From the NCBI GenBank assembly GCA_965233135.1, contig CBDDRM010000028.1, positions 100,331 to 164,330 on the forward strand: 64,000 nucleotides of DNA, given 5' to 3'. The stretch is from an uncultured bacterium. GTDB taxonomy: Bacteria; Pseudomonadota; Gammaproteobacteria; Burkholderiales; JACQAP01. Position numbers and translations under genes: made by a program. This document shows positions 1-64,000 of this stretch, one piece after another (the first letter of the stretch is position 1; every line of letters starts with the position of its first letter). The notes below the pieces were generated by a model, which saw only the letters and a list, made by a program, of their open reading frames with translations, was not told the origin of the DNA and did not search any database.

Positions 1-809
1 TCGATGCGCCGCTGGTGCACCAGGCTTTCTTCGGCGGCAACCTCGCCGAGGACGGATTGCAGGCACGCTGGGTCGCGCCGACGCCGCTGTTCATCGAACT
101 TGGCGTGGAAGGCGGACGCGGGGCAAATTTCCCCGGTTCGGAGCGCGACAAGAATGGCTTCAATGCCGGTGCAGCATTCCTGCACATCGGTGATGACGTC
201 GGCGTCAGCAACAGCTATCGCTTCGGCACTTCCTATCGCCAGACCCGCGCCGCCGAGCGCGAGTACGACGATACCAACTCCGCCGGCGACGGGATCGAGA
301 ATTTGTTCGAGGACCTTCAGAGCACGATGTGGGGACTGGATTTCGTCTGGAAATGGGCGCCCAACGGCAATCCATCCGGACGCAACTTCAAATTCCAGGC
401 GGAGTATTTCCAGCGCAAAGAGAAAGGCACCCTGATTTACGACCTCGGGGATGTCACTCTGCTCGGCACACCCGACGGGGCCTACCAGAGCGAGCAAAAG
501 GGCTTCTATGCCCAGGTGGTGTACCAGTTCATGCCGCGCTGGCGGGTCGGCGCACGCTACGACCAGCTTGATTCCGGCACACTGGATTACGCGCTGATCG
601 GCGACGGCACCATTGCCCGCGACGACCTGCAACTGCTGCGCGACCACAAACCCAAGCGCACCTCGGCGATGGTCGATTTCTCCCCCTCGGAGTTCTCGCG
701 CTTGCGTCTGCAGTACACCCGGGACGAGGCGCGCTTCGACGAGACCGACAATCAGATCTTCCTGCAATACATCATGAGCCTGGGCGCGCACGGCGCGCAC
801 AAGTTCTGA
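1..809 (+). CDS. Outer-membrane beta-barrel protein, C-terminal part (5' end outside window)
   Basis: The frame is open from the window edge. The protein is Gly/Tyr/Phe/Asp-rich with an alternating pattern and ends ...GAHGAHKF, with the terminal Phe typical of OM barrels. It lies directly upstream of the metal-uptake genes. Confidence 0.5.
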   Translation, partial: DAPLVHQAFFGGNLAEDGLQARWVAPTPLFIELGVEGGRGANFPGSERDKNGFNAGAAFLHIGDDVGVSNSYRFGTSYRQTRAAEREYDDTNSAGDGIENLFEDLQSTMWGLDFVWKWAPNGNPSGRNFKFQAEYFQRKEKGTLIYDLGDVTLLGTPDGAYQSEQKGFYAQVVYQFMPRWRVGARYDQLDSGTLDYALIGDGTIARDDLQLLRDHKPKRTSAMVDFSPSEFSRLRLQYTRDEARFDETDNQIFLQYIMSLGAHGAHKF

Positions 810-871
810 CCGAACTGCCGCTCCGGCCGGAAGGGTTCACGCTTCCGGCCGGACCCGGCGAGGAGACATGC

Positions 872-1780
872 ATGAAATCGCAACTGCTAAGAGGTGTCAG
901 CGCTCTGGTCCTGCTGCTGGCGGGCACGCCGGCGCTGGCGGCGCTGGACATATTTGCCTGCGTGCCGGAGTGGGCGGCGCTGGCGAAGGAGCTGGGCGGC
1001 GACAAGGTTTCGGTTTACCAGGCGTCCACCGCCTTGCAGGATCCGCATCGCCTGGAGGCGCGGCCGAGCCTGGTGGCGAGGATGCGCAGCGCCGAGCTGG
1101 CGATCTGCACCGGTGCGGGCCTTGAAGTGGGCTGGCTGCCGGTGCTGCTGCAGGCTGCCGGCAATCGCAAGGTCCAGCCTGGCAATCCCGGCTTCATCGC
1201 GGCGGCGGAACTGGTTGACCGGCTGGAGGTGCCGACCCGGATCGACCGCGCCGACGGCGACATCCATCCGCAGGGCAATCCGCATGTACAGCTCGATCCG
1301 CACAACATCGCCCGCATTGCCGAGACGGTAACGGCACGTCTCGGCCAGATCGACGCCGCCAATGCCGCCTACTACGATGCGCGCGGGAAGGAATTCCAGG
1401 TGCGCTGGCGGGAGGCCATTGCGCGCTGGGAAGCCGAAGCGGCGCCGCTGCGCGGCATGAAGGTTGTCGCTTACCATAAAGGCCTGACTTATCTGTTCAA
1501 CTGGCTGGGCATCGTGGAAATCGCCAATCTCGAACCGAAACCCGGCGTGCCGCCGAGCGCCGGATACCTCGCGACCCTGGTCGGACAACTCAAATCCGTG
1601 CCGGCGGAGGCGATCGTGCGTGCGGCTTACAACGATCCGAAGGCGGTGGACTGGCTTTCCGGCAAAACCGGGATTCCACGCGTGGATCTGGCATACACCG
1701 TGGGTGGCACGCCGGAGGTCAAACACCTGTTCTCGCTTTTCGACGACAGCATCGCCCGGCTGAAGGCCGCCCGCAGATAA
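872..1780 (+). CDS. Metal (Zn/Mn-type) ABC transporter substrate-binding protein, ZnuA/TroA family
   Basis: Signal peptide MKSQLLRGVSALVLLLAGTPALAA. It has a cluster-9 SBP-like sequence (DPHxW-type DPHRLEARPS, HPQGNPHVQLDP). A permease gene follows 2 nt later. Confidence 0.75.
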   Translation: MKSQLLRGVSALVLLLAGTPALAALDIFACVPEWAALAKELGGDKVSVYQASTALQDPHRLEARPSLVARMRSAELAICTGAGLEVGWLPVLLQAAGNRKVQPGNPGFIAAAELVDRLEVPTRIDRADGDIHPQGNPHVQLDPHNIARIAETVTARLGQIDAANAAYYDARGKEFQVRWREAIARWEAEAAPLRGMKVVAYHKGLTYLFNWLGIVEIANLEPKPGVPPSAGYLATLVGQLKSVPAEAIVRAAYNDPKAVDWLSGKTGIPRVDLAYTVGGTPEVKHLFSLFDDSIARLKAARR

Positions 1781-1782
1781 CC

Positions 1783-2541
1783 GTGGGCGAAATTGAGATC
1801 GGCATTCTGCTGCCGGCGCTGATTGCCGGCGTGCTGGTCACCGCGACTCATGTGCCGCTCGGTATCCAGGTCCTCAACCGCGGCATCGTGTTCATCGACA
1901 TCGCCATCGCCCAGATCGCCGGCGTCGGCGTGATCGCCGCGGATTTTTTCGGATTGGGCGCGCATGGCATCGGCGTCCAGGTCTCGGCGCTTTCGGCGGC
2001 ATTGCTCGGTGCCCTGTTCCTGACCTGGACCGAGAAGCGCTGGCCGGAGGTGCAGGAAGCGATTATCGGTTCGGTTTTCGTGCTGGCCGCGACCCTGGAC
2101 GTGCTGCTGCTGGCCGGCAATCCGCATGCCGGCGAGTATCTGAAGGAACTGCTGGTCGGCCAGATCCTATGGGTCGGTTATACGCAGCTCTTCATCGTGG
2201 CCCTGCTGACGGCACTGATCCTCGCAGTGTGGTTCCGCGTCGGCCAAGAACGACTTGGCCGGATCGGTTTTTATGTGCTGTTCGGTCTTGCGGTCACTGC
2301 TTCAGTACAGATGGTCGGCGTCTACCTCGTGTTCGCCAGCCTCATCATCCCTGCGCTGGCAACGCGCAAGGCGATACGGCTGCGCCTGCCCAAGGCCTAT
2401 GCCGTAGGCGGGCTCGGCTATCTCGCCGGGTTGGTCGCATCCACGATACTCGACTTGCCCACCGGGGCGGTGGTGGTTTGGGCGCTTGCACTGGTGGGCA
2501 TCCTGTTTGCCCTGCTTGAGCGCTCCCGTGTGGCAGTTTGA
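1783..2541 (+). CDS. Metal ABC transporter permease (ZnuB-like)
   Basis: GTG start 2 nt after the SBP stop. The 252-aa protein is very hydrophobic and multi-spanning, with the size and composition of ZnuB/TroC-family permeases. No ATPase gene lies in the window. Confidence 0.7.
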
Positions 2542-2686
2542 AAGTCTCCAGTACAATTGCATCCTGCGACTTGTATCCCAACCATGCGCTTGCCACCTTG
2601 CCGCGCTTGCTCAAAGTGGAAGCAAAATCCCACGCTGGTGCCGGACCGGACACCGACCAAGGCAGCGGAACTGTCTTAGATCAAAT

Positions 2687-3226
2687 ATGAGCGAATCTTT
2701 TCACGGCACAACAATCATATCAGTGCGTCGCGGCAAGCGTGTCGCGCTGGGCGGCGATGGTCAGGTCACCTTTGGCAACGTGGTACTCAAATCCAGCGCC
2801 CGCAAGGTGCGCAGGCTGTTCCACGATCGGATTCTCGCGGGCTTCGCAGGCGGCACAGCAGACGCTTTCACCTTGTTCGAGCGCTTCGAAGCGAAACTTG
2901 AAAAACACCAGGGCCATCTGCTGCGCTCGGCGGTCGAACTGGCCAAGGACTGGCGCACCGACCGGATCCTGCGGCGGCTTGAAGCCATGCTGGCGGTGGC
3001 GGATCACGAATCCTCACTGATCATTACCGGCAACGGCGACGTGGTGGAACCGGAACTGGGCCTGGTCGCGATCGGAAGCGGCGGGGCTTATGCCCAGGCG
3101 GCGGCGCGTGCGCTGATGGAGAATACGGAATTGCCGCCTCAGGAGATCGTCAAGAAAGCATTGACCATCGCCGGCGAAATTTGCATCTATACCAACCAGA
3201 ATCACGTAATCGAGGTACTCGATTAG
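2687..3226 (+). CDS. hslV: ATP-dependent protease subunit HslV
   Basis: Internal ATG gives [28 protein letters not shown]..., with the catalytic Thr after processing. It is ~179 aa and is followed by hslU. Confidence 0.93.
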
Positions 3227-3301
3227 GGACGAGGGGTTAGGGCGAGGAACGAGGGCTCAATGCGGTGAGACCGAAATTTCTATTCCCTAACCCCTCGTCC
3301 C
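3226..3301. repeat. 17-bp perfect inverted repeat (stem-loop) in the hslV-hslU spacer
   Basis: GGGACGAGGGGTTAGGG (3226-3242) is the exact reverse complement of CCCTAACCCCTCGTCCC (3285-3301), with a 42-nt loop. I saw no other copy in the window. Confidence 0.7.
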
Positions 3302-3316
3302 TCGGCCCTTAATCCC

Positions 3317-4648
3317 ATGTCATCAATGACCCCTCAGGAAATCGTCCACGAACTGGACAAACACATCGTCGGCCAGGACGATGCCAAGCGCGCCGTGGCG
3401 ATCGCACTGCGCAACCGCTGGCGCCGCCAGCAGGTGGCTGAACCGCTGCGTCAGGAGATCACGCCCAAGAATATTCTGATGATCGGCCCCACCGGGGTCG
3501 GCAAGACGGAAATCGCGCGTCGCCTGGCGCGGCTCGCCGATGCGCCCTTCATCAAGGTCGAGGCCACCAAGTTCACGGAAGTCGGATACGTCGGCAAAGA
3601 TGTCGATTCCATCGTGCGCGACCTGGTGGAAACCTCGATCAAGCAAACACGCGAACAGGAAACGCGCAAAGTGCGCCATCGCGCTGAAGATCTCGCCGAG
3701 GAGCGCGTGCTCGATACCTTGCTGCCGGCGGCCAGGGAAATCGTTTCCCAGCCGGAGCAGAAAGACGCCGACACGGCCACGCGGCAGAAATTCCGCAAGC
3801 GGCTGCGCGAGGGCGAACTCGATGACAAGGAAATAGAAATCGACGTCGCGGCATCGCAAGCGCAGATGGAGATTTTCGCGCCGCCGGGCATGGAAGAGCT
3901 GACTTCGCAAATCCAGGGCATGTTTCAGAACCTCGGGGGCGCGCGACGCAAAACGCGCAAGCTCAAGATCCGCGAAGCCATGAAGCTTTTGACCGAAGAG
4001 GAAGCCGCGAAGCTCGTCAACGACGACGAGCTGAAGCTCAAGGCACTTGCCAACGTAGAGCAGAACGGCATCGTGTTCATCGACGAAATCGACAAGATCA
4101 CCAGCCGCCAGGAAACCGGCGGCGCCGAAGTATCCCGACACGGCGTGCAGCGCGATCTGCTCCCGCTGATCGAAGGCACGACGGTGGGAACCAAGTACGG
4201 AATGGTCAAGACCGATCACATCTTGTTTATCGGCAGCGGCGCATTCCATCTGTCGAAGCCCTCGGACCTGATGCCGGAGTTGCAGGGGCGCTTTCCCATC
4301 CGCGTGGAACTCGGCAGCCTGTCCGTGGTGGATTTCGAGCGCATCCTGACCTCGACGGACGCCTGTCTCACCCGCCAGTATCAGGCGTTGCTGGAAACCG
4401 AAGAGGTCAAACTCGATTTCCGCGCCGACGGTATCCGTCGCATGGCGGAGATCGCCTGGCAGGTCAACGAGAAGACCGAGAACATCGGTGCGCGACGGCT
4501 TTACACGGTGATCGAAAAGCTGCTGGAAGAAGTTTCGTTCGCTGCCAACCGCCAGCAGGACAAGACCGTGGTGATTGACGCTGCTTATGTGGACGACCGG
4601 CTCAAGAGCCTGGCGCAAAGCGAGGATCTCGCGCGCTATGTGCTCTGA
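3317..4648 (+). CDS. hslU: ATP-dependent protease ATPase subunit HslU
   Basis: [34 protein letters not shown], Walker [26 protein letters not shown] and C-terminal EDLARYVL. 443 aa. Confidence 0.97.
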
Positions 4649-4714
4649 AGGACCGGTGCGTACTCGCACTGCCCGATTGGTGTTTATTGATATTTTGCCG
4701 CGACAGGATCCCCT

Positions 4715-7273
4715 ATGACGAGCGGTACCCGATTCGCCCTGGAAGTCAATCCAAAACTTCCGCCCCGGCTCGCGCGCATGCAGGAGCTCGCAAATAATCT
4801 GCTGTATAGCTGGGACCGGCAGACGCGCATGCTGTTTTCGCGCCTCGACCCGCAACTCTGGGAGAAAATCGGCCACAGTCCCAAAGCCTTTCTCAAGCGG
4901 GTCGACGAGCAGAGGCTGCTGGACGCCGCCGAGGATCCTGTGTTCCTGGGCAATCTGAACCGCGTGCTCTCGGCGTTCGACGTTTATTTGAAGGAACCGT
5001 TGCGTCGCAACGGCTCGGAATGGCTGCGCAAGAACGATACGGTCGCCTATTTCTGCGCCGAGTTCGGCGTCCACGAGAGCCTGCCCATTTATTCCGGAGG
5101 TCTGGGCATCCTGGCTGGCGACCATTGCAAATCCGCAAGCGACATGCGTCTTCCGTTTGTCGGCGTGGGATTGCTCTATCGGCAGGGCTATTTTCATCAG
5201 ACCATCGATACCGAAGGCAATCAGCATGCGCTGTATGCGGATTCCGATTTCGAGGATCTTCCGATCACGCCGGTACTGCGTGCGGATGGTTCCGATTTGC
5301 GCGTCAGCGTGGAGTTTCCGGGCAGACATTTGCAGATCAAGGTGTGGCAGGCCTGCATCGGGCATGTAATGCTTTATTTGCTGGACACCGATCTACCCGA
5401 GAATTCCGCGGATCATCGCGATATCACGCACCGTCTCTACGGAGGGGACCGCGAAACGCGGATACAGCAGGAAATCGTGTTGGGCATTGGCGGGGTACGC
5501 GCACTGGCGGAGTTGAACATTCAGCCCACCGCGTGGCATATCAACGAAGGTCACCCGGCGTTCCTGGTGCTCGAACGTGCGCGCACGCTGGTGGCGCAAG
5601 GCATGGCATTCTATGCGGCTATGGAAGCCGTGGCTGCCATCACGGTATTCACCACGCACACGCCGGTTCCCGCCGGCCACGATCATTTCAGCGCCGAGGC
5701 GATCCGCAATTATTTTCCTTGGCTGCGCGCCCAGCTCGGCCTGAGCGAAGAGCAGTTCATGGCACTGGGCAGGGTCAATGACGGGCACGATTTCAACATG
5801 ACCGCGCTGGCGATTCGCGGTTCCCGATTCCAAAACGGGGTCAGCCGCATTCACGGCGGCGTCTCCTCGCACATCTGCGCACCGCTGTGGCCCCAGATCG
5901 AACCGCATGAGAACCCGTTGTCGTATGTCACCAACGGCGTGCACGTGCCGACCTTTCTCGCGCCGGAGTGGGCGGATCAGTTCGACAAGTTTCTGGGTTT
6001 CGACTGGTCGCATCATGCCGGCACGCAGGGCTTCCAGGAACGCCTGCAAACCATGCCGGATCATCTGTTCTGGAGCGTACGCCAGTCGCTCAAAGCCCAG
6101 ATGCTGCATCTGGTGCGCAATCGCGTGGCACGGCAGCACTTTCGCAATAACGGCTCGGAAGCGCATCTGGAGCGACTGCTGCGCTACGCGGACCCGACCA
6201 ATCCGAACGTGCTGACCGTGGGCTTCGCGCGCCGATTCGCCACGTACAAGCGCGCAACCCTGTTTTTCCAGGATCTCGACTGGTTGCGCCTGATTCTTGC
6301 CGACAGCGCAAAGCCGGTGTTGTTTATTTTCGCGGGCAAGGCCCATCCGGCGGATACTCCCGGACAGGATGTCATCCGCGACCTGAATCGCATTGCGCGC
6401 ATGCCGGAGTTCGAAGGCAAGATCCTTTTGCTCGAAGACTACGACCTGCATCTCGCGCGCCGGCTCGTGTCCGGCGTGGATGTCTGGTTGAACAATCCGA
6501 TGTATCCGCTGGAAGCGAGCGGAACTTCTGGCATGAAGGCGGGTATCAACGGCGTGCTGAACCTGTCGGTGCTCGACGGCTGGTGGGGCGAAGGCTATAA
6601 CGGGCGCAACGGGTGGGCGATCAAGCCCGTGGCGTCCAACCTCGATGAGGCGCGGCGTAATTTCGAAGAAGGCCGCACCTTGTACGAATTGCTGCAGGAT
6701 CATGTCGTGCCGACTTACTATCGGCGCGGCGAAATGGGTTACTCGGCCGACTGGATCGACATGGCCAAGCAGTCGATCACCTCGATCCTGCCGCGCTATT
6801 CGTCCACGCGCATGGTCGGCGAGTATCTGGCCAAGTTCTATCTGCCGGCGACCCGGCAGGGCCGACGCTACGCCGAATCGGGTTTCGAGCCTGCGCGGCG
6901 TCTGGCATCGTGGAAACAGCACGTGCGCGACGTCTGGCCCAAAATTACCATGCGACGGCTGGACGCACCGCAAAAACGCATCGTCTTCGGCGACCCGCTG
7001 CGCGTGGAGGTCGGCGTTTTTCTCGGCGGCCTCGCCCCCGAGGATGTCGCGCTCGAGTTGCTGATCGAGAAGCAAGCGCTCGATGACGCGGAGCAGCGGC
7101 CCAAGGCCTACCGGTTCGAATCCGAGGGGCGCATGACCGAGCAAGGCGAACAGCGTTTCGCGCTGGAACTCAGCCCGGAGCTTTGCGGAAAACTCGAATA
7201 CCGCATTCGCGCTTATCCGATTCACGAGTTGCTCACGCATCCGTTCGAGCTTGGCATGATGCGCTGGCTCTAA
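4715..7273 (+). CDS. glgP: Alpha-glucan (glycogen/maltodextrin) phosphorylase, GT35, long bacterial type
   Basis: 852 aa. It contains GGLGILAGDH and the PLP-lysine region EASGTSGMKAGINGVLNLSVLDGWW. Confidence 0.9.
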   Translation: MTSGTRFALEVNPKLPPRLARMQELANNLLYSWDRQTRMLFSRLDPQLWEKIGHSPKAFLKRVDEQRLLDAAEDPVFLGNLNRVLSAFDVYLKEPLRRNGSEWLRKNDTVAYFCAEFGVHESLPIYSGGLGILAGDHCKSASDMRLPFVGVGLLYRQGYFHQTIDTEGNQHALYADSDFEDLPITPVLRADGSDLRVSVEFPGRHLQIKVWQACIGHVMLYLLDTDLPENSADHRDITHRLYGGDRETRIQQEIVLGIGGVRALAELNIQPTAWHINEGHPAFLVLERARTLVAQGMAFYAAMEAVAAITVFTTHTPVPAGHDHFSAEAIRNYFPWLRAQLGLSEEQFMALGRVNDGHDFNMTALAIRGSRFQNGVSRIHGGVSSHICAPLWPQIEPHENPLSYVTNGVHVPTFLAPEWADQFDKFLGFDWSHHAGTQGFQERLQTMPDHLFWSVRQSLKAQMLHLVRNRVARQHFRNNGSEAHLERLLRYADPTNPNVLTVGFARRFATYKRATLFFQDLDWLRLILADSAKPVLFIFAGKAHPADTPGQDVIRDLNRIARMPEFEGKILLLEDYDLHLARRLVSGVDVWLNNPMYPLEASGTSGMKAGINGVLNLSVLDGWWGEGYNGRNGWAIKPVASNLDEARRNFEEGRTLYELLQDHVVPTYYRRGEMGYSADWIDMAKQSITSILPRYSSTRMVGEYLAKFYLPATRQGRRYAESGFEPARRLASWKQHVRDVWPKITMRRLDAPQKRIVFGDPLRVEVGVFLGGLAPEDVALELLIEKQALDDAEQRPKAYRFESEGRMTEQGEQRFALELSPELCGKLEYRIRAYPIHELLTHPFELGMMRWL

Positions 7274-7467
7274 TCCGAAGCGCGACCCGTTACGCGACGG
7301 CGGCGGCACTGCCAAGTGGGAAACGACGGCGCGGTATCGAAGCAAGCAAGGCAAGCGCGCGACGCGGAGGCTGCAACAAGCCACTTTCAGGCAAAGACCG
7401 TTTTGTCTTTTCGCCCGCATACTGCCCGCCTCGCGCGCATTCGTTCGACGACCGCGGGATCACAAAC

Positions 7468-8061
7468 TTGAACTCATCGCTCAGGCGCGTATGTGTCTTC
7501 TGCGGATCGAATCCCGGCGCACGCGAAGAGTATGCCCTCGCTGCGCAAAATCTGGCGGGGGCGCTTGCGCGCCGCGGTCTGGAACTGGTTTACGGCGGGG
7601 GTAACGTCGGCATGATGGGCATCTTGGCCGATGCCATGATGCAGGCGGGGGGCTGCGTGATCGGCGTGATTCCGCGCGCGCTGGTCGAAAAAGAAGTCGC
7701 GCACCGCGGGATCACGCAGCTTCGCATCGTCGAGACCATGCATCAACGCAAGGCCATGATGAACGAATTGTCCGACGCCTTCATCGCCTTGCCGGGCGGC
7801 TTCGGCACACTCGAGGAATTATTCGAAATATTGACCTGGGCGCAGCTGGGCATTCATGGCAAACCCAGCGCAATCCTGAACGTCGCGGGCTATTACGACA
7901 GCTTGATGGCCATGCTCGATTACGCCGTGGCCGAGCGATTCTTGCGGCCTGCGCATCGCGAACTCGTGATCATTGGATCCGACGCCGAAGCCATGCTGCA
8001 ACGCCTCGAAGAGTTCACGCTGCGTGGAAATAGGCTGGGCTTGCAGGGGAACTTTTCGTAA
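7468..8061 (+). CDS. LOG family protein (cytokinin riboside 5'-monophosphate phosphoribohydrolase / TIGR00730)
   Basis: VCVFCGS...GGGNVGMMG...PGGFGTLEELFE motifs. There is no ATG near the conserved N-terminus, so a TTG at 7468 is assumed and the start is uncertain. Confidence 0.8.
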   Translation: MNSSLRRVCVFCGSNPGAREEYALAAQNLAGALARRGLELVYGGGNVGMMGILADAMMQAGGCVIGVIPRALVEKEVAHRGITQLRIVETMHQRKAMMNELSDAFIALPGGFGTLEELFEILTWAQLGIHGKPSAILNVAGYYDSLMAMLDYAVAERFLRPAHRELVIIGSDAEAMLQRLEEFTLRGNRLGLQGNFS

Positions 8062-8148
8062 TCCGGGGATCAAACTCGCGGAGGTACAATGTCGTACGCG
8101 ATCGTCATCGCGCTTCCGCTTCCAATCCATCCAATCGAGAGGTCCAAC

Positions 8149-8631
8149 ATGAAGAAGACTCTGCTTTCCATCAGCCTGTTATCGCTGTTTACCGGGCTGG
8201 CCAGCACAGCCATCGCACTGGAGCAACGCCCGGTGCTGTCGCTCGACGTCGCCAAGAAAATGGCCGCCGCATGCGAAGCGAAAGCCAAACAGGAAGGCTG
8301 GAAAATGAACATTGCGATTGTCGACACGGGGGGCAATCTCAAGTTTTTCCTGCGCCAGGACGACGCTTTCCTGAAAAGCATCGAGATCGCCCAACTCAAG
8401 GCCGGCACTTCGGCGGGTTTCCCGTTTTCGACCAAGCAGATCGGCGAGATCACCACCAAGGTGCCGGGAATCGCGCACGTACCGGGGATTGTGACCTTCG
8501 AGGGCGGATTGCCGATCATGACCGCTGACGGCAAGCAACTCGGCGCCATCGGGGTGTCTGGAGCCACCGCGGAACAGGATGGCGTGTGCGCGCAGGCCGC
8601 GATCGATGCAGTGAAAAGCGAACTCAAGTAA
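8149..8631 (+). CDS. Secreted GlcG/HbpS-like (DUF336) haem-binding-fold protein
   Basis: RBS GAGAGG precedes the ATG. Signal peptide MKKTLLSISLLSLFTGLASTAIA. DUF336-like core: IAIVDTGGNL...GGLPI...GAIGVSGA. Confidence 0.7.
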   Translation: MKKTLLSISLLSLFTGLASTAIALEQRPVLSLDVAKKMAAACEAKAKQEGWKMNIAIVDTGGNLKFFLRQDDAFLKSIEIAQLKAGTSAGFPFSTKQIGEITTKVPGIAHVPGIVTFEGGLPIMTADGKQLGAIGVSGATAEQDGVCAQAAIDAVKSELK

Positions 8632-8646
8632 AGCCGCTCATTCAGG

Positions 8647-8677
8647 AAAAAGCCCGGCGCGAAGCCGGGCTTTATTC
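8647..8677. terminator. Bidirectional intrinsic terminator between convergent DUF336 gene and larB
   Basis: AAAAAGCCCGGCGCGAAGCCGGGCTTTATT: a GC stem flanked by an A-run and a T-run. Confidence 0.8.
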
Positions 8678-8685
8678 TTGGCGCC

Positions 8686-9342
8686 TCACGTACGCAGGAT
8701 GCGCAAGGCGGCGCACGCCGCACCGAATCCATTGTCGATGTTGGTGACGACCAGTCCCGCCGAACAACTCGCGAGCATGGCGCGCAACGCCGTCTCGCCG
8801 CCAGTTGCTACGCCATATCCGACCGAAGTCGGTACGCCTATGACCGTGCTGGAAACCAGTCCGCCGATCACCGTCGGCAGCGCCGCGTCCATCCCGGCGA
8901 CCGCGATCACCACCCGGGCACTGCGGATTTCTTCGATGCGCTCGAGCAACCGCCATAATCCGGCCACCCCCACATCGTTGATTTCAACGGCCGGCTCGCC
9001 ATAGAAGCGCAAGGTACGCACGGCTTCGCGCGCGACGCCCACATCCGAAGTGCCGGCGGCAACGATCGCCACCTGGGTTTTCGTTTTCGTATCGTGCGTG
9101 CCGCCAAAGTAGCCGGTACGCGAGAGCGGTTCGTAGTCGATGGCGGCGCGGTGCGCTTCGGAAAGCCCGGCCAGCTGTTCAGGCAGAAGGCGCGTGAGCA
9201 GGATGCGCCGTTGTTTCTCCTGCACTTGCCCCAGAATGGCCGACAGGTGCGCCACCGATTTCGATGCACACATCACGGCTTCGTCGAGACCGGTGCGCGC
9301 GTCGCGCGCAAAATCAAGCATGACATCCTTGTGCAAAGTCAT
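8686..9342 (-). CDS. larB: Nickel-pincer cofactor biosynthesis protein LarB (PurE-fold NaAD carboxylase/hydrolase)
   Basis: 218 aa. The PurE-like C-terminal half reads VAIVAAGTSDVGVAREA...AVAGMDAALPTVIGGL...VIGVPTSVGYG. It lies next to larE and larC. Confidence 0.85.
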   Translation of the reverse strand: MTLHKDVMLDFARDARTGLDEAVMCASKSVAHLSAILGQVQEKQRRILLTRLLPEQLAGLSEAHRAAIDYEPLSRTGYFGGTHDTKTKTQVAIVAAGTSDVGVAREAVRTLRFYGEPAVEINDVGVAGLWRLLERIEEIRSARVVIAVAGMDAALPTVIGGLVSSTVIGVPTSVGYGVATGGETALRAMLASCSAGLVVTNIDNGFGAACAALRILRT

Positions 9343-9369
9343 CGCAGCAAACTCATCGGCATGGATTGA

Positions 9370-10194
9370 TCAGGCGCCATCGCGCTTGCGCTGTACCAGG
9401 AACGCGCTGCCGGTACGGTATGCGGCCAGCGACACCGGATACGCAAAGCCGCCGTCGCGAAACAACGTGCCGACTTCGGCCTTGATATGGTCGCGGGCTG
9501 GCGCATCCAGCGCCGCAAGCTTTTGCTCGTCGAGTTCGATCACGACACCGCCGGCGCGCACGCGGCAGCGCACGGTGCGCGGCGCAAGAGAGCGGGCCAG
9601 CGAAAGCTCCGCCGCATGCACGAGCTTGAGCATCGCCGGATCGATGGCGATTCCGGTTTCGATGCGGCTCGACAGACAGGGCGCGGAGGGCAGTTCGGCG
9701 ATCGCTTCCAGACCGAGATGGCTGGCCAGCGCGCGCACTTTTTTCTTGTCGATTCGGGCCTCGACGTAGGGATGTCGCACGCCGTGGTTCCTGGCTGCCT
9801 CCAGACCTGGCCTGTATTCACCGAGGTCGTCGAGATTCGTGCCGGCGACGATCTGGGCCGTCGTGTGCGGTCGTAACGCCCCATACAGATTGGTCTTGCA
9901 GTAAAAGCAGCGATTGACCGGGTTGCTGCGATAGTTCGCGTCGTCGAATTCACCGGCGTCCACGACTGTGAGCCGCCAGCCCTGTTCGATGGCGAGCCGG
10001 CGCACGCGCTCGGTTGCCTGGGGGGGCACGGCGGGCGAAACCGCGTGGAACATCGATACGTTGTGCTGCACGGTACGCTGGGCCACCGTCGCCAGCGTGA
10101 GGCTGTCGACGCCGCCGCTGACCGCCACCGCCATCGGTCCCATCTCGCACAGCAGCCCCTGCAGTTTTTCCAGCGCGTGGGTCACGTCGCTCAT
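9370..10194 (-). CDS. larE: ATP-dependent sulfur transferase LarE (PP-loop ATP pyrophosphatase)
   Basis: PP-loop VAVSGGVDS, plus CFYCK and SAPCLSSR motifs. Its start overlaps the larC stop (ATGA). Confidence 0.85.
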   Translation of the reverse strand: MSDVTHALEKLQGLLCEMGPMAVAVSGGVDSLTLATVAQRTVQHNVSMFHAVSPAVPPQATERVRRLAIEQGWRLTVVDAGEFDDANYRSNPVNRCFYCKTNLYGALRPHTTAQIVAGTNLDDLGEYRPGLEAARNHGVRHPYVEARIDKKKVRALASHLGLEAIAELPSAPCLSSRIETGIAIDPAMLKLVHAAELSLARSLAPRTVRCRVRAGGVVIELDEQKLAALDAPARDHIKAEVGTLFRDGGFAYPVSLAAYRTGSAFLVQRKRDGA

Positions 10195-11414
10195 TCGCGC
10201 TCCTTGCGCAGCACCATGCGTTCGGCTTCGCGTTGCAGGCGCTCCCGCTCTGCGCGCCCGCCGATCACGTTACGCAAATCATCGGCTTCGACTTTTGCCG
10301 TGCTGCTGCCGGGGCGTTGCGCGACCTTGACACGCAACTGGCGGCCGGCAGCCTCGACCGTGGTGCTGGCGCGGTCGAGCTTGCGCCTTTGCAGGAACTG
10401 GTAGCGCACGCCCAGCGTCGTCGTTTCGTTGAAACAGGCCTCGAAGACCCCCTCCAGGTCCGCCGCTTCGGCGAGTAACTGGATATGCATGGTCAGACGG
10501 CCTTTCTTGCCGAATGCGGGCGTCTGCAGCACATCGAGCACTGCGGGATGCGCGCGCAGCCGGTCGAGTGCGGTCGCCAGATCTTCGGGAGTCTGGTCGT
10601 CGACTTCGAATTGCACTTGCATGACTTCATCGCCGAAGCTGCGATTCTCGGGCGCTTCCTCGAATGCCAGCACGCGCAGGACGTTGCTGATGCCTGGAAA
10701 ACTGCGCGTGCCGAAACCGATACCCGTGCGCAACAGGCGGCGGGGGCGGCGGGCCGGCGTCTGCGAGCAACCCAGATGGCGCAAGACGGCGGCGCCGGTG
10801 GGGGTGACGCGTTCGCCCTCCAGCCCGTCATCGGCAAACTCGTAGCCCTGCAATAACAGCACCGTCGCGGGCACCGGGACGGGCAGCAGCCCGTGTGCGG
10901 TTTTCACGCGACCACGTCCGAGCGGCAGGCTGCTGACCGACCAAGTCGCCGCCGCCTCATTGGCCGCCAGCGCATCGATCAGGTAGGCCGCACCTACGAT
11001 GTCGGCAATCGAATCCCATTCGCCCAGTTCGTGAAAGCTGACACTGTCGATGGACTTTCCGTGGACCTTGGCCTCCGCCTCGGCGAGCGCGCTGAAAATA
11101 CCGACGGCATGATCCCGCACTGCCGGCGCCAACGCCGAGCGCTGCAGATGCGCGCGAATATCGGCGAACGGTGTATGCGGATGGTGATGCGCGGCCACCA
11201 GCAGCTCGGCCACGCGCGGCTCGATCACGCGAAATCGCAGGCCGGTCAGCGCGTGATCCTGGTGCTCGGCGATGCCCGCATGAACTTCCGGCGGCAGCCC
11301 GGCAGCGCGAATCGACGCCAACAGGCCGCCGCGCAAATCCGGAAACGCGTCGAGCATGGCGGCGATGAACATATCGCCCGCCACGCCTCCGACCGCGTCA
11401 AGATGGATATGCAT
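10191..11414 (-). CDS. larC: Nickel insertion protein LarC (pyridinium-3,5-bisthiocarboxylate mononucleotide nickel chelatase)
   Basis: N-terminus MHIHLDAVGGVAGDMFIAAMLDAF is typical of LarC/DUF111. 407 aa. Confidence 0.85.
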   Translation of the reverse strand: MHIHLDAVGGVAGDMFIAAMLDAFPDLRGGLLASIRAAGLPPEVHAGIAEHQDHALTGLRFRVIEPRVAELLVAAHHHPHTPFADIRAHLQRSALAPAVRDHAVGIFSALAEAEAKVHGKSIDSVSFHELGEWDSIADIVGAAYLIDALAANEAAATWSVSSLPLGRGRVKTAHGLLPVPVPATVLLLQGYEFADDGLEGERVTPTGAAVLRHLGCSQTPARRPRRLLRTGIGFGTRSFPGISNVLRVLAFEEAPENRSFGDEVMQVQFEVDDQTPEDLATALDRLRAHPAVLDVLQTPAFGKKGRLTMHIQLLAEAADLEGVFEACFNETTTLGVRYQFLQRRKLDRASTTVEAAGRQLRVKVAQRPGSSTAKVEADDLRNVIGGRAERERLQREAERMVLRKERE

Positions 11415-11438
11415 GCGAAGTACGCTCTAGCCCGGCGA

Positions 11439-12773
11439 CTAGGCCGCCGCGTGCTCCCGATGCTTGCCCAGCATCGGATACAGGTTGCCCTTGGCGTCGA
11501 ACTTGAAAGCTTCGGGCGCGCCCACAATTTCGAACATCGAGGGGTTGGCCTTGATCAGCGGGAGCATGGGCTCGGATACGTGGATGTCCACGATCTCGAG
11601 CGTGGTGGCGATGCGTACGATCCTGGTATCCTGAGGCTTGACCCTGACTACAGTTTTCACGGCCAGGCGGATCGCGTCTTCGTCCGTGTTCATGATCAAC
11701 GGGATCGCGCCCCCGTCGAGGTAGGTCGACGTGATGATATTGGCGTAGGTCTTGCCGACGTCGAGCTCTTTGTACAGCTTCATCGTGGTCACGTCGGCGC
11801 CGCCGATGCCGCAAGCGTTGCCGTGCGTCTCGGGCGTCAGGCCGAGTACGGCGATCTTCTTGACCAGCGGTTTCATGTTCCACTCGACGAACCGGCAATT
11901 GCGGCCGGTGATGTTCGGATCCATGCCCGAACCGGAAATATTCTTGCCGATTTTTTCCACCACCAGCACGTCGATTTCGTCGAACTGCAGGCGTGGCATC
12001 AGTTCCTTGGCCTTGGCGAGCAGGACTGGTTCGCGCTCGAAGGTCTGTTCCGAGGGCACGATCTCGATGATCGCGGTTTCGTCCGCCGCGTTCTCCACCA
12101 TGGCCACGCCGAACAGGAAGTTCTTGCGCGCGAGAATATACTTCGCGGTCTTCGGCAGCAATTCGCCGAACATGTCCATGCCGTAGGTGTGCAGGGTCGT
12201 GGCGCCGATGATCTTGCCCATGCCGATGGTCAACATCTTCACGATGCCCGATTCGATGGGCGCGCGGAAGTTAGTGTGCGGTTTGACGCGTGGAATGACG
12301 ACGATCGCGTCGGCTTCGGACGCATGCTTGTCGATGTACACCGGCATGCCGTCGTCGAGCTTGCCCAGCTCAACCACATCCATGCTGGATTTGATCGGAC
12401 AGCCCACGTAACTCTCGGTGATGCCATAGCCTTCGAGCACTTCGCGCTGGCCCTCGGCGGTCGCGCCCCCATGGCTGCCCATGGCCGGGAATATGAAGGG
12501 TTTGGCGCCAAGCGCCTTGAGCTCCCCGACCACGGCCTTGGCGCATTCAGCGATGTTGTTGATGCCACGCGAACCGCAACCGACGGCGATGCTCATGCCC
12601 GGCTTGACCTTGGCCCGCACTTCCGGGCGACTGAACTGCTCCTTGATGGTCTTGGTGACACTGTCGAGTTTCTTAGTCTGAAACTTTTGACGCACATGCA
12701 CCATCCGCGGCAGGGCGATATCCAGTCCGCCGGCCATGTTGACTTCGATGCGATCACCGATCATTTCAGCCAT
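11439..12773 (-). CDS. Divergent LarA-like (lactate racemase N-domain/DUF2088-type) protein, putative NPN-dependent enzyme of unknown substrate
   Basis: 444 aa, with RBS GGAGG. PHTNFRAPIESGIVKMLTIGMGKIIGATTLH contains a Lys...His pair 16 residues apart, the same spacing as LarA Lys184/His200. It sits immediately upstream of larC-larE-larB. The canonical SDHTRP motif is not recognisable. Confidence 0.55.
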   Translation of the reverse strand: MAEMIGDRIEVNMAGGLDIALPRMVHVRQKFQTKKLDSVTKTIKEQFSRPEVRAKVKPGMSIAVGCGSRGINNIAECAKAVVGELKALGAKPFIFPAMGSHGGATAEGQREVLEGYGITESYVGCPIKSSMDVVELGKLDDGMPVYIDKHASEADAIVVIPRVKPHTNFRAPIESGIVKMLTIGMGKIIGATTLHTYGMDMFGELLPKTAKYILARKNFLFGVAMVENAADETAIIEIVPSEQTFEREPVLLAKAKELMPRLQFDEIDVLVVEKIGKNISGSGMDPNITGRNCRFVEWNMKPLVKKIAVLGLTPETHGNACGIGGADVTTMKLYKELDVGKTYANIITSTYLDGGAIPLIMNTDEDAIRLAVKTVVRVKPQDTRIVRIATTLEIVDIHVSEPMLPLIKANPSMFEIVGAPEAFKFDAKGNLYPMLGKHREHAAA

Positions 12774-12859
12774 CCTCCATACAGTGTTGTTTTGAGGCCG
12801 CCAACCGGGGCGCGGGTCGAGCAGCGGGAAAAAATGATTCTACTCCAGGGCGCCCTCGG

Positions 12860-14326
12860 CTAGCCAATGGGCAGGGCGCGGTACAAGTCCAGGTATTGTT
12901 GCGCGCGCGCTGCCCAACTGAAATCGCGCTGCATGCCGTTTTTCTGCAGTTGCCGCCAGGTTCGTTGATCGTGATAGACACTTACCACCCGGCGGCAGTT
13001 CGCGAACATGGTCGTGGCATCAAGCGGGGTGAAAACGAAGCCGGTAGCCGTTCGATTCTTTAGCGTCGCGGGCGTGCAGTCGATCACCGAATCGCGCAAC
13101 CCGCCAGTGCCGTGCACCAGGGGCGGTGTGCCATAGCGCTGGCTGTACATCTGGTTCAGGCCGCACGGCTCGAAGCGCGATGGCATGACGAACACGTCCG
13201 CGCCGGCCTCGACCTGATGAGACAGATTCTCGTCGAAGCCGATGTGCACCGCGATCTGACCTTCATATTGCTGCGCGAGCGCCTGGAAGCGGCGCTGCAG
13301 CACCGGGTCGCCCGCGCCGAGAACGACCAGTTGTGCAGGCAGCTTGACCAACTCGCCGGCAATATCGGCAAGCACGTCCAGGCCTTTCTGATCGGTCAGG
13401 CGACTCACAGTCCCGAACAGCGGCGTCAGCGGTTCGTCGCGCAACCTCATGCGCAATTGCAAGGCGCGCTTGTTATCCTGCTTGGCGGCCAGGCGCGATG
13501 CATTGTAGTAACGCTCGATATAAGGATCCGACTCCGGATCCCACGCGTCGACATCGATGCCGTTGAGGATGCCGGTGAGCACGTCCTTGCGGCGCGAGAG
13601 CAACCCCTGCAACCCCATGCCCAGCGGTTCACTTTGTATCTCCTCGGCATAGCTGGGGCTAACCGTCGTGATGCGATCCGCATACTGCAGCCCGCCTTTC
13701 AGAAACGACAGGTTGCCGTAATACTCCACCCCGTCGATGTTGAATGCCTGCGGCGGCAGTCCCAGCCGGTTCGCGCTCTGCGGGGGAAAGATCCCCTGGA
13801 ACGCGAGATTGTGCAGGGTCATGACCGTGCGCGCGCGCGGTCCCTGCGCGTAGTCCAGATATACCGGCGTCAATCCGGTCTGCCAGTCGTTGCAATGGAC
13901 GATATCGGGCTTCCAGGCTGAGAACGGAGAGGAGGGCGTGGACAATACGGCGCTCACGTACGAGAACAGGCCGAAGCGCAAGTCGTTGTCGGGCCAATCG
14001 ACTCCTGATGCGTCCTGATAGGGACCGCCTGCGCGCTGGTAAATCGGACACTCGACCACGAACAGGGGCAAGCCCGACGGCAGTTTCGAGGCGATCAGAC
14101 TCGCTCCCGGCATGCCGGGCAAGCCGGGCAGCGTGGCCACCCGGCTTCGGGTTTTCAGTGCGCTCATGACTTGCGGATAACCGGGAACGAGCAGACGGAT
14201 GTCGACACCCAGAGCGTGCAGCGCAACGGGCAGGGCAGCACTGACGTCGGCAAGTCCGCCGGTCTTGATAAGCGGCGCCACCTCCGATGTTGCGAACAGG
14301 ACCTTGAGTTTTTCGGCTTCCGCCAT
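12860..14326 (-). CDS. glgA: Glycogen synthase (ADP-glucose type, GT5)
   Basis: KVLFATSEVAPLIKTGGLADV (KTGGL motif). 488 aa. Confidence 0.95.
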   Translation of the reverse strand: MAEAEKLKVLFATSEVAPLIKTGGLADVSAALPVALHALGVDIRLLVPGYPQVMSALKTRSRVATLPGLPGMPGASLIASKLPSGLPLFVVECPIYQRAGGPYQDASGVDWPDNDLRFGLFSYVSAVLSTPSSPFSAWKPDIVHCNDWQTGLTPVYLDYAQGPRARTVMTLHNLAFQGIFPPQSANRLGLPPQAFNIDGVEYYGNLSFLKGGLQYADRITTVSPSYAEEIQSEPLGMGLQGLLSRRKDVLTGILNGIDVDAWDPESDPYIERYYNASRLAAKQDNKRALQLRMRLRDEPLTPLFGTVSRLTDQKGLDVLADIAGELVKLPAQLVVLGAGDPVLQRRFQALAQQYEGQIAVHIGFDENLSHQVEAGADVFVMPSRFEPCGLNQMYSQRYGTPPLVHGTGGLRDSVIDCTPATLKNRTATGFVFTPLDATTMFANCRRVVSVYHDQRTWRQLQKNGMQRDFSWAARAQQYLDLYRALPIG

Positions 14327-14393
14327 GGATGATTATTCGTCGTTATACTTGTTCGTCAGCCACAGCCGTCGTGACTGCAGAGACTTTGCGCGT

Positions 14394-16628
14394 CTATTCC
14401 GAGCACCGCAGAATCAGCGCGCCCAGAGGCGGCAGGGTGATGTCGGCCGACTGACCATGACCCATCCATGGAAAAGCCTGTGAGGCAATGATGCCGGCAT
14501 TTCCGGAGTTCGATCCGGCGTAGAACGCCGAGTCGCTGTTGAACACCTCATGCCAGGCGCCGGGCTTTGGCAACCCCACCCGATATCCGTCTCGGGGCAC
14601 CGGAGTGAAATTCAGCGCGACGACGACCGCCGAACCGTCGCGCGCCCTGCGCTCGAAACACAGTACCGACTGGTCGGCATCGTTGCAGTCGACCCAGCGA
14701 AATCCGTCCGGTTCGAAATCCAGTTCGTGCAATGCGGGCTCATCCCGGTACAGGCGGCAAAGATCCCGCAGCATGGTTTGCACGCCGCGGTGCCAGTCTA
14801 TGCCAAGGAGACCCCAGTCGAGTTCGCCGGCTGCCCGCCATTCACGTCCCTGGGCAAATTCGTTGCCCATGAAATTGAGCTTCTTGCCCGCAGAAACAAA
14901 CTGGTACGCAAGCAGCAATCTGACGTTGGCGAATTTCTGCCAGGCATCGCCCGGCATCTTTTCCAGCAGTGAGCCTTTGCCGTGCACCACTTCGTCGTGC
15001 GAGAGCGGCAACAGAAAGTTCTCGCTATAGGCGTAGATCTGGCCGAAAGTGAGTTGATTGTGGTGAAACCGCCGGTGCACCGGATCGTTTTGCATGTATG
15101 CCAGCGTATCGTTCATCCAGCCCATGTTCCATTTCATGGAGAAGCCCAAGCCGCCCAGATACACCGGCCGGGAAACCATCGGCCAGGCAGTCGATTCCTC
15201 GGCACAGGTCAGGGCGCCCGGGAAATCACGATGCACCATGACATTCAACTCGCGCAGGAAGTCGATGGCCTCCAGATTCTCGCGGCCGCCAAACTTGTTG
15301 GGGATCCACTCGCCGGCCTTGCGCGAGTAATCCAGATACAGCATCGATGCGACTGCGTCGACGCGCAGGCCATCGACATGGCATTCTGCGAGCCAGTAGT
15401 GCGCGCTCGACAGCAGGAAGCTTTTTACTTCCTTGCGGCCATAGTTGAAGATGTGGGTGCCCCAGTCCTGATGGAATCCCAACCGCGGATCCTCGTGTTC
15501 ATACAGCGCGGTCCCGTCAAAACGCGCCAGCGAAAAGGCGTCGGTCGGAAAATGCGCGGGCACCCAGTCGAGCAGCACACCGATCCCCGCCTGATGGCAG
15601 GCATCGACGAAGGCCTTGAAGTCCTGGGGCGTGCCGAATCGGCTGCTGACCGCAAAATAACCCGTGGTCTGATAACCCCAGGATTCATCCAGCGGGTGTT
15701 CCGAAACGGGCAACAACTCGATATGCGTGAAACCCATGTCGAGTACGTAGGGTATGAGACTCTGCGCCAGTTCCGCATACGTGTAGAAGCGCCCATCGGG
15801 ATGGCGTCGCCACGAACCGGCATGCACTTCATAGATATTCAGCGGCGCATGCAGCCAATCCCAGCGCGAGCGTCGGCGCATCCATTGCTCGTCGCCCCAG
15901 GTGTAGTCGTCGGCCACCACGCGCGCGGCCGTACCGGGACGCCGCTCGTGAAAACGCGCATAGGGATCGGTCTTGACGAGCAGCTCGCCGGTCGCTCGGT
16001 TGCGTATCTCGAATTTGTAGAGGCTGCCGGCATCCACGCCGGGAATGAACAGTTCCCATACGCCACTTGCGCCGTGGGAGGACATCGGATGCACGCGCCC
16101 GTCCCAGCGGTTGAACTCGCCCACCACGCTGAGCCTCTGCGCGTTGGGAGCCCAGCATGCAAATCGCACCCCGCTGACGCCTTCACGCTGCTCGATCCGG
16201 CTGCCCAGCACGCGGTAGGCCTGCTCCAGCCGGCCTTCGTTGAACAGGTACAGGTCCTCTGCGCCGGTCGCAGGAGCAAAGGTATAGGGGTCATGCGTTT
16301 CGAACCTCTGTCCGTCCTCCTCGACGCGCAGCAGCACCGGGCGCGGCAGCGCATCGCCCTGCCAGGCGAACACGCCCTGCGGGTGAATGCGTTTCATCGG
16401 GACAAATCCGCTTTGCGTGCGGACGTCCACCGCCGCGGCATAAGGCCGAAACACGCGCAACGCCCACCCCTTTGCGCTGCGATGCAAGCCCAACAGGCTA
16501 AACGGATCGTGGTGACGGGCGCCCACCAGGGCGTCCAGATCATCGGCTGCAGAAAGTTCAAGCGTGGCGCTCATCGGGGAATAGGGACCGCATTCAGCCA
16601 GGGAGTTCGTGACGTCGGACGACGTCAC
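14394..16628 (-). CDS. glgB: 1,4-alpha-glucan branching enzyme (GH13)
   Basis: 744 aa. GH13 regions are present: [47 protein letters not shown]. The start may be the downstream Met (MSATLEL). Confidence 0.95.
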
Positions 16629-16755
16629 CCCTATTATAAGCAGAGGGCTTCAGTTCGGGATTTTCCTTTCACGGACGGAAAAACCTGACGTCACGCGAGC
16701 AGCCGGCGCGATATTCTGCGCATCGGGCGGATCGTTTAACATCTGGGGAAACGTC

Positions 16756-18039
16756 ATGACCACTCACGACAAGAATGTCCGCTTCGTCAGCGAACTGACC
16801 AAGAACACCTATGCACTGGTGCTCGCCGGCGGACGCGGCAGCCGGCTGAAGAATCTGACCGATTGGCGCGCCAAGCCGGCGGTGCCCTTCGGCGGCAAGT
16901 TTCGTATTGTCGACTTCCCGTTATCGAATTGCGTGAATTCCGGGATTCGCCGCATCGGCGTTGCAACCCAATACAAATCCCACAGCCTGATCCGGCATAT
17001 TCAGCGCGGCTGGAGCTTTTTGAATGGCCGGTTCCAGGAATTCGTGGATATTCTTCCCGCCTCGCAACGCACCGATGAGCAGAATTGGTATCTCGGCACG
17101 GCTGACGCCGTGTACCAGAATCTCGATATCCTGCGCAGCTACGGTGCTCACTATATTCTGGTGCTCGCCGGTGATCATATCTACAAGATGGACTATGGCA
17201 AGGTCCTGGCCTATCACGTGGCAAACAAAGCCGACGTCACGGTGACGTGCCTGGAGGTTCCGCGCATGGATGCCACCGCCTTCGGCGTGCTGCACGTTGC
17301 CAAGGACTGGCGTGTCACCGATTTCATCGAAAAGCCGGCCGATCCGCCGTGTATTCCCGGCCAGCCCGACATGGCGCTCGCGAGCATGGGTATCTATGTG
17401 TTCAATGCGGACTTTCTGTACGAGCAGCTCAAGCGCGATTCCCTCGACCGTTCATCCAATCACGACTTCGGCCGCGATCTCATTCCCTATGTCGTCCCGC
17501 GTCACCGCGTATTTGCGCAGCGCTTCGACGACAGTTGTGTCGGCCACCGCGGCAAGGCGGCGTACTGGCGCGACGTCGGCACCGTCGACGCCTACTGGGA
17601 ATCGAACATGGATCTGACGCGCGTGACCCCCGATCTGAACATGTACGACAAGGACTGGCCGATCTGGACGCATCAGGAACAGCTGCCGCCGGCCAAGTTC
17701 GTGTTCGACGACGAAGGCCGGCGTGGCGGCGCGATTGACTCCGTGGTCTCAGGCGGCTGCCTGATCAGCGGAACGACGGTGAAACGCTCGTTGTTGTTTT
17801 CCAATGTGCGTGTGCACAGCTACGGCAGCATCGAAGACTCGTTGATCCTGCCCGACGTGGTCGTGAACCGGAACGTGAAACTTCGCTGCACGGTCGTGGA
17901 CAAGAGCTGCGTCCTGCCCGAAGGCCTGACCGCGGGTTTCAACCCGGAAGACGATCGGCGCCGTTTCCATGTATCCGACCGCGGCATCACCTTGATCACG
18001 CCGGACATGCTCGGCCAGGATGTTTTTCACCAACGTTGA
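16756..18039 (+). CDS. glgC: Glucose-1-phosphate adenylyltransferase
   Basis: Internal ATG gives MTTHDKNVRFVSELTKNTYALVLAGGRGSRLKNLTDWRAKPAVPFGGKFRIVDF. It is divergent from glgB. Confidence 0.95.
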   Translation: MTTHDKNVRFVSELTKNTYALVLAGGRGSRLKNLTDWRAKPAVPFGGKFRIVDFPLSNCVNSGIRRIGVATQYKSHSLIRHIQRGWSFLNGRFQEFVDILPASQRTDEQNWYLGTADAVYQNLDILRSYGAHYILVLAGDHIYKMDYGKVLAYHVANKADVTVTCLEVPRMDATAFGVLHVAKDWRVTDFIEKPADPPCIPGQPDMALASMGIYVFNADFLYEQLKRDSLDRSSNHDFGRDLIPYVVPRHRVFAQRFDDSCVGHRGKAAYWRDVGTVDAYWESNMDLTRVTPDLNMYDKDWPIWTHQEQLPPAKFVFDDEGRRGGAIDSVVSGGCLISGTTVKRSLLFSNVRVHSYGSIEDSLILPDVVVNRNVKLRCTVVDKSCVLPEGLTAGFNPEDDRRRFHVSDRGITLITPDMLGQDVFHQR

Positions 18040-18073
18040 AGCCGCGCGGCGCACGGCCCCCACTCTCTAATAC

Positions 18074-19774
18074 ATGAACAAATCGACCAAGCTAGACCTG
18101 GTGCTTCTTTGGCATATGCACCAGCCGGATTTCCGCGACCACGCCAGCGGCGAGTTCGCACAGCCCTGGGTATATTTGCACGCCATCAAGGATTACACGG
18201 ACATGGCGGCGCATCTGGAGGCGCATCCTGGCATGCGCGCCGTGGTCAATTTCACGCCCGTGCTGCTCGACCAGCTCGAGGACTACGCGCAACAGTTCGC
18301 ATCCGGCAGCTTTCGCGATCCCCTGCTACGGCTGCTGGCGCAAGCTGACCTGCAGCAAGTCGATGAGGGCGGCCGCGATCTCGTTCTGAACTCGTGCTTC
18401 CGCGCTAACCACCAGAAGTTGATCGACCCTTATCCGGCGTATCGGCGCCTGTTTGAGTTCTATCGGGTTGCACTCAGTCATGGCGACAGCGCCATGTACC
18501 TGTCCGCGCAATACCTCGGGGACTTGCTGAGCTGGTATCACCTGTCATGGATGGGGGAAACGGTCCGCCGGCGCGACCGGCGCGTGTCCGCACTGATCAC
18601 CAAGGCGCAAGGATTCACCCATCAGGACCGCATGCAGTTGCTCGAGATCATCGGGCGAGAAGTGCGCGAAGTGATTCCGCGTTATCGCAAGTTGTTCGAA
18701 AGCGGGCACATCGAACTGACCACCACGCCGGAATACCATCCGATCGGTCCATTGCTGATGTCCTTCGAAGCGGCCCGCCAAGCCACGCCGGAGGCCTCTT
18801 TGCCCGACTGCCCGAGCTATCCGGGCGGTCGCGAGCGCGTGCTGGCGCATACCTCCGCCGCGCAACAAAGCCATAGCCGGCGTTTCGGCCAGCCCGCGCG
18901 GGGCATGTGGCCGGCGGAAGGCGCCGTATCGCACGAGTTTGCGGGCTTGCTGGCCGAGCAGGGGTGCGAATGGATCGCAAGCGGCGAAGGCGTGCTCGCG
19001 CGTTCGTTGCGCACTCACCAGGGCGCCCTGCCGGAACGCCACGAATTTCTGTTCAAGCCCTATCGTATCGACAACGGCCAAGCCGGCATCACCTGCTTCT
19101 TTCGCGACGACCGGCTGTCCGATCTGATCGGGTTCGAGTATGCCAAATGGCATGGCGAGGATGCGGCAGCGCATTTCGTCGGCGCGCTCGAGGAGATCGC
19201 AGGCCGCGCCGCCGCCGGCGCGCCGCCGGTCGTCAGCGTCATTCTCGATGGCGAGAATGCCTGGGAGTATTACCCCTACAACGGCTACTATTTTCTCGAC
19301 GCCCTGTACGCGGCGCTTGAGGACCATGCCCAGGTTGCGACTCGCACATTTGCCCAGGTCCTTGACGCAGCCAAAAATTCGTCTTTTGAGCCGTTGCCGG
19401 GGCTGGTGGCGGGAAGCTGGGTATACGGCGACCTGGCGACGTGGATCGGCGGCGCGGACAAGAATCGCGCCTGGGACTTGCTCTGTGCGGCAAAGCGCAG
19501 CTTCGACGACGTCGTCGCCAGCGGCCGATTGAGCGAGGCACAAATTGCCCGGGCCTCGCGCCAGCTCGCCGACTGCGAGGCATCCGACTGGTGCTGGTGG
19601 TTCGGTGATTACAACCCGGCAGAATCGGTCATGGCGTTCGATAAACTCTATCGAAGCAAGCTCGCACACCTGTATGCGCTTCTGCAGCAGCCGGCCCCGG
19701 CGGAACTCGAGATACCGATCAGCCGCGGCAAGCAGAATTCGGACGCCACCAACGCCATGCGTCGCGCCTCCTGA
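18074..19774 (+). CDS. Glycoside hydrolase family 57 protein (alpha-amylase/glucanotransferase-like)
   Basis: N-terminal LVLLWHMHQPDF..., plus GxWPAEGAVS and ILDGENAWEYY regions typical of GH57. 566 aa, 34 nt after glgC. Confidence 0.8.
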   Translation: MNKSTKLDLVLLWHMHQPDFRDHASGEFAQPWVYLHAIKDYTDMAAHLEAHPGMRAVVNFTPVLLDQLEDYAQQFASGSFRDPLLRLLAQADLQQVDEGGRDLVLNSCFRANHQKLIDPYPAYRRLFEFYRVALSHGDSAMYLSAQYLGDLLSWYHLSWMGETVRRRDRRVSALITKAQGFTHQDRMQLLEIIGREVREVIPRYRKLFESGHIELTTTPEYHPIGPLLMSFEAARQATPEASLPDCPSYPGGRERVLAHTSAAQQSHSRRFGQPARGMWPAEGAVSHEFAGLLAEQGCEWIASGEGVLARSLRTHQGALPERHEFLFKPYRIDNGQAGITCFFRDDRLSDLIGFEYAKWHGEDAAAHFVGALEEIAGRAAAGAPPVVSVILDGENAWEYYPYNGYYFLDALYAALEDHAQVATRTFAQVLDAAKNSSFEPLPGLVAGSWVYGDLATWIGGADKNRAWDLLCAAKRSFDDVVASGRLSEAQIARASRQLADCEASDWCWWFGDYNPAESVMAFDKLYRSKLAHLYALLQQPAPAELEIPISRGKQNSDATNAMRRAS

Positions 19775-20013
19775 GGCGAGCGCCAGGCACCCTGGCCACG
19801 CGTGTGCACGCGCCGAACCCTCATGGCAAAGCACGAGCCGCGGCCATTTGACAGCCGCCACCTGCAGCGCGAACATGGATCACGGTGCGACGCCACGAGT
19901 GCACCCGCGGGATGCCCGGCGGCAAGTGCGGCGCTTGCGATGTTGTGTCCAATCGGAGCAATGTCTGCTTCCAGCTTGATTCGTATCGAACAGGCAGCCA
20001 AAGGAGGGTCAGA

Positions 20014-20310
20014 ATGAACCGCGAAGAATATGTCGCAAAGATGAAGCAACAGATCGAGGACTGGAACGAGAGACTGGGCAAATGGGAAGGCGAAGTGCAG
20101 AAAGCCCAGACCAGCATGAAATCGCACTACGAAGCGCAGATCCAGGCGCTTGAACGGCAGCGCGACGAGGCGCTCAAGCGCCTGAACGAAACCCGTGACG
20201 CCAGCCAGAATGCGTGGATGGAAGTAAGCAAGGGCGCCGAGGGTGCATGGAAGACCATGCAGGCGAGCTTCGAAAAAGCCTGGGCGGAATTCCACAAAAA
20301 GAAGCCCTGA
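20014..20310 (+). CDS. Small coiled-coil protein, unknown function
   Basis: RBS AAGGAGGG precedes the ATG. The 98-aa product is helical and charged (MNREEYVAKMKQQIEDWNERLGKWEGEVQKAQ...). I recognise no family. Confidence 0.5.
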   Translation: MNREEYVAKMKQQIEDWNERLGKWEGEVQKAQTSMKSHYEAQIQALERQRDEALKRLNETRDASQNAWMEVSKGAEGAWKTMQASFEKAWAEFHKKKP

Positions 20311-20617
20311 GCAACCCGGCCTCAGGCTGGCGCGGGGAAGCAAGCGGCCCTCGTCCAGGGCGCCGCAGTGCCTGCGCTTCACCAACAAAGGCAGCCCGGC
20401 GGCACCTGTAACCAGCACAGCTTGGCGGCCGTTGCGGGCGGCCGCGATCTACGATCGTATCGGCAGCTGCCCAGCGGCATGGCCGTCTGCCGATACGCGC
20501 TGCTCATCCGTCTGCGCTCGGTTTTCAGCTGGCACTTGCGCTTCGCGCGCCTTTGCTCCCCCACGCGGCTGTTGTACGCTTGTATCCGGAGTCGACCGCA
20601 TCAAGCGAGGAGAATCA

Positions 20618-22345
20618 ATGAAGAAAAGAAAGCGCGCTGAGGAGTTGCGCAGCCATCGCTGGTATGGTGCCCAGGATCTGCGCTCCTTCGGACATCGCTC
20701 GCGCACCCTGCAAATGGGTTTCGCTCACGAGGATTACAAAGGCAAGCCGGTTATCGCCATCATCAACACCTGGAGTGACATCAATAATTGTCATTCCCAT
20801 TTCCGCCAGCGTGCCGAGGAAGTCAAGCGCGGCGTGTGGCAGGCCGGCGGCTATCCGCTGGAAATGCCGGCCATTGCCCTGGCGGAAGTCTTCCAGAAGC
20901 CAACCACGATGATGTACCGCAACTTTCTTGCGATGGAGACCGAGGAGTTGCTGCGCTCCTACCCGGTAGATGGCTGCGTGCTGATGGGCGGTTGCGACAA
21001 GACTACGCCGGGCTTGCTGATGGGCGCAATCAGCATGAATTTGCCCGGGATTTTCATGCCCGCAGGCCCGATGCTGCGGGGCAACTGGCGCGGCAAGACA
21101 CTCGGTTCAGGCTCGGACGTCTGGAAGTACTGGGACGAGTTGCGCGCGGGCCGGATTGATGAAGGCGACTGGAAGGAAATCGAACAAGGCATCGCGCGCT
21201 CCGCCGGCACGTGCATGACCATGGGGACTGCATCGACCATGACCGGCGTGGCCGAAGCACTCGGCTTCAGCCTGCCGAATGCGTCGACGATTCCCGCGGT
21301 GGATTCGAACCACAGCCGCATGGCCGACTACACGGGTCGGCGCATCGTCGACATGGTCTGGGAGGATCTCAAGCCGAGCGATATCCTGACCGACAAGTCT
21401 TTCGACAACGCCATCCGCGTGTTGATGGCGCTGGGCGGCTCGACCAATGGTCTGATCCACGTGATCGCGATGGCCGGACGCGCCGGCATAAAGATAGCGC
21501 TGGAGCGCTTCGAGCAGATTGGTCAGCGCACACCGTACCTCGTCAATATGCGCCCATCGGGAAAGTATCTGATGGAGGATTTCTATTACGCCGGCGGATT
21601 GGCCGGCATGCTCGAAGGCATGCGCGAAATGCTGGATGTCGATCAGCTTACCTGCACCGGCAAGAGCCTCGGCGAGAATATCGCGGGAGCGAAAATTCAT
21701 GACGCGGACGTGATCCGCACGCCCGCGAATCCGATGCAGCCCGAGGGAGGGCTGATTGTCCTACGTGGCAATCTCGCCCCCGACGGGGCGGTCATCAAGT
21801 CCACGGCCGCCGATCCGCGCTTGCTCAAGCACGTCGGGCGCGCAATGGTGTTCGACGATTACAACGACATGGCTGCCCGCCTTGACGATCCTGACCTTGA
21901 TGTCGATGCGGATTCAGTTCTGGTGCTGCGTAACGCCGGCCCGCTCGGTGGGCCGGGGATGCCCGAGTGGGGCATGCTGCCGATCCCGAAGAAATTATTG
22001 AAACAAGGCGTGCGCGACATGGTGCGCATTTCCGACGCGCGCATGAGCGGCACCAGTTATGGAACCTGCGTGCTGCATGTGTCCCCGGAATCCTGGATCG
22101 GCGGGCCGCTCGCGCTGGTGAAAACCGGCGATATGATCGAGCTCGATGTGCCAGGTCGCAAACTCACGCTGAAGGTCAGCGAGGAAGAACTGACAATCCG
22201 GCGCGCCGCCTGGAAACCGCACACCAGGAAATTCCCGCGCGGTTACGGCCGCATTTTCTCGCAACATGTGTCGCAAGCCGACAAGGGCTGCGATTTCGAT
22301 TTTCTGGAAGGAAACGACGCCGTTCCGGAACCAGAGATACACTGA
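20618..22345 (+). CDS. IlvD/Edd-family dehydratase (sugar-acid or dihydroxy-acid dehydratase)
   Basis: RBS GAGGAG. It contains GKPVIAIINTWSD, GGCDKTTPG and ARSAGTCMTMGTAS (Fe-S Cys ligands) and SDARMSGTSYG. ~575 aa, resembling the arabonate/xylonate dehydratase subgroup. Confidence 0.85.
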   Translation: MKKRKRAEELRSHRWYGAQDLRSFGHRSRTLQMGFAHEDYKGKPVIAIINTWSDINNCHSHFRQRAEEVKRGVWQAGGYPLEMPAIALAEVFQKPTTMMYRNFLAMETEELLRSYPVDGCVLMGGCDKTTPGLLMGAISMNLPGIFMPAGPMLRGNWRGKTLGSGSDVWKYWDELRAGRIDEGDWKEIEQGIARSAGTCMTMGTASTMTGVAEALGFSLPNASTIPAVDSNHSRMADYTGRRIVDMVWEDLKPSDILTDKSFDNAIRVLMALGGSTNGLIHVIAMAGRAGIKIALERFEQIGQRTPYLVNMRPSGKYLMEDFYYAGGLAGMLEGMREMLDVDQLTCTGKSLGENIAGAKIHDADVIRTPANPMQPEGGLIVLRGNLAPDGAVIKSTAADPRLLKHVGRAMVFDDYNDMAARLDDPDLDVDADSVLVLRNAGPLGGPGMPEWGMLPIPKKLLKQGVRDMVRISDARMSGTSYGTCVLHVSPESWIGGPLALVKTGDMIELDVPGRKLTLKVSEEELTIRRAAWKPHTRKFPRGYGRIFSQHVSQADKGCDFDFLEGNDAVPEPEIH

Positions 22346-22400
22346 TCCGCTCTCTGACCAGGGGCCCAAGTCGAGAGAGTCAATCCGCGAGGCCGGCGCG

Positions 22401-22856
22401 TTATTTATGCAAGTCGTCGGTCCAGTGCACCGTCGACGGTTGCTCGGCTACGGGAATGTCGAGGTTCACCACGACGGGTTCCTGGCCCGAGCGCACCAGC
22501 ACGCACGACAACGGCTCTTCATCGGATGCATTGATCTCCTGGTGCGGCACGAAGGGCGGCACGTGAATGAAATCACCCGGACCGGCTTCGGCGACAAATT
22601 CCAGCCGGTCGCCCCAGCGCATGCGCGCTTTTCCGCTGACGACGTAGATGACGCTTTCGACCGGACCGTGATGATGCGCACCGGTCTTGGCCTTGGCATG
22701 AATCACGACAGTTCCCGCCCATAACTTCTCAGCGCCACAGCGCGCGTGCGTGATGGCTGCCGCGCGATTCATGCCCGGTGTCTGCGGCGTATTCGTGTCG
22801 AGCTCCGTGCTCTTTACAACGCGGATGCCGTGGTATTTCCATTTGGACTCGGTCAT
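22401..22856 (-). CDS. Cupin-domain protein
   Basis: 151 aa. It has a cupin metal motif-like stretch, GAHHHGPVESVIYVVSG...GDFIHVPPFVPHQE. Confidence 0.7.
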   Translation of the reverse strand: MTESKWKYHGIRVVKSTELDTNTPQTPGMNRAAAITHARCGAEKLWAGTVVIHAKAKTGAHHHGPVESVIYVVSGKARMRWGDRLEFVAEAGPGDFIHVPPFVPHQEINASDEEPLSCVLVRSGQEPVVVNLDIPVAEQPSTVHWTDDLHK

Positions 22857-22868
22857 CGGGTTCTCCTG

Positions 22869-23165
22869 TCAGCGGAACTGCAGCAAGGCCAGCAGCAGCA
22901 CGGTGGGAATGATGGTGTTGACCAGCGCCAGCGCGAACAATGGTCTGGGCTCGTGCTGGTTGGCCGTAAACTGGATGAAAGCGGTGATGCCTGAGACAGC
23001 GACCACCAGGCCACCCACGGCATAGAGTACGGAGAAGATCTGGAACTCGCCCTGGCGCTGAAAATAGGGCACCAGATTGAGTTGCCACACCAGATAGACC
23101 ACCAGCCCGATATTGGCCAGCAGTGGTAAGTAAAAAAGCAGGAATCGCTTGATTCTGCCGGTCAC
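22869..23165 (-). CDS. Small integral membrane protein (3 predicted TM helices)
   Basis: GTG at 23165 lies behind GGGAG. The protein is hydrophobic (FLLFYLPLLANIGLVVYLVW..., GGLVVAVSGITAFIQF..., IIPTVLLLALLQF). The longer upstream extension would overlap the preceding gene. Confidence 0.5.
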   Translation of the reverse strand: MTGRIKRFLLFYLPLLANIGLVVYLVWQLNLVPYFQRQGEFQIFSVLYAVGGLVVAVSGITAFIQFTANQHEPRPLFALALVNTIIPTVLLLALLQFR

Positions 23166-23202
23166 GGCTGCTTGACTCCCTCGCTTTGCGTTGCGCCCGT
23201 CA

Positions 23203-26136
23203 TCAGTGCAGGGCCCGGTGCAGTACCTGGGCGACGTGAAGCGCGTTGCGGCCCGCACCTTCCTGAATCTGATGCCGGCAACTCGTGCCATCGGCGATAA
23301 TCAGCGTTTCGGGTGGTGCCGCGCGCACCGCCGGCAGCAGGGCTGCTTCTGCCATCTTCACGCTCACATCGAAATGCTCAGCCTCGTATCCGAAGCTGCC
23401 GGCCATGCCGCAGCAACTCGATGTTATCGTGTCAACGGTCAATCCCGGAACCAGCGCAAGCACGCGACGCACTGCCGGCATGACATCGAAGGCTTTCTGA
23501 TGGCAATGCCCGTGCAGCAGGGCCGCGTTCGCGCCGACGTTGCCAAGATTAAGCCGCAGCGTGCCGGCTTCATCTTGCGCGGCGAGGAATTCCTCGAACA
23601 GCAAGGCATGCGCGGCAAGCTGCAACGCGTCCTCGCCAAGGCCCAGCGCAAGAAACTCGTCACGCAGCGTAAGCAAACACGACGGTTCCAGCCCGATCAC
23701 GGGCACGTTGCGTTCGACATAAGGACGCAGTGCCTCGATCACGCGCTGTGCTTCCACGCGCGCCTGAGGCACCAGACCAGTTGCAAGAAACGTTCTGCCA
23801 CAGCACAGCGCACGGCCGTTGTCGGCCGGCTGTGCGATGTGGACCTGGTAGCCTGCCGCCGACAGAACCGCACGTGCGGCGCGCACGTTGTCGGGCTCGA
23901 ACCAGCGCGAGAAAGTATCGACGAACAGCACCACGTCGCGATGCCCATCCGCGGGCGCCGCGGCTTGTGCCGGGTCGGCGTACGGCCGCGATGCCCAGCG
24001 CGGCAACCGCCGGCGCGCGCTCAGGCCCAGCGCTTTTTCGGTAAGCCAGGCGATGCCAGGGACCCTGTCGCGCAGGTTCAAAAGCGGGGCAAGCTTCGAG
24101 GCGACAGCGGCATAGTGCGGCAGATAGGCGACCAATTTCTGGCGCAACGAAAGACCGTGCCGCTTGCCGTAATGATGCTGGAATTCTATTTTCATGCGCG
24201 CCATGTCGATGCCGGTAGGGCATTCGCGGCGGCAACCCTTGCAACTCACACATAACGCCATGGTATCGCGCAGGGCGTCCGAAACCAGCGCGTCGCGGCC
24301 GAGCTGGCCCGAAAGCGCGAGACGCAGCGTATTGGCGCGGCCGCGGGTCAGATGCTGCTCGTCGCCCGTCGCACGAAACGACGGACACATGGTACCGGCG
24401 TCGAACTTGCGGCAATGCCCATTGTTGTTGCACATCTCCACGGCGGGCGCGTAACCGCCCCAGGCGGACCAGTCCAGGACTGTGTCGACGGCCTGAGCCA
24501 TGTAGCCGGGCTTGTAGCGAAACAGGCTGCGATCATCCATGCGCGTGGGTCGCACGATCTTGCCGGGATTCATCAAGCTTTTCGGGTCGAGCAGCCCCTT
24601 GATCTCGGCCAGCGCTGCGGTCAGGCGCGCTCCCAGAATCGGCTCGATCCATTCGGAGCGCACCAGCCCGTCGCCGTGCTCGCCGGAAAAAGCACCCTTG
24701 AACTCACGCACGAGCGCGCAGGCTTCCTCGGCGATCGCGCGCATTTTCTCGGCGCCATCGCGACGCATGTCGAGCACCGGGCGCACATGCAAGGTTCCCA
24801 CCGAAGCATGGGCATACCACGTGCCGCGCGTGCCATGTTTCTCGAAAACCTGCGTCAAGCGGTCGGTATACTCGGCGAGGTGCTCCAGCGGCACCGCGCA
24901 ATCTTCGATGAAGGATACGGGTTTGCCGTCGCCCTTCATGGACATCATGATATTGAGACCGGCCTTGCGTACTTCCCAGACCTCCTTTTGCAAGGACGGC
25001 TCGAGTATCTGCACCACGCTGCCAGGCAGGCCCAGATCGCCCATCAATTCCGCCAGGCGCGCGAGCCGCTCGACCAGCGCCTGCCGCTCCGTGCCGGCAA
25101 ATTCGACCAGCAAAACCGCTTCGGGCGCGCCGTGCAGGAATCTGTCGACGACCGGGCGGAACACGGCGTTGCCGCGCGCCAGGTCAATCATGGTGCGATC
25201 CACGAGTTCCACGGCGTCGGGATCGAGCGTGACGATGTGCTGCGTCAGATCCATCGCCTGATAGAAGGTCGGGAAATGCACCACCCCCAACACTTTGTGG
25301 GCCGGGATCGGGGAGAGCTTCAGCGTGATGGATTTTGAAAACGCCAGGGTACCTTCGGAGCCGACCAGCAGATGCGCCAGATTGTGCGCCAAGGGCCGGG
25401 CCTCGCTGCCGGGACGAATCATGTCCAGGTTATAGCCCTGCACACGGCGCAGCACATCGGGCCAGCGCTGCGCGATCTCGTCGGCTTCGCGCCGTACAAT
25501 GGCGTGGAGTCTTTCCACCAGCGCGCGATAACTTGCAGGCGCGCCCGCGAGTTCGCTGCTGGGACCAAAGCGGAACTCTTCTCCGCCGCTGAGCCACGCG
25601 TCCACGCTGATGACGTTATGCACCATGTTGCCATAGCGTATCGAGCGCGAGCCGCAGGAATTGTTGCCTGCCATACCGCCAAGCGTGGCCTGTGCCGAAG
25701 TCGAAACATCCACCGGGAACCAAAGGTTGTGCGCGCGCAAGCGGGCATTCAACTGATCGAGCACCACCCCGGGCTGCACCGTGGCTTCGCGCGCCGCGAC
25801 ATCGACTTCGATAACCTGGTTGAGGTATTTGGAGCAATCGATGACCAGCGCCGCGCCCACCGTTTGTCCGCACTGCGAGGTGCCGGCGCCCCGCGCAAGT
25901 ATCGGCACCTCCTGGTCGGCTGCAATCTGCAGTGCCGCGCGCGCATCGTCTTGCGTTCGCGGAATCACCACCCCGATGGGATCGATCTGGTAGATGGAGG
26001 CATCGGTGGCATAGCGGCCGCGCGAAAACGCGTCGAACCATACGTCGCCCTGGAGATTTGCGCGCAGCAGGCGTTCGAGCGGGTGGTGCACGCGCGCCGG
26101 AGGATGAAACTGGAGTGGTATCGCGGAAGCGTTCAT
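23203..26136 (-). CDS. FAD-linked oxidase fused to 4Fe-4S and CCG (GlcF/HdrD-like) domains, YdiJ-like D-2-hydroxyacid dehydrogenase
   Basis: ~977 aa from MNASAIPL. It has an N-terminal PCMH FAD domain (PILARGAGTSQCGQ), a central CxxCxxCxxxCP motif (CVSCKGCRRECP) and a C-terminal CCG motif (SSCCGMAGSFGYE). Confidence 0.8.
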   Translation of the reverse strand: MNASAIPLQFHPPARVHHPLERLLRANLQGDVWFDAFSRGRYATDASIYQIDPIGVVIPRTQDDARAALQIAADQEVPILARGAGTSQCGQTVGAALVIDCSKYLNQVIEVDVAAREATVQPGVVLDQLNARLRAHNLWFPVDVSTSAQATLGGMAGNNSCGSRSIRYGNMVHNVISVDAWLSGGEEFRFGPSSELAGAPASYRALVERLHAIVRREADEIAQRWPDVLRRVQGYNLDMIRPGSEARPLAHNLAHLLVGSEGTLAFSKSITLKLSPIPAHKVLGVVHFPTFYQAMDLTQHIVTLDPDAVELVDRTMIDLARGNAVFRPVVDRFLHGAPEAVLLVEFAGTERQALVERLARLAELMGDLGLPGSVVQILEPSLQKEVWEVRKAGLNIMMSMKGDGKPVSFIEDCAVPLEHLAEYTDRLTQVFEKHGTRGTWYAHASVGTLHVRPVLDMRRDGAEKMRAIAEEACALVREFKGAFSGEHGDGLVRSEWIEPILGARLTAALAEIKGLLDPKSLMNPGKIVRPTRMDDRSLFRYKPGYMAQAVDTVLDWSAWGGYAPAVEMCNNNGHCRKFDAGTMCPSFRATGDEQHLTRGRANTLRLALSGQLGRDALVSDALRDTMALCVSCKGCRRECPTGIDMARMKIEFQHHYGKRHGLSLRQKLVAYLPHYAAVASKLAPLLNLRDRVPGIAWLTEKALGLSARRRLPRWASRPYADPAQAAAPADGHRDVVLFVDTFSRWFEPDNVRAARAVLSAAGYQVHIAQPADNGRALCCGRTFLATGLVPQARVEAQRVIEALRPYVERNVPVIGLEPSCLLTLRDEFLALGLGEDALQLAAHALLFEEFLAAQDEAGTLRLNLGNVGANAALLHGHCHQKAFDVMPAVRRVLALVPGLTVDTITSSCCGMAGSFGYEAEHFDVSVKMAEAALLPAVRAAPPETLIIADGTSCRHQIQEGAGRNALHVAQVLHRALH

Positions 26137-26251
26137 GCAGACCAACCGCCCTCGGTGTACAAGCTGCGATGATACCCGAGGCTGCGGCGCACGCGCTTGT
26201 GACGGGCGTGCATTTTGAGTAGGCTCATTGCTCTTTCTCCGGACACCAGCC

Positions 26252-27454
26252 ATGCCTTACCGCAGCGGACGTCATTTTCTGCAGATACCCGGCCCGACCA
26301 ACGTGCCCGACCGCATTCTGCGCGCCATGGATCGACCCACGATCGACCACCGCGGCCCCGCTTTCGCGCAACTCGGTCGAGAGGTGCTGGAAGGGCTCAA
26401 GGCGGTATTTCGTACCAGCGCGCCAGTCATCATTTATCCGGCATCGGGAACGGGCGCATGGGAAGCAGCGCTGGTCAATACGCTGTCCGCCGGCGATCGC
26501 GTGCTGATGGCGGAGACCGGTCAGTTTGCGACGCTGTGGCAGAAGCTCGCGACACGCCTGGGGCTGGTCGTGGATTTTATTCCCGGCGACTGGCGCCACG
26601 GCGCCGACGTGCAGGCGATCGAGCGCGTGCTGGCGCAGGACCGCGAGCGCATCATCAAGGCGGTGTGTGTGGTACACAACGAGACTTCGACCGGGGTAGT
26701 AAGCCGTATTCCGCTCGTGCGCGACGCGCTTGCGCGCTGTGCTCATCCGGCGCTGCTGCTGGTCGACACGATTTCGTCGCTGGGATCGATCGATTATCGC
26801 CATGACGAATGGGGCGTCGATGTCACGGTCGCCGGTTCCCAGAAAGGCCTGATGCTGCCCCCTGGACTGAGCTTCAACGCAGTGAGCAGCAAGGCGCTGG
26901 CAGCCGCAAAAAGCGCGCGCCTGCCGCGCAGTTATTTCAGCTGGGACGAAATGCTCGGCCCGAATAGTTCCGGCTTCTTTCCCTACACGCCCGCCACGAA
27001 TTTGCTGTACGGTCTGCGCGAGGCGCTGCATATGTTGCAGGAAGAAGGCCTGGAGAACGTGTTTGCGCGCCACGCCCGCCATGGCGAAGCCACGCGCGCA
27101 GCCGTGCGCGCATGGGGATTGGAGATCCTCTGCGCGGAGCCTGCCGAGTACAGCAACGCGCTCACCGCGGTACTGCTGCCCTCCGGGCAGGATGCAGACA
27201 AGGTCAGGCAAATCATCCTCGAGCGTTTCGACATGTCGCTCGGCGCTGGGCTGGGAAAGCTGCAGGGTAGAATTTTCCGCATCGGTCACCTCGGTGATTT
27301 CAATGATCTGACCCTGGCGGCGACCCTGTGCGGCGTCGAAATGGGGTTGCGGCTCGCGGGCGTGCCCATGCGCAGGGACGGCGTGGCCGCAGCACTCGAT
27401 TATCTGGCGCAATCCGGCGCGCAGCCGGCCGCGGCGCGCGTACGACTCGCCTGA
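26252..27454 (+). CDS. Class-V aminotransferase, serine-glyoxylate/alanine-glyoxylate (AGXT) type
   Basis: MPYRSGRHFLQIPGPTNVPDRILRAM..., HNETSTGV, and the PLP Lys in GSQKGLMLPPG. It is divergent from the YdiJ-like gene. Confidence 0.85.
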   Translation: MPYRSGRHFLQIPGPTNVPDRILRAMDRPTIDHRGPAFAQLGREVLEGLKAVFRTSAPVIIYPASGTGAWEAALVNTLSAGDRVLMAETGQFATLWQKLATRLGLVVDFIPGDWRHGADVQAIERVLAQDRERIIKAVCVVHNETSTGVVSRIPLVRDALARCAHPALLLVDTISSLGSIDYRHDEWGVDVTVAGSQKGLMLPPGLSFNAVSSKALAAAKSARLPRSYFSWDEMLGPNSSGFFPYTPATNLLYGLREALHMLQEEGLENVFARHARHGEATRAAVRAWGLEILCAEPAEYSNALTAVLLPSGQDADKVRQIILERFDMSLGAGLGKLQGRIFRIGHLGDFNDLTLAATLCGVEMGLRLAGVPMRRDGVAAALDYLAQSGAQPAAARVRLA

Positions 27455-27478
27455 CGTTCTGCCCTGCGGGCGCATCCC

Positions 27479-28186
27479 ATGCTGTTCCAGATACCGCACC
27501 GGCTCCTGGTCATCGGGCTCGGCGTATTGCTGGCCATTGAGTTCGTCGCGCTGGGAATCGCGCCCCACGACCGCAAGGACTGGTTGCTGGAAAATGTGCT
27601 GGTGGTGGTGTTCGTCGGCGCAATGTTTGCGAGCTACCGTAAGCTCACGTTGTCGAGAACGGCCTATACCCTGATTTTCCTGTTCCTCGCGTTGCACCTG
27701 GTCGGCGCCCATCACACCTATTCGCAAGTGCCTTACGATCGCTGGTTCGCGTCGCTGACCGGTCGCTCGCTCAATGGCCTGCTAAATTGGGAACGCAATA
27801 ATTTCGATCGTGTGGTGCACTTTGCCTATGGTTTGCTGCTGGCCTATCCGATACGCGAAATATTCCAGCGTGTGATCCGGTTGCGCGGTTTCTGGAGTTA
27901 TTTTTTTCCGCTCGACATCGCAATGTCCACGTCGATGCTCTACGAACTGATCGAATGGGCGGCGGCGAGCTTCTTCGGCGGCGAGCTTGGCCAGGCTTAT
28001 CTGGGCACTCAGGGAGATGTCTGGGATGCCCACAAGGACATGGCGCTGGCCAGTCTGGGCGCGCTGATCGCGATGCTGATCACGGCCGGTGTCAACCTGC
28101 GCAGCCAGCGCGACTTCGCGGTGGAATGGAATGAAAGCCTGCGCGTCAAACACAGCCGCGTGCCGACGCACGCTGATCCCGCTTAG
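27479..28186 (+). CDS. DUF2238 (YjdF-like) inner-membrane protein
   Basis: 235 aa, multi-TM. GAHHTYSQVPY and ERNNFDRVVHFAYG are typical of the YjdF family. Confidence 0.65.
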   Translation: MLFQIPHRLLVIGLGVLLAIEFVALGIAPHDRKDWLLENVLVVVFVGAMFASYRKLTLSRTAYTLIFLFLALHLVGAHHTYSQVPYDRWFASLTGRSLNGLLNWERNNFDRVVHFAYGLLLAYPIREIFQRVIRLRGFWSYFFPLDIAMSTSMLYELIEWAAASFFGGELGQAYLGTQGDVWDAHKDMALASLGALIAMLITAGVNLRSQRDFAVEWNESLRVKHSRVPTHADPA

Positions 28187-28195
28187 GCCATCGGT

Positions 28196-29218
28196 TCAGC
28201 GCGCAGTATTGGCCGGCGCGACCACCGGGTCGGATGTGGCGGCCCGGCCCAGGCGATCGCGTAACGCCATCCATTCAGGCAACTCGGGCAATTCCTCGAC
28301 CACGATCAGGCGGCAACCGGACACATCGAGCCTTCGCAGCGTGGCATAGAGCAGGCGCGCATAATTCCCTGGCGCATCCGGCGCGACTTGCCACAGCGTC
28401 GCCTTCGATTCGGCCGGCCGTCCGCGGCGCGCAAGCACGGCGACCGGCGTGCCCGCGCGGCTGCGCAGATAGTTCTCGATCTGGTCGGGCGCCACGATTT
28501 TCAGCGGCAGGTTAGGCGCGTAATGCGACTCGAGCGAACCGGACACGCGCGGGCGGCCCGCGGCCGATCCAGCCAGGGGCGCAGCCAATGCCTCGGCGAT
28601 CTGCTGCGCGCTGATGTGCCCCGGACGCAATACGGCCGGCGTTTCGCGTGTGAAATCGACAATGGTCGACTCGATGCCGACCTCGCAGGCGCCGCCATCG
28701 AGCACGAGATCCACGGCCTCGCCCAGTTCCTCGCGCACATGCGCTGCCGTGGTGGGCGACAGACGTCCAAAGCGATTGGCCGATGGCGCGGCGATGCCGC
28801 CAGCGAATGCCTTGAGCAATTGCTGGGCGACAGGATGCGACGGCACGCGCACACCAACGGTGTCCTGCCCGCCCGTGATGAGATCACTGACCTGCGCGGC
28901 GCGGCGCAGCACCATGGTGAGGGGGCCCGGCCAGAATTTCTCTGCCAGCACCCATGCGCCGCGCGGCACCTCGGCCGCCCAGTGCTTCAGCTCGCTGGTG
29001 CCGCTGACATGCACGATCACCGGGTGATCCGCCGGACGCCCCTTGGCCGCAAAGAGCTTGCGCACTGCCGCCGTGTTGGATGCGTCCGCGCCCAGGCCGT
29101 AAACAGTTTCTGTCGGAAATGCCACCAGAGCGCCAGCGCGCAGCAGGCGAGCGGCGCGCTCGATTTCATCCTCGCTGACCATGGCACCGAATTCCGGGCG
29201 GGCGCGTGGCATATTCAT
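28196..29218 (-). CDS. L-threonylcarbamoyladenylate synthase, Sua5 type (YrdC domain + Sua5 C-domain)
   Basis: [18 protein letters not shown]...[13 protein letters not shown]...[16 protein letters not shown]. The start is ambiguous (29218, 29212 or 29182). The long 5' extension in the ORF track overlaps purC. Confidence 0.85.
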
Positions 29219-30117
29219 GCCGTCAAGAGGCGCAAGGCTTCCTGGTATTTGTCGAGAGTCTTGCGCAGCACCTCGTCGGGCAGCGCAGGCGCAGGCGGCT
29301 GTTTGTTCCAGTGGCGGGCCTCGAGCCAGTCGCGCACGAACTGCTTGTCGAAAGACGGCGGACTGATGCCGATGCGGTACTGGTCTTTGGGCCAAAAGCG
29401 GGAGGAATCGGGTGTTAACGCTTCGTCAATCAGAAACAGCGTGCCCGCGGCGTCCTGGCCGAACTCGAATTTTGTATCCGCAATGATGATGCCATGCTCT
29501 GCGGCGTAGGCAGCGGCCTGCGTGTACAACTGCGTAGCCTTGTCGCGAACCTGGTTCGCAAGCTGCGCACCGATCAGGCGCTGCATCTGCTCGAACGCAA
29601 TGTTCTCGTCGTGCGCGCCGATAGCAGCCTTGGTCGAAGGCGTGAATATCGGTTCGGGCAATTGCTCGGCCTCCCGCATGCCCGGCGGCAGCGCGATGCC
29701 GCAGATCGTTCCGCTCTTGCAATAATCTTTCCAGCCCGAACCGGCCAGATAGCCGCGCACGATGGCTTCGATCGGCAATGGCTTGAGTCGGCGCACGACG
29801 AAGGCGCGCCCCTCGACCTGCGGGCGCTCCTCGGCTGCAACGACCGTTTCGGGTGCAGCGGAGAGCAGGTGATTGGGTATCACGTGTGCGAGTTTCTGGA
29901 ACCAGAAATTCGACATGGCCGTCAGCAGCCGCCCTTTGCCGGGAACCGGCGTGGGCAGGACTACGTCGAACGCCGACAACCGGTCGGTTTGCACGATCAA
30001 CAGGCGTTCAGCATCCACCGCGTAGATATCGCGCACCTTGCCGCGGTGAAGCAGCTCGAGGGACTGGATGTGGGTTTCGAGCACTGCGTTTGCAGTTTCC
30101 AAGCGAGCATTCTCCAC
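29215..30117 (-). CDS. purC: Phosphoribosylaminoimidazole-succinocarboxamide synthase
   Basis: [14 protein letters not shown]...[13 protein letters not shown]...FTPSTKA...[13 protein letters not shown] at 30117 is assumed and lies 2 nt after the purK stop. The start is approximate. Confidence 0.9.
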
Positions 30118-30119
30118 GT

Positions 30120-31286
30120 TCAAGCCACGTCGGCCGCGCGCCGGCACTGCGCGTGCGCCAGCAGGGTCGCCTTGATTTCCATCGCCGTGCCGAGCGCGGC
30201 CTCGACGTTGTCCGCGAGTACGGTGAAATGACCCATCTTGCGGCCGGCACGCGCCTCGGTTTTGCCATACAAGTGCAGCTTTGCGCGGGCATGGCGCAGC
30301 ACATGCTCCCAGCGGGGCTCGCCAGCGGCCCACACATCGCCCAGCAGATTAACCATTACCGCGGGACAGTGCATGGCGCTATCGCCCAGCGGCAGGTTGC
30401 ACAACACCCGCGCCTGCTGTTCGAACTGGGACGTGATGCAAGCGTCGATGGTGAAGTGACCGCTGTTGTGCGGACGCGGTGCGATTTCATTGACGACCAG
30501 CGCTCCGTCGGCCAGCACGAAAAACTCCACGCACAGCACGCCGCGGTAATCCAGCCTCTCTGCCACTTTGATGGCCGCCGCGCGTGCGGCGAGCGCCAGC
30601 GCCTCGGATATTCGTGCCGGTACGATGCTGATATCGAGAATACCACCGGCATGGCGGTTCTCCGACACCGGATAGGCGACGACGGCATCGTCGAATCCGC
30701 GCGCCACGACCACAGAGACTTCGAGAGCCAGATCGACGTATTTTTCCAGCACGGATGCTTTGCCCCCCAACGCGTGGAAAGCGTTGCGCACATCCTCGGG
30801 CGTACTGACGCGAATCTGCCCCTTGCCGTCGTAGCCCAGGCGCGCGAGCTTGAGGATGCCGGGAAGCAGCGACGCAGTTTCTGGAGCGCGCAGGTCCGTC
30901 TCGTTTGCGATGACGGCAAATGGCGCCACGTCAAGCCCGTTGCCGGCCAGAAACGTTTTCTCGCGGATACGGTCCTGCGCGATGGCCACCGCGTCCGCGG
31001 ACGGACTGACCACACCGTGGCCGGCGAGGAACGCCAGGCTTTGTGCCGGCACGTTTTCGAACTCCGTGGTAGTCGCCGCGCAGCGACTCGCTATTTGCCG
31101 CAGCGCCTGCGGGTCCAGATAGTCGGCGCGCAGGTGCGCATCTGCCACGCTACCGGCCGGACTGTGGTCGCCCGGATCCAGCACCATGACCTTGTAGCCC
31201 ATGCTTTGCGCGGCCATGGTGAACATGCGACCGAGTTGCCCGCCGCCGAGCAGGCCGAGCCAGGAGCCGGGTGGAATCATGCTCAT
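30120..31286 (-). CDS. purK: 5-(carboxyamino)imidazole ribonucleotide synthase
   Basis: [13 protein letters not shown] and an ATP-grasp fold. 388 aa. It overlaps the purE stop by 4 nt. Confidence 0.92.
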
Positions 31287-31843
31287 TTCTTTGCAGCGGA
31301 TTTGCCGCGAGGCGGTGGCGGCGCTGGCGGCAGGTTCATTGCCTTGACTTTGGCGGTCTGCCGGCGTCGAAAGGCCTCAAGCTTCGCAGCCAGTCCGGCG
31401 TCCGCATGCGCGAGCAAAGCCAGCGCGAACAAGCCCGCATTGGCCGCACCGGCTTCACCGATGGCGAATGTGGCCACTGGAATCCCGCGCGGCATCTGCA
31501 CAATGGACAACAGCGAATCGAGCCCTTGCAACGCCCGCGACGTCACCGGTACGCCTAGCACTGGCAGCCGCGTCTTCGAGGCGAGCATGCCCGGCAGGTG
31601 CGCGGAGCCACCCGCACCGGCGATGATGCAGCGCAGACCGCGCGAGGCGGCTTGCTCTGCGTACTGGAACATCAGGTCCGGCGTGCGATGGGCCGATACC
31701 ACGCGGGCCTCATAAGCTACGCCGAATCTGTCGAGCATCTGCGCCGCGTGCTGCATGACCGGCCAGTCGCTGTCGCTGCCCATGACGATGCCTATGAGCG
31801 GCGAGGATTTTTTGCGGCGAGGAGCGGTGCGAAGCGTGGCCAA
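31283..31843 (-). CDS. purE: 5-(carboxyamino)imidazole ribonucleotide mutase
   Basis: [14 protein letters not shown]...AHRTPD...IIAGAGGAAHLPGM-type motifs (here [14 protein letters not shown]). TTG at 31843 lies behind AAGGAA. The start is approximate. Confidence 0.9.
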
Positions 31844-31853
31844 GATGTATTCC

Positions 31854-32294
31854 TTATTCCTTGCCGTATTGTGGCTGCCTGCCGGATTTGCGCCCGGCGT
31901 CTTCGGTGTAAGGAAAACGCACGTGGCCATAGCGGATCAACAGGACCGCCAGCGCGATCAGCAGCACCGAACCGGACACGGCCAGCATGCGCCAGACATC
32001 GAGATCCTTGATGTCGAGAATCAGATAACGCGCCAACGCAACCATGGCGATATACAGCGGAAAGCGCACCGGCAGTTTTCCGGAATTGTAATAAAGGCCC
32101 ACCATGGTGAGCACTTCCAGGTACAAGAACATCAGCAGCAGATCGGCCAAAGTGACTTTTCCATGGCCGACCATCACCATGACTTCCTGATAGCCGGCCA
32201 CGATGGTAGCCAGCGCGATGACCATCAGCCCGATGTTCTCGACGAACGCCAGCACACTCTGGGCATAGCGCGAAGTCAGGGTTTGAGTCTGCAT
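31854..32294 (-). CDS. PsiE-like (phosphate-starvation-inducible E family) membrane protein
   Basis: 146 aa with 4 hydrophobic segments. Its length and pattern ([14 protein letters not shown]..., ALARYLIL) resemble PsiE. Confidence 0.55.
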
Positions 32295-32317
32295 GACTTA
32301 GCTCCGGCGCCGGCGAG

Positions 32318-33382
32318 TCAGTTGACAACGGCTTGGAATGTGCCGCTCGCGTATTGCTCTGCCATGCGGTCGAGCGTGACGGGCTTGAGACGCGCCGCCT
32401 GGCCGGCGCTGCCGAATGCTTCGAAGCGTGCCTTGCAGATCTGTCGGGCTGCAAGCATGGCGTCCTTGAGGTATTTGCGCGGATCGAATTCGGCTTTGTC
32501 CTTGTTGAAGGCGCGCCGGATTGCACCGGTCATGGCCAAGCGGATATCGGTGTCGATATTGATCTTGCGCACGCCGTGCTTGATGCCTTCCTGGATTTCT
32601 TCGACCGGCACGCCGTAGGTCTCCTTCATCTCTCCGCCGTTGTCGCGGATCACTTTCAGCCAGTCCTGCGGCACCGAGGAAGATCCATGCATGACCAGGT
32701 GCGTGTTGGGAATGCGCCTGTGAATGGCCTTGATGCGTTCAATGGCAAGGATGTCGCCGGTGGGCTTGCGGCTGAATTTGTAGGCGCCGTGCGAGGTGCC
32801 TATCGCGATGGCCAGCGCATCGACTTGGGTCTGCTTGACGAAGTCGGCGGCCTGATCGGGGTCCGTGAGCAACATGTCGTGAGTCAGCGCTCCTTCGGCG
32901 CCCGAGCCGTCTTCTTTGCCTGCTGTCATGGTCTCCAGCGAGCCCAGGCAGCCCAGTTCGCCTTCCACGGAGACGCCTACTGCGTGGGCCATGTCGACGA
33001 CCTGCCGGGTGACCCTGACGTTGTAATCATAGGGTGCCGGCGTTTTCATGTCTTCCTTGAGCGAACCATCCATCATCACCGAACTGAAGCCCGAGCGGAT
33101 GGAGCGCTGGCATACCGCAGGGTTGGCGCCATGGTCCTGGTGCATGACCACCGGAATATCGGGATACATTTCCACGGCCGCCTCGATCAGGTGGCGCAGG
33201 AAAGGCTCACCGGCATATTTGCGGGCGCCGGCGGAAGCCTGCATGATGACCGGCGAATTCGTCTCGTCGGCTGCCTGCATGATGGCCTGGATCTGCTCAA
33301 GATTATTGACATTGAACGCGGGCACGCCGTAGTTGTGTTCAGCAGCATGGTCGAGCAACTGTCGCATCGATACGAGAGCCAT
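32318..33382 (-). CDS. fba: Class II fructose-1,6-bisphosphate aldolase (CbbA/Fba type)
   Basis: [30 protein letters not shown]...VMHQDHG...HGSSSVP. 354 aa. Confidence 0.95.
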
Positions 33383-33431
33383 AATTGTTTCCGGAGGAGT
33401 CGAATGGGATTTTGCGGTACGCGGATGACGC

Positions 33432-34868
33432 TCACGGACGGCGGCTTTCGCCGACCTTGACGATCTTCATCGTATTGGTGCCACCCGGCGAGCCGATGGG
33501 TTCGCCAAAAGTGACGACGATCAGATCGCCCTTCTGCACGAGCCCGGCGCTGACCAGCTGGTCCTCGGCTTCCTGCAGCAGATAATCGCGATCGTGACCG
33601 ACGTATTTGATCAACAGCGGATAGGTATCGCGAAACAGGCTCAGCCGGTATCGCGTTGAAACTTCCGGAGTCAATGCGTAAATCGGGACCCCGCAATTGA
33701 GCCGGGATATCCACAATGCCGTCGAGCCGGATTGCGTGAGCGCCGCAATCGCCTTGACCTTCAGATGATACGCCGTGAATAACGCTGCCATCGCGATGGA
33801 CTGATCGACGCGCGTAAACACGCGATTCAGGAATTCCCGGTCGAGGGTCGATTCGGCGGACTTTTCGGCTTCCAGACAGATGCGCGCCATGGATTCCACG
33901 GTTTCGACCGGGTACTTGCCACTGGCGGTTTCCGCAGAGAGCATGACCGCATCGGTTCCGTCGAGCACGGCATTGGCCACATCGGACACTTCCGCGCGCG
34001 TCGGTACCGGGCTCGTGATCATCGATTCCATCATCTGCGTGGCCGTGATGGTGAGTTTATTGCGCTCCCGCGCCGTGCGGATCATGCGCTTTTGCAACGC
34101 CGGCACCGCGGCGTCGCCCACTTCAACGGCCAGATCGCCCCGCGCGACCATGATGCCGTCGCACGAATCCAGAATCTCGTCCAGCGCAAACACGGCTTCG
34201 GTGCGCTCGATCTTTGCGATGAGCATGGACTTTCCGCCGGCGGCGCGCATGAGCTCCCGCGCCATGTACATATCAGCGCCGCTGCGCGGAAACGAAACCG
34301 CCAGGAAATCGGCTTTCATCTGCACCGATGTCTTGATGTCCTCCATGTCCTTGGCGGTCAGCGCCGGAGCCGTCAGTCCCCCGCCCTGGCGGTTGATGCC
34401 CTTGTTGTTCGACAACACCCCGCCAACGCGCACGATGGTGTTGATGCGGTTGTCCTGCACGTCCTTCACGTCGAGCACCAGTCGGCCGTCGTCCAGCAGC
34501 AATACCGCGCCCGCAGCCACGTCGCGCGGCAACTCCTTATAATCCAGCCCGACTTCCCGCTGGTTGCCCAGCGTGCAATCCGCATCGAGCGTGAACGCAT
34601 CGCCCGGACTGAGCGTAATGCGCCCCGCCTCGAACTTGCCGATGCGGATCTTCGGTCCCTGCAGGTCGCACATCAGCCCCACGGTGCGCTCCAGGCCGCG
34701 TGCGACTTCGCGCACGAGTTCCGCGCGCGCCAGATGCTCCTCCTTGGTGCCGTGCGAGAAGTTCATGCGCACCACGTCGACCCCGTGGGCGATCATGCGC
34801 GTGAGAACGTCTTTGTCGCTCGACGCGGGGCCGAGTGTCGCGACGATTTTCGTGCTTTTCTGGGTCAT
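33432..34868 (-). CDS. pyk: Pyruvate kinase
   Basis: [11 protein letters not shown]...VVRMNFSHG...[10 protein letters not shown]. 478 aa. It overlaps the pgk stop by 4 nt. Confidence 0.95.
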
Positions 34869-36064
34869 GTCTTTTCCCGTGATGGACCTGCGGCGCGAGT
34901 CTCCAGAATCTCAACGGCAGGCAGCGTCTTGCCTTCGAGGAACTCGAGAAACGCGCCGCCGCCGGTGGAAATGTAGCCGATCTTGTTTTCGATGCCGTAC
35001 TTGGCAATGGCGGCCACGGTGTCGCCGCCGCCCGCGATTGAAAAGGCAGGCGATTGGGCAATGGCGTTGGCCAGTGTCCGGGTGCCCTCGGCAAATCGGT
35101 CAAACTCGAACACACCCACCGGACCGTTCCAGACAATGGTGCCGGCCTTGCCGAGCATGGCTGCGAGTTGCGCCGCGGTCCTGGGTCCAATGTCGAGAAT
35201 GAGATCATCGGCAGCGACATCCCGGGCTGCCTTGACCGTTGCGCTGGCTTCTGCGGAAAATGCTTTGGCGCAGACCACATCGACCGGAATCGGCACGCCC
35301 CCGCCCTTGGACGCGAGGCTCGCCATGATGTTGCGTGCCTCGTCGACCAGGTTTGGTTCGGCCAGCGATTTACCGATCGGCAGGCCTGCGGCAAGCATGA
35401 ACGTATTGGCAATGCCTCCGCCCACGATCAGCTGATCCACTTTTTTGGCCAACTCGCCGAGGATGCTGAGCTTGGTCGACACCTTGGAGCCCGCGACGAT
35501 GGCAACCAACGGATGTTTAGGATTGCGCAGGGCCTTGCCCAGCGCATCGAGCTCCGCCGCCAGCAGGGGGCCGGCGCAGGCGATCGGCGCATACTTTGCA
35601 ATGCCATGCGTGGTGGCTTCCGCGCGGTGCGCGGTGCCGAACGCATCGTTGACATAGACGTCGCAGAGCGCGGCCATTTTGCGGGACAGGCCCTCGTCAT
35701 TGCTCTTCTCGCCTTTGTTGACGCGGCAATTTTCCAGCAGCACGACCTCGCCGGGCTTGACCTCCACGCCGCCGACCCAGTTCGAGCGAAGCGGGACCGG
35801 CGTAGCCAGCAATTCGGCCAAGCGCCTGGCCACCGGCGCCAGCGAATCCTCGGGCTTGAATTCGCCTTCCACCGGGCGGCCGAGATGCGAGGTCACCATG
35901 ACGGTCGCGCCGGCTTTCAGGGCGCGCTCGATCGCCGGCACGGAGGCGCGAATGCGAGTGTCGTCGGTAATGCGGCCGCTATCGTCCAGGGGCACATTGA
36001 GGTCCGCTCGGATGAAAACGCGCTTGCCTTGCAGGTCGACTCCGGTCATTCGCAGAATGGTCAT
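34865..36064 (-). CDS. pgk: Phosphoglycerate kinase
   Basis: [13 protein letters not shown]...SHLGRP...[10 protein letters not shown]...STGGGAFLE. 399 aa. Confidence 0.96.
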
Positions 36065-36170
36065 GGGATTGCGTCCATCCGTTCAAGATTCGCTAATGCA
36101 GAGGGCACCGAGCAAGCAAGGCCACAGGCGGCCTGCTCCACTCCGTGCCCCCGCCGAAATAACTGCCGGT

Positions 36171-37184
36171 TTATTTCGCGCCGACGAATGTCACCGTGGT
36201 GTCCAGCATGCGATTGCTGAACCCCCACTCATTGTCATACCAGGAACAGACTTTCACCAGTGTGCCTTCCGAAACCTTGGTCAGGGTCGAATCAAACACG
36301 GAGGAGGCCGGATTGTGATTGAAATCGACCGACACCAGTGGGTCCGTGCTGTACTCGAGGACTCCCTTGAGGTCGGCCTGACTGGCCTGTTTTACCGCAT
36401 TGTTGACTTCCTCGACGCTGGTCGCGCGCCGGGCCACGAAACTCAGGTCGACGATGGAGACATTGATGGTCGGCACGCGCATGGCAAAGCCGTCGAGTTT
36501 GCCATTGAGCTCCGGCAGCACCAGGCCCACCGCGGCAGCCGCGCCCGTTTTGGTCGGAATCATCGACATCGTGGCGGAACGCGCGCGGCGCAAATCCGTG
36601 TGATAGACGTCCGTGAGCACCTGGTCGTTGGTATACGAATGGATGGTGGTCATCAACCCGTTCACCACTCCGATGCGATCGTTCAATGCCTTGACCATGG
36701 GGGCGAGGCAATTGGTCGTGCAGCTGGCATTGGAGATCACCGTGTGCGACGCTTTCAGCGTGCCATGATTCACGCCGTAGACCACGGTCGCATCCACATC
36801 CTTGTCGGCCGGCGCGGAAATGATGACTTTCTTCGCGCCCGCGGTCAGATGCGCGCCGGCTTTGGCCTTGCTCGTGAACAATCCGGTGCATTCGAGCACC
36901 ACGTCCACACCGAGCTCCTTCCACGGCAACTCCGCGGGATTGCGCTGGGCGCAAACCTTGATCTTGTCGCCATCGACGACCAGGAAATCCCCATCGACTG
37001 CGACGCTGCCCGGAAACTTGCCATGGGCGGTATCGTAGCGTGTCAGGTGCGCGTTGATTTTGGCGTCGCCCAAATCGTTGATCGCCACGATCTGGATGTC
37101 GTGCTGCTTGCGGTTCTCATAATGCGCCCGCAGGATGTTGCGCCCGATGCGGCCATAGCCGTTTATTGCAACGCGAATGGTCAT
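36171..37184 (-). CDS. gap: Glyceraldehyde-3-phosphate dehydrogenase (type I)
   Basis: [10 protein letters not shown]...[12 protein letters not shown]...WYDNEWG. 337 aa. Confidence 0.96.
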
Positions 37185-37394
37185 TAGCGAGTCCTCTGAT
37201 TAAAACCGGATTTTACTGCACTCGGCGGATCGATCACAGCCATGCTGCGGCGCGGAGCGGGAATGCGTTGCGCAGCCCGCGCACGGCTCTTATAGTGGGT
37301 CATGATGCGCACTGCCAGGTTTCGGTGCCTCGGCGATGACGTCAGCTACACGATTCTCAGAAGATCCAAACACCGTACATCTACGGAGGACATC

Positions 37395-38657
37395 ATGGGA
37401 CACGGTATTGCAGAAGCAATGCGGGGGTTGCTGGCGCTGATAGCCGGAATAGCGTTCGCGCTGCCCGTCGCGGGGGGTGAAGTCGAAGTGCTGCATTGGT
37501 GGACCTCGGGGGGCGAGGCTAAGTCCGTCGGCGAACTCAAGAAGATTCTCGAAAGCAAGGGCGACACATGGAAGGACTTCGCCGTCGCCGGGGGCGCGGG
37601 CGAGACGGCCATGACGGTCCTCAAGTCGCGCGTGGTGTCCGGCAAACCCCCCACAGCGGCGCAGGTCAAGGGACCCGGCATCCAGGAGTGGGCGCGTGAA
37701 GGCGTGCTGGCCAATCTCGACGACGTTGCCAAGGCCGGAAAATGGGACTCGCTGTTGCCGCCGGTTGTCAGCAACGTCATGAAGTACCAGGGGCACTATG
37801 TGGCCGTGCCGGTCAACGTGCACCGTGTCAACTGGATGTGGGCCAATCCCGAGGTCTTCAAGAAGGCGGGCGCCAAGATTCCGACCACCTGGGCCGAGTT
37901 CGAGGTGGCGGCAGACAAAATCCAGAAGGCCGGCCTGATCGCGCTCGCGCATGGCGGTCAGCCCTGGCAGGATTCCACGGTCTTCGAAGCCGTTGCACTC
38001 GGCACCGGGGGCGCGGATTGGTACAAAAAGGCTTTCGTCGACCTCGATGCCAAGTCGCTGGGCAGCCCGCAGATGGAAAAATCCTTTGCAACGTTGCGCA
38101 TGATCCAGAAATACATCGACAAGGACGCTGCCAACCGCGACTGGAATCTGGCCACCGCGATGGTGATCAACGGCAAGGCCGCGATGCAGTTCATGGGAGA
38201 TTGGGCCAAAGGGGAATTCAGCGCGGCTGGCAAGAAGCCCGGCAAGGATTATGTCTGCATGCCAATTCCGGGTAACCAGGGCACCTACACCTTCAATATC
38301 GATAGCTTCATCATGTTCCAGCAAAAGGATGCATCGGCCTCGACGGCGCAGTCGCATCTGGCTGCCGCCATCATGGAGCCGAAGTTCCAGGAAGTATTCA
38401 ACCTCAACAAGGGCTCGATTCCGGTGCGTCTTGGCATGAACCTGGACAAGTTCGACCAGTGCGCCAAGGATTCAGCCGCCGAATTCGTGGCTGCGTCCAA
38501 GAGCGGCAAGCTCGTGCCCAGTTGGGCGCACGAGATGGCGATGCCTCCGGCCAACAAGGGCGCCATGTTCGATGTGGTCACCAACTTCATGAACACCCCG
38601 TCCATGACGCCCAAGGCCGCGGCGGAGAAAATGGCTGCCGCCGGCAGCGTCAGATAA
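37395..38657 (+). CDS. Carbohydrate (glucose-type) ABC transporter substrate-binding protein, GtsA/GltB homologue
   Basis: RBS GGAGGA. It has a signal-like N-terminus followed by VEVLHWWTSGGEA..., typical of glucose/mannose SBPs. It is clearly diverged from my recollection of the Pseudomonas protein. Confidence 0.8.
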   Translation: MGHGIAEAMRGLLALIAGIAFALPVAGGEVEVLHWWTSGGEAKSVGELKKILESKGDTWKDFAVAGGAGETAMTVLKSRVVSGKPPTAAQVKGPGIQEWAREGVLANLDDVAKAGKWDSLLPPVVSNVMKYQGHYVAVPVNVHRVNWMWANPEVFKKAGAKIPTTWAEFEVAADKIQKAGLIALAHGGQPWQDSTVFEAVALGTGGADWYKKAFVDLDAKSLGSPQMEKSFATLRMIQKYIDKDAANRDWNLATAMVINGKAAMQFMGDWAKGEFSAAGKKPGKDYVCMPIPGNQGTYTFNIDSFIMFQQKDASASTAQSHLAAAIMEPKFQEVFNLNKGSIPVRLGMNLDKFDQCAKDSAAEFVAASKSGKLVPSWAHEMAMPPANKGAMFDVVTNFMNTPSMTPKAAAEKMAAAGSVR

Positions 38658-38719
38658 GCTGGCTTGGCCGCCGCGGGGGCGGCAACACGCGCCCCTTGGC
38701 GGCCTTCGCTTATGGCGCC

Positions 38720-39643
38720 ATGACGGCATCGAGATCCGGGACCGCGCCAGCGGTACCCGGCAACAGGTTGCGCGATTACGCGGCGACGCTCATGCCGAAA
38801 ATCGTGCTCGGCCCGACGCTCGCCGTGGCCGTTGTTTTCATCTATGGCTTCATCCTGTGGACCGCGTGGCTGTCGTTCACCGAGTCGAGGTTGCTTCCGC
38901 GCTACGATCTCGTCGGCTTCGTGCAATACGTGGCCTTGTTCGAGAACGATCGCTGGTGGACGGCGCTGACCAATCTGGGGATCTTCGGATCGCTGTTCAT
39001 TGTGAGTTGTCTGGTCACCGGGCTGCTCCTGGCGATCCTGCTCGACCAGCGCATCCGCGCCGAAGGGTTCTTGCGCGCGGTGTATCTCTACCCCATGGCG
39101 CTGTCATTCATTGTCACGGGTACCGCATGGCGCTGGATCCTGAATCCCGGTCTGGGCATCGAGCATCTGGTGCGCCAGTTCGGCTTCGAGGAGTTCACCT
39201 TCGACTGGATCGTGACACCGGGCATGTCCATTTACACCGTGGTGATTGCAGGCGCCTGGCAGTCGAGCGGCTTCGTCATGGCGTTGTTTCTGGCAGGCCT
39301 GCGCGGCGTCGATGACTCGATCATCAAGGCCGCGCAAGTCGACGGCGCGGGGCCAGTGCGCATATATCTGCGGATCATCATCCCGTCGCTTCGACCGGTA
39401 TTCTTCAGCGCCGTGATCATTCTCGCGCACATCGCCATCAAGAGTTTCGACCTCGTGATGGCGCTCACCGGAGGCGGCCCTGGATTTTCTTCCGATTTGC
39501 CCGCAACCTTCATGTATGTGTTCGCGTTCAACCGCAACCAGATCGGCCTGGGGGCGGCCAGCGCCATGATGATGCTGCTGACCGTCGTGGCAATCATCGT
39601 GCCGATGATCTATTCGGAAACACGGAGGCAGGCACATGCCTGA
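38720..39643 (+). CDS. Carbohydrate ABC transporter permease 1 (GtsB/GltF homologue)
   Basis: Internal ATG. The MalF-type EAA region reads AAQVDGAGPVRIYLRIIIPSLRP. 307 aa. Confidence 0.85.
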   Translation: MTASRSGTAPAVPGNRLRDYAATLMPKIVLGPTLAVAVVFIYGFILWTAWLSFTESRLLPRYDLVGFVQYVALFENDRWWTALTNLGIFGSLFIVSCLVTGLLLAILLDQRIRAEGFLRAVYLYPMALSFIVTGTAWRWILNPGLGIEHLVRQFGFEEFTFDWIVTPGMSIYTVVIAGAWQSSGFVMALFLAGLRGVDDSIIKAAQVDGAGPVRIYLRIIIPSLRPVFFSAVIILAHIAIKSFDLVMALTGGGPGFSSDLPATFMYVFAFNRNQIGLGAASAMMMLLTVVAIIVPMIYSETRRQAHA

Positions 39644-40517
39644 GATCCGGCGCACCGAATCGGCCGGCAGCCGCACGTTTGGCCGGGTCCTGCTGTACGC
39701 GGTGCTGATCGCATTTGCGCTGTACTACCTGATGCCGCTGTTCGTAATGCTGACCACGTCGCTGAAAACCCTCGAGGACGTTCGCACTGGAAACCTGATT
39801 TCGCTACCGCAGAAGCTGTCGTTCGACGCCTGGATCAAGGCCTGGTCCGGCGCCTGCACCGGCGCGGATTGCAGCGGCCTTCGCGCCAACTTCTGGAATT
39901 CGGTGAGCTTCGTGCTTCCCGCCGTCGCCGTGTCCACGCTCGTGGGCGCGCTCAATGGCTACGTGCTGACCATGTGGCGCTTCCGCGGCAGCGACGCGTT
40001 TTTCACGTTGCTGCTGATCGGTTGCTTCATTCCTTTCCAGGTCGTGCTGTTGCCGATGGCCCAGACGCTGGGCTGGCTTGGCATCGCCAACACCACCGCC
40101 GGGCTGATTTTCGTGCACGTGATCTACGGGCTCGCCTTCACCACGCTTTTCTTCCGCAACTTCTATATCGCGATCCCGCCGGAGATGGTCAGGGCTGCGC
40201 GTGTCGATGGCGCCGGGTTCTTTCGCATTTTCTGGCGCATCATCCTGCCGTTGTCCCCGCCGATCATCGTGGTGTGCGTGATCTGGCAATTCACCCAGAT
40301 CTGGAACGACTTCCTGTTTGGCGTGGTGTTCTCCAGCGGTGATTCGCAGCCCATCACGGTGGCGCTGAACAACCTGGTCAACACCAGTACCGGGGTCAAG
40401 GAATATAACGTTGATATGGCGGCGGCGATGATCGCCGGGCTGCCGACCCTGCTGGTCTATGTGGTCGCAGGCAAGTATTTCGTGCGCGGCCTGACGGCCG
40501 GCGCGGTCAAGGGGTAA
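39636..40517 (+). CDS. Carbohydrate ABC transporter permease 2 (GtsC/GltG homologue)
   Basis: The MalG-type EAA region reads AARVDGAGFFRIFWRIILPLSPP. It overlaps the previous gene by 8 nt and ends 2 nt before the ATPase gene. Confidence 0.85.
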   Translation: MPEIRRTESAGSRTFGRVLLYAVLIAFALYYLMPLFVMLTTSLKTLEDVRTGNLISLPQKLSFDAWIKAWSGACTGADCSGLRANFWNSVSFVLPAVAVSTLVGALNGYVLTMWRFRGSDAFFTLLLIGCFIPFQVVLLPMAQTLGWLGIANTTAGLIFVHVIYGLAFTTLFFRNFYIAIPPEMVRAARVDGAGFFRIFWRIILPLSPPIIVVCVIWQFTQIWNDFLFGVVFSSGDSQPITVALNNLVNTSTGVKEYNVDMAAAMIAGLPTLLVYVVAGKYFVRGLTAGAVKG

Positions 40518-40519
40518 TC

Positions 40520-41680
40520 ATGGCAACGCTTGAACTTCGTAACGTAAACAAGACCTACGGTACCGGCCTGCCGGACACCCTGAAGAACATCGAACTGTCG
40601 ATCAAGGAAGGTGAGTTCCTGATCCTGGTCGGCCCTTCGGGTTGCGGCAAATCGACCTTGATGAATTGCATTGCCGGCCTGGAAAACATCACCGGTGGCG
40701 CGATCATGATCGGCGACCAGGACGTCAGCGGCATGAGCCCCAAGGATCGTGACATCGCCATGGTGTTCCAGTCCTACGCGCTGTACCCGACCATGAGCGT
40801 GCGCGAGAACATCGAATTCGGCCTGAAGATTCGCAAGATGCCCCAGGCGGCGATCGATGAAGAAGTGGCGCGAGTGGCCAAGCTGCTGCAGATCGAGCAC
40901 CTGCTCAATCGCAAGCCGGGCCAGCTCTCCGGTGGCCAGCAACAACGCGTGGCCATGGGCCGTGCACTGGCGCGTCGCCCGAAGATCTACCTATTCGACG
41001 AACCGCTGTCCAACCTCGACGCCAAGCTGCGGGTCGAGATGCGTACCGAAATGAAACTGATGCACCAGCGTCTGAAAACCACCACCGTCTACGTCACCCA
41101 CGATCAGATCGAAGCGATGACCCTGGGCGACAAAGTGGCGGTCATGAAGGACGGCATCATCCAGCAGTTCGGCACGCCGAAAGAGATCTACAACGACCCG
41201 GCCAATCTGTTCGTGGCGAGCTTCATCGGTTCGCCGCCGATGAACTTCATTCCACTGCGCCTGCAACGCAAGGACGGTCGCCTGGTGGCGCTGCTGGACA
41301 GCGGCCAGGCCCGCTGTGAATTGCCGTTGAACATGAACGATGCCGGTCTTGAAGACCGCGAAGTGATCCTGGGCCTGCGCCCGGAGCAGATCGTGCTGGC
41401 CGCCGCCGAAGCCACCGGCGCGCCGACCATTCGGGCCGAGGTGCAAGTCACCGAGCCGACCGGTCCGGACACCCTGGTGTTCGTGCAAATCAATGACACC
41501 AAGGTCTGCTGCCGCCTGGCGCCCGATGTGGCGCCGCAAGTGGGCGAGACCCTGACCTTGCAGTTCGACCCGGCCAAAGTGTTGCTGTTCGACGCCAAGA
41601 CCGGCGAGCGCCTGGGCACTGCCGCTTCGTTGCCTGCCCAGGACCGTGCCGACAACGTCGCTCAATTCAAGGGACGCTGA
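40520..41680 (+). CDS. gltK: Glucose ABC transporter ATP-binding protein (MalK family), Pseudomonas type
   Basis: Walker [10 protein letters not shown], signature [15 protein letters not shown] and Walker [10 protein letters not shown]. The sequence matches my recollection of P. fluorescens/putida GtsD(GltK) almost residue for residue. Confidence 0.95.
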
Positions 41681-41785
41681 AGTTTCAAATGATGTGTAGG
41701 GGCTTTTGTGAGAGTCCTGCTCTCACAAAGAAGTAAACCGCGTTAGATAAAAACAGTTAATAACAATAAAGACGAGGATGTAGGG

Positions 41786-43132
41786 ATGAAAAAGCACCAC
41801 AACAACACCCGGCTGATCTGCCAACTGTCAGCAGCAGCAGCCCTGGTACTGTCCGCCAATGCGATGGCGGACGACGCGTTCAGCGCCGACTCCAAGTGGA
41901 TGACCGGTGATTGGGGCGGCGAACGTACCAAACTGATCGAGCAAGGTATCGACATCAAGGCGGATTACGTCGGTGAAGTCGGTGGCAACCTTGGCGGCGG
42001 CTACAACAACGACAAGACTGCCCGTTACGCTGACCAGTTCGGTCTGGGCGTGGCACTGGACCTGCAAAAGCTGTGGGGCTGGGACAACACCCAGGCCAAG
42101 ATCCAGTTGACCAATCGTAATGGCGCAAACATCTCCAACGACCGTATCGGTGACCCGCGTGCCGGCACCTTGAGTTCGTCTCAAGAAGTCGACGGCCGAG
42201 GCCACATGGTGCGTCTGACCCAGTTCTGGGTTCAGCACCAGATGTTCGACAACAAGCTGGACGTGAAGCTCGGTTACTTCGGTGAAGGCGAAGACTTCAA
42301 CACCTTCCCGTGCGACTTCCAGAACCTGTCGTTCTGCGGCTCCCAGGTCGGTAACTATGTAAACACCTGGTACAACTGGCCAGTCGCCCAGGCGGCTATT
42401 CGCGTGAAGTACAACATCACGCCTGAACTGTATGCGCAAATCGGTGCATACAACCAGAACCCGTCGCAACTGGAGCACGGCAACGGCTTCAAGCTCAGCG
42501 GCAGCGGCACCAAGGGCACCGTGATTCCGGTGGAATTGGTCTGGTCGCCTAAGGTCAATGGCCTGCCGGGTGAATACCGTGTGGGTTACTACAAGAGCGC
42601 CGCGGACGCCAACGACGTACTTAAAGATGTCAATGGCAACGATGCAGCCACCACTGGGGCAGCCTACCGTGTGCGCAGCAGCAAAACCGGCTATTGGGGC
42701 GTCGTGCAACAGCAACTCACTACCCACAATGGCGACGCTTCCCGCGGCTTGAACATCGCGGCCAACGCCACCTTCCACGACAAAGACACCAACCTGGTCG
42801 ACAACTACCAGTCGGTGATGCTTGTGTACAAAGGCCCATTCGACGCCCGTACCAAGGATGACGTGGGTATCGGTGTGTCCCGTATCCATGCCAACAGCGA
42901 CGTGAAGAAAAACGCCGAGCTGTATAACGAGGCCAACGGTTTCACCGATTACAGCGAAGCGGGTTACGCACCGCTGCGCAACACCGAATACAACGTCGAA
43001 CTGAACTACGGCATCCACGTCACCAACTGGCTGACCGTGCGTCCCAACCTGCAATACATCGCCAACCCAGGTGGTGTTAAGCAAGTCGACAACGCGGTGG
43101 TAGCGGGCCTGAAAATTCAGTCTACGTTCTAA
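41786..43132 (+). CDS. oprB: Carbohydrate-selective porin OprB
   Basis: 448 aa with a signal peptide and terminal ...AGLKIQSTF. It occupies the conserved position after gltK in Pseudomonas. Confidence 0.93.
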   Translation: MKKHHNNTRLICQLSAAAALVLSANAMADDAFSADSKWMTGDWGGERTKLIEQGIDIKADYVGEVGGNLGGGYNNDKTARYADQFGLGVALDLQKLWGWDNTQAKIQLTNRNGANISNDRIGDPRAGTLSSSQEVDGRGHMVRLTQFWVQHQMFDNKLDVKLGYFGEGEDFNTFPCDFQNLSFCGSQVGNYVNTWYNWPVAQAAIRVKYNITPELYAQIGAYNQNPSQLEHGNGFKLSGSGTKGTVIPVELVWSPKVNGLPGEYRVGYYKSAADANDVLKDVNGNDAATTGAAYRVRSSKTGYWGVVQQQLTTHNGDASRGLNIAANATFHDKDTNLVDNYQSVMLVYKGPFDARTKDDVGIGVSRIHANSDVKKNAELYNEANGFTDYSEAGYAPLRNTEYNVELNYGIHVTNWLTVRPNLQYIANPGGVKQVDNAVVAGLKIQSTF

Positions 43133-43170
43133 CGTTGTTGCGATAAGCTCCTTCTCTCTGTGCGCATTTT

Positions 43171-43200
43171 GCGGGTAGCCATGGCTATCCGCTTTTTTTT
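43171..43200 (+). terminator. Intrinsic terminator after oprB
   Basis: GCGGGTAGCCATGGCTATCCGC hairpin followed by T8. Confidence 0.85.
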
Positions 43201-43201
43201 G

Positions 43202-43281
43202 TGTGGGAGCTGGCTTGCCTGCGATGCGCGCCCCGCGGTGTATCTGCCACACCGAGGCGATGCCATCGCAGGCAAGCCAGC
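43202..43281. repeat. Pseudomonas REP pair (GGGAGCTGGCTTGCCTGCGATG family)
   Basis: TGTGGGAGCTGGCTTGCCTGCGATG (43202-43226) faces CATCGCAGGCAAGCCAGC (43264-43281). The same family recurs at 63853. Confidence 0.85.
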
Positions 43282-43310
43282 GCCTGCAAAGATATTCAGG
43301 ACCGTGGCAC

Positions 43311-44156
43311 ATGCATGAGCATCCGCTGCAACGCTTTTTCAAATCCCTGCGCGAGCGGCCGGTATTCGCCTGGGAACGCTTCCAGATGCGCGATGTGCTG
43401 GTGATCGATCACCCGCTCTGCCAGGCGGTGTTCAGTCGCCAGGGCGCGCAATTGCTGCACTTTCAGCCCACGGGCCAGAAGCCCTGGCTGTGGTGCGCGG
43501 CCAAGTGGCCGCAGGTCGGCGCCATCCGTGGCGGCGTGCCGGTGTGTTGGCCGTGGTATGGCCGCCATCCCAGCGAAAACGCCTGGCCGTCCCATGGTTG
43601 GGCACGGCTGATCGACTGGAAATTGCTGGACAGCAGCACCGACGACGACGGCGTGCGTTTGCACTGGCAATTGCAGCTATGCGACTGGCAGGTGGACCTG
43701 CATGCACACCTGGGGGAAACCCTGGAGCTGCGCCTGGCCACCGAGCACCAGGACGAGCTGCCGTGCCAATTGAGCCATGCTTTGCACGCTTATTGGCGGA
43801 TTGGCAACGTTGGTGAGATAGCGCTGTCTGGGCTCGATGGCGCGCAGGGCTACGACCAGCTGAATCGCCAGGCGTGCCAGCAGGAAGGCGAGTTGCGTGT
43901 CGATGGTGGGTGTCAGCGGGTGTTCCAGCACGACGGTGAACTGCACCTCAAGGACCATGCCTGGCAGCGCGAATTGTGCATCGACACCGGCGAGAGTGCC
44001 GACACGGTGGTGTGGCACCCGGGGAGTCGACCGTTGCTGGGGGTGAGCTTCAACGAGGCTGCAGGGTTTGTGTGTGTGGAGTCGGCAATGGCTGCTGCGA
44101 GCCTGGCGCCGGGGGAGCGGGCGCATTTGAGTTTGCAGGCGCGGGCGGGGGCTTGA
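43311..44156 (+). CDS. D-hexose-6-phosphate mutarotase (glucose-6-phosphate 1-epimerase, YeaD family)
   Basis: Start taken at MHEHPLQRFF, because the upstream part of the ORF is REP sequence. GGVPVCWPWYG and VVWHPG are aldose-epimerase-like motifs. It occupies the conserved position between oprB and hexR. Confidence 0.8.
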   Translation: MHEHPLQRFFKSLRERPVFAWERFQMRDVLVIDHPLCQAVFSRQGAQLLHFQPTGQKPWLWCAAKWPQVGAIRGGVPVCWPWYGRHPSENAWPSHGWARLIDWKLLDSSTDDDGVRLHWQLQLCDWQVDLHAHLGETLELRLATEHQDELPCQLSHALHAYWRIGNVGEIALSGLDGAQGYDQLNRQACQQEGELRVDGGCQRVFQHDGELHLKDHAWQRELCIDTGESADTVVWHPGSRPLLGVSFNEAAGFVCVESAMAAASLAPGERAHLSLQARAGA

Positions 44157-44186
44157 TCCGGATGTTCCGGTGTTGCTGATGCCGCT

Positions 44187-44268
44187 TTCGCGAGCAAGCC
44201 CGCTCCCACATTAGACCGAGTTCCACTTTTGGAATGCAGTCGAATGTGGGAGCGGGCTTGCTCGCGAA
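44187..44268. repeat. Pseudomonas REP pair (GTGGGAGCGGGCTTGCTCGCGAA family)
   Basis: TTCGCGAGCAAGCCCGCTCCCACA (44187-44210) and TGTGGGAGCGGGCTTGCTCGCGAA (44245-44268) form an inverted pair between convergent genes. Confidence 0.9.
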
Positions 44269-44298
44269 GAGGCCGGCACATTCACAGCAGATTCGGGC

Positions 44299-45168
44299 CT
44301 AGTTGAATTCATCCCCAACCGGATACCGGCTGTCGTTCAAGCTCTCTTTGATCTTGCGCAAATGCGGCTGGAAATCCACCCCGCGACGCAAGGTCATGCC
44401 CGTCGCCAGCACATCCAGCACCGTCAACTGAATGATCCGCGAGGTCATCGGCATGTAGATGTCGGTGTCTTCCGGCAACGGAATGTTCAGGCTCACCGTA
44501 CTGGCCTTGGCCAGCGGCGAGTTTTCGGCGGTCACGCCCAGCACCGAGGCGCCGTTTTCCCGCGCAATACGTGCTACTTCCACCAGTTCACGGGTACGCC
44601 CGGTGTAGGAAATGATCACGAACAACTCCCCGGTGTGGGCCACCGAGGCGATCATCCGCTGCATCAGCACATCGGCGTGGGCCGTGACCGACAGGTTGAA
44701 ACGGAAAAACTTGTGCAGCGCGTCCATGGCCACCGGCGCCGAAGCACCCAGGCCGAAGAAGTGGATCTGCCGAGCCTGGATCAGCAGGTCGACGGCCTTG
44801 CTGATCAGGTTCGGGTCCAGGGCCTGGCAGGCGCTGTCGAGGGACGCGATGGCACTGCCGAAGATCTTCTGGGTGTAGGCCTCCGGGTTATCATCGGCCT
44901 CCACCGCGCGGCTGACATACGCCGCGCCGCTGGCCAGGCTTTGCGCCAGCTGCAATTTAAGTTCAGGGTAACCACTCACGCCGAACGAGCGGCAGAAGCG
45001 GTTCACTGTAGGTTCGCTGACCGAAGCGGCCTGGGCGAGGGCGGCGATAGAGAAGCGGGTCGCCTGCTGCGGGTTGAGCAGGATGACCTCGGCGACTTTA
45101 CGTTCAGCCTTGTTCAGTTCTTCGAGGCGTTTCTGGATCTGTTCCAGTAGATTTCGCACGCGGTCCAT
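44299..45168 (-). CDS. hexR: RpiR-family transcriptional repressor HexR
   Basis: N-terminal HTH ([23 protein letters not shown]) plus a SIS domain. 289 aa, divergent from zwf as in Pseudomonas. Confidence 0.93.
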
Positions 45169-45293
45169 TCATGTTTCCTTAGGGCGACGATGCAAATAAG
45201 GGTCGTCAACCAATCGACGAGCGGCCCTTTGCGGTGGCCTATCCTACTGAGGGTAGTTGAACACCACCACTCGGAATACGTTTTTCGGGAAAA

Positions 45294-45312
45294 TGTTGTG
45301 GTTATTACTACA
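45294..45312. promoter_or_regulatory. Candidate HexR operator in hexR-zwf intergenic region
   Basis: TGTTGTGGTTATTACTACA is an imperfect palindrome (TGTTGT / ACTACA half-sites) of the TTGT-N-ACAA type reported for Pseudomonas HexR. It lies 66 nt upstream of the zwf ATG. Confidence 0.5.
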
Positions 45313-45377
45313 TTTTTCCTTGAGTGATGCCTTAAAAAAAGGTATTTGTAGCTTAACTTGATAAAAGAACAAACATC

Positions 45378-46844
45378 ATGCCTTCGATAACCGTAGAACC
45401 CTGCACCTTTGCCCTGTTTGGCGCCTTGGGTGATCTGGCGCTGCGCAAGTTATTTCCTGCCCTCTATCAACTCGATGGTGCGGGCCTGCTGCACGAAGAC
45501 ACGCGCATCCTGGCCCTGGCCCGTGAGGCCGGTTCCGAGCAACAGCACCTGGCCCACATCGAAAAAGAATTGCGTGGTTACGTTGGCAAGGAACTGGACG
45601 AAACCGTCGCCCAACGTTTCCTGGCCCGCCTGACGTACCTGCATGTCGACTTCCTGAAGGCCGATGACTACGTCGCCCTGGCAGAGAACGCCGGCACTGA
45701 ACAACGCCTGATCGCCTACTTCGCCACCCCGGCGGCGGTGTATGGCGCGATCTGCGAGAACCTGTCCAAGGTCGGCCTGGCGGAAAACACCCGCGTGGTC
45801 CTGGAAAAACCCATCGGTTCGGACCTGGATTCCTCGCGCAAGGTCAACGACGCCGTGGCGCAGTTCTTCCCGGAAAACCGCACCTACCGCATCGACCACT
45901 ACCTGGGCAAAGAGACCGTCCAGAACCTGATCGCCCTGCGTTTTGCCAACAGCCTGTTTGAAACCCAGTGGAACCAGAACTACATCTCCCACGTGGAAAT
46001 CACCGTGGCCGAGCAAGTAGGCATCGAAGGTCGCTGGGGCTATTTCGACAAGGCCGGGCAGCTGCGGGACATGATCCAGAATCACCTGCTGCAGCTGCTG
46101 TGCCTGATCGCCATGGACCCGCCGGCCGACCTGTCTGCCGACAGTATTCGGGACGAGAAGGTCAAGGTGCTCAAGGCCCTGGCGCCCATCAGCCCGGACG
46201 GCCTGACCACCCAGGTGGTGCGTGGCCAATACATCGCCGGCTACAGCGCCGGCAAGCCGGTACCGGGTTACCTGGAAGAAGAGAACTCCAACACCCAGAG
46301 CGACACCGAGACCTTCGTCGCCCTGCGTGCCGATATCCGTAACTGGCGTTGGGCCGGGGTGCCGTTCTACCTGCGTACCGGCAAGCGCATGCCGCAAAAA
46401 CTGTCGCAGATCGTCATCCACTTCAAGGAACCGTCCCACTACATCTTCGCCCCGGAGCAGCGCTTGCAGATCAGCAACAAACTGATCATCCGCCTGCAAC
46501 CGGACGAAGGGATTTCCTTGCGCGTGATGACCAAGGAGCAGGGCCTGGACAAGGGCATGCAACTGCGCAGCGGCCCGCTGCAACTGAATTTTTCCGACAC
46601 CTATCGCAGCGCACGGATTCCCGATGCCTACGAGCGGCTGTTGCTGGAAGTAATGCGTGGCAACCAGAACCTGTTTGTGCGCAAAGATGAAATCGAAGCT
46701 GCGTGGAAGTGGTGTGACCAGTTGATCGCCGGATGGAAAAAATCCGGTGATGCGCCCAAGCCGTACGCGGCGGGCTCCTGGGGGCCAATGAGCTCGATTG
46801 CACTGATCACGCGGGACGGGAGGTCTTGGTATGGCGATATCTGA
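45378..46844 (+). CDS. zwf: Glucose-6-phosphate 1-dehydrogenase
   Basis: [23 protein letters not shown] and [11 protein letters not shown] motifs. 488 aa. Confidence 0.97.
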
Positions 46845-47544
46845 TTTGAAACTGCCTCAGGGCGTGACTGCCCATGAGTACCGCAACCCGGTGCTGCTGG
46901 CGGATGGCTTGGCCAATGACGTGGCCGAACAACTGCGCGCGGCCATTAGTGCCCGTGGCGAGGCGACCCTGGTGGTGTCCGGCGGCCGCAGCCCGGTGGC
47001 GTTCTTCCAGAACCTCGCCAAGCAAGGCCTGGACTGGTCCAAGGTGACCATCACCCTGGCCGACGAGCGCTGGGTGCCGGTGGAACATGCCGACAGCAAT
47101 GCCGGCCTGTTGAAGAAGTATTTGCTGCAAGGCCCGGCGGCCAAGGCCAAGTTCCTGAGCCTGTACAGCGTCGCCGCCACCCTTGACGACGCTGCCGAGC
47201 AGGCCGATCGCCTGCTGGCCGAGTTGCCGACGATTGATGTGCTGGTACTGGGCATGGGCGACGACGGCCACACCGCGTCGCTGTTCCCCAACAGCCCGAA
47301 CCTGGCTGAAGCGTTGAAGCCGGACGGCAGCCGTCGTTGCTGGCCGATGCTGGCGCCGACTGTGCCGCACCAGCGCCTGACCATGAGTCGCGCGCTGCTG
47401 GCCACCGCCCACTACACCGTGCTGTCGATTTCAGGCAGCTCGAAATTGACCACCTTGAGCGCCGCGCTGGCCAGTGACGACGTTGCTGCCATGCCGATAC
47501 GCGCGTTTTTGCAACCTACTCTAGAGATTTACTGGTGCCCATGA
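46831..47544 (+). CDS. pgl: 6-phosphogluconolactonase
   Basis: LVVSGGRSP...[14 protein letters not shown]. It overlaps the zwf end by 14 nt. Confidence 0.93.
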
Positions 47545-48227
47545 GCCAAGGATCAGCCGCGATGAACAGCCCTCAACCTACCGTTTCCATGGCGGACAAA
47601 GTTGCCTTGATCGACAGCCTCTGCGCCAAGGCGCGGATCCTGCCGGTGATCACCATTGCCCGTGAACAGGACATCCTGCCGCTGGCCGATGCCCTGGCAG
47701 CCGGTGGTTTGACCGCACTGGAAGTGACCCTGCGTTCGCAGTTCGGCCTCAAGGCCATCCAGGTACTGCGTGAGCAGCGTCCGGAGCTGTGCACCGGTGC
47801 CGGTACCGTGCTGGATCGTCATATGCTGGAAGCGGCCGAAGTGGCCGGTTCGCAATTTATCGTCACTCCCGGGATTACCCGTGACCTGCTGGAAGCCTCG
47901 GTACACAGCTCGATTCCGCTGTTGCCGGGCATCAGCAATGCCTCCGGGATCATGGAAGGTTATGGCCTGGGTTATCGCCGTTTCAAGCTGTTCCCGGCTG
48001 AAGTCAGCGGTGGCGTGGCGGCGATCAAGGCCCTGGGCGGCCCGTTTGGCGAAGTGAAATTCTGCCCGACTGGCGGGGTTGGCCCGGCCAACATCAAGAG
48101 CTACATGGCGTTGAAAAATGTGATGTGCGTGGGCGGTAGCTGGATGCTTGATCCGGAATGGGTCAAGAACGGCGACTGGGCACGCATCCAGGAAACCACC
48201 GCCGAGGCGCTGGCCCTGCTGGACTGA
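47541..48227 (+). CDS. eda: KHG/KDPG aldolase (2-dehydro-3-deoxy-phosphogluconate aldolase)
   Basis: ILPVITIAREQDILPLADALAAGGLTALEVTLRS...FKLFPAE...FCPTGGV. The start is ambiguous (47535, 47541 or 47562). Confidence 0.93.
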   Translation: MSQGSAAMNSPQPTVSMADKVALIDSLCAKARILPVITIAREQDILPLADALAAGGLTALEVTLRSQFGLKAIQVLREQRPELCTGAGTVLDRHMLEAAEVAGSQFIVTPGITRDLLEASVHSSIPLLPGISNASGIMEGYGLGYRRFKLFPAEVSGGVAAIKALGGPFGEVKFCPTGGVGPANIKSYMALKNVMCVGGSWMLDPEWVKNGDWARIQETTAEALALLD

Positions 48228-48328
48228 TTGGATTTACCGAATCGTTGTTGCTGTGTTCTACGGCATTTTTGCGGTGCACTTGGTCGGTGTGCCGCTTTTT
48301 TTTGCCTGCGGAAAATGGCCCACTCCCA

Positions 48329-48430
48329 CTGTAGGAGCGAGCTTGCTCGCGAAAAAACCGAGAGCACCGCTGGGTGTCAGGTTTCCCGTGTCATCGTTAA
48401 CGACCTTCGCGAGCAAGCTCGCTCCTACAG
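48329..48430. repeat. Pseudomonas REP pair (TGTAGGAGCGAGCTTGCTCGCGAA variant)
   Basis: CTGTAGGAGCGAGCTTGCTCGCGAA (48329-48353) and its exact reverse complement (48406-48430). The second arm touches the stop of the convergent aminotransferase gene. Confidence 0.9.
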
Positions 48431-49606
48431 TGATATCGCGCTCAGTTCGGTGATGGCTTTGATCAGCGCATGAATGTCTGCCGCTGACGTCAAAAAGCCT
48501 GGTGTCACCCGAATACAACTGCCGAACGAGGCCCCGCTGCGGGTTGTGGTGAAGAGGTTGTATTCCTTGAGCAGTCGGTCCGCCATCACCTGCTGATCCG
48601 GCTTGTCAGTGAACTTGAACGACGTGATCGCGCAATACAGCCGTGGGTCGTCCGGCGTCAGCACTTCAATTCCCGGCAACTGCCGCACCTCACTCACCCA
48701 CAAATCCCGCAGGTAATTAAGGCGGGCGCCCTTGGCCCTGGATCCACCCAGCAAACGATGCTCTTCGAACACCAGCGGCAAGGTCATCAACGCCGGGAAA
48801 TTCGGCGTGCTGTATGGCGTGCGGGCACGTACATCGGTGGCCGGGTAATGAAACTCACCCATGTCCGGATCAATGTCTGCCAACCGTTGCGGGTCGATAT
48901 AAATAAAGCCCAGGGTCAACGGCGCACCGATCCACTTGTGCAGGTTGAAACCGGCAAACGCGATACCCAACTGCGCCAGGTTGAACTCGATCTGCCCCAG
49001 CGCATGGGCGCCATCGAGGATCACATCAATTCCATGTTCCCTGGCAGCGCCGGCAATCGCCTCCACCGGCATCACCAGCCCGGTGCGGTGAGTCACGTAG
49101 GTCAGTGCCAGCAGTTTCAGGCGGGGATAGCGCAGGAACGCATCGCGATACGTCTGCACCAGGCTGTCGAAACTGGCCGGGTGTTCGTGGGCAATTTCGA
49201 TCACTTCTACACCGCGATTCTGCGCCAGCCAGCGCATGGCGCCCTTGACGGTGTCGTACTCCAGGTCGCTGATCAGCACCTGGTCGCCGGGCTGCAAGCG
49301 GTTGTAGTTGCGGATCAGCGACTGCAACGCATCCGAGGCGCAGCGGGTGAGGGCGATGGCTTCAGGATCGGCGTCCATCAACTGCGCCAACTGGTTACGG
49401 ATCTCGACGTTTTCGCCCTGCTCGAAACGCTGGCGCACATGGATCGAGTTGCTGCGGTTGATGAAGGCGACGTTGTCCTGATACTGCTCAAGTACCGCGC
49501 GGCTCATGCGCCCGAAGTAACCGTTTTCGAGGTTGATCGGGCCGGGCTCCAGGTCGTAGCGCTGGGCGATGGCGTGCCAGTGTTGTTCGTCGCGGGTACT
49601 GTCCAT
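48425..49606 (-). CDS. Class-V aminotransferase (isopenicillin-N-epimerase/cysteine-desulfurase-like)
   Basis: 393 aa. It has ILDGAHALGQ and the PLP-Lys motif NLHKW. Confidence 0.75.
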   Translation of the reverse strand: MDSTRDEQHWHAIAQRYDLEPGPINLENGYFGRMSRAVLEQYQDNVAFINRSNSIHVRQRFEQGENVEIRNQLAQLMDADPEAIALTRCASDALQSLIRNYNRLQPGDQVLISDLEYDTVKGAMRWLAQNRGVEVIEIAHEHPASFDSLVQTYRDAFLRYPRLKLLALTYVTHRTGLVMPVEAIAGAAREHGIDVILDGAHALGQIEFNLAQLGIAFAGFNLHKWIGAPLTLGFIYIDPQRLADIDPDMGEFHYPATDVRARTPYSTPNFPALMTLPLVFEEHRLLGGSRAKGARLNYLRDLWVSEVRQLPGIEVLTPDDPRLYCAITSFKFTDKPDQQVMADRLLKEYNLFTTTRSGASFGSCIRVTPGFLTSAADIHALIKAITELSAISL

Positions 49607-49618
49607 GTGCGTGCTCTA

Positions 49619-49900
49619 TTAATGACGAGGGGCAGGCTTGCCGTGTTTGGCGCGTAGGGGTTCCAGCAGTTCGGATAAACCGTTGTGGTCGATTTCCTGC
49701 ATCAGGGCCAGCAACCCGCCCAGTTCGCCGTGGGGGAAACCTTCACGGGCGAACCAGTTCAGGTAGGGGCCGGGCAGGTCGGCAATGATCCGGCCCTTGT
49801 ACTTGCCGAAGGGCATTTCGCGGGTGATCAGCAGTTCAAGTTTTTCAGGGTTCATTGCGGCTTCAGGTGTTTGAGTCGGTGCTTTGGAAAATACAGGCAT
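49619..49900 (-). CDS. DUF3820-family small protein
   Basis: MPFGKYKGRIIADLPGPYLNWFAREGFPHGELG is characteristic of this family. The start may be the internal Met at 49855. Confidence 0.6.
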   Translation of the reverse strand: MPVFSKAPTQTPEAAMNPEKLELLITREMPFGKYKGRIIADLPGPYLNWFAREGFPHGELGGLLALMQEIDHNGLSELLEPLRAKHGKPAPRH

Positions 49901-50061
49901 TCTGCATGGAGGCCAAATGACAGATCATGCAAATAAAGCGGATACAGATTTTTGTGTATTGGCTAACTTATTGAAATTTAAGTAATAAATTGTTTTTCAA
50001 AAGCTGGCACGGGCGCTGCAATTACTAATACACGTTTCTTAACCCGCGAAGGAATTGAAAA

Positions 50062-50529
50062 ATGACTGATATCAACAAAGAATCGATCTCCGTACTCAAC
50101 GACCTGATCGAGACCAGCAAAGACGGCCAGGAAGGCTTCAAGACCTGCGCAGAAGACATCAAGCACCCTGAACTCAAAGCCCTGTTTGCCAAACGTTCCG
50201 TTGATTGCGGTACCGCCGCTGCCGAACTGCAGACCGCAGTAAGAGCACTGGGTGGCGATCCGGAAGATTCCGGCAGCGTCGCCGGTGCCTTGCACCGTGG
50301 TTGGGTCGACGTGAAGTCGATGGTGACCGGTAAAGACGAAGAAGCCGTGCTGAACGAAGCCGAGCGCGGTGAAGACCACGCACTGAAGGCTTACAAAGAA
50401 GCGATCGAGAAGATCAACAAGCACAACCTGCTGGGCATTCGTGACTTGGTAGAGCGTCAGTTCCACGGCGCGCAACGCAACCACGACCAGGTGAAAGCCC
50501 TGCGTAACCAGGCTCGCGCTCAGTCTTGA
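50062..50529 (+). CDS. PA2169-family four-helix-bundle (ferritin-like, DUF2383) protein
   Basis: 155 aa. LNDLIETSKDGQEGFKTCAE...ERGEDHALKAYKEA is typical of this family. Confidence 0.7.
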   Translation: MTDINKESISVLNDLIETSKDGQEGFKTCAEDIKHPELKALFAKRSVDCGTAAAELQTAVRALGGDPEDSGSVAGALHRGWVDVKSMVTGKDEEAVLNEAERGEDHALKAYKEAIEKINKHNLLGIRDLVERQFHGAQRNHDQVKALRNQARAQS

Positions 50530-50542
50530 GCCCCGCCTGAAT

Positions 50543-50571
50543 AAAAAAGCCCCGCAGATGCGGGGCTTTTT
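50543..50571. terminator. Bidirectional intrinsic terminator
   Basis: AAAAAAGCCCCGCAGATGCGGGGCTTTTT lies between convergent genes. Confidence 0.85.
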
Positions 50572-50584
50572 CATGGGCGTTCGT

Positions 50585-51055
50585 TCAACCGATGCTGATG
50601 GCCGGCAGTTCGGTCAGGGTCACGGTCTGCTGCTTGCGTGGCGCGAGGATCTCGGCTTCGCCATCCACCACCAGTTCATCGCGCTGGTTGAATACGCGGG
50701 TGGCGATGCGCACGCGGAATTTCGGCAGCTTCTCGAGGATTTCCAGACGCACGGTCAGGGTGTCGCCGATTTTGACCGGCTTCTGGAAGGTCATTTGCTG
50801 GCCGATATAGATCGTGCCGGGCCCAGGCAACTCGCACGCAACCGCCGCGCTGATCAGGGCGCCGCTGAACATGCCGTGGGCAATGCGCTCCTTGAACATG
50901 GTCGCCTTGGCGAATTCGGCGTCCAGATGCACCGGGTTGTGGTCGCCGGACATTGCCGCGAACAACTGGATATCGCGCTCTTCGACGGTCTTGCTGTAGC
51001 TGGCGGTCTGGCCGACTTCGAGGGCTTCGTAAGGCGTGTTGGTAACCTGGGTCAT
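50585..51055 (-). CDS. phaJ: (R)-specific enoyl-CoA hydratase, MaoC/PhaJ1 type
   Basis: MTQVTNTPYEALEVGQ...LFAAMSGDHNPVHLD...RIAHGM closely parallels Pseudomonas PhaJ1. An alternative start is 51067. Confidence 0.85.
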   Translation of the reverse strand: MTQVTNTPYEALEVGQTASYSKTVEERDIQLFAAMSGDHNPVHLDAEFAKATMFKERIAHGMFSGALISAAVACELPGPGTIYIGQQMTFQKPVKIGDTLTVRLEILEKLPKFRVRIATRVFNQRDELVVDGEAEILAPRKQQTVTLTELPAISIG

Positions 51056-51113
51056 CAGTTGGTGCATCCTGTGGCTAATCAGAAATCTTAATATATTGAT
51101 TTTAAACGAAAAA

Positions 51114-52058
51114 TCATTCGCAGCGAGTAGGGCGGCGCAGCACTGCTGCCTGTGCCAGCCACGTCAGCACGTCGGCTGTGACCGCATCACGGTTGGTTTC
51201 GTTGAATAATTCGTGGCGCGCCTGTGGGTAAATGCTCAGCTCCAGGTGCTGGCAGCCGGCTTCACGCAACGCGTTGGCCAGACTTTTGAGACGCTTGCCT
51301 TCACTGACCGGATCACATTCACCGCCCATTATCAGGATCGGCAGCCCCGGGTCTATCTGAGCGAGATTGGACGCTTTGCTGATTTGCTGCAAGCCGCCCA
51401 GCAGGTCGATCCACAGCTGGTTGGTGCAACGGAAGCCGCAAAGCGGGTCGCTGACGTACTTGTCGACCTCGGCCGGGTCACGGCTGAGCCAGTCGAAAGC
51501 GGTGCGATTGGGTTTGAACGCCTTGTTGAACGATCCAAATGACAGGAAATCAATCAGCGCACTGCGCCCGCGCAACCCCTGGCGCAGGCGTTCGACATGG
51601 GCAATCACCTTGGCCGCGCCGTACAGCGCCACCGGCTGGAAATTCGAGCCGCTGAGAATCGCCCCGTTAAGGCTCGCGCTGTGGTGCAGCAGGTACGCCT
51701 GGGCAATGTAGCTGCCCATGCTGTGGCCCAGTAGGATGATCGGCACCCCCGGCGCTTGCTGGCCGATATGCTGGTTGAGGCTCGCCAGGTCGCCCACCAC
51801 CTTGTTCCAGCCGTCTTTCTCGGCGAACAGCCCCAGGGTGCCCTCGTCGGCGGTACGCCCGTGGCCGCGCTGGTCGGGGGCGTACAGGCCGTAGCCGGCA
51901 TCGCACAACGCCTGGGCCAGGCGGGCATAGCGGCCACTGTGCTCGGCCATGCCGTGGGCCAGCATGATCAGCGCCTTGGGCGGCCCGTCCGGCAGCCACT
52001 GGTTGACGTACACCCGACTGCGGTCATTCGCGGTCAGCCAGAAAGTGGTGTGGTTCAT
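51114..52058 (-). CDS. Alpha/beta hydrolase (lysophospholipase/monoacylglycerol-lipase-like)
   Basis: RBS AAGGAAG precedes the Met at 52058. HGMAEHSGRY and the nucleophile elbow GHSMGS are present. Confidence 0.8.
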   Translation of the reverse strand: MNHTTFWLTANDRSRVYVNQWLPDGPPKALIMLAHGMAEHSGRYARLAQALCDAGYGLYAPDQRGHGRTADEGTLGLFAEKDGWNKVVGDLASLNQHIGQQAPGVPIILLGHSMGSYIAQAYLLHHSASLNGAILSGSNFQPVALYGAAKVIAHVERLRQGLRGRSALIDFLSFGSFNKAFKPNRTAFDWLSRDPAEVDKYVSDPLCGFRCTNQLWIDLLGGLQQISKASNLAQIDPGLPILIMGGECDPVSEGKRLKSLANALREAGCQHLELSIYPQARHELFNETNRDAVTADVLTWLAQAAVLRRPTRCE

Positions 52059-52267
52059 GGCGCTTCCTTTGCTCAGGGTCGTTGCAGTGTATAGCTCATT
52101 CACCGCAGGCCGCTGGATCAGCGCTGGCCTTGGCGGGGAGATTCACACAATCAATGACGCATCTTGTTGTATTTGCCTGATTGACCATAGCTGCTAACGT
52201 CCCCAAAGCTCCGCTTTCATCGCAACATCAAAAGCGGCCGGACCACTCAGGTAAGAGGACAAGAATA

Positions 52268-53956
52268 ATGCAACCTGATTTCTGGAATGACAAACGCGCA
52301 GCCGGGGTTCCCAACGAGATCGACCTCACAGCCTATAAATCGGTGATCGAAGTCTTCGAGCGTTCCTGCAAGACCTTTGCCGATCGTCCGGCGTTCAGCA
52401 ACATGGGGATCACCCTGACCTACGCCGAGCTGGATCGGCGCAGCGCCGCGTTCGCCGGTTACCTGCAGTGGCACACCGACCTCAAGCCGGGTGACCGCAT
52501 TGCCGTGCAGATGCCCAACGTCCTGCATTATCCGATTGCCGTGTTCGGCGCCCTGCGCGCCGGGCTGATCGTGGTCAACACCAACCCGTTGTACACCCCG
52601 CGGGAAATGCGTCACCAATTCAAGGATGCCGGCATTCGTGCGCTGGTGTACCTGAACCTGTTTGGCTCGCGTGTTGAAGAAGTCAGCAAGGACACCGAGA
52701 TCGAATACCTGATCGAAGCGAAGATGGGCGACTTCATGCCCGCTGCCAAGGGCTGGCTGATCAACACCGTGGTCGACAAGGTGAAGAAGATGGTCCCGGC
52801 CTATAACCTGCCGCAAGCCATCTCCTTCAAGCGCGCCCTGCGCATGGGCGCCGGCCAGGCACTCAACCGCCATCCGGTGACCCTCGACGACATCGCGGTG
52901 CTGCAATACACCGGCGGCACCACCGGCCTGGCCAAGGGCGCAATGCTTACCCACGGCAACCTGGTGGCCAACATGCAGCAAGTGCGGGCGTGCATGTCGC
53001 AACTGGGGGACGACGGCCATCCGCTGATCAAGGAAGGCCAGGAGGTGATGGTGGCGCCGCTGCCGCTGTACCACATCTATGCCTTCACCGCGAATTGCAT
53101 GTGCATGATGGTATCGGGCAACCACAACGTACTGATCACCAATCCCCGGGACATTGGCGGCTTTATCAAGGAGCTGAAAAAGTGGCGCTTCACCGGGCTG
53201 CTGGGGCTCAACACCCTGTTCGTGGCCTTGATGGACCACCCGGACTTCAAGAGCCTGGATTTCTCCCACCTCAAGCTCACCAACTCCGGCGGCACCGCAC
53301 TGGTCAAGGCCACGGCCGAGCGCTGGCAGCAACTGACCGGCTGCGCGATTGGTGAAGGCTACGGCTTGACCGAAACCTCACCGGTGGCCAGCACCAACCC
53401 CTATGGCGGCAAATCGAAGCTGGGCACCGTGGGCATTCCGGTGCCGGGCACGGCGATGAAGATCATCGACGACAACGGCGCGGAGCTGCCGCTGGGCGAG
53501 CGGGGCGAGCTGTGCATCAAGGGCCCGCAAGTGATGAAGGGCTACTGGCAGCAGCCGGTGGCGACCGCCGAGACCCTGGACGCCGAAGGCTGGCTCAAGA
53601 CCGGCGATATAGCGGTGATCGACCCGGACGGCTTTGTGCGCATCGTTGATCGCAAGAAGGATCTGATCATCGTCTCGGGGTTCAACGTGTACCCCAACGA
53701 GATCGAAGACGTGGTGATGGCGCATCCGGCGGTGGCCAGCTGCGCGGTGATCGGCGTGCCGGACGAGCGTACCGGCGAGGCGGTGAAGCTGTTTGTGGTG
53801 GCCCGTGCCCAGGGCGTGAGCCTTGAAGAGCTGAAGACCTACTGCAAGGCCAACTTCACCGGCTACAAGGTGCCCAAGCATATTGTGTTGCGTGAGTCGT
53901 TGCCGATGACGCCGGTGGGCAAGATCCTGCGGCGCGAATTGCGCGACATAGCCTGA
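52268..53956 (+). CDS. fadD: Long-chain-fatty-acid--CoA ligase (FadD1)
   Basis: MQPDFWNDKR..., AMP motif LQYTGGTTGLAKGAMLTH, GYGLTETSP and GDIAV...VDRKKD. 562 aa. Confidence 0.93.
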   Translation: MQPDFWNDKRAAGVPNEIDLTAYKSVIEVFERSCKTFADRPAFSNMGITLTYAELDRRSAAFAGYLQWHTDLKPGDRIAVQMPNVLHYPIAVFGALRAGLIVVNTNPLYTPREMRHQFKDAGIRALVYLNLFGSRVEEVSKDTEIEYLIEAKMGDFMPAAKGWLINTVVDKVKKMVPAYNLPQAISFKRALRMGAGQALNRHPVTLDDIAVLQYTGGTTGLAKGAMLTHGNLVANMQQVRACMSQLGDDGHPLIKEGQEVMVAPLPLYHIYAFTANCMCMMVSGNHNVLITNPRDIGGFIKELKKWRFTGLLGLNTLFVALMDHPDFKSLDFSHLKLTNSGGTALVKATAERWQQLTGCAIGEGYGLTETSPVASTNPYGGKSKLGTVGIPVPGTAMKIIDDNGAELPLGERGELCIKGPQVMKGYWQQPVATAETLDAEGWLKTGDIAVIDPDGFVRIVDRKKDLIIVSGFNVYPNEIEDVVMAHPAVASCAVIGVPDERTGEAVKLFVVARAQGVSLEELKTYCKANFTGYKVPKHIVLRESLPMTPVGKILRRELRDIA

Positions 53957-53976
53957 TTTGAAATAAGGTCAAAAAA

Positions 53977-54066
53977 TGTGGGAGCGGGCTTGCTCGCGAA
54001 AGCGGTGTACCAGTCGACATATCCTGTGACTGACACTGCGCTTTCGCGAGCAAGCCCGCTCCCACA
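53977..54066. repeat. Pseudomonas REP pair
   Basis: TGTGGGAGCGGGCTTGCTCGCGAA (53977-54000) and its reverse complement (54043-54066). Confidence 0.9.
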
Positions 54067-54350
54067 TTTGGTTTTTATTCATTCAGTTTAAATGCGTAGA
54101 AGCCCATTCCAGAGCCCTTTCTTGGCTTATAGAATCTTTGCTCTAAAAATGACCATTAGATATTCTTGAGTCATGTTTATGACCGTAGGGGCCTCTTTTG
54201 GCTCTAGGCGGCCCTTGGCAAAGCTGCTACTCTCGGCGCGCTTTGTGACCTCTTGGCCTGCTTTTAACCGCCAGACTCACCCAAAAACAAACAAATAATA
54301 ATCGCATCAAATGCGATGAATGAATTCGCGTCGCTGAGGAGTGGGCTTCC

Positions 54351-56042
54351 ATGATCGAAGACTTTTGGAAGGATAAGTACCCCGCCGGGATTGCTGCAGA
54401 AATCAATCCAGACGAGTATCCGAATATTCAGGCGGTACTGAAGCAGTCCTGCCAACGCTTCGCCAACAAACCGGCTTTCAGCAACCTGGGCAAGACAATC
54501 ACCTACGGTGAACTGTACGAACTGTCCGGCGCCTTCGCCGCTTACCTGCAACAGCATACCGACTTGCAGCCCGGTGATCGAATCGCCGTGCAACTGCCCA
54601 ACGTCCTGCAATACCCGGTCGCCGTATTCGGTGCCATCCGTGCCGGCTTGATCGTGGTCAACACCAACCCGCTGTACACCGCGCGGGAAATGGAACACCA
54701 ATTCAACGACTCCGGTGCCAAGGCCCTGGTCTGCCTGGCCAACATGGCGCACCTGGCTGAAAAAGTCGTGCCCAAGACTTCCGTCCGGCACGTGATCGTC
54801 ACCGAAGTCGCCGACCTGTTGCCGCCGCTCAAGCGCCTGCTGATCAACAGCGTCATCAAGTACGTGAAGAAGATGGTCCCGGCCTATCACTTGCCCAAGG
54901 CGATCAAGTTCAACGACGTATTGGCCAAGGGCCACGGCCAGCCGGTGAACGAAGTCAGCCCCGCCAGCGACGAAGTCGCCGTGCTGCAATACACCGGCGG
55001 CACCACGGGCGTGGCCAAGGGCGCGATGCTGACCCACCGCAACCTCGTCGCCAACATGCTGCAGTGCAAGGCGCTGATGGGCTCCAACCTCAATGAAGGT
55101 TGCGAGATCCTGATTACCCCGCTGCCGCTGTACCACATCTATGCCTTCACCTTTCATTGCATGGCGATGATGCTGATCGGCAACCACAACATCCTGATCA
55201 GCAACCCGCGCGACCTGTCGGCGATGGTCAAGGAACTGTCGAAGTGGAAGTTCAGCGGCTTTGTCGGCCTGAACACCCTGTTTGTTGCCCTGTGCAACAA
55301 CGATGCCTTCCGCAAGCTGGATTTCTCGGCGCTGAAGGTCACCCTGTCAGGCGGCATGGCCCTGCAACTGGCGGCGGCCGAGCGCTGGAAAGCGGTCACC
55401 GGCTGCTCCATCTGCGAAGGTTACGGCATGACCGAAACCAGCCCGGTGGCCACCGTGAACCCGATCCAGAACATCCAGATCGGCACCATCGGCATTCCGG
55501 TGCCGTCGACCCTGTGCAAGGTCATCACCGATGACGGCGTCGAGCTGGCGCTGGGTGAAGTGGGCGAGTTGTGCGTCAAGGGCCCGCAAGTGATGAAGGG
55601 CTACTGGCAGCGCGAAGACGCCACCGCCGAGATCCTCGACAGCGAAGGCTGGCTGAAGACCGGTGACATCGCGATCATCCAGCCGGATGGCTACATGCGC
55701 ATTGTCGACCGCAAGAAGGACATGATTCTGGTCTCCGGTTTCAACGTCTACCCCAACGAGCTGGAAGACGTGCTGGCGACCCTGCCGGGCGTGCTGCAAT
55801 GCGCGGCCATTGGTGTGCCGGACGAGAAGTCCGGGGAACACATCAAGATCTTCATCGTGGTCAAGCCGGGTGCCAGCCTGACCAAAGACCAGGTGATGGA
55901 GCACATGCGCGCCAACGTCACCGGCTACAAGGTGCCCAAGGCCGTGGAATTCCGCGATGCGCTGCCGACTACCAACGTCGGCAAGATCCTGCGCCGCGAA
56001 CTGCGGGACGAAGAACTGAAAAAGCTGGGTTTGAAGAAGTAA
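54351..56042 (+). CDS. fadD: Long-chain-fatty-acid--CoA ligase paralogue (FadD2)
   Basis: MIEDFWKDKYPAG..., LQYTGGTTGVAKGAMLTH and GYGMTETSP. 563 aa. It is a tandem paralogue, as in P. putida fadD-I/fadD-II. Confidence 0.93.
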   Translation: MIEDFWKDKYPAGIAAEINPDEYPNIQAVLKQSCQRFANKPAFSNLGKTITYGELYELSGAFAAYLQQHTDLQPGDRIAVQLPNVLQYPVAVFGAIRAGLIVVNTNPLYTAREMEHQFNDSGAKALVCLANMAHLAEKVVPKTSVRHVIVTEVADLLPPLKRLLINSVIKYVKKMVPAYHLPKAIKFNDVLAKGHGQPVNEVSPASDEVAVLQYTGGTTGVAKGAMLTHRNLVANMLQCKALMGSNLNEGCEILITPLPLYHIYAFTFHCMAMMLIGNHNILISNPRDLSAMVKELSKWKFSGFVGLNTLFVALCNNDAFRKLDFSALKVTLSGGMALQLAAAERWKAVTGCSICEGYGMTETSPVATVNPIQNIQIGTIGIPVPSTLCKVITDDGVELALGEVGELCVKGPQVMKGYWQREDATAEILDSEGWLKTGDIAIIQPDGYMRIVDRKKDMILVSGFNVYPNELEDVLATLPGVLQCAAIGVPDEKSGEHIKIFIVVKPGASLTKDQVMEHMRANVTGYKVPKAVEFRDALPTTNVGKILRRELRDEELKKLGLKK

Positions 56043-56055
56043 ATCGGCCCCAACG

Positions 56056-56085
56056 AAAAGCCCCGCAGATGCGGGGCTTTTTATT
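56056..56085 (+). terminator. Intrinsic terminator after fadD2
   Basis: AAAAGCCCCGCAGATGCGGGGCTTTTTATT uses the same hairpin as the terminator at 50549. Confidence 0.85.
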
Positions 56086-56119
56086 GAACGCTGATTCCGC
56101 CACTTGGAATGCAATCCAA

Positions 56120-56207
56120 TGTGGGAGCGGGCTTGCTCGCGAAAGCGGAGTATCAGTGACATATCGGTGACCGACACTCCGCTTTCGCGAGCAAGCCCGC
56201 TCCCACA
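56120..56207. repeat. Pseudomonas REP pair
   Basis: TGTGGGAGCGGGCTTGCTCGCGAA (56120-56143) and TTCGCGAGCAAGCCCGCTCCCACA (56184-56207). Confidence 0.9.
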
Positions 56208-56222
56208 GTTTTTACCGTATTC

Positions 56223-56600
56223 CTACAGTGCGAACTGCGCGAAGCTCACACCGGCACCGGCCGGGCGTACGTCCTTGAGGAACGAGTCCTTGTCGGCACT
56301 CAGCTCCAGGGTAATCTCCGGCTTGCGCTTGCCGGCATTGCGCACCACCAGGCCTTCCAGCTTCTCGCGCAAAAACACCGTTGGCACCTTCAGGTGCAGC
56401 AACTGGTCGCTCTCGGCGTTGTGCATCAACAAGTGGATCCACTCGTACTGGCCCACGGCAATCCGGCCCACCGGCAGGTCGAACCACCAGATGTTGCGTT
56501 TGCGGTCCAGGTCGGTGAAGTGGCAGTTGTTGACACCGAGTACGGCACCGCCCAGTTCCTGGTTTCTGCGGGCAATGGCCTGTGCTTTATTGAGTTTCAT
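56223..56600 (-). CDS. Conserved hypothetical protein (125 aa)
   Basis: RBS AGGAAGG precedes the ATG at 56600. The product is MKLNKAQAIARRNQELGGAVLGVNNCHFTDLDRKRNIWWFDLP.... I recognise no family. The longer ORF-track extension lacks support. Confidence 0.5.
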   Translation of the reverse strand: MKLNKAQAIARRNQELGGAVLGVNNCHFTDLDRKRNIWWFDLPVGRIAVGQYEWIHLLMHNAESDQLLHLKVPTVFLREKLEGLVVRNAGKRKPEITLELSADKDSFLKDVRPAGAGVSFAQFAL

Positions 56601-56799
56601 AACCTTCCTACGGGATCTGTTACCCAGCGCTTGCGCCTGGATGTGCCCGGCATTCTCGTGGGTTGGCCGCAAAACATAAAGCCAAACCTGTACGGCGCGA
56701 TGAAATGCCGCTGAAAAAATAATTGAAACTCTCTGGAAAGGCCAAGGGTCAACGATTACGTAGTGACCAAAATCCTTGATTGTTCCCAGGAGAAATACC

Positions 56800-56985
56800 A
56801 TGAGTAGCACATCGGATAAGGCAAAAGGTTTGGCGAACGAAGCCGTAGGCAACATCAAGCAAGGTGTTGGCAAAGTCACCGGCAACGACAAGTTGCGGGC
56901 TGAAGGCGTGGTTCAGGAAAAGAAAGGTGAAGTGCAAAAAGCAGTCGGCGACACCAAGGACGCAGTAAAGAAAGCGGTCAAATAG
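56800..56985 (+). CDS. CsbD-family stress-response protein
   Basis: RBS AGGAGA. The 61-aa product, [36 protein letters not shown], is a typical CsbD repeat. Confidence 0.8.
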
Positions 56986-57018
56986 TCCCGACCTGGCTGC
57001 CTGCACTCCAGCAGCCCG

Positions 57019-57045
57019 ACGGCCATCCACGGATGGCCGTTTTTG
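57019..57045 (+). terminator. Intrinsic terminator after csbD-like gene
   Basis: ACGGCCATCCACGGATGGCCGT followed by TTTTTG. Confidence 0.75.
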
Positions 57046-57166
57046 TGTCACCTGCAGTGATTAAAGTTTGGAAATTGTTTCAAGGTCGCCAAATAAGCTA
57101 CCTTGATGTAGAAAACGGCCCCTGAGTCGCCCACGAACTCAACTTTTTGCGGCGAAAGGAGACGCT

Positions 57167-58111
57167 ATGATTTTTCCGGTATTACAAGGCTTGCCCCTGC
57201 ACAAAGTGCTGGTGCGCACTGTCACAGAGTTCCTCGATGACGAGATGCCTACGTACGCCTCGGCGCTGGCCTACCAGATGCTGTTCTCGCTGTTTCCCTT
57301 CCTGCTGTTCCTGATTGCCCTGATCGGTTTCCTGCACCTGCCGGACTTCTTCACCTGGCTGCGCATGCAATCGGAACTGGTATTGCCGCCCCAGGCCCTG
57401 GAGCAGGTCAACCCGGTGATCGACCAGTTGCAGCAATCCAAGGGTGGCCTGTTGTCGGTGGGTATCGTGATCGCGCTGTACACCGCCTCGGCGGGTGTGC
57501 GCCTGATGATGAGTGCGATGAATGCCGCCTATGACGTGGTGGAAGGCCGACCGATCTGGAAGCGTTTCCCGCTGTCGATTTTCTACACCGTAGGCTTCGC
57601 CGGCATGCTGTTGGCCGCCGCCGCCTTGATGGTGCTCGGGCCCCAGGTGATGGAATGGCTGGCGGGGCAGATCGGCATGCAGGAATTCGTGGTCACCCTG
57701 TGGACCATCCTGCGTTGGCCGCTGATCGTCATCCTGTTGATGTTCTCCGTGGCGTTGATGTACTACGTGATGCCTGACGTGAAGCAGAAGTTTCGCTTCA
57801 TCACACCGGGTTCGGTGCTGGCGGTGGTGGTCTGGATCGTCGCTTCCCTGGGGTTTGGCTACTACGTCAAAACCTTTGCCGACTACAACGCCATGTATGG
57901 CAGTATCGGCGCGATCATTGTGCTGCTGTTGTACTTCTACATCTCGGCTGCCGTGCTGTTGCTGGGGGCGGAGATGAACGCGGTGATCGAACACATGTCG
58001 GCCGAAGGCAAGGATCCTGGTGAAAAGGACTTTGGCGAGCACGACGAAAAAAAGCATGTCTCAGGCCTTGGCCGCGAACCTTCCCTCAAGCCCACTACCG
58101 ATGAAGTCTGA
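57167..58111 (+). CDS. YihY/BrkB (virulence factor BrkB / former RNase BN) family membrane protein
   Basis: 314 aa. SALAYQMLFSLFPFLLFL... and six hydrophobic segments are typical of the YihY family. Confidence 0.8.
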   Translation: MIFPVLQGLPLHKVLVRTVTEFLDDEMPTYASALAYQMLFSLFPFLLFLIALIGFLHLPDFFTWLRMQSELVLPPQALEQVNPVIDQLQQSKGGLLSVGIVIALYTASAGVRLMMSAMNAAYDVVEGRPIWKRFPLSIFYTVGFAGMLLAAAALMVLGPQVMEWLAGQIGMQEFVVTLWTILRWPLIVILLMFSVALMYYVMPDVKQKFRFITPGSVLAVVVWIVASLGFGYYVKTFADYNAMYGSIGAIIVLLLYFYISAAVLLLGAEMNAVIEHMSAEGKDPGEKDFGEHDEKKHVSGLGREPSLKPTTDEV

Positions 58112-58114
58112 TCG

Positions 58115-58654
58115 ATGATCCGTGAAATCCTGAAAATGGGCGATGAGCGCCTGCTGCGTATTGCCCCGCCGGTTCCGCCGGAAATGTTCGACAGCCCCGA
58201 GCTGTGGCAGTTGATTGATGACATGTTCCAGACCATGGAACACGTCGGCGGCGTCGGCCTGGCCGCGCCACAGATTGGAGTGGACCTGCAACTGGTGATC
58301 TTCGGTTTCGAGAGCAGCGAACGCTACCCGGACGCGCCCGCCGTGCCCCAGACCATCCTGATCAACCCGCTGATCACGCCGCTCAGCCCGGTGCTGGAAG
58401 AAGGCTATGAAGGGTGCCTGTCGGTGCCGGGTTTGCGCGGGGCCGTGGACCGTTACCAGCAGATTCGCTACGAAGGGTTTGACCCCAAGGGCGAGCCGAT
58501 TGTGCGGATTGCCGAAGGCTTTCACGCGCGGGTGGTACAGCACGAGTGCGATCACCTGATCGGCCGGCTGTACCCATCGCGGATTACCGATTTCAGCAAG
58601 TTCGGGTTTATCGAAGTGATGTTCCCGGATATGGATCCGACGGCAGACGAATAA
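58115..58654 (+). CDS. def: Peptide deformylase (second-copy type)
   Basis: [18 protein letters not shown] and QHECDHL metal-binding motifs. 179 aa. Confidence 0.92.
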
Positions 58655-58679
58655 CCCTCAGGCAAAACACACCTCAAAC

Positions 58680-58769
58680 TGTGGGAGCGGGCTTGCTCGC
58701 GAAAGCGGAGTGCCAGTCACCGAAGATATAGACTGATCCACCGCATTCGCGAGCAAGCCCGCTCCCACA
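58680..58769. repeat. Pseudomonas REP pair
   Basis: TGTGGGAGCGGGCTTGCTCGCGAA (58680-58703) and TTCGCGAGCAAGCCCGCTCCCACA (58746-58769). Confidence 0.9.
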
Positions 58770-58790
58770 TTTGTTCTGCGTGCATTCAGC

Positions 58791-59609
58791 TTATTTTGCG
58801 GGCTTCACAAACCGCAACGTCATCCGGTCCGACTCACCAATCGCCACATACTTGGCCTTGTCCTTCTCCCCCAACGTCAACGCCGGCGGCAAGGTCCAGA
58901 CCCCATCCGGGTAGTCCTTGGTATCTTTCGGGTTGGCATTCACCTCGCTCTGCCCCTCAAGCTTGAACCCCGCATCCGTCGCCAGTTTCACCACATACGC
59001 GGTGGTCAGGTAACCGCTGTGCTTGATGTCTTCCAGCGATGCCCCGTCCTTGGCCCGGTGATCCACCACCCCCAGCACGCCGCCCGGTTTCAACACCTTG
59101 AAGAACGCCTCGAACATCGCCGGCGCCGTATCCGCCATCACCCAGTTATGCACGTTGCGAAAGGTCAGCACGGTGTCGGCCGAACCAGGCTTGCCCAGCA
59201 ACGGAGCCTTGGGGTCGAACTCGGCGAAGCCGGCCTTGGAATAATGCAGCGGGTCTGCGGCGAATTTCTTTTTCAGGTTTTCTTCTGATGTACGCGCGTA
59301 GGCACTGCTGTTCGGCGCCTGCACGGCAGCGATGTAGTGGCCGTTATCCTTGAGCAGCGGCGCCAGCAGCTCGCTGTACCAGCCGCCACCGGGGGTCATT
59401 TCGATCAGGGTCTGGTCGGCCCGCAGGCCAAAGAATTCCAGGGTCTGCTGCGGGTGGCGATAAACATCGCGCGCGCTGTTGGCCGGCACGCGCCAACTGC
59501 CGGCGAGCACGGTTGCATACTGCTCGGCGGAAACCGGCGCTTCGGCTGCCTGGCTCAAGGCCGGGGCGAGGAGGGCTGCAAGGGATAAGGCTGCAAGGGT
59601 CGCTTTCAT
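58791..59609 (-). CDS. Secreted class I SAM-dependent methyltransferase-like protein
   Basis: Signal peptide MKATLAALSLAALLAPALSQA. MTPGGGWYSELL is a glycine-rich SAM-motif-I-like stretch, and VLKPGGVLGVVDH is also present. The start is at 59609 or 59615. Confidence 0.65.
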   Translation of the reverse strand: MKATLAALSLAALLAPALSQAAEAPVSAEQYATVLAGSWRVPANSARDVYRHPQQTLEFFGLRADQTLIEMTPGGGWYSELLAPLLKDNGHYIAAVQAPNSSAYARTSEENLKKKFAADPLHYSKAGFAEFDPKAPLLGKPGSADTVLTFRNVHNWVMADTAPAMFEAFFKVLKPGGVLGVVDHRAKDGASLEDIKHSGYLTTAYVVKLATDAGFKLEGQSEVNANPKDTKDYPDGVWTLPPALTLGEKDKAKYVAIGESDRMTLRFVKPAK

Positions 59610-59669
59610 GATCATCCTGTAATGGGCCGCTGGTGCCGCCGAGGCTAGCATGGGGCCCACAACGGCTGA

Positions 59670-60116
59670 TCACACTTTATTGAAGGTCGACCTCACCAAC
59701 GGTTCTAAGCCCATGGCGATCATCGGCTTGTTGCGTTTGTAGCGCACCAGGCGCTCCGACAAGGACTGCGGCAGCAACGTGTCCTGGGTAAAACCCTGAC
59801 GTTGATAAAAGCCTTCCAGGTCCGGATGGCACAGCAGCCACACCGTGCCTTCAACGCTTGCGACCGAGGCGCGAATCAATTGCGCCGCCAGCCCCTGGCC
59901 ACGCAGCGCCGGGTCGACAAACAGCCCGGTCAACCACTGCCCACCCACCACCGGCGTCAGGCACAGGCCCGCGACAATCTCGCTGCCCTTGGCCACCCAC
60001 AACTGGCCACCCTTGAGGGCCTTCATCGGTGAGTTATGGCTGCGATAGAACTTGTTCAGCAGCGGCCACAACGGCTCTGCCAGTCGGTCGATGTGCAACT
60101 CGGGCATGGTTTTCAA
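59670..60116 (-). CDS. GNAT-family N-acetyltransferase
   Basis: 148 aa. LFVDPALRGQGLAAQLI is the acetyl-CoA motif A (R/Q-x-x-G-x-G/A). Confidence 0.75.
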   Translation of the reverse strand: MKTMPELHIDRLAEPLWPLLNKFYRSHNSPMKALKGGQLWVAKGSEIVAGLCLTPVVGGQWLTGLFVDPALRGQGLAAQLIRASVASVEGTVWLLCHPDLEGFYQRQGFTQDTLLPQSLSERLVRYKRNKPMIAMGLEPLVRSTFNKV

Positions 60117-60221
60117 ACACGCGAATCCAGGGGGTGCAGATTATAAGTCGGGCAAAGCGCCTTCTGTTGGGCAATCGGTGTTATACCCAGTGTTACATCC
60201 CCTGTAAGTGGAGCACGCATC

Positions 60222-60338
60222 ATGGCCAAAGGTCTGAATTCCAAGAAAGCTGACAAGAAGAAACCGGCAAAGACCGCCGATGAAAAACGCGCCGAGAAAA
60301 AGGCCAAGAAAACCGACAGCAACCTGTTCGGTCATTAA
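60222..60338 (+). CDS. Small lysine-rich protein (38 aa), not in the >=60-aa ORF track
   Basis: GGAG lies 9 nt upstream of the ATG. The product is MAKGLNSKKADKKKPAKTADEKRAEKKAKKTDSNLFGH followed by TAA. The gene lies in a 325-nt gap between divergent genes. Confidence 0.45.
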   Translation: MAKGLNSKKADKKKPAKTADEKRAEKKAKKTDSNLFGH

Positions 60339-60441
60339 GTTCTAAGCTAAGTACCAAACGATCTGCAAGGTTTTCCCGCCCCATTGCACAGAGCAGGATG
60401 AAGCCGACTTTTTCGTCGGCCACGCCTGCCCTGAGCTGCCG

Positions 60442-61383
60442 ATGTCCAACTACCTTGATGAAACCCAGCGCCGGGAAATCGAAGCCCTGGCCCAGACCTT
60501 TACCGCCCGCACCGAGTGGCCGACCTGGCTGCTGTTGATCGGCGTCTATGCCGGCTGGTTTGCCGTGATCCTCGCCAGCCACTGGCTTGGCCTGTGGCTG
60601 AGTACCGCACTGTTGATCCCGCTCGTGACGCTGTGGATGTCCCTGCAACACGAACTGCTGCACGGCCATCCCACGCGCTTCACTGCTTTGAACAAACTCC
60701 TCGGCTACGCACCGTTTGCCGTCTGGTACCCCTACACCCTGTACCGCAACTGCCACCTGGTGCACCACAACGACGAAGACCTGACGGTGCCCGGTGTCGA
60801 CCCGGAAAGCCGCTACCTGAATCAGCGGCAGTGGGATGACAGTTCGCTGTTCGAGCGCACCTTGCATTGGCTGACCAAGACCGTCCTGGGGCGCTTCCTG
60901 TTGGGTTCGCCGCTGGCGCTGTGGAAGCTGGCGCGCAACGAGGTCAGGCGCCTGCGCAAAGGCCAGCGCCAGGCGTGGCTGATGTGGCTGAGCCATGGCA
61001 CTGTGACCGTGCTGATGCTGACCTTCATCGCCCACTACAGCGTGCTGCCGGTGTGGCACTACGTGGCGCTGGTCAGCGTGCCGGCCTTGTCGGTGGCGGC
61101 GATCCGTTCCTACTATGAGCATCGCCCGCACCCACAACCGGAACAGCGCACGGTGCTTAACGAAGCCGCCTGGCCGTGGACCTGGCTGTTCCTCAACAAT
61201 AACCTGCACCTGGTGCATCACGACTTGCCGAAGCTGCCGTGGTATTTGCTGCCCACCGTGTACCGCGCGCGCCGCGAACAATGGGTGGCGCGCAGCGGCG
61301 GGTTCCTGGTGCAGGGTTACGGCCAGTTGATCGGCCGTCACGGGCTCAAGGCCATCGACAGCCCACGGCACCCCTTTGCTTGA
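60442..61383 (+). CDS. Membrane fatty-acid desaturase family protein
   Basis: Three His boxes: HELLHGH, HLVHHN and HLVHHD. TM segments are present. 313 aa. Confidence 0.85.
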   Translation: MSNYLDETQRREIEALAQTFTARTEWPTWLLLIGVYAGWFAVILASHWLGLWLSTALLIPLVTLWMSLQHELLHGHPTRFTALNKLLGYAPFAVWYPYTLYRNCHLVHHNDEDLTVPGVDPESRYLNQRQWDDSSLFERTLHWLTKTVLGRFLLGSPLALWKLARNEVRRLRKGQRQAWLMWLSHGTVTVLMLTFIAHYSVLPVWHYVALVSVPALSVAAIRSYYEHRPHPQPEQRTVLNEAAWPWTWLFLNNNLHLVHHDLPKLPWYLLPTVYRARREQWVARSGGFLVQGYGQLIGRHGLKAIDSPRHPFA

Positions 61384-61392
61384 GAGACGACC

Positions 61393-62172
61393 ATGAGTGA
61401 CCGCTACGCCGAACTGCTGATGTACGTGGCGCCGCAGCAGGTGCAACAGGCCAATGAGCGCTGGCTATCGCGCATCCTTGAGCGCCTGGGCGCGACCCGC
61501 CGCAAGGCTGATCATCTCGACCTGCGCAGCCTGTGGCGTGCCCCGCAATTGCTGCTGACGCAAACCTGCGGCTACCCGCTGATGACCGAGCTGCGCGGGC
61601 AAGTCCAGGTGATTGGCCGCCCGCGCTACGAACTGCCCCACAGCAGCGGCGGCCAGCATTGCAGCCTGCTGCTGACCCGCGACGACAATCCCCGCGTTGC
61701 CTTGGCGGACTTCCAAGACAGCCGCGGTGTGATCAACGGCCATGACTCCAACAGCGGCATGAACCTGCTGCGCGAACGCCTGGCGCCGCTGCAGCAGGGC
61801 GGTCGGTTCTTTGCCGAAGTCGGCATCAGCGGCGCCCATCGCGAAAGCCTGCGCTGGCTGCGGGAAAACCGCGCTGACCTTGCCGCCATCGACAGCGTGA
61901 CCTACGACTACCTCGCCCGTTTTGCGCCAGAGGAAGTGGCCGGGCTGAGGGTCGTCACCCGCAGCGCGCCCAGCCCGACGCTGCCTTACATCAGCGCGTC
62001 GGGCTCAAGTGAACACCTGCGGGAGGTCATGAACCTGGCCTTGCAGGATCTGCCCGAAGTGGTGCAAACCCTCGGCGTACACGAAGTGCTGCCCGCCACC
62101 GAAGCGGATTACCAGGTGCTGCTGGATTACCGGCAGCAGGCGGAAGCCTTGGGTTATCCACGCCTCCAATGA
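61393..62172 (+). CDS. PhnD/SsuA-like periplasmic-binding-fold protein without signal peptide
   Basis: 259 aa. QTCGYPL...NSGMNLLR...AAIDSVTY is a PhnD-like pattern. The N-terminus MSDRYAELLMYVAP is not a signal peptide. The gene starts 10 nt after the desaturase stop. Confidence 0.6.
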   Translation: MSDRYAELLMYVAPQQVQQANERWLSRILERLGATRRKADHLDLRSLWRAPQLLLTQTCGYPLMTELRGQVQVIGRPRYELPHSSGGQHCSLLLTRDDNPRVALADFQDSRGVINGHDSNSGMNLLRERLAPLQQGGRFFAEVGISGAHRESLRWLRENRADLAAIDSVTYDYLARFAPEEVAGLRVVTRSAPSPTLPYISASGSSEHLREVMNLALQDLPEVVQTLGVHEVLPATEADYQVLLDYRQQAEALGYPRLQ

Positions 62173-62284
62173 TCGTTCCCACGCTCCGCGTGGGAACGCA
62201 TCCTGTGACGCTCTGCGTCACCATTTCAAAGCAGACGCAGAGCGTCCAAGGCGGCATTCCCACGCAGAGCGTGTGAGCGATCGG
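62171..62284. repeat. Composite palindromic repeat element (GCGTGGGAAC / GACGCAGAGCGTC units)
   Basis: TTCCCACGCTCCGCGTGGGAA is a self-hairpin, GTGACGCTCTGCGTCAC is a second hairpin, and GACGCAGAGCGTC and TTCCCACGCAGAGCGTG follow. This is a typical fluorescent-Pseudomonas intergenic repeat. Confidence 0.75.
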
Positions 62285-62390
62285 TTATATAAAAATACCT
62301 TTTAAATATTATTAAAGAATAAGCAGCCTTGCTAGGATCGCTCCACCGGAACACCGGACATAACGCGCAACCTACTCAGATGGAGCCACT

Positions 62391-62900
62391 ATGTCCGGCG
62401 CCGACACTTCTCACAGCGATTACGTGGGCGGATTGTTCCGCAGTCATTACGACTGGCTGTGCGGCCGTTTGCACCGCCATCTCGATTCCCGTGCCCACGC
62501 CGAAGACATCGCCGCCGACACCTTCGTCCAACTGTTGAGTTCCCCGGGCGTGGCGCCGATCCGCCAGCCACGCGCCTTGCTCACCACCATTGCCCAACGC
62601 CTGATGTACCAGCTATGGCGTCGCCGTGACCTGGAGCGCGCCTACCTCGACGCCCTCGACCAGGACGAAACCTCGCCCGCGCCATCCCCTGAGGATTTGG
62701 CGCAGATGCTCGAAGCCCTGCAGGCCATCGACCAGTTGCTCGACGGCTTGCCGGCCAAGGTCAAGGCGACCTTTCTGCTGTCGCAACTCAATGGCCTGAC
62801 CTACCCGGAAATTGCGGCCGAGCTGGGCATTTCCCAACGCTCGGTCAGCGACTACATGACCCGTGCCGTCAACCGCTGCCTGCGGCTGTGCCTGGAATGA
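62391..62900 (+). CDS. ECF sigma factor, FecI/iron-starvation type
   Basis: 169 aa. It has region 2 (DIAADTFVQLL) and region 4 HTH (LTYPEIAAELGISQRSVSDYM). A FecR gene follows with a 13-nt overlap. Confidence 0.88.
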   Translation: MSGADTSHSDYVGGLFRSHYDWLCGRLHRHLDSRAHAEDIAADTFVQLLSSPGVAPIRQPRALLTTIAQRLMYQLWRRRDLERAYLDALDQDETSPAPSPEDLAQMLEALQAIDQLLDGLPAKVKATFLLSQLNGLTYPEIAAELGISQRSVSDYMTRAVNRCLRLCLE

Positions 62901-63832
62901 GCGACGACCTGATCGACAGCGCCACTCGCTGGGTGGTGTTGCTGCGCTCCGGCGAGGCGAGTGCCGCCGACTGGCAGCGTTACCATCAGTGGCGCGCCGC
63001 AGACCCGCGTCACGAAGCCTTGTGCCAACAACTGGAAACCCGCCTCGGTGTGTTTCAAATTCCGCAGGCCCAAGGCGTCAGCGGCAAGGTATTGCAGCAG
63101 GCACTGGACGCGCCATCCAGCCGCCGCACCGTATTGCGCGGTGCCCTGGTGGGCGCTGGCCTGATGCTGGGCGCCGGTTGGCTGGCCCGGCCGGTGGTGG
63201 AGGATTTGACCGCCGATATCCGCACCGGCACCGGCGAACGGCGCACTGTAGCGCTGGCGGATGGCAGCGAGTTACTGCTCAACGCCCGCAGTGCCGCCGA
63301 CATCCAGTTCGACCCACAACACCGCGTGGTGCGCCTGCGCGATGGCGAGTTGCTGGTGAAGATTGCCAGGGACAGCAACCGACCGTTTTTCATTCAGACC
63401 GATCAAGCTCGACTGCATGCCTTGGGCAATCGCCTGTTGCTGCGCGAGCGCGAAGGGCAGGGCCATGTGGTGGCGCTCAACGGCGCCCTGGAGATCGATG
63501 GCCAGAACGGCGAACGCCTGCAACTGGAGGCCGGGCACGAGGTGACTTACGACCGCTTCGGCTTCGGCCCGGTGCTGGCCAGTTCCTCGGGGGCGACGGC
63601 GTGGATCGACGGTTTCCTGCAAGTGCGCGACCGCCCGCTGGTGGAAGTGATCGACGCACTGCGCCCGTATCACAACGGTGTGCTGCGCCTCGATCCGGCG
63701 GTGGCAGGGTTGCGGGTCAGCGGCCTGTACCGCCTCGACAATCCCGACCAGATCCTCGACACCCTGGCACGCACCCTGCCGATCCACATCACCCGCCGGA
63801 CCGGGTTGTGGGTGACCGTCAGTGCCGCCTGA
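62888..63832 (+). CDS. FecR-family anti-sigma factor / transmembrane sensor
   Basis: 314 aa. It has an N-terminal anti-sigma domain (ATRWVVLLRSGEAS...W), one TM segment (VLRGALVGAGLMLGAGWL) and a FecR periplasmic domain. Confidence 0.85.
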   Translation: MPGMSDDLIDSATRWVVLLRSGEASAADWQRYHQWRAADPRHEALCQQLETRLGVFQIPQAQGVSGKVLQQALDAPSSRRTVLRGALVGAGLMLGAGWLARPVVEDLTADIRTGTGERRTVALADGSELLLNARSAADIQFDPQHRVVRLRDGELLVKIARDSNRPFFIQTDQARLHALGNRLLLREREGQGHVVALNGALEIDGQNGERLQLEAGHEVTYDRFGFGPVLASSSGATAWIDGFLQVRDRPLVEVIDALRPYHNGVLRLDPAVAGLRVSGLYRLDNPDQILDTLARTLPIHITRRTGLWVTVSAA

Positions 63833-63852
63833 AAACGGTTCACCTCGGTCAA

Positions 63853-63950
63853 TGTGGGAGCTGGCTTGCCTGCGATGCGAGCACCTCGGCCTCGCAGATG
63901 TACCGCAGCGATACCATCGCAGCCTCGCTAAAGCTCGACAGCTCCCACAG
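63853..63950. repeat. Pseudomonas REP pair (GGGAGCTGGCTTGCCTGCGATG family, second arm degenerate)
   Basis: TGTGGGAGCTGGCTTGCCTGCGATG (63853-63877). The opposing arm CATCGCAG...AGCTCCCACA (63915-63950) carries an internal insertion. Confidence 0.75.
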
Positions 63951-64000
63951 TTGACCGCGTCGTTTCCGAATGTCGGTTCTAACGACATAACCAAACGATC

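Follow-up and report, generated by a model that had tools for sequence, protein, structure and literature searches.

A group-22 LarA homologue and its nickel-pincer cofactor genes behind glgBA in uncultured Burkholderiales

Within the LarA superfamily, whose substrates are traced mainly through genomic context, group 22 forms a large branch. In the catalogue of LarA homologues by Desguin et al. (2020, Sci Rep, PMC7583248) this group was entered with 'Unknown function' and sugar-acid neighbours, among which Table S1 of that work lists SDR (45%), IlvD/Edd (30%), TRAP (30%), sugar kinase (25%) and glucuronate isomerase (20%), and the literature searched holds neither a demonstrated activity nor a successful assay for group-22 enzymes. 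Groups 19 and 20 comprise GntE, the D-gluconate/D-mannonate 2-epimerase (PMC7583248). As for glycogen, a COG0297 glycogen synthase lies no more than three genes from the LarA homologue in 3 of 8 group-11 loci (Desguin 2020, Table S1), and no other co-location of LarA and glycogen synthase was found in the literature searched. In this regard, a sequence-only reading of the DNA described here had taken the coupling of a LarA-like gene to glgBA as an unfamiliar context for characterised LarA homologues. The context is indeed new: the literature searched draws no link between lar genes and glycogen, and the conserved glgBA-lar junction is previously unreported.

The window, that is, the whole stretch of 64,000 nucleotides that was analysed, comes from an uncultured bacterium of the Burkholderiales and carries on its minus strand glgB, glgA, the LarA homologue, larC, larE and larB in this order, with gaps of 67, 86, 24, -4 and 27 nt when ORF coordinates are used (Table 1). 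The order, the gaps, the gene identities and the divergence of glgC and the GH57 gene had all been proposed from the letters alone, and are confirmed by ORF coordinates and family models. The three genes glgB, glgA and glgC score above the equivalog-level cut-offs for bacterial glycogen synthesis, and GlgB shows the Pfam domains GlgB_N, CBM_48, Alpha-amylase and Alpha-amylase_C; for its gene the ATG at 16574 is a possible start in place of the GTG at 16628 that opens the longest ORF. Motifs of the TGACGTCA type in the glgB/glgC region were considered and discarded, with no significant enrichment in the window (3 vs 1 expected, equalled in 6 of 100 shuffles).

Table 1. Features of the glgBA-lar locus in window coordinates
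Feature	Position	Strand	Evidence or remark
Alpha-glucan phosphorylase gene	4715-7273		Just past larB in the source genome
Bidirectional intrinsic terminator closing the array	8647-8677	.	GCCCGGC-ttcgc-GCCGGGC, T runs on both strands
larB, NaAD carboxylase/hydrolase of NPN synthesis	8686-9342	-	NF033503, 251 bits (cut-off 175); Pfam AIRC
larE, ATP-dependent sulfur transferase	9370-10194	-	TIGR00268, 251 bits (cut-off 150)
larC, nickel-inserting cyclometallase	10191-11414	-	TIGR00299 and NF052512; Pfam Ni_insertion, 320 bits
larAH22, LarA homologue, NPN-dependent isomerase by family	11439-12764	-	NCBIfam NF052515, 539.7 bits (cut-off 400)
Predicted 5' leader of the LarA homologue	12765-12836	-	GC-rich hairpin, A-rich tract, GGAGG at 12778-12774
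Promoter-like element, glgA/LarA spacer	12837-12867	-	-10-like TAGAAT at 12842-12837; weak -35-like TTGGCT at 12867-12862
glgA, ADP-glucose-type glycogen synthase	12860-14326	-	NCBIfam NF001899, 600 bits (cut-off 459); Pfam Glyco_transf_5
glgB, 1,4-alpha-glucan branching enzyme	14394-16628	-	NCBIfam NF003811, 1002 bits (cut-off 741)
glgC	16756-18039	+	NF001947, 680 bits (cut-off 470); start at 16756; divergent from glgB-glgA
GH57 gene	18074-19774	+	Pfam Glyco_hydro_57; divergent
IlvD/Edd-family dehydratase, L-arabinonate dehydratase type	20621-22345	+	NF009559, 1000 bits (cut-off 882)

The family model matched by the LarA homologue, NF052515, is defined as 'nickel pincer cofactor-dependent isomerase, group 22', and Pfam Lar_N is also matched (34.1 bits, cut-off 23.3). 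The longest ORF begins at 12773, and the true start is likely the ATG at 12764, because homologues are 441 aa long and the GGAGG lies 9 nt upstream of it; the spacer to glgA is then 95 nt. No exact database record of the window protein was found. The search of group 22 returned 1217 clusters at 50% identity (E < 1e-30), of whose representatives the nearest is 68% and the next 52% identical. Searches of the PDB sequences with phmmer and with hmmsearch from a small profile gave no match, the solved LarAs being too distant, and membership was settled by NCBIfam, by the published group-22 sequences and by a fold search. In the latter, the AF2 model (pLDDT 86.9) was compared with the PDB by Foldseek, and its top 18 matches were all of the LarA family (9q3j, 9eia, 8ezf, 7s91, 5huq and 4nar; E from 2e-10 to 5e-8, TM 0.41-0.54), so that the modelled protein has the two-domain LarA fold.

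A closer view of the active site shows that H98, H163, K176, H192 and R66 are invariant in 230 family sequences, 84 from the clade of the window protein and 146 distant ones. They are equivalent to H108, H174, K184, H200 and R75 of LarA, an equivalence read from the group-22 rows of Dataset S2 of Desguin 2020 and not from superposition. In LarA, K184 tethers the NPN, H200 is a nickel ligand, H108 and H174 are catalytic and R75 binds phosphate, and all these residues are kept in the homologue. When the 84 clade sequences were set against the 146 distant ones, only four clade-specific switches appeared, all of them conservative, and no distinctive active-site substitution of the glg-linked clade was found among the conserved positions. 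Neofunctionalisation of the clade was rejected at this level.

The genes for the cofactor, larB, larC and larE, are all present and intact beside their client. LarC1 and LarC2 are encoded as a fusion in the single ORF of larC, which overlaps larE by 4 nt (ATGA, read directly in the sequence). The LarE translation shows SGGVDS together with C96/C99 and C173, and by this CxxC...C motif, as defined for such enzymes in PMC9283937, it is of the [4Fe-4S] type. No lactate-related or nickel transporter genes were seen near the cassette.

Whether the adjacency recurs in relatives had been left by the sequence-only reading to a synteny survey, and it does recur. Of 54 informative dereplicated relatives, all of them uncultured Burkholderiales, 47 (87%) have glgA as the immediate upstream neighbour of the LarA homologue, an arrangement that exceeds chance; the lineage is one of soil bacteria. 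Of the 37 relatives informative at position -2, 30 have glgB there, larC follows at +1 in 58 of 59, and the divergent glgC and GH57 genes keep the same arrangement in most. The glgA/LarA junction is retained where glgB has been lost from the locus, and it is still present with GlgA down to 54% identity, whereas just 33% of relatives share the gene that follows larB. The difference in retention between the two sides, together with survival of the loss of glgB, is a hint that selection may act on something beyond position. In an NJ tree the loci without glgA form one derived subclade, which has kept larAH22-larCEB. The glucan phosphorylase gene past larB was considered as a sign of an embedded glycogen island and rejected, this flank not being conserved and the gene being absent within 10 kb in related loci.

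The same reading had placed all six genes in one transcription unit, of which only a part can be maintained. The genes are co-directional, their junction is conserved, and the terminator after larB is indeed the sole one and a strong bidirectional one, with a 10-bp GC stem followed by a U tail (-21.5 kcal/mol on one strand and -26.5 on the other); no intergenic hairpin with a U tract was found between 16628 and 8677, and no terminator-like site in the glgA/LarA spacer. On the other hand, the 63 distinct glgA/LarA spacers measure 46-405 nt (median 91) and are never shorter than 46 nt, in contrast to the tight operon junctions of the same loci, such as glgB/glgA (-13 to +20 nt in deep lineages) or larC/larE in the window. 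Moreover, a single [TC]AnA[AC]T box is found in 63 of 63, between -33 and -112 relative to the LarA ATG, while its distance from the glgA stop varies from -23 to +370. The background of this box is 0.026 per 100 nt for the strict motif, a figure taken from 1.02 Mb of the same loci, and 0.108 for the relaxed one. The box also occurs in loci lacking glgA, with similar left flanks (ctgagaTAAAAT vs ctggagTAAAAT). Because the box stands at a distance set by the LarA start in every spacer, including loci without glgA, the lar genes are very probably served by a promoter of their own. In the window the box is TAGAAT, 18 nt past the glgA stop, and the -35-like TTGGCT, 19 nt away from it, overlaps the glgA stop codon; the -35 region is so weak that the box might not belong to a sigma-70 promoter at all.

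Each relative has its own GC hairpin in the leader between this element and the LarA homologue, and a conserved riboswitch-like structure was rejected, since RNAalifold on 19 relatives yielded 3 pairs and -0.46 kcal/mol; in Rfam the spacer had no match but one by chance. Contigs from soil metatranscriptomes (X24, X25, X26, X37 and X42) cover fragments of the glgA and LarA genes and show these pieces to be expressed in soils. No contig that is certainly RNA crosses 12765-12860, and the perfect junction-spanning contig X43 (12629-12889) comes from a run of uncertain kind.

Clues to the substrate come from the sugar-acid context. Orthologues of the dehydratase in Table 1 (72-83% identity) divergently adjoin the LarA homologue in the subclade without glgA, abutting it in L007, L127, L138, L145, L149, L150, L154 and L155, and lie at 5-9 kb in L002, L106 and L109; in most glgBA-linked relatives the gene is more than 10 kb away or absent (10-kb scan). 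IlvD/Edd genes also recur beside distant group-22 genes. Among the 136 genes that directly flank the group-22 genes of 70 such distant loci we count SDR (12), UxaC, IlvD/Edd, PdxA and FGGY (5 each) and altronate/galactarate dehydratase (4), and no glycogen genes. The IlvD/Edd dehydratase of the window may thus act as a metabolic partner to the LarA homologue, and the substrate is probably a sugar acid, either an aldonate or a related 2-hydroxy acid, because of the contexts of group 22 elsewhere and of the nearby gene of L-arabinonate dehydratase type. A glycogen intermediate is unlikely as substrate. The glgBA junction and the recurrent dehydratase neighbour offer two concrete competing hypotheses.

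Altogether, we hold with slightly more belief than doubt that an autonomous lar cassette, with a probable sugar-acid 2-epimerase, lies nested downstream of glgBA, where read-through could reach it. Two nested transcription units would then share the strand, glgB-glgA upstream as an ordinary glycogen-synthesis pair and larAH22-larC-larE-larB downstream, the latter driven by a putative sigma-70-type promoter of its own within the spacer. Because no terminator separates the units, transcripts from the glgB promoter would probably continue into the lar genes, which makes their co-regulation with glgBA plausible, and all transcripts would end after larB. LarB, LarE and LarC would make the NPN, to be installed on Lys176 of the LarA homologue, which should invert a hydroxyl-bearing carbon via transient hydride transfer to the NPN, since both catalytic histidines are kept; the C2 epimer of a sugar acid would feed a dehydratase. 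The tie with glycogen would be positional and possibly regulatory, through shared read-through during carbon storage, but not catalytic. That the adjacency is purely historical, from one ancestral landing beside glgA followed by vertical inheritance, with the cassette expressed independently and tied to glgBA neither by regulation nor by function, seems to us rather unlikely. The tree does imply a single origin and a single loss, the cassette has a promoter-like element of its own, and L007 shares with the window a collinear backbone of functionally unrelated genes (Sua5, aminotransferase, dehydratase, lar, HbpS-like, HslUV and ZnuA). However, history alone sits poorly with the far better retention of the junction than of the larB-side neighbour across the divergence of GlgA, and with the lar genes not being fully insulated from glgBA transcription when no terminator follows glgA.

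A single glycogen operon of six genes, in which the NPN enzyme would have a direct role in the synthesis or use of storage glucan, for example by isomerising a compound on its way into or out of the alpha-glucan pool, is in our judgement clearly unlikely. Co-direction up to the single terminator agrees with it, as does a junction that is conserved more deeply than the other neighbours, outlives glgB and persists as GlgA diverges, and the source genome has a glucan phosphorylase gene on the larB side. Yet that flank is unique to the source genome, GlgA is a canonical equivalog, and every spacer contains the -10-like box and none is tight. Moreover, the direct biochemical link to storage glucan that had been suggested from the sequence is not indicated: there is the subclade that lost glgA and kept the cassette, glg genes are absent near some 70 more distant group-22 genes, and the clade is without specific active-site changes. 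Recruitment of the group-22 enzyme into storage-carbon metabolism, to isomerise a hydroxy acid or aldonate drawn from or bound for the alpha-glucan pool, appears quite improbable; it could take the form of glucan-derived carbon channelled into a dehydratase-based non-phosphorylative route. Were it true, a metabolic need would underlie a joint expression of glgBA and the lar cassette, and glycogen turnover would require nickel and NPN. A metabolic link to glycogen would, for the first time, connect nickel-pincer chemistry to storage-carbon metabolism. If the link is not metabolic, as in the nested cassette that we favour, the locus is a clean case of a cofactor-plus-client cassette behind an unrelated operon, and a caution against equating co-directionality without a terminator with a single functional unit.

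Compared with described systems, the group-11 loci near glycogen synthase differ in that their enzymes are putative 2-hydroxyglutarate racemases accompanied by Fe-S and FAD dehydrogenases, at low frequency, and the authors are silent on the co-location. The larA-larBCE genes of Lactiplantibacillus (L.) plantarum resemble the window in combining a LarA-type enzyme with LarB, LarC and LarE, a cofactor cassette beside its client enzyme, but the order here is A-C-E-B, LarC is one fused ORF, and LarE is of the CxxC...C type and not the sacrificial single-Cys type of L. plantarum. GntE offers a likeness by analogy, as an NPN-dependent aldonate C2 epimerase from sugar-acid clusters whose chemistry the window enzyme may share; it belongs to another LarA group, and the positions F175/F176 are occupied by E,V in GntE, by T,D in group 22 and by T,N in the window. 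The closest likeness is with group 22 itself (PMC7583248), since the motifs PAMGSHGGAT, KPHT.F and ESG..KM are common to the window protein, Rxyl_2987 and Bcoa_1745, and the five residues R75, H108, H174, K184 and H200 (LarA numbering) are kept together with the LarA fold. Unlike the window, the published contexts of this group (SDR, IlvD/Edd, TRAP and sugar kinase) are without glycogen genes, and the window homologue belongs to a distinct Burkholderiales subclade within it.

Six minus-strand reading frames at 8686-16628 reproduced the coordinates and gaps of the sequence-only reading, which had taken them for one glycogen transcription unit. Its gene calls were all upheld: LarB, LarE, LarC1-LarC2, GlgA, GlgB and GlgC pass NCBIfam equivalog or subfamily cut-offs. 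As first described, glgC (start at 16756) and then a GH57 gene are divergent from the array, and the hairpin at 8647-8677 qualifies on either strand as a strong terminator, overlooked by a pattern scan because its A/T-extended stem consumes part of the T tail. The ATG at 12764 is the likely LarA start, since homologues have 441 aa and a GGAGG (12778-12774) lies 9 nt before it, which makes the glgA/LarA spacer 95 nt long.

Coordinates of the gene array, its promoter-like elements and the nearby dehydratase gene in the window
Feature	Position	Strand	Spacing	Basis
glgB	14394-16628	-	67 nt to glgA	NCBIfam match above cut-off
glgA	12860-14326	-	86 nt to LarA-like	NCBIfam match above cut-off
LarA-like	11439-12773	-	24 nt to larC	NCBIfam NF052515
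larC	10191-11414	-	-4 nt to larE (ATGA overlap, read directly)	fused LarC1-LarC2
larE	9370-10194	-	27 nt to larB	NCBIfam match above cut-off
larB	8686-9342	-	last gene of array	NCBIfam match above cut-off
-10-like box, TAGAAT	12842-12837	-	18 nt past glgA stop	
weak -35-like TTGGCT		-	19 nt upstream of TAGAAT	sequence inspection
IlvD/Edd dehydratase	20621-22345	+	850 nt past GH57	L-arabinonate dehydratase equivalog, 1000 bits (cut-off 882)

Loci around relatives (80 genome and 80 metagenome) were gathered, window proteins were placed in them by tblastn, and dereplication at 98.5% left 72, of which only informative ones are counted here. The glgBA-lar synteny, whose survey in relatives had been suggested, does recur: glgA stands at -1 to the LarA homologue in 47 of 54 loci (87%), glgB at -2 in 30 of 37, larC at +1 in 58 of 59 and the HbpS-like gene of the window arrangement at +4 in 13 of 39. 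Wherever the LarA homologue reaches about 73% identity or more, the locus is that of an uncultured member of the Burkholderiales or Betaproteobacteria, and the glgA/LarA junction persists with GlgA identity down to 54%. Around more distant genes of the same LarA-homologue group, group 22 (about 70 loci, 42-64% identity), zero glg genes were found within 10 kb. A neighbour-joining tree places the arrangement glgB-glgA-larAH22 (the last being the LarA homologue gene) as basal in the clade, with rearrangement in two derived sister subclades, one without glgB at the locus (loci L002, L009, L106, L109 and L115) and the other without glgA as well (L007, L127, L138, L145, L149, L150, L154 and L155). 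The synteny is real, deep within one lineage and previously unreported, and the phylogenetic account of the junction is one gain and one loss. At one locus, L035 (Candidatus Eutrophomonas brisbanensis MAG, 9956-13367), the LarA homologue is broken into ORFs 9956-10450 and 10657-11322 while larC and larE form a single ORF of 670 aa. Locus L127, of metagenome origin and nearly identical, has a full-length LarA-homologue match, and the state of L035 probably reflects faulty long-read assembly, not a pseudogene.

The glgA/LarA spacers (63 distinct) span 46-405 nt with a median of 91 and are never tight, in contrast with the glgB/glgA junction of deep lineages (-13 to +20 nt) and the 4-nt larC/larE overlap of the window. 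Each of the 63 holds one [TC]AnA[AC]T hexamer, chiefly TAAAAT, TACAAT or TAGAAT, at positions -33 to -112 relative to the LarA start codon with clusters near -36 and -75, and at a variable distance from the glgA stop (-23 to +370); the background across these GC-rich loci (1.02 Mb) is 0.026 per 100 nt for the strict motif and 0.108 for the relaxed one. Loci lacking glgA keep the same box and a similar left flank. Such conservation points to a putative promoter of larAH22-larCEB, albeit with a poor -35. No terminator-like site was revealed in the glgA/LarA-like spacer, and with none upstream of the box the glgBA transcripts probably read through, so that two units would be nested rather than one. 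For the proposed single unit, the missing terminator speaks in favour, the promoter-like box in all spacers and the loose junction against. Public soil metatranscriptomes contained fragments of both genes and no certainly-RNA contig across the glgA/LarA junction. Contigs of one such run, X24, match the LarA homologue at 12388-12561 (174 nt, 1 mismatch) and glgA at 13384-13646 (263 nt, 0 mismatches), so that both genes are probably expressed in situ by the window organism or a very near relative of it, with the reservation that such runs can contain DNA.

The LarA homologue itself falls into NCBIfam family NF052515, 'nickel pincer cofactor-dependent isomerase, group 22', with 540 bits (cut-off 400). 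Its Pfam Lar_N match is weak, and its distance from the solved LarA structures put these beyond the reach of phmmer and of a small profile; an AlphaFold model from an 18-sequence alignment (pLDDT 86.9) has only LarA-family structures among its best 18 PDB fold matches. Group 22 was defined by Desguin et al. 2020 (PMC7583248), keeps the LarA residues R75, H108, H174, K184 and H200, and has 20 members in their supplement, including Rxyl_2987 and Bcoa_1745, with 'Unknown function'. The window protein shares the group motifs, and the counterpart residues R66, H98, H163, K176 and H192 are invariant across 230 sequences of a family that comprises 1217 clusters at 50% identity (E below 1e-30). The literature searched contained no group-22 characterisation and no report tying lar genes to glycogen genes. 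At the conserved positions compared, just four conservative substitutions separate the clade from the rest of group 22, and thus there is no sign of a new specificity.

Outside the clade, group-22 genes belong to sugar-acid clusters. Their reported neighbours are SDR (45%), IlvD/Edd dehydratase (30%), TRAP transporter (30%), sugar kinase (25%) and glucuronate isomerase (20%) (Desguin 2020, PMC7583248), and our census of 136 immediate neighbours at 70 distant loci counted SDR 12, UxaC 5, IlvD/Edd 5, PdxA 5, FGGY kinase 5, altronate/galactarate dehydratase 4 and UxaE 2. In the subclade lacking glgA, an orthologue of the window dehydratase (72-83% identical) divergently adjoins the LarA homologue, and in L002, L106 and L109 it lies 5-9 kb away; most other glgBA-linked relatives have none within 10 kb, so the association is recurrent but not universal. 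As both catalytic histidines are present, a LarA-type proton-coupled hydride transfer to the nickel-pincer nucleotide is proposed, and from its context the LarA homologue is predicted to act on a sugar acid, supplying the C2 epimer accepted by a dehydratase.

Adjoining the dehydratase, three genes seemingly belong to 2-hydroxy/2-oxo acid metabolism: a cupin (22401-22856, -), a fusion of FAD oxidase and 4Fe-4S parts, 1016 aa long (23203-26253, -) and like 2-hydroxyacid dehydrogenases of the GlcD/GlcF or YdiJ type, and a class-V aminotransferase (26228-27454, +), BhcA-like yet below cut-off. Pfam confirms a pyruvate kinase at 33432-34868 (-) and, at 37302-38657 (+), a solute-binding protein of sugar type, and ORFs at about 44.3-48.2 kb (to 48227) resemble the Entner-Doudoroff genes hexR, zwf, pgl and eda by their N-termini alone.

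How far the glycogen neighbourhood matters can be judged from these data together. That the glgA/lar adjacency was simply inherited, without functional tie, is rather improbable as the full explanation; the window and L007 are collinear for Sua5, class-V aminotransferase, dehydratase, lar, HbpS-like, HslUV and ZnuA genes, with glycogen genes coming and going as blocks, and vertical inheritance accordingly explains part of the conservation. A real glycogen link is favoured by a glgA/LarA junction far better conserved than other neighbours, which persisted where the locus lost glgB, and by lar genes uninsulated from glgBA transcription. A direct metabolic role of the LarA homologue in glucan metabolism is nevertheless distinctly unlikely, as the lar cassette has its own promoter-like element and was kept in one subclade that lost glgA, no other group-22 context has glg genes, GlgA is canonical and the conserved residue set is unchanged in the clade. 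We lean, with slightly better than even confidence, towards an autonomous, nested lar cassette with a sugar-acid substrate.

Beyond larB by 1.4 kb, past LOG and HbpS-like genes, lies an alpha-glucan phosphorylase (4715-7273, +; TIGR02094, 831 bits; DUF3417 and Phosphorylase), by which the window cassette is flanked on both sides by glycogen genes; no related locus has a phosphorylase within 10 kb. In the window's subclade (L084, L087, L094, L097, L098, L107) the glgB/glgA spacer is expanded to 90-183 nt with tandem heptamer-like repeats (CGTGAAT, CGTGACT) and, after them, the reverse complements ATTCACG and AGTCACG, of which window 14327-14393 is a degenerate version; deep lineages are tight or overlapping instead. 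In the divergent glgB/glgC region (16609-16693), an inverted repeat with perfectly matching arms, GTGACGTC-ggac-GACGTCAC, occupies 16609-16629 and a palindrome, TGACGTCA, occupies 16686-16693; the two could form a candidate operator; enrichment of the octamer in the window is not significant (3 found, 1 expected).

As for likeness to known systems, LarE (9370-10194, -) carries SGGVDS, a CxxC (C96, C99) and C173, the tri-Cys pattern of the catalytic [4Fe-4S] LarE described from Thermotoga, despite the name 'sacrificial sulfur transferase' of its NCBIfam model. A second LarA/glgA co-location exists in another group, uncommented in PMC7583248: Table S1 of Desguin 2020 places glycogen synthase (COG0297) at most 3 genes from group-11 LarA homologues in 3 of 8 loci. 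All parts of the present locus are of known kinds, the LarA homologue being a member of a catalogued, uncharacterised group, and what is new is the conserved glgBA junction together with the conserved promoter-like box. The locus is a useful lead toward the group-22 substrate rather than a new kind of system.

Follow-up and report, generated by a model that had tools for sequence, protein, structure and literature searches.

Betaproteobacterial and Pseudomonas sequence joined within a shared sugar-transporter gene in a 64-kb stretch of an uncultured bacterium assembly

Analyzing 64,000 nt of the uncultured bacterium assembly GCA_965233135.1 (CBDDRM010000028.1:100331-164330; this whole stretch is referred to as the window), we found that it is composed of 40 kb of an uncultured soil betaproteobacterium and 24 kb of Pseudomonas chromosome, joined within a sugar-transporter gene that the two share. 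The left segment (1..40319) belongs to an uncultured Burkholderiales (betaproteobacterial) genome, as indicated by its best relatives, its codon and tetranucleotide profiles and its Pfam content, and the right segment (40320..64000) belongs to a Pseudomonas chromosome of the fluorescens lineage, as indicated by its gene order and by zero mismatches to independent Pseudomonas assemblies. A preliminary description of this DNA had suggested comparing the two halves separately, and doing so placed different organisms on the two sides of the breakpoint, Burkholderiales MAG lineages on the left and Pseudomonas on the right, a difference at the level of class. The same description had proposed a chimeric contig formed on conserved gts sequence, a proposal that the origins of the segments, their native contexts, the crossover site and the uniqueness of the junction support. 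Judging from the sequence, we put the probability at roughly 90% that the window is an artefact, an inter-genome chimeric contig that stems from a metagenome assembly or from a MAG built from one.

The breakpoint in the permease-2 gene

On the plus strand of the window, the gene of a gtsA-like sugar-binding protein (37395..38657; putative start codon placed by an upstream GGAGG) and that of a gtsB-like permease 1 (38720..39643; start codon likewise putative) are both of the left type. The two genes show ~65% nucleotide identity to Pseudomonas; compared with the MAG MFD01275.bin.2.24 (L012), the best species representative in our scan, the binding protein is 97% identical in amino acids and permease 1 is 82-94% identical in nucleotides. 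The gtsC-like permease 2 (39636..40517, plus strand; 293 aa) is a hybrid ORF that stays in frame. Protein alignment assigns its residues 1-228 to the left type and its residues 229-293 to the Pseudomonas type, and its last 66 codons already carry all of the diagnostic Pseudomonas residues (D236, S237, M265, L273 and A290; 5/5). The ABC ATPase GtsD/GltK encoded at 40520..41680, also on the plus strand, is of the Pseudomonas type. This exact protein occurs in 212 blocks of the assembly collection, with a Pseudomonas-type gene context in 10 of the 10 places listed, and it shares only 58% amino acid identity with the native ATPase of L012.

Pseudomonas genomes for comparison were fetched by an exact match to the ATPase protein of the window. 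Nucleotide identity to these genomes is about 60-78% across the binding protein, permease 1 and most of permease 2, and rises to 98-100% from ~40300, confirming the abrupt change of origin that had been noted at 40300-40600. The preliminary description had placed the switch in the 2 nt that separate the stop of permease 2 (40517) from the ATPase start (40520). Base-level alignment relocates it: the last mismatch to the corresponding Pseudomonas strain is at 40319 and the sequence is identical from 40320 onward, so that the crossover, 40319/40320, lies within the permease-2 coding sequence, 198 nt 5' of its stop. No part of the operon is more conserved than the surrounding crossover zone (40281..40330, plus strand), where VIWQFTQIWNDFLFGVVF of permease 2 is encoded. 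When the Pseudomonas gts operon (4.5 kb) was compared with four left-lineage relatives, the longest exact matches were 50, 47, 38 and 35 nt, and all four mapped to 40281-40330. This zone makes up ~1% of the operon, and a random breakpoint would be expected to fall there ~1% of the time. Given that the crossover sits in the longest exactly shared stretch, we concluded that the join was driven by sequence identity. The breakpoint thus lies in sequence common to both genomes, as judged on relatives of the left parent rather than on the left parent itself. The joined parts keep the reading frame and meet at homologous positions, as they also would in a true homologous recombinant.

The surroundings of the breakpoint carry few landmarks. 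No tRNA was found in the 64-kb window, no direct or inverted repeats of note were found at the junction, and no mobile-element genes were seen near it among the annotated genes, in agreement with the preliminary description. A search for the hallmarks of a genomic island, ICE or transposon, i.e. an integrase, transposase, relaxase, tRNA/att site or flanking direct repeats, found none of them. A genomic island or other mobile element was rejected on these grounds (no tRNA, integrase or repeats) and because the right-hand genes are Pseudomonas core metabolism. The window contains no Ns, the junction has no gaps, and a join across a scaffold gap was rejected for lack of Ns.

Relatives of the two segments

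According to Pfam, the left segment carries znuA/ABC-3, hslU, glycogen phosphorylase, the lar cluster, glgA/B/C, GH57, edd/ilvD-like, sua5, purK-purE and fba-pyk-pgk-gap, followed by the gts binding protein, permease 1 and most of permease 2. When each GTDB species was represented by one genome, the close relatives of the binding protein in the scan were exclusively uncultured Burkholderiales/betaproteobacterial MAGs, the nearest cultured genera reaching ~70% amino acid identity. L012 is colinear with the window over 27429-41250 and shares 87.4% nucleotide identity with it over 27429-40319 (12.9 kb). A closer match is a Logan contig (L011; SRR7230152) that is 99.84% identical over 35570-37446 of the window. 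The gap protein of the left segment has its only exact match on one 1.9-kb Logan contig from SRR7230152, which ends before the gts genes; none of the left binding protein, permease 1, fba and pyk had an exact match among the recorded proteins, and a literature search found no mention of SRR7230152. Since the best matches of the left organism are all MAGs, the source must be a metagenome.

The nearest left relatives that align across the junction are L012, L013 and L014. All three retain a permease 3' end of their own, and the two that reach further downstream, L012 and L014, retain their own ATPase as well. Homologues of the L012 ATPase, at 61-87% amino acid identity, are present in about 35 left-lineage loci. 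Furthermore, 23 left-lineage relatives (down to ~60% amino acid identity) carry homologues of four genes downstream of gtsD, which in nearly all of them follow in the order glk (glucokinase), tkt (transketolase), an ntrX-like regulator and an ntrY-like kinase. Searching the window by tblastn recovered none of these four, its sole match being the Pseudomonas ATPase. Given that the synteny of the left relatives is lost, and that of Pseudomonas begins, at the crossover, the window switches conserved synteny exactly there. These data bear on an ancient mosaic or gene-conversion tract, in which a Pseudomonas-like permease-2 3' end and ATPase would have been fixed long ago in a betaproteobacterial lineage. 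The permease-2 3' end is highly conserved across lineages, which would suit such an origin; the relatives' own permease 3' ends and ATPases argue against it, and so does the right part, the 23.7 kb of which match a present-day Pseudomonas strain at 100% identity, as they could not after an old event. We therefore rejected an ancient lineage-wide mosaic, which we regard as extremely improbable.

The right segment carries the 3' end of gtsC, gtsD(gltK)-oprB-aldose epimerase, hexR, zwf-pgl-eda, an aminotransferase, a phaJ-like gene, a hydrolase, fadD1-fadD2, a brkB-like gene, def, a desaturase and a sigma/FecR pair, in an order identical to that of Pseudomonas genomes. The gene content that had been named for both sides was thus correct, on the evidence of Pfam and of the Pseudomonas gene order. 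From the last 66 codons of gtsC onward, the segment matches the Pseudomonas glucose uptake/Entner-Doudoroff locus (gtsABCD-oprB, hexR, zwf-pgl-eda) gene for gene, whereas in the window betaproteobacterial homologues stand in place of the native gtsA, gtsB and the greater part of gtsC. Over its whole length (40320-64000; 23,681 nt) the segment has 0 mismatches to independent assemblies of one Pseudomonas strain. Among them are L096 (GCA_049597995.1) with 0 mismatches in 12,813 nt (40320-53132) and L092 (JGI 3300082333) with 0 mismatches in 16,834 nt (47167-64000), and L097, L098, L100 and L101 are free of mismatches over the 2.9-6 kb that they cover; together with L096 and L092 these sequences come from JGI, NCBI and Logan. 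The window remains colinear with the Pseudomonas chromosome, at 100% identity, to its last base, 64000. The closest isolates to the right segment are L001 (99.3%) and L007 (99.2%), the latter being Pseudomonas sp. KK18 (CP146605; PMC12243462).

The matching Pseudomonas strain continues differently on the far side of the junction. In 23 of the 23 contigs inspected, the exact OprB of the window is preceded by native Pseudomonas gtsA, gtsB and gtsC (428, 302 and 281 aa), and the hybrid context was seen in 0/23; upstream of the junction, L096-L099 carry 8.7 kb of native Pseudomonas sequence without a difference among them. Each side of the window is therefore colinear with its own lineage and has its native continuation elsewhere. 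The exact OprB occurs in 130 blocks of the collection, 83 of them with contigs of 2-5 kb, and the flanking Pseudomonas proteins occur in 130-212 blocks, whereas the hybrid permease 2 is absent from the record. This wide distribution raises another route to the same artefact, namely a mixed or contaminated culture or enrichment that was called an isolate, or a ubiquitous Pseudomonas strain that entered as a contaminant from another sample or from reagents. The appearance of the zero-mismatch strain in many unrelated datasets, mostly as short contigs of low coverage, is typical of a widespread contaminant, but a cosmopolitan environmental strain would show the same pattern; moreover, the left lineage is known from MAGs only and its nearest cultured relatives stand at ~70% amino acid identity, which makes an isolate source unlikely. 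We consider contamination of this kind quite improbable.

Composition and REP elements across the junction

Base composition does not register the join. GC is ~0.61 on the left and 0.60 on the right, and GC3 ranges from 0.73 to 0.85 on both sides, neither showing a step. Synonymous codon usage does change: from left to right the shares of ACC (0.45 to 0.74), CGT (0.11 to 0.22), GGT (0.14 to 0.21), CTG (0.50 to 0.65) and GAA (0.48 to 0.58) increase, those of TAT (0.46 to 0.25) and AAT (0.43 to 0.19) decrease, and AAC and TAC rise on the right. The codon switch described previously was accordingly recovered for GGT, CGT, ACC, CTG and GAA but not for GGG, the share of which is the same on both sides (0.13 vs 0.14). 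In a leave-one-out codon log-likelihood ratio, 25 of the 26 left genes were left-like and 19 of the 21 right genes were right-like, while the hybrid permease scored ~0. Tetranucleotide correlation was 0.89 within the left block, 0.88 within the right block and 0.71 across the two, with the minimum between neighbours at 40-42 kb, and by both measures, codons and tetranucleotides, each block is homogeneous inside. The profiles switch as a block at the junction, without compositional amelioration. The preliminary description had proposed composition profiles as a check and had counted profiles with no step at 40.5 kb against two origins. A step is present in codon usage and tetranucleotides and absent from GC3 and GC and, given that GC and GC3 are flat across the junction, that reasoning would mislead if applied to GC alone.

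The distribution of REP elements follows the same division. Ten matches to the Pseudomonas REP consensus (TGTGGGAGCGGGCTTGCTCGCGAA) were found at 44187..58769, allowing up to 3 mismatches, where 0 are expected by chance; they form five inverted pairs at about 44.2, 48.4, 54.0, 56.2 and 58.7 kb. Variant REP pairs are located at 43206-43284 and 62171-62282, and a related element at 63853-63922. No REP element was detected in the window left of 43.2 kb, in line with the earlier observation that REPs are confined to the right side.

Formation of the join and its implications

In the explanation that we favor, a chimeric contig, Burkholderiales sequence (1-40319) would have been joined to that of a co-occurring Pseudomonas strain (40320-64000). 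Both organisms carry a homologous glucose/mannose ABC transporter operon (gtsABCD), and the join would have been placed in the 3' part of permease 2, the one stretch of the operon in which they may be identical for tens of bases. It was presumably made in silico, through a shared k-mer path in the assembly graph, or in vitro, through a chimeric template, and not in a cell. The argument for a metagenome chimera combines a left part known only from metagenomes, a right part with zero divergence, the lack of amelioration, a join at the longest identity and a junction that is unique. In the CAMI benchmark, inter-genome translocation via conserved sequence was the most prevalent type of misassembly (PMC9661791).

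The length of the overlap at the join depends on three bases, at 40289, 40295 and 40319, where none of the Pseudomonas loci matches the window. If these are bases of the left parent, and if that parent resembles L012-L014, the two genomes would share 23 nt before 40319 and ~11-14 nt after it. Such an overlap is shorter than the usual assembler k, so that a plain k-mer collapse is unproven. In a third lineage, L103, the exact match at this place extends to 53 nt and takes in all three window-specific bases, and the true left parent may thus share a longer run; alternatively, the join may have passed through a tangle of k-mers from several organisms or through a chimeric template molecule. The uncertainty about the overlap concerns how the artefact was formed, and it also keeps a very recent genuine recombination formally alive.

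To look for the junction elsewhere, JGI metagenomes were scanned with a 38-mer that spans the crossover and carries the three window-specific bases. The scan contained neither a second copy of the chimera nor the left parent, and returned two unrelated lineages only (67% and 81.5% identity), indicating that the stretch is widely conserved. The assembly collection (153 billion gene positions) has no record of the exact hybrid permease-2 protein, and the best database relative of the hybrid, at 92% identity, is not the left parent. The junction was thus unreproduced in independent assemblies, whether in the protein collection, in the 23 OprB contigs or in the JGI 38-mer scan.

These results also bear on a genuine and very recent recombination between classes, in which a Burkholderiales cell would have integrated at least 23.7 kb of Pseudomonas DNA through a microhomology of a few tens of bases in the conserved 3' part of permease 2; the outcome would be a hybrid gts operon with Pseudomonas core genes behind it. 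As such an event would predict, the reading frame is preserved and the two genes meet at homologous positions inside microhomology; the junction has neither Ns nor gaps, and the short overlap implied by the three left-type bases would suit recombination or a template switch at least as well as k-mer collapse. Against it, the 23.7 kb show 0 mismatches to a free-living Pseudomonas strain that was assembled elsewhere in its native context, and no compositional amelioration. A genuine mosaic would be expected to show its junction in independent genomes or samples, where it was not found, and some divergence from the donor or amelioration, neither of which was seen; the latter excludes an old event, though not a very recent one. 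The homology flanking the crossover is only 65-80%, and identity in this range is far below what RecA-dependent recombination normally tolerates. There is no integrase, transposase, tRNA or flanking repeat, the block that would have moved consists of ordinary, REP-bearing core chromosome, the conserved glk-tkt-ntrXY genes would have disappeared from this place in the recipient, and the junction is unique to this sequence. We regard genuine recombination as very improbable.

Natural mosaic genes, such as pbp in transformable streptococci, and the products of homology-facilitated illegitimate recombination have an in-frame crossover at microhomology and a hybrid gene, as in the window. In the natural cases known so far, the donors are of the same or a related genus, the anchors have much higher identity, the donor sequence shows some divergence, and the mosaics recur in populations. 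In the window, by contrast, the donor would belong to another class, the block of core chromosome is at least 23.7 kb long without any divergence, and the junction was seen nowhere else. An inter-genome translocation misassembly, a category defined in metaQUAST at which metaMIC, DeepMAsED and ResMiCo are aimed, similarly consists of two organisms joined at a common conserved sequence. Such misassemblies are mostly described for close strains or species, whereas here the partners are of different classes, are ~65-80% identical around the join, and may have in common an exact run as short as 23 nt followed by at least 11 nt. GUNC detects genome chimerism and contamination in MAGs, where a block of genes from a foreign lineage is found in a bin, as it is in the window. 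The chimerism described here differs from that type in that it lies within a single contig and not between the contigs of a bin.

The window is a worked example of a join to which GC and GC3 are blind and which synonymous codons, tetranucleotides, the distribution of REPs and synteny expose. A real junction would mean that core genes had been exchanged between classes by homologous recombination, an exceptional event caught in the act, and the cell would possess a working hybrid transporter, in which a betaproteobacterial binding protein and permeases operate with a gammaproteobacterial ATPase; we hold such a transporter to be very improbable as well, and probably no cell contains the hybrid operon. 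Since the chimerism lies inside one contig, binning filters that act at the level of contigs cannot remove it, and the contig should be split at 40319/40320 and its bin evaluated anew. As it stands, the contig and any MAG that holds it would attribute ~24 kb or more of foreign Pseudomonas sequence, including zwf-pgl-eda, the fadD genes and the REPs, to an uncultured member of the Burkholderiales, and this misattribution would corrupt the metabolic reconstruction, the inference of horizontal transfer and the taxonomy.

Gene neighbourhoods on the Burkholderiales side

In the uncultured Burkholderiales lineage of the left segment, the region of the gts sugar ABC transporter operon (13148-21016 in L012, the nearest left-lineage relative, and 23 related loci) carries a gap-pgk-pyk-fba cluster, then the gts operon with glk, then tkt and, last, a two-component pair resembling ntrX/ntrY, an arrangement that is kept down to ~60% amino acid identity.

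On the same betaproteobacterial side of the window, a lar-type nickel-pincer cofactor cluster directly adjoins a glycogen cluster (8686-12773, minus strand, and 12860-19774). The lar part consists of a gene resembling AIRC/LarB, a 274-aa ORF without assignment, a gene for LarC (Ni_insertion) and one similar to LarA (Lar_N), and the glycogen part comprises glgA, glgB, glgC and GH57, with glycogen phosphorylase as a further member at 4715-7273. Three sizeable left-side ORFs, 15-809 (plus strand), 9370-10194 (minus) and 26225-27727 (minus), matched no Pfam family at E≤1e-5; their GC3 is gene-like.

Synonymous differences within the crossover zone

Within the crossover zone, the synonymous bases at 40289, 40295 and 40319 are unlike those of every Pseudomonas locus and also unlike those of L012, while the C at 40295 is common to the window and L013, another left-lineage relative. 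The exact 38-mer containing all three bases was found in two unrelated metagenome contigs (L102 and L103). These observations are relevant to how short the parental overlap may have been.

Repeats and occurrence of the Pseudomonas strain

Comparison with other assemblies of the Pseudomonas strain revealed that REP inverted pairs are break sites in three of them: L098 ends at window position 44226, L094 begins at 53992, and at 56196 L095 diverges. The window crosses all three pairs (44187-44268, 53974-54069 and 56120-56207) unbroken, and therefore repeats were resolved better, or more aggressively, in its assembly than in L094, L095 and L098. REP pairs lie between the tandem paralogues fadD1 (52181-53956) and fadD2 (54351-56042), which share 76-89% nucleotide identity in blocks, and again after the second paralogue.

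The right segment (40320-64000) and loci L092-L101 represent a single Pseudomonas strain that is clonal among assemblies of unrelated origin: four come from JGI metagenomes, four from NCBI and one from a Logan run. The window showed no mismatches to the other assemblies across 3-17 kb, and L096-L099, when compared mutually, showed none along 8.7 kb upstream. The exact OprB of this strain was listed in 130 blocks, on contigs mostly of 2-5 kb. This clonality over unrelated sources, together with the many OprB blocks, suggests that the Pseudomonas strain is either cosmopolitan at low abundance or a laboratory or reagent contaminant.
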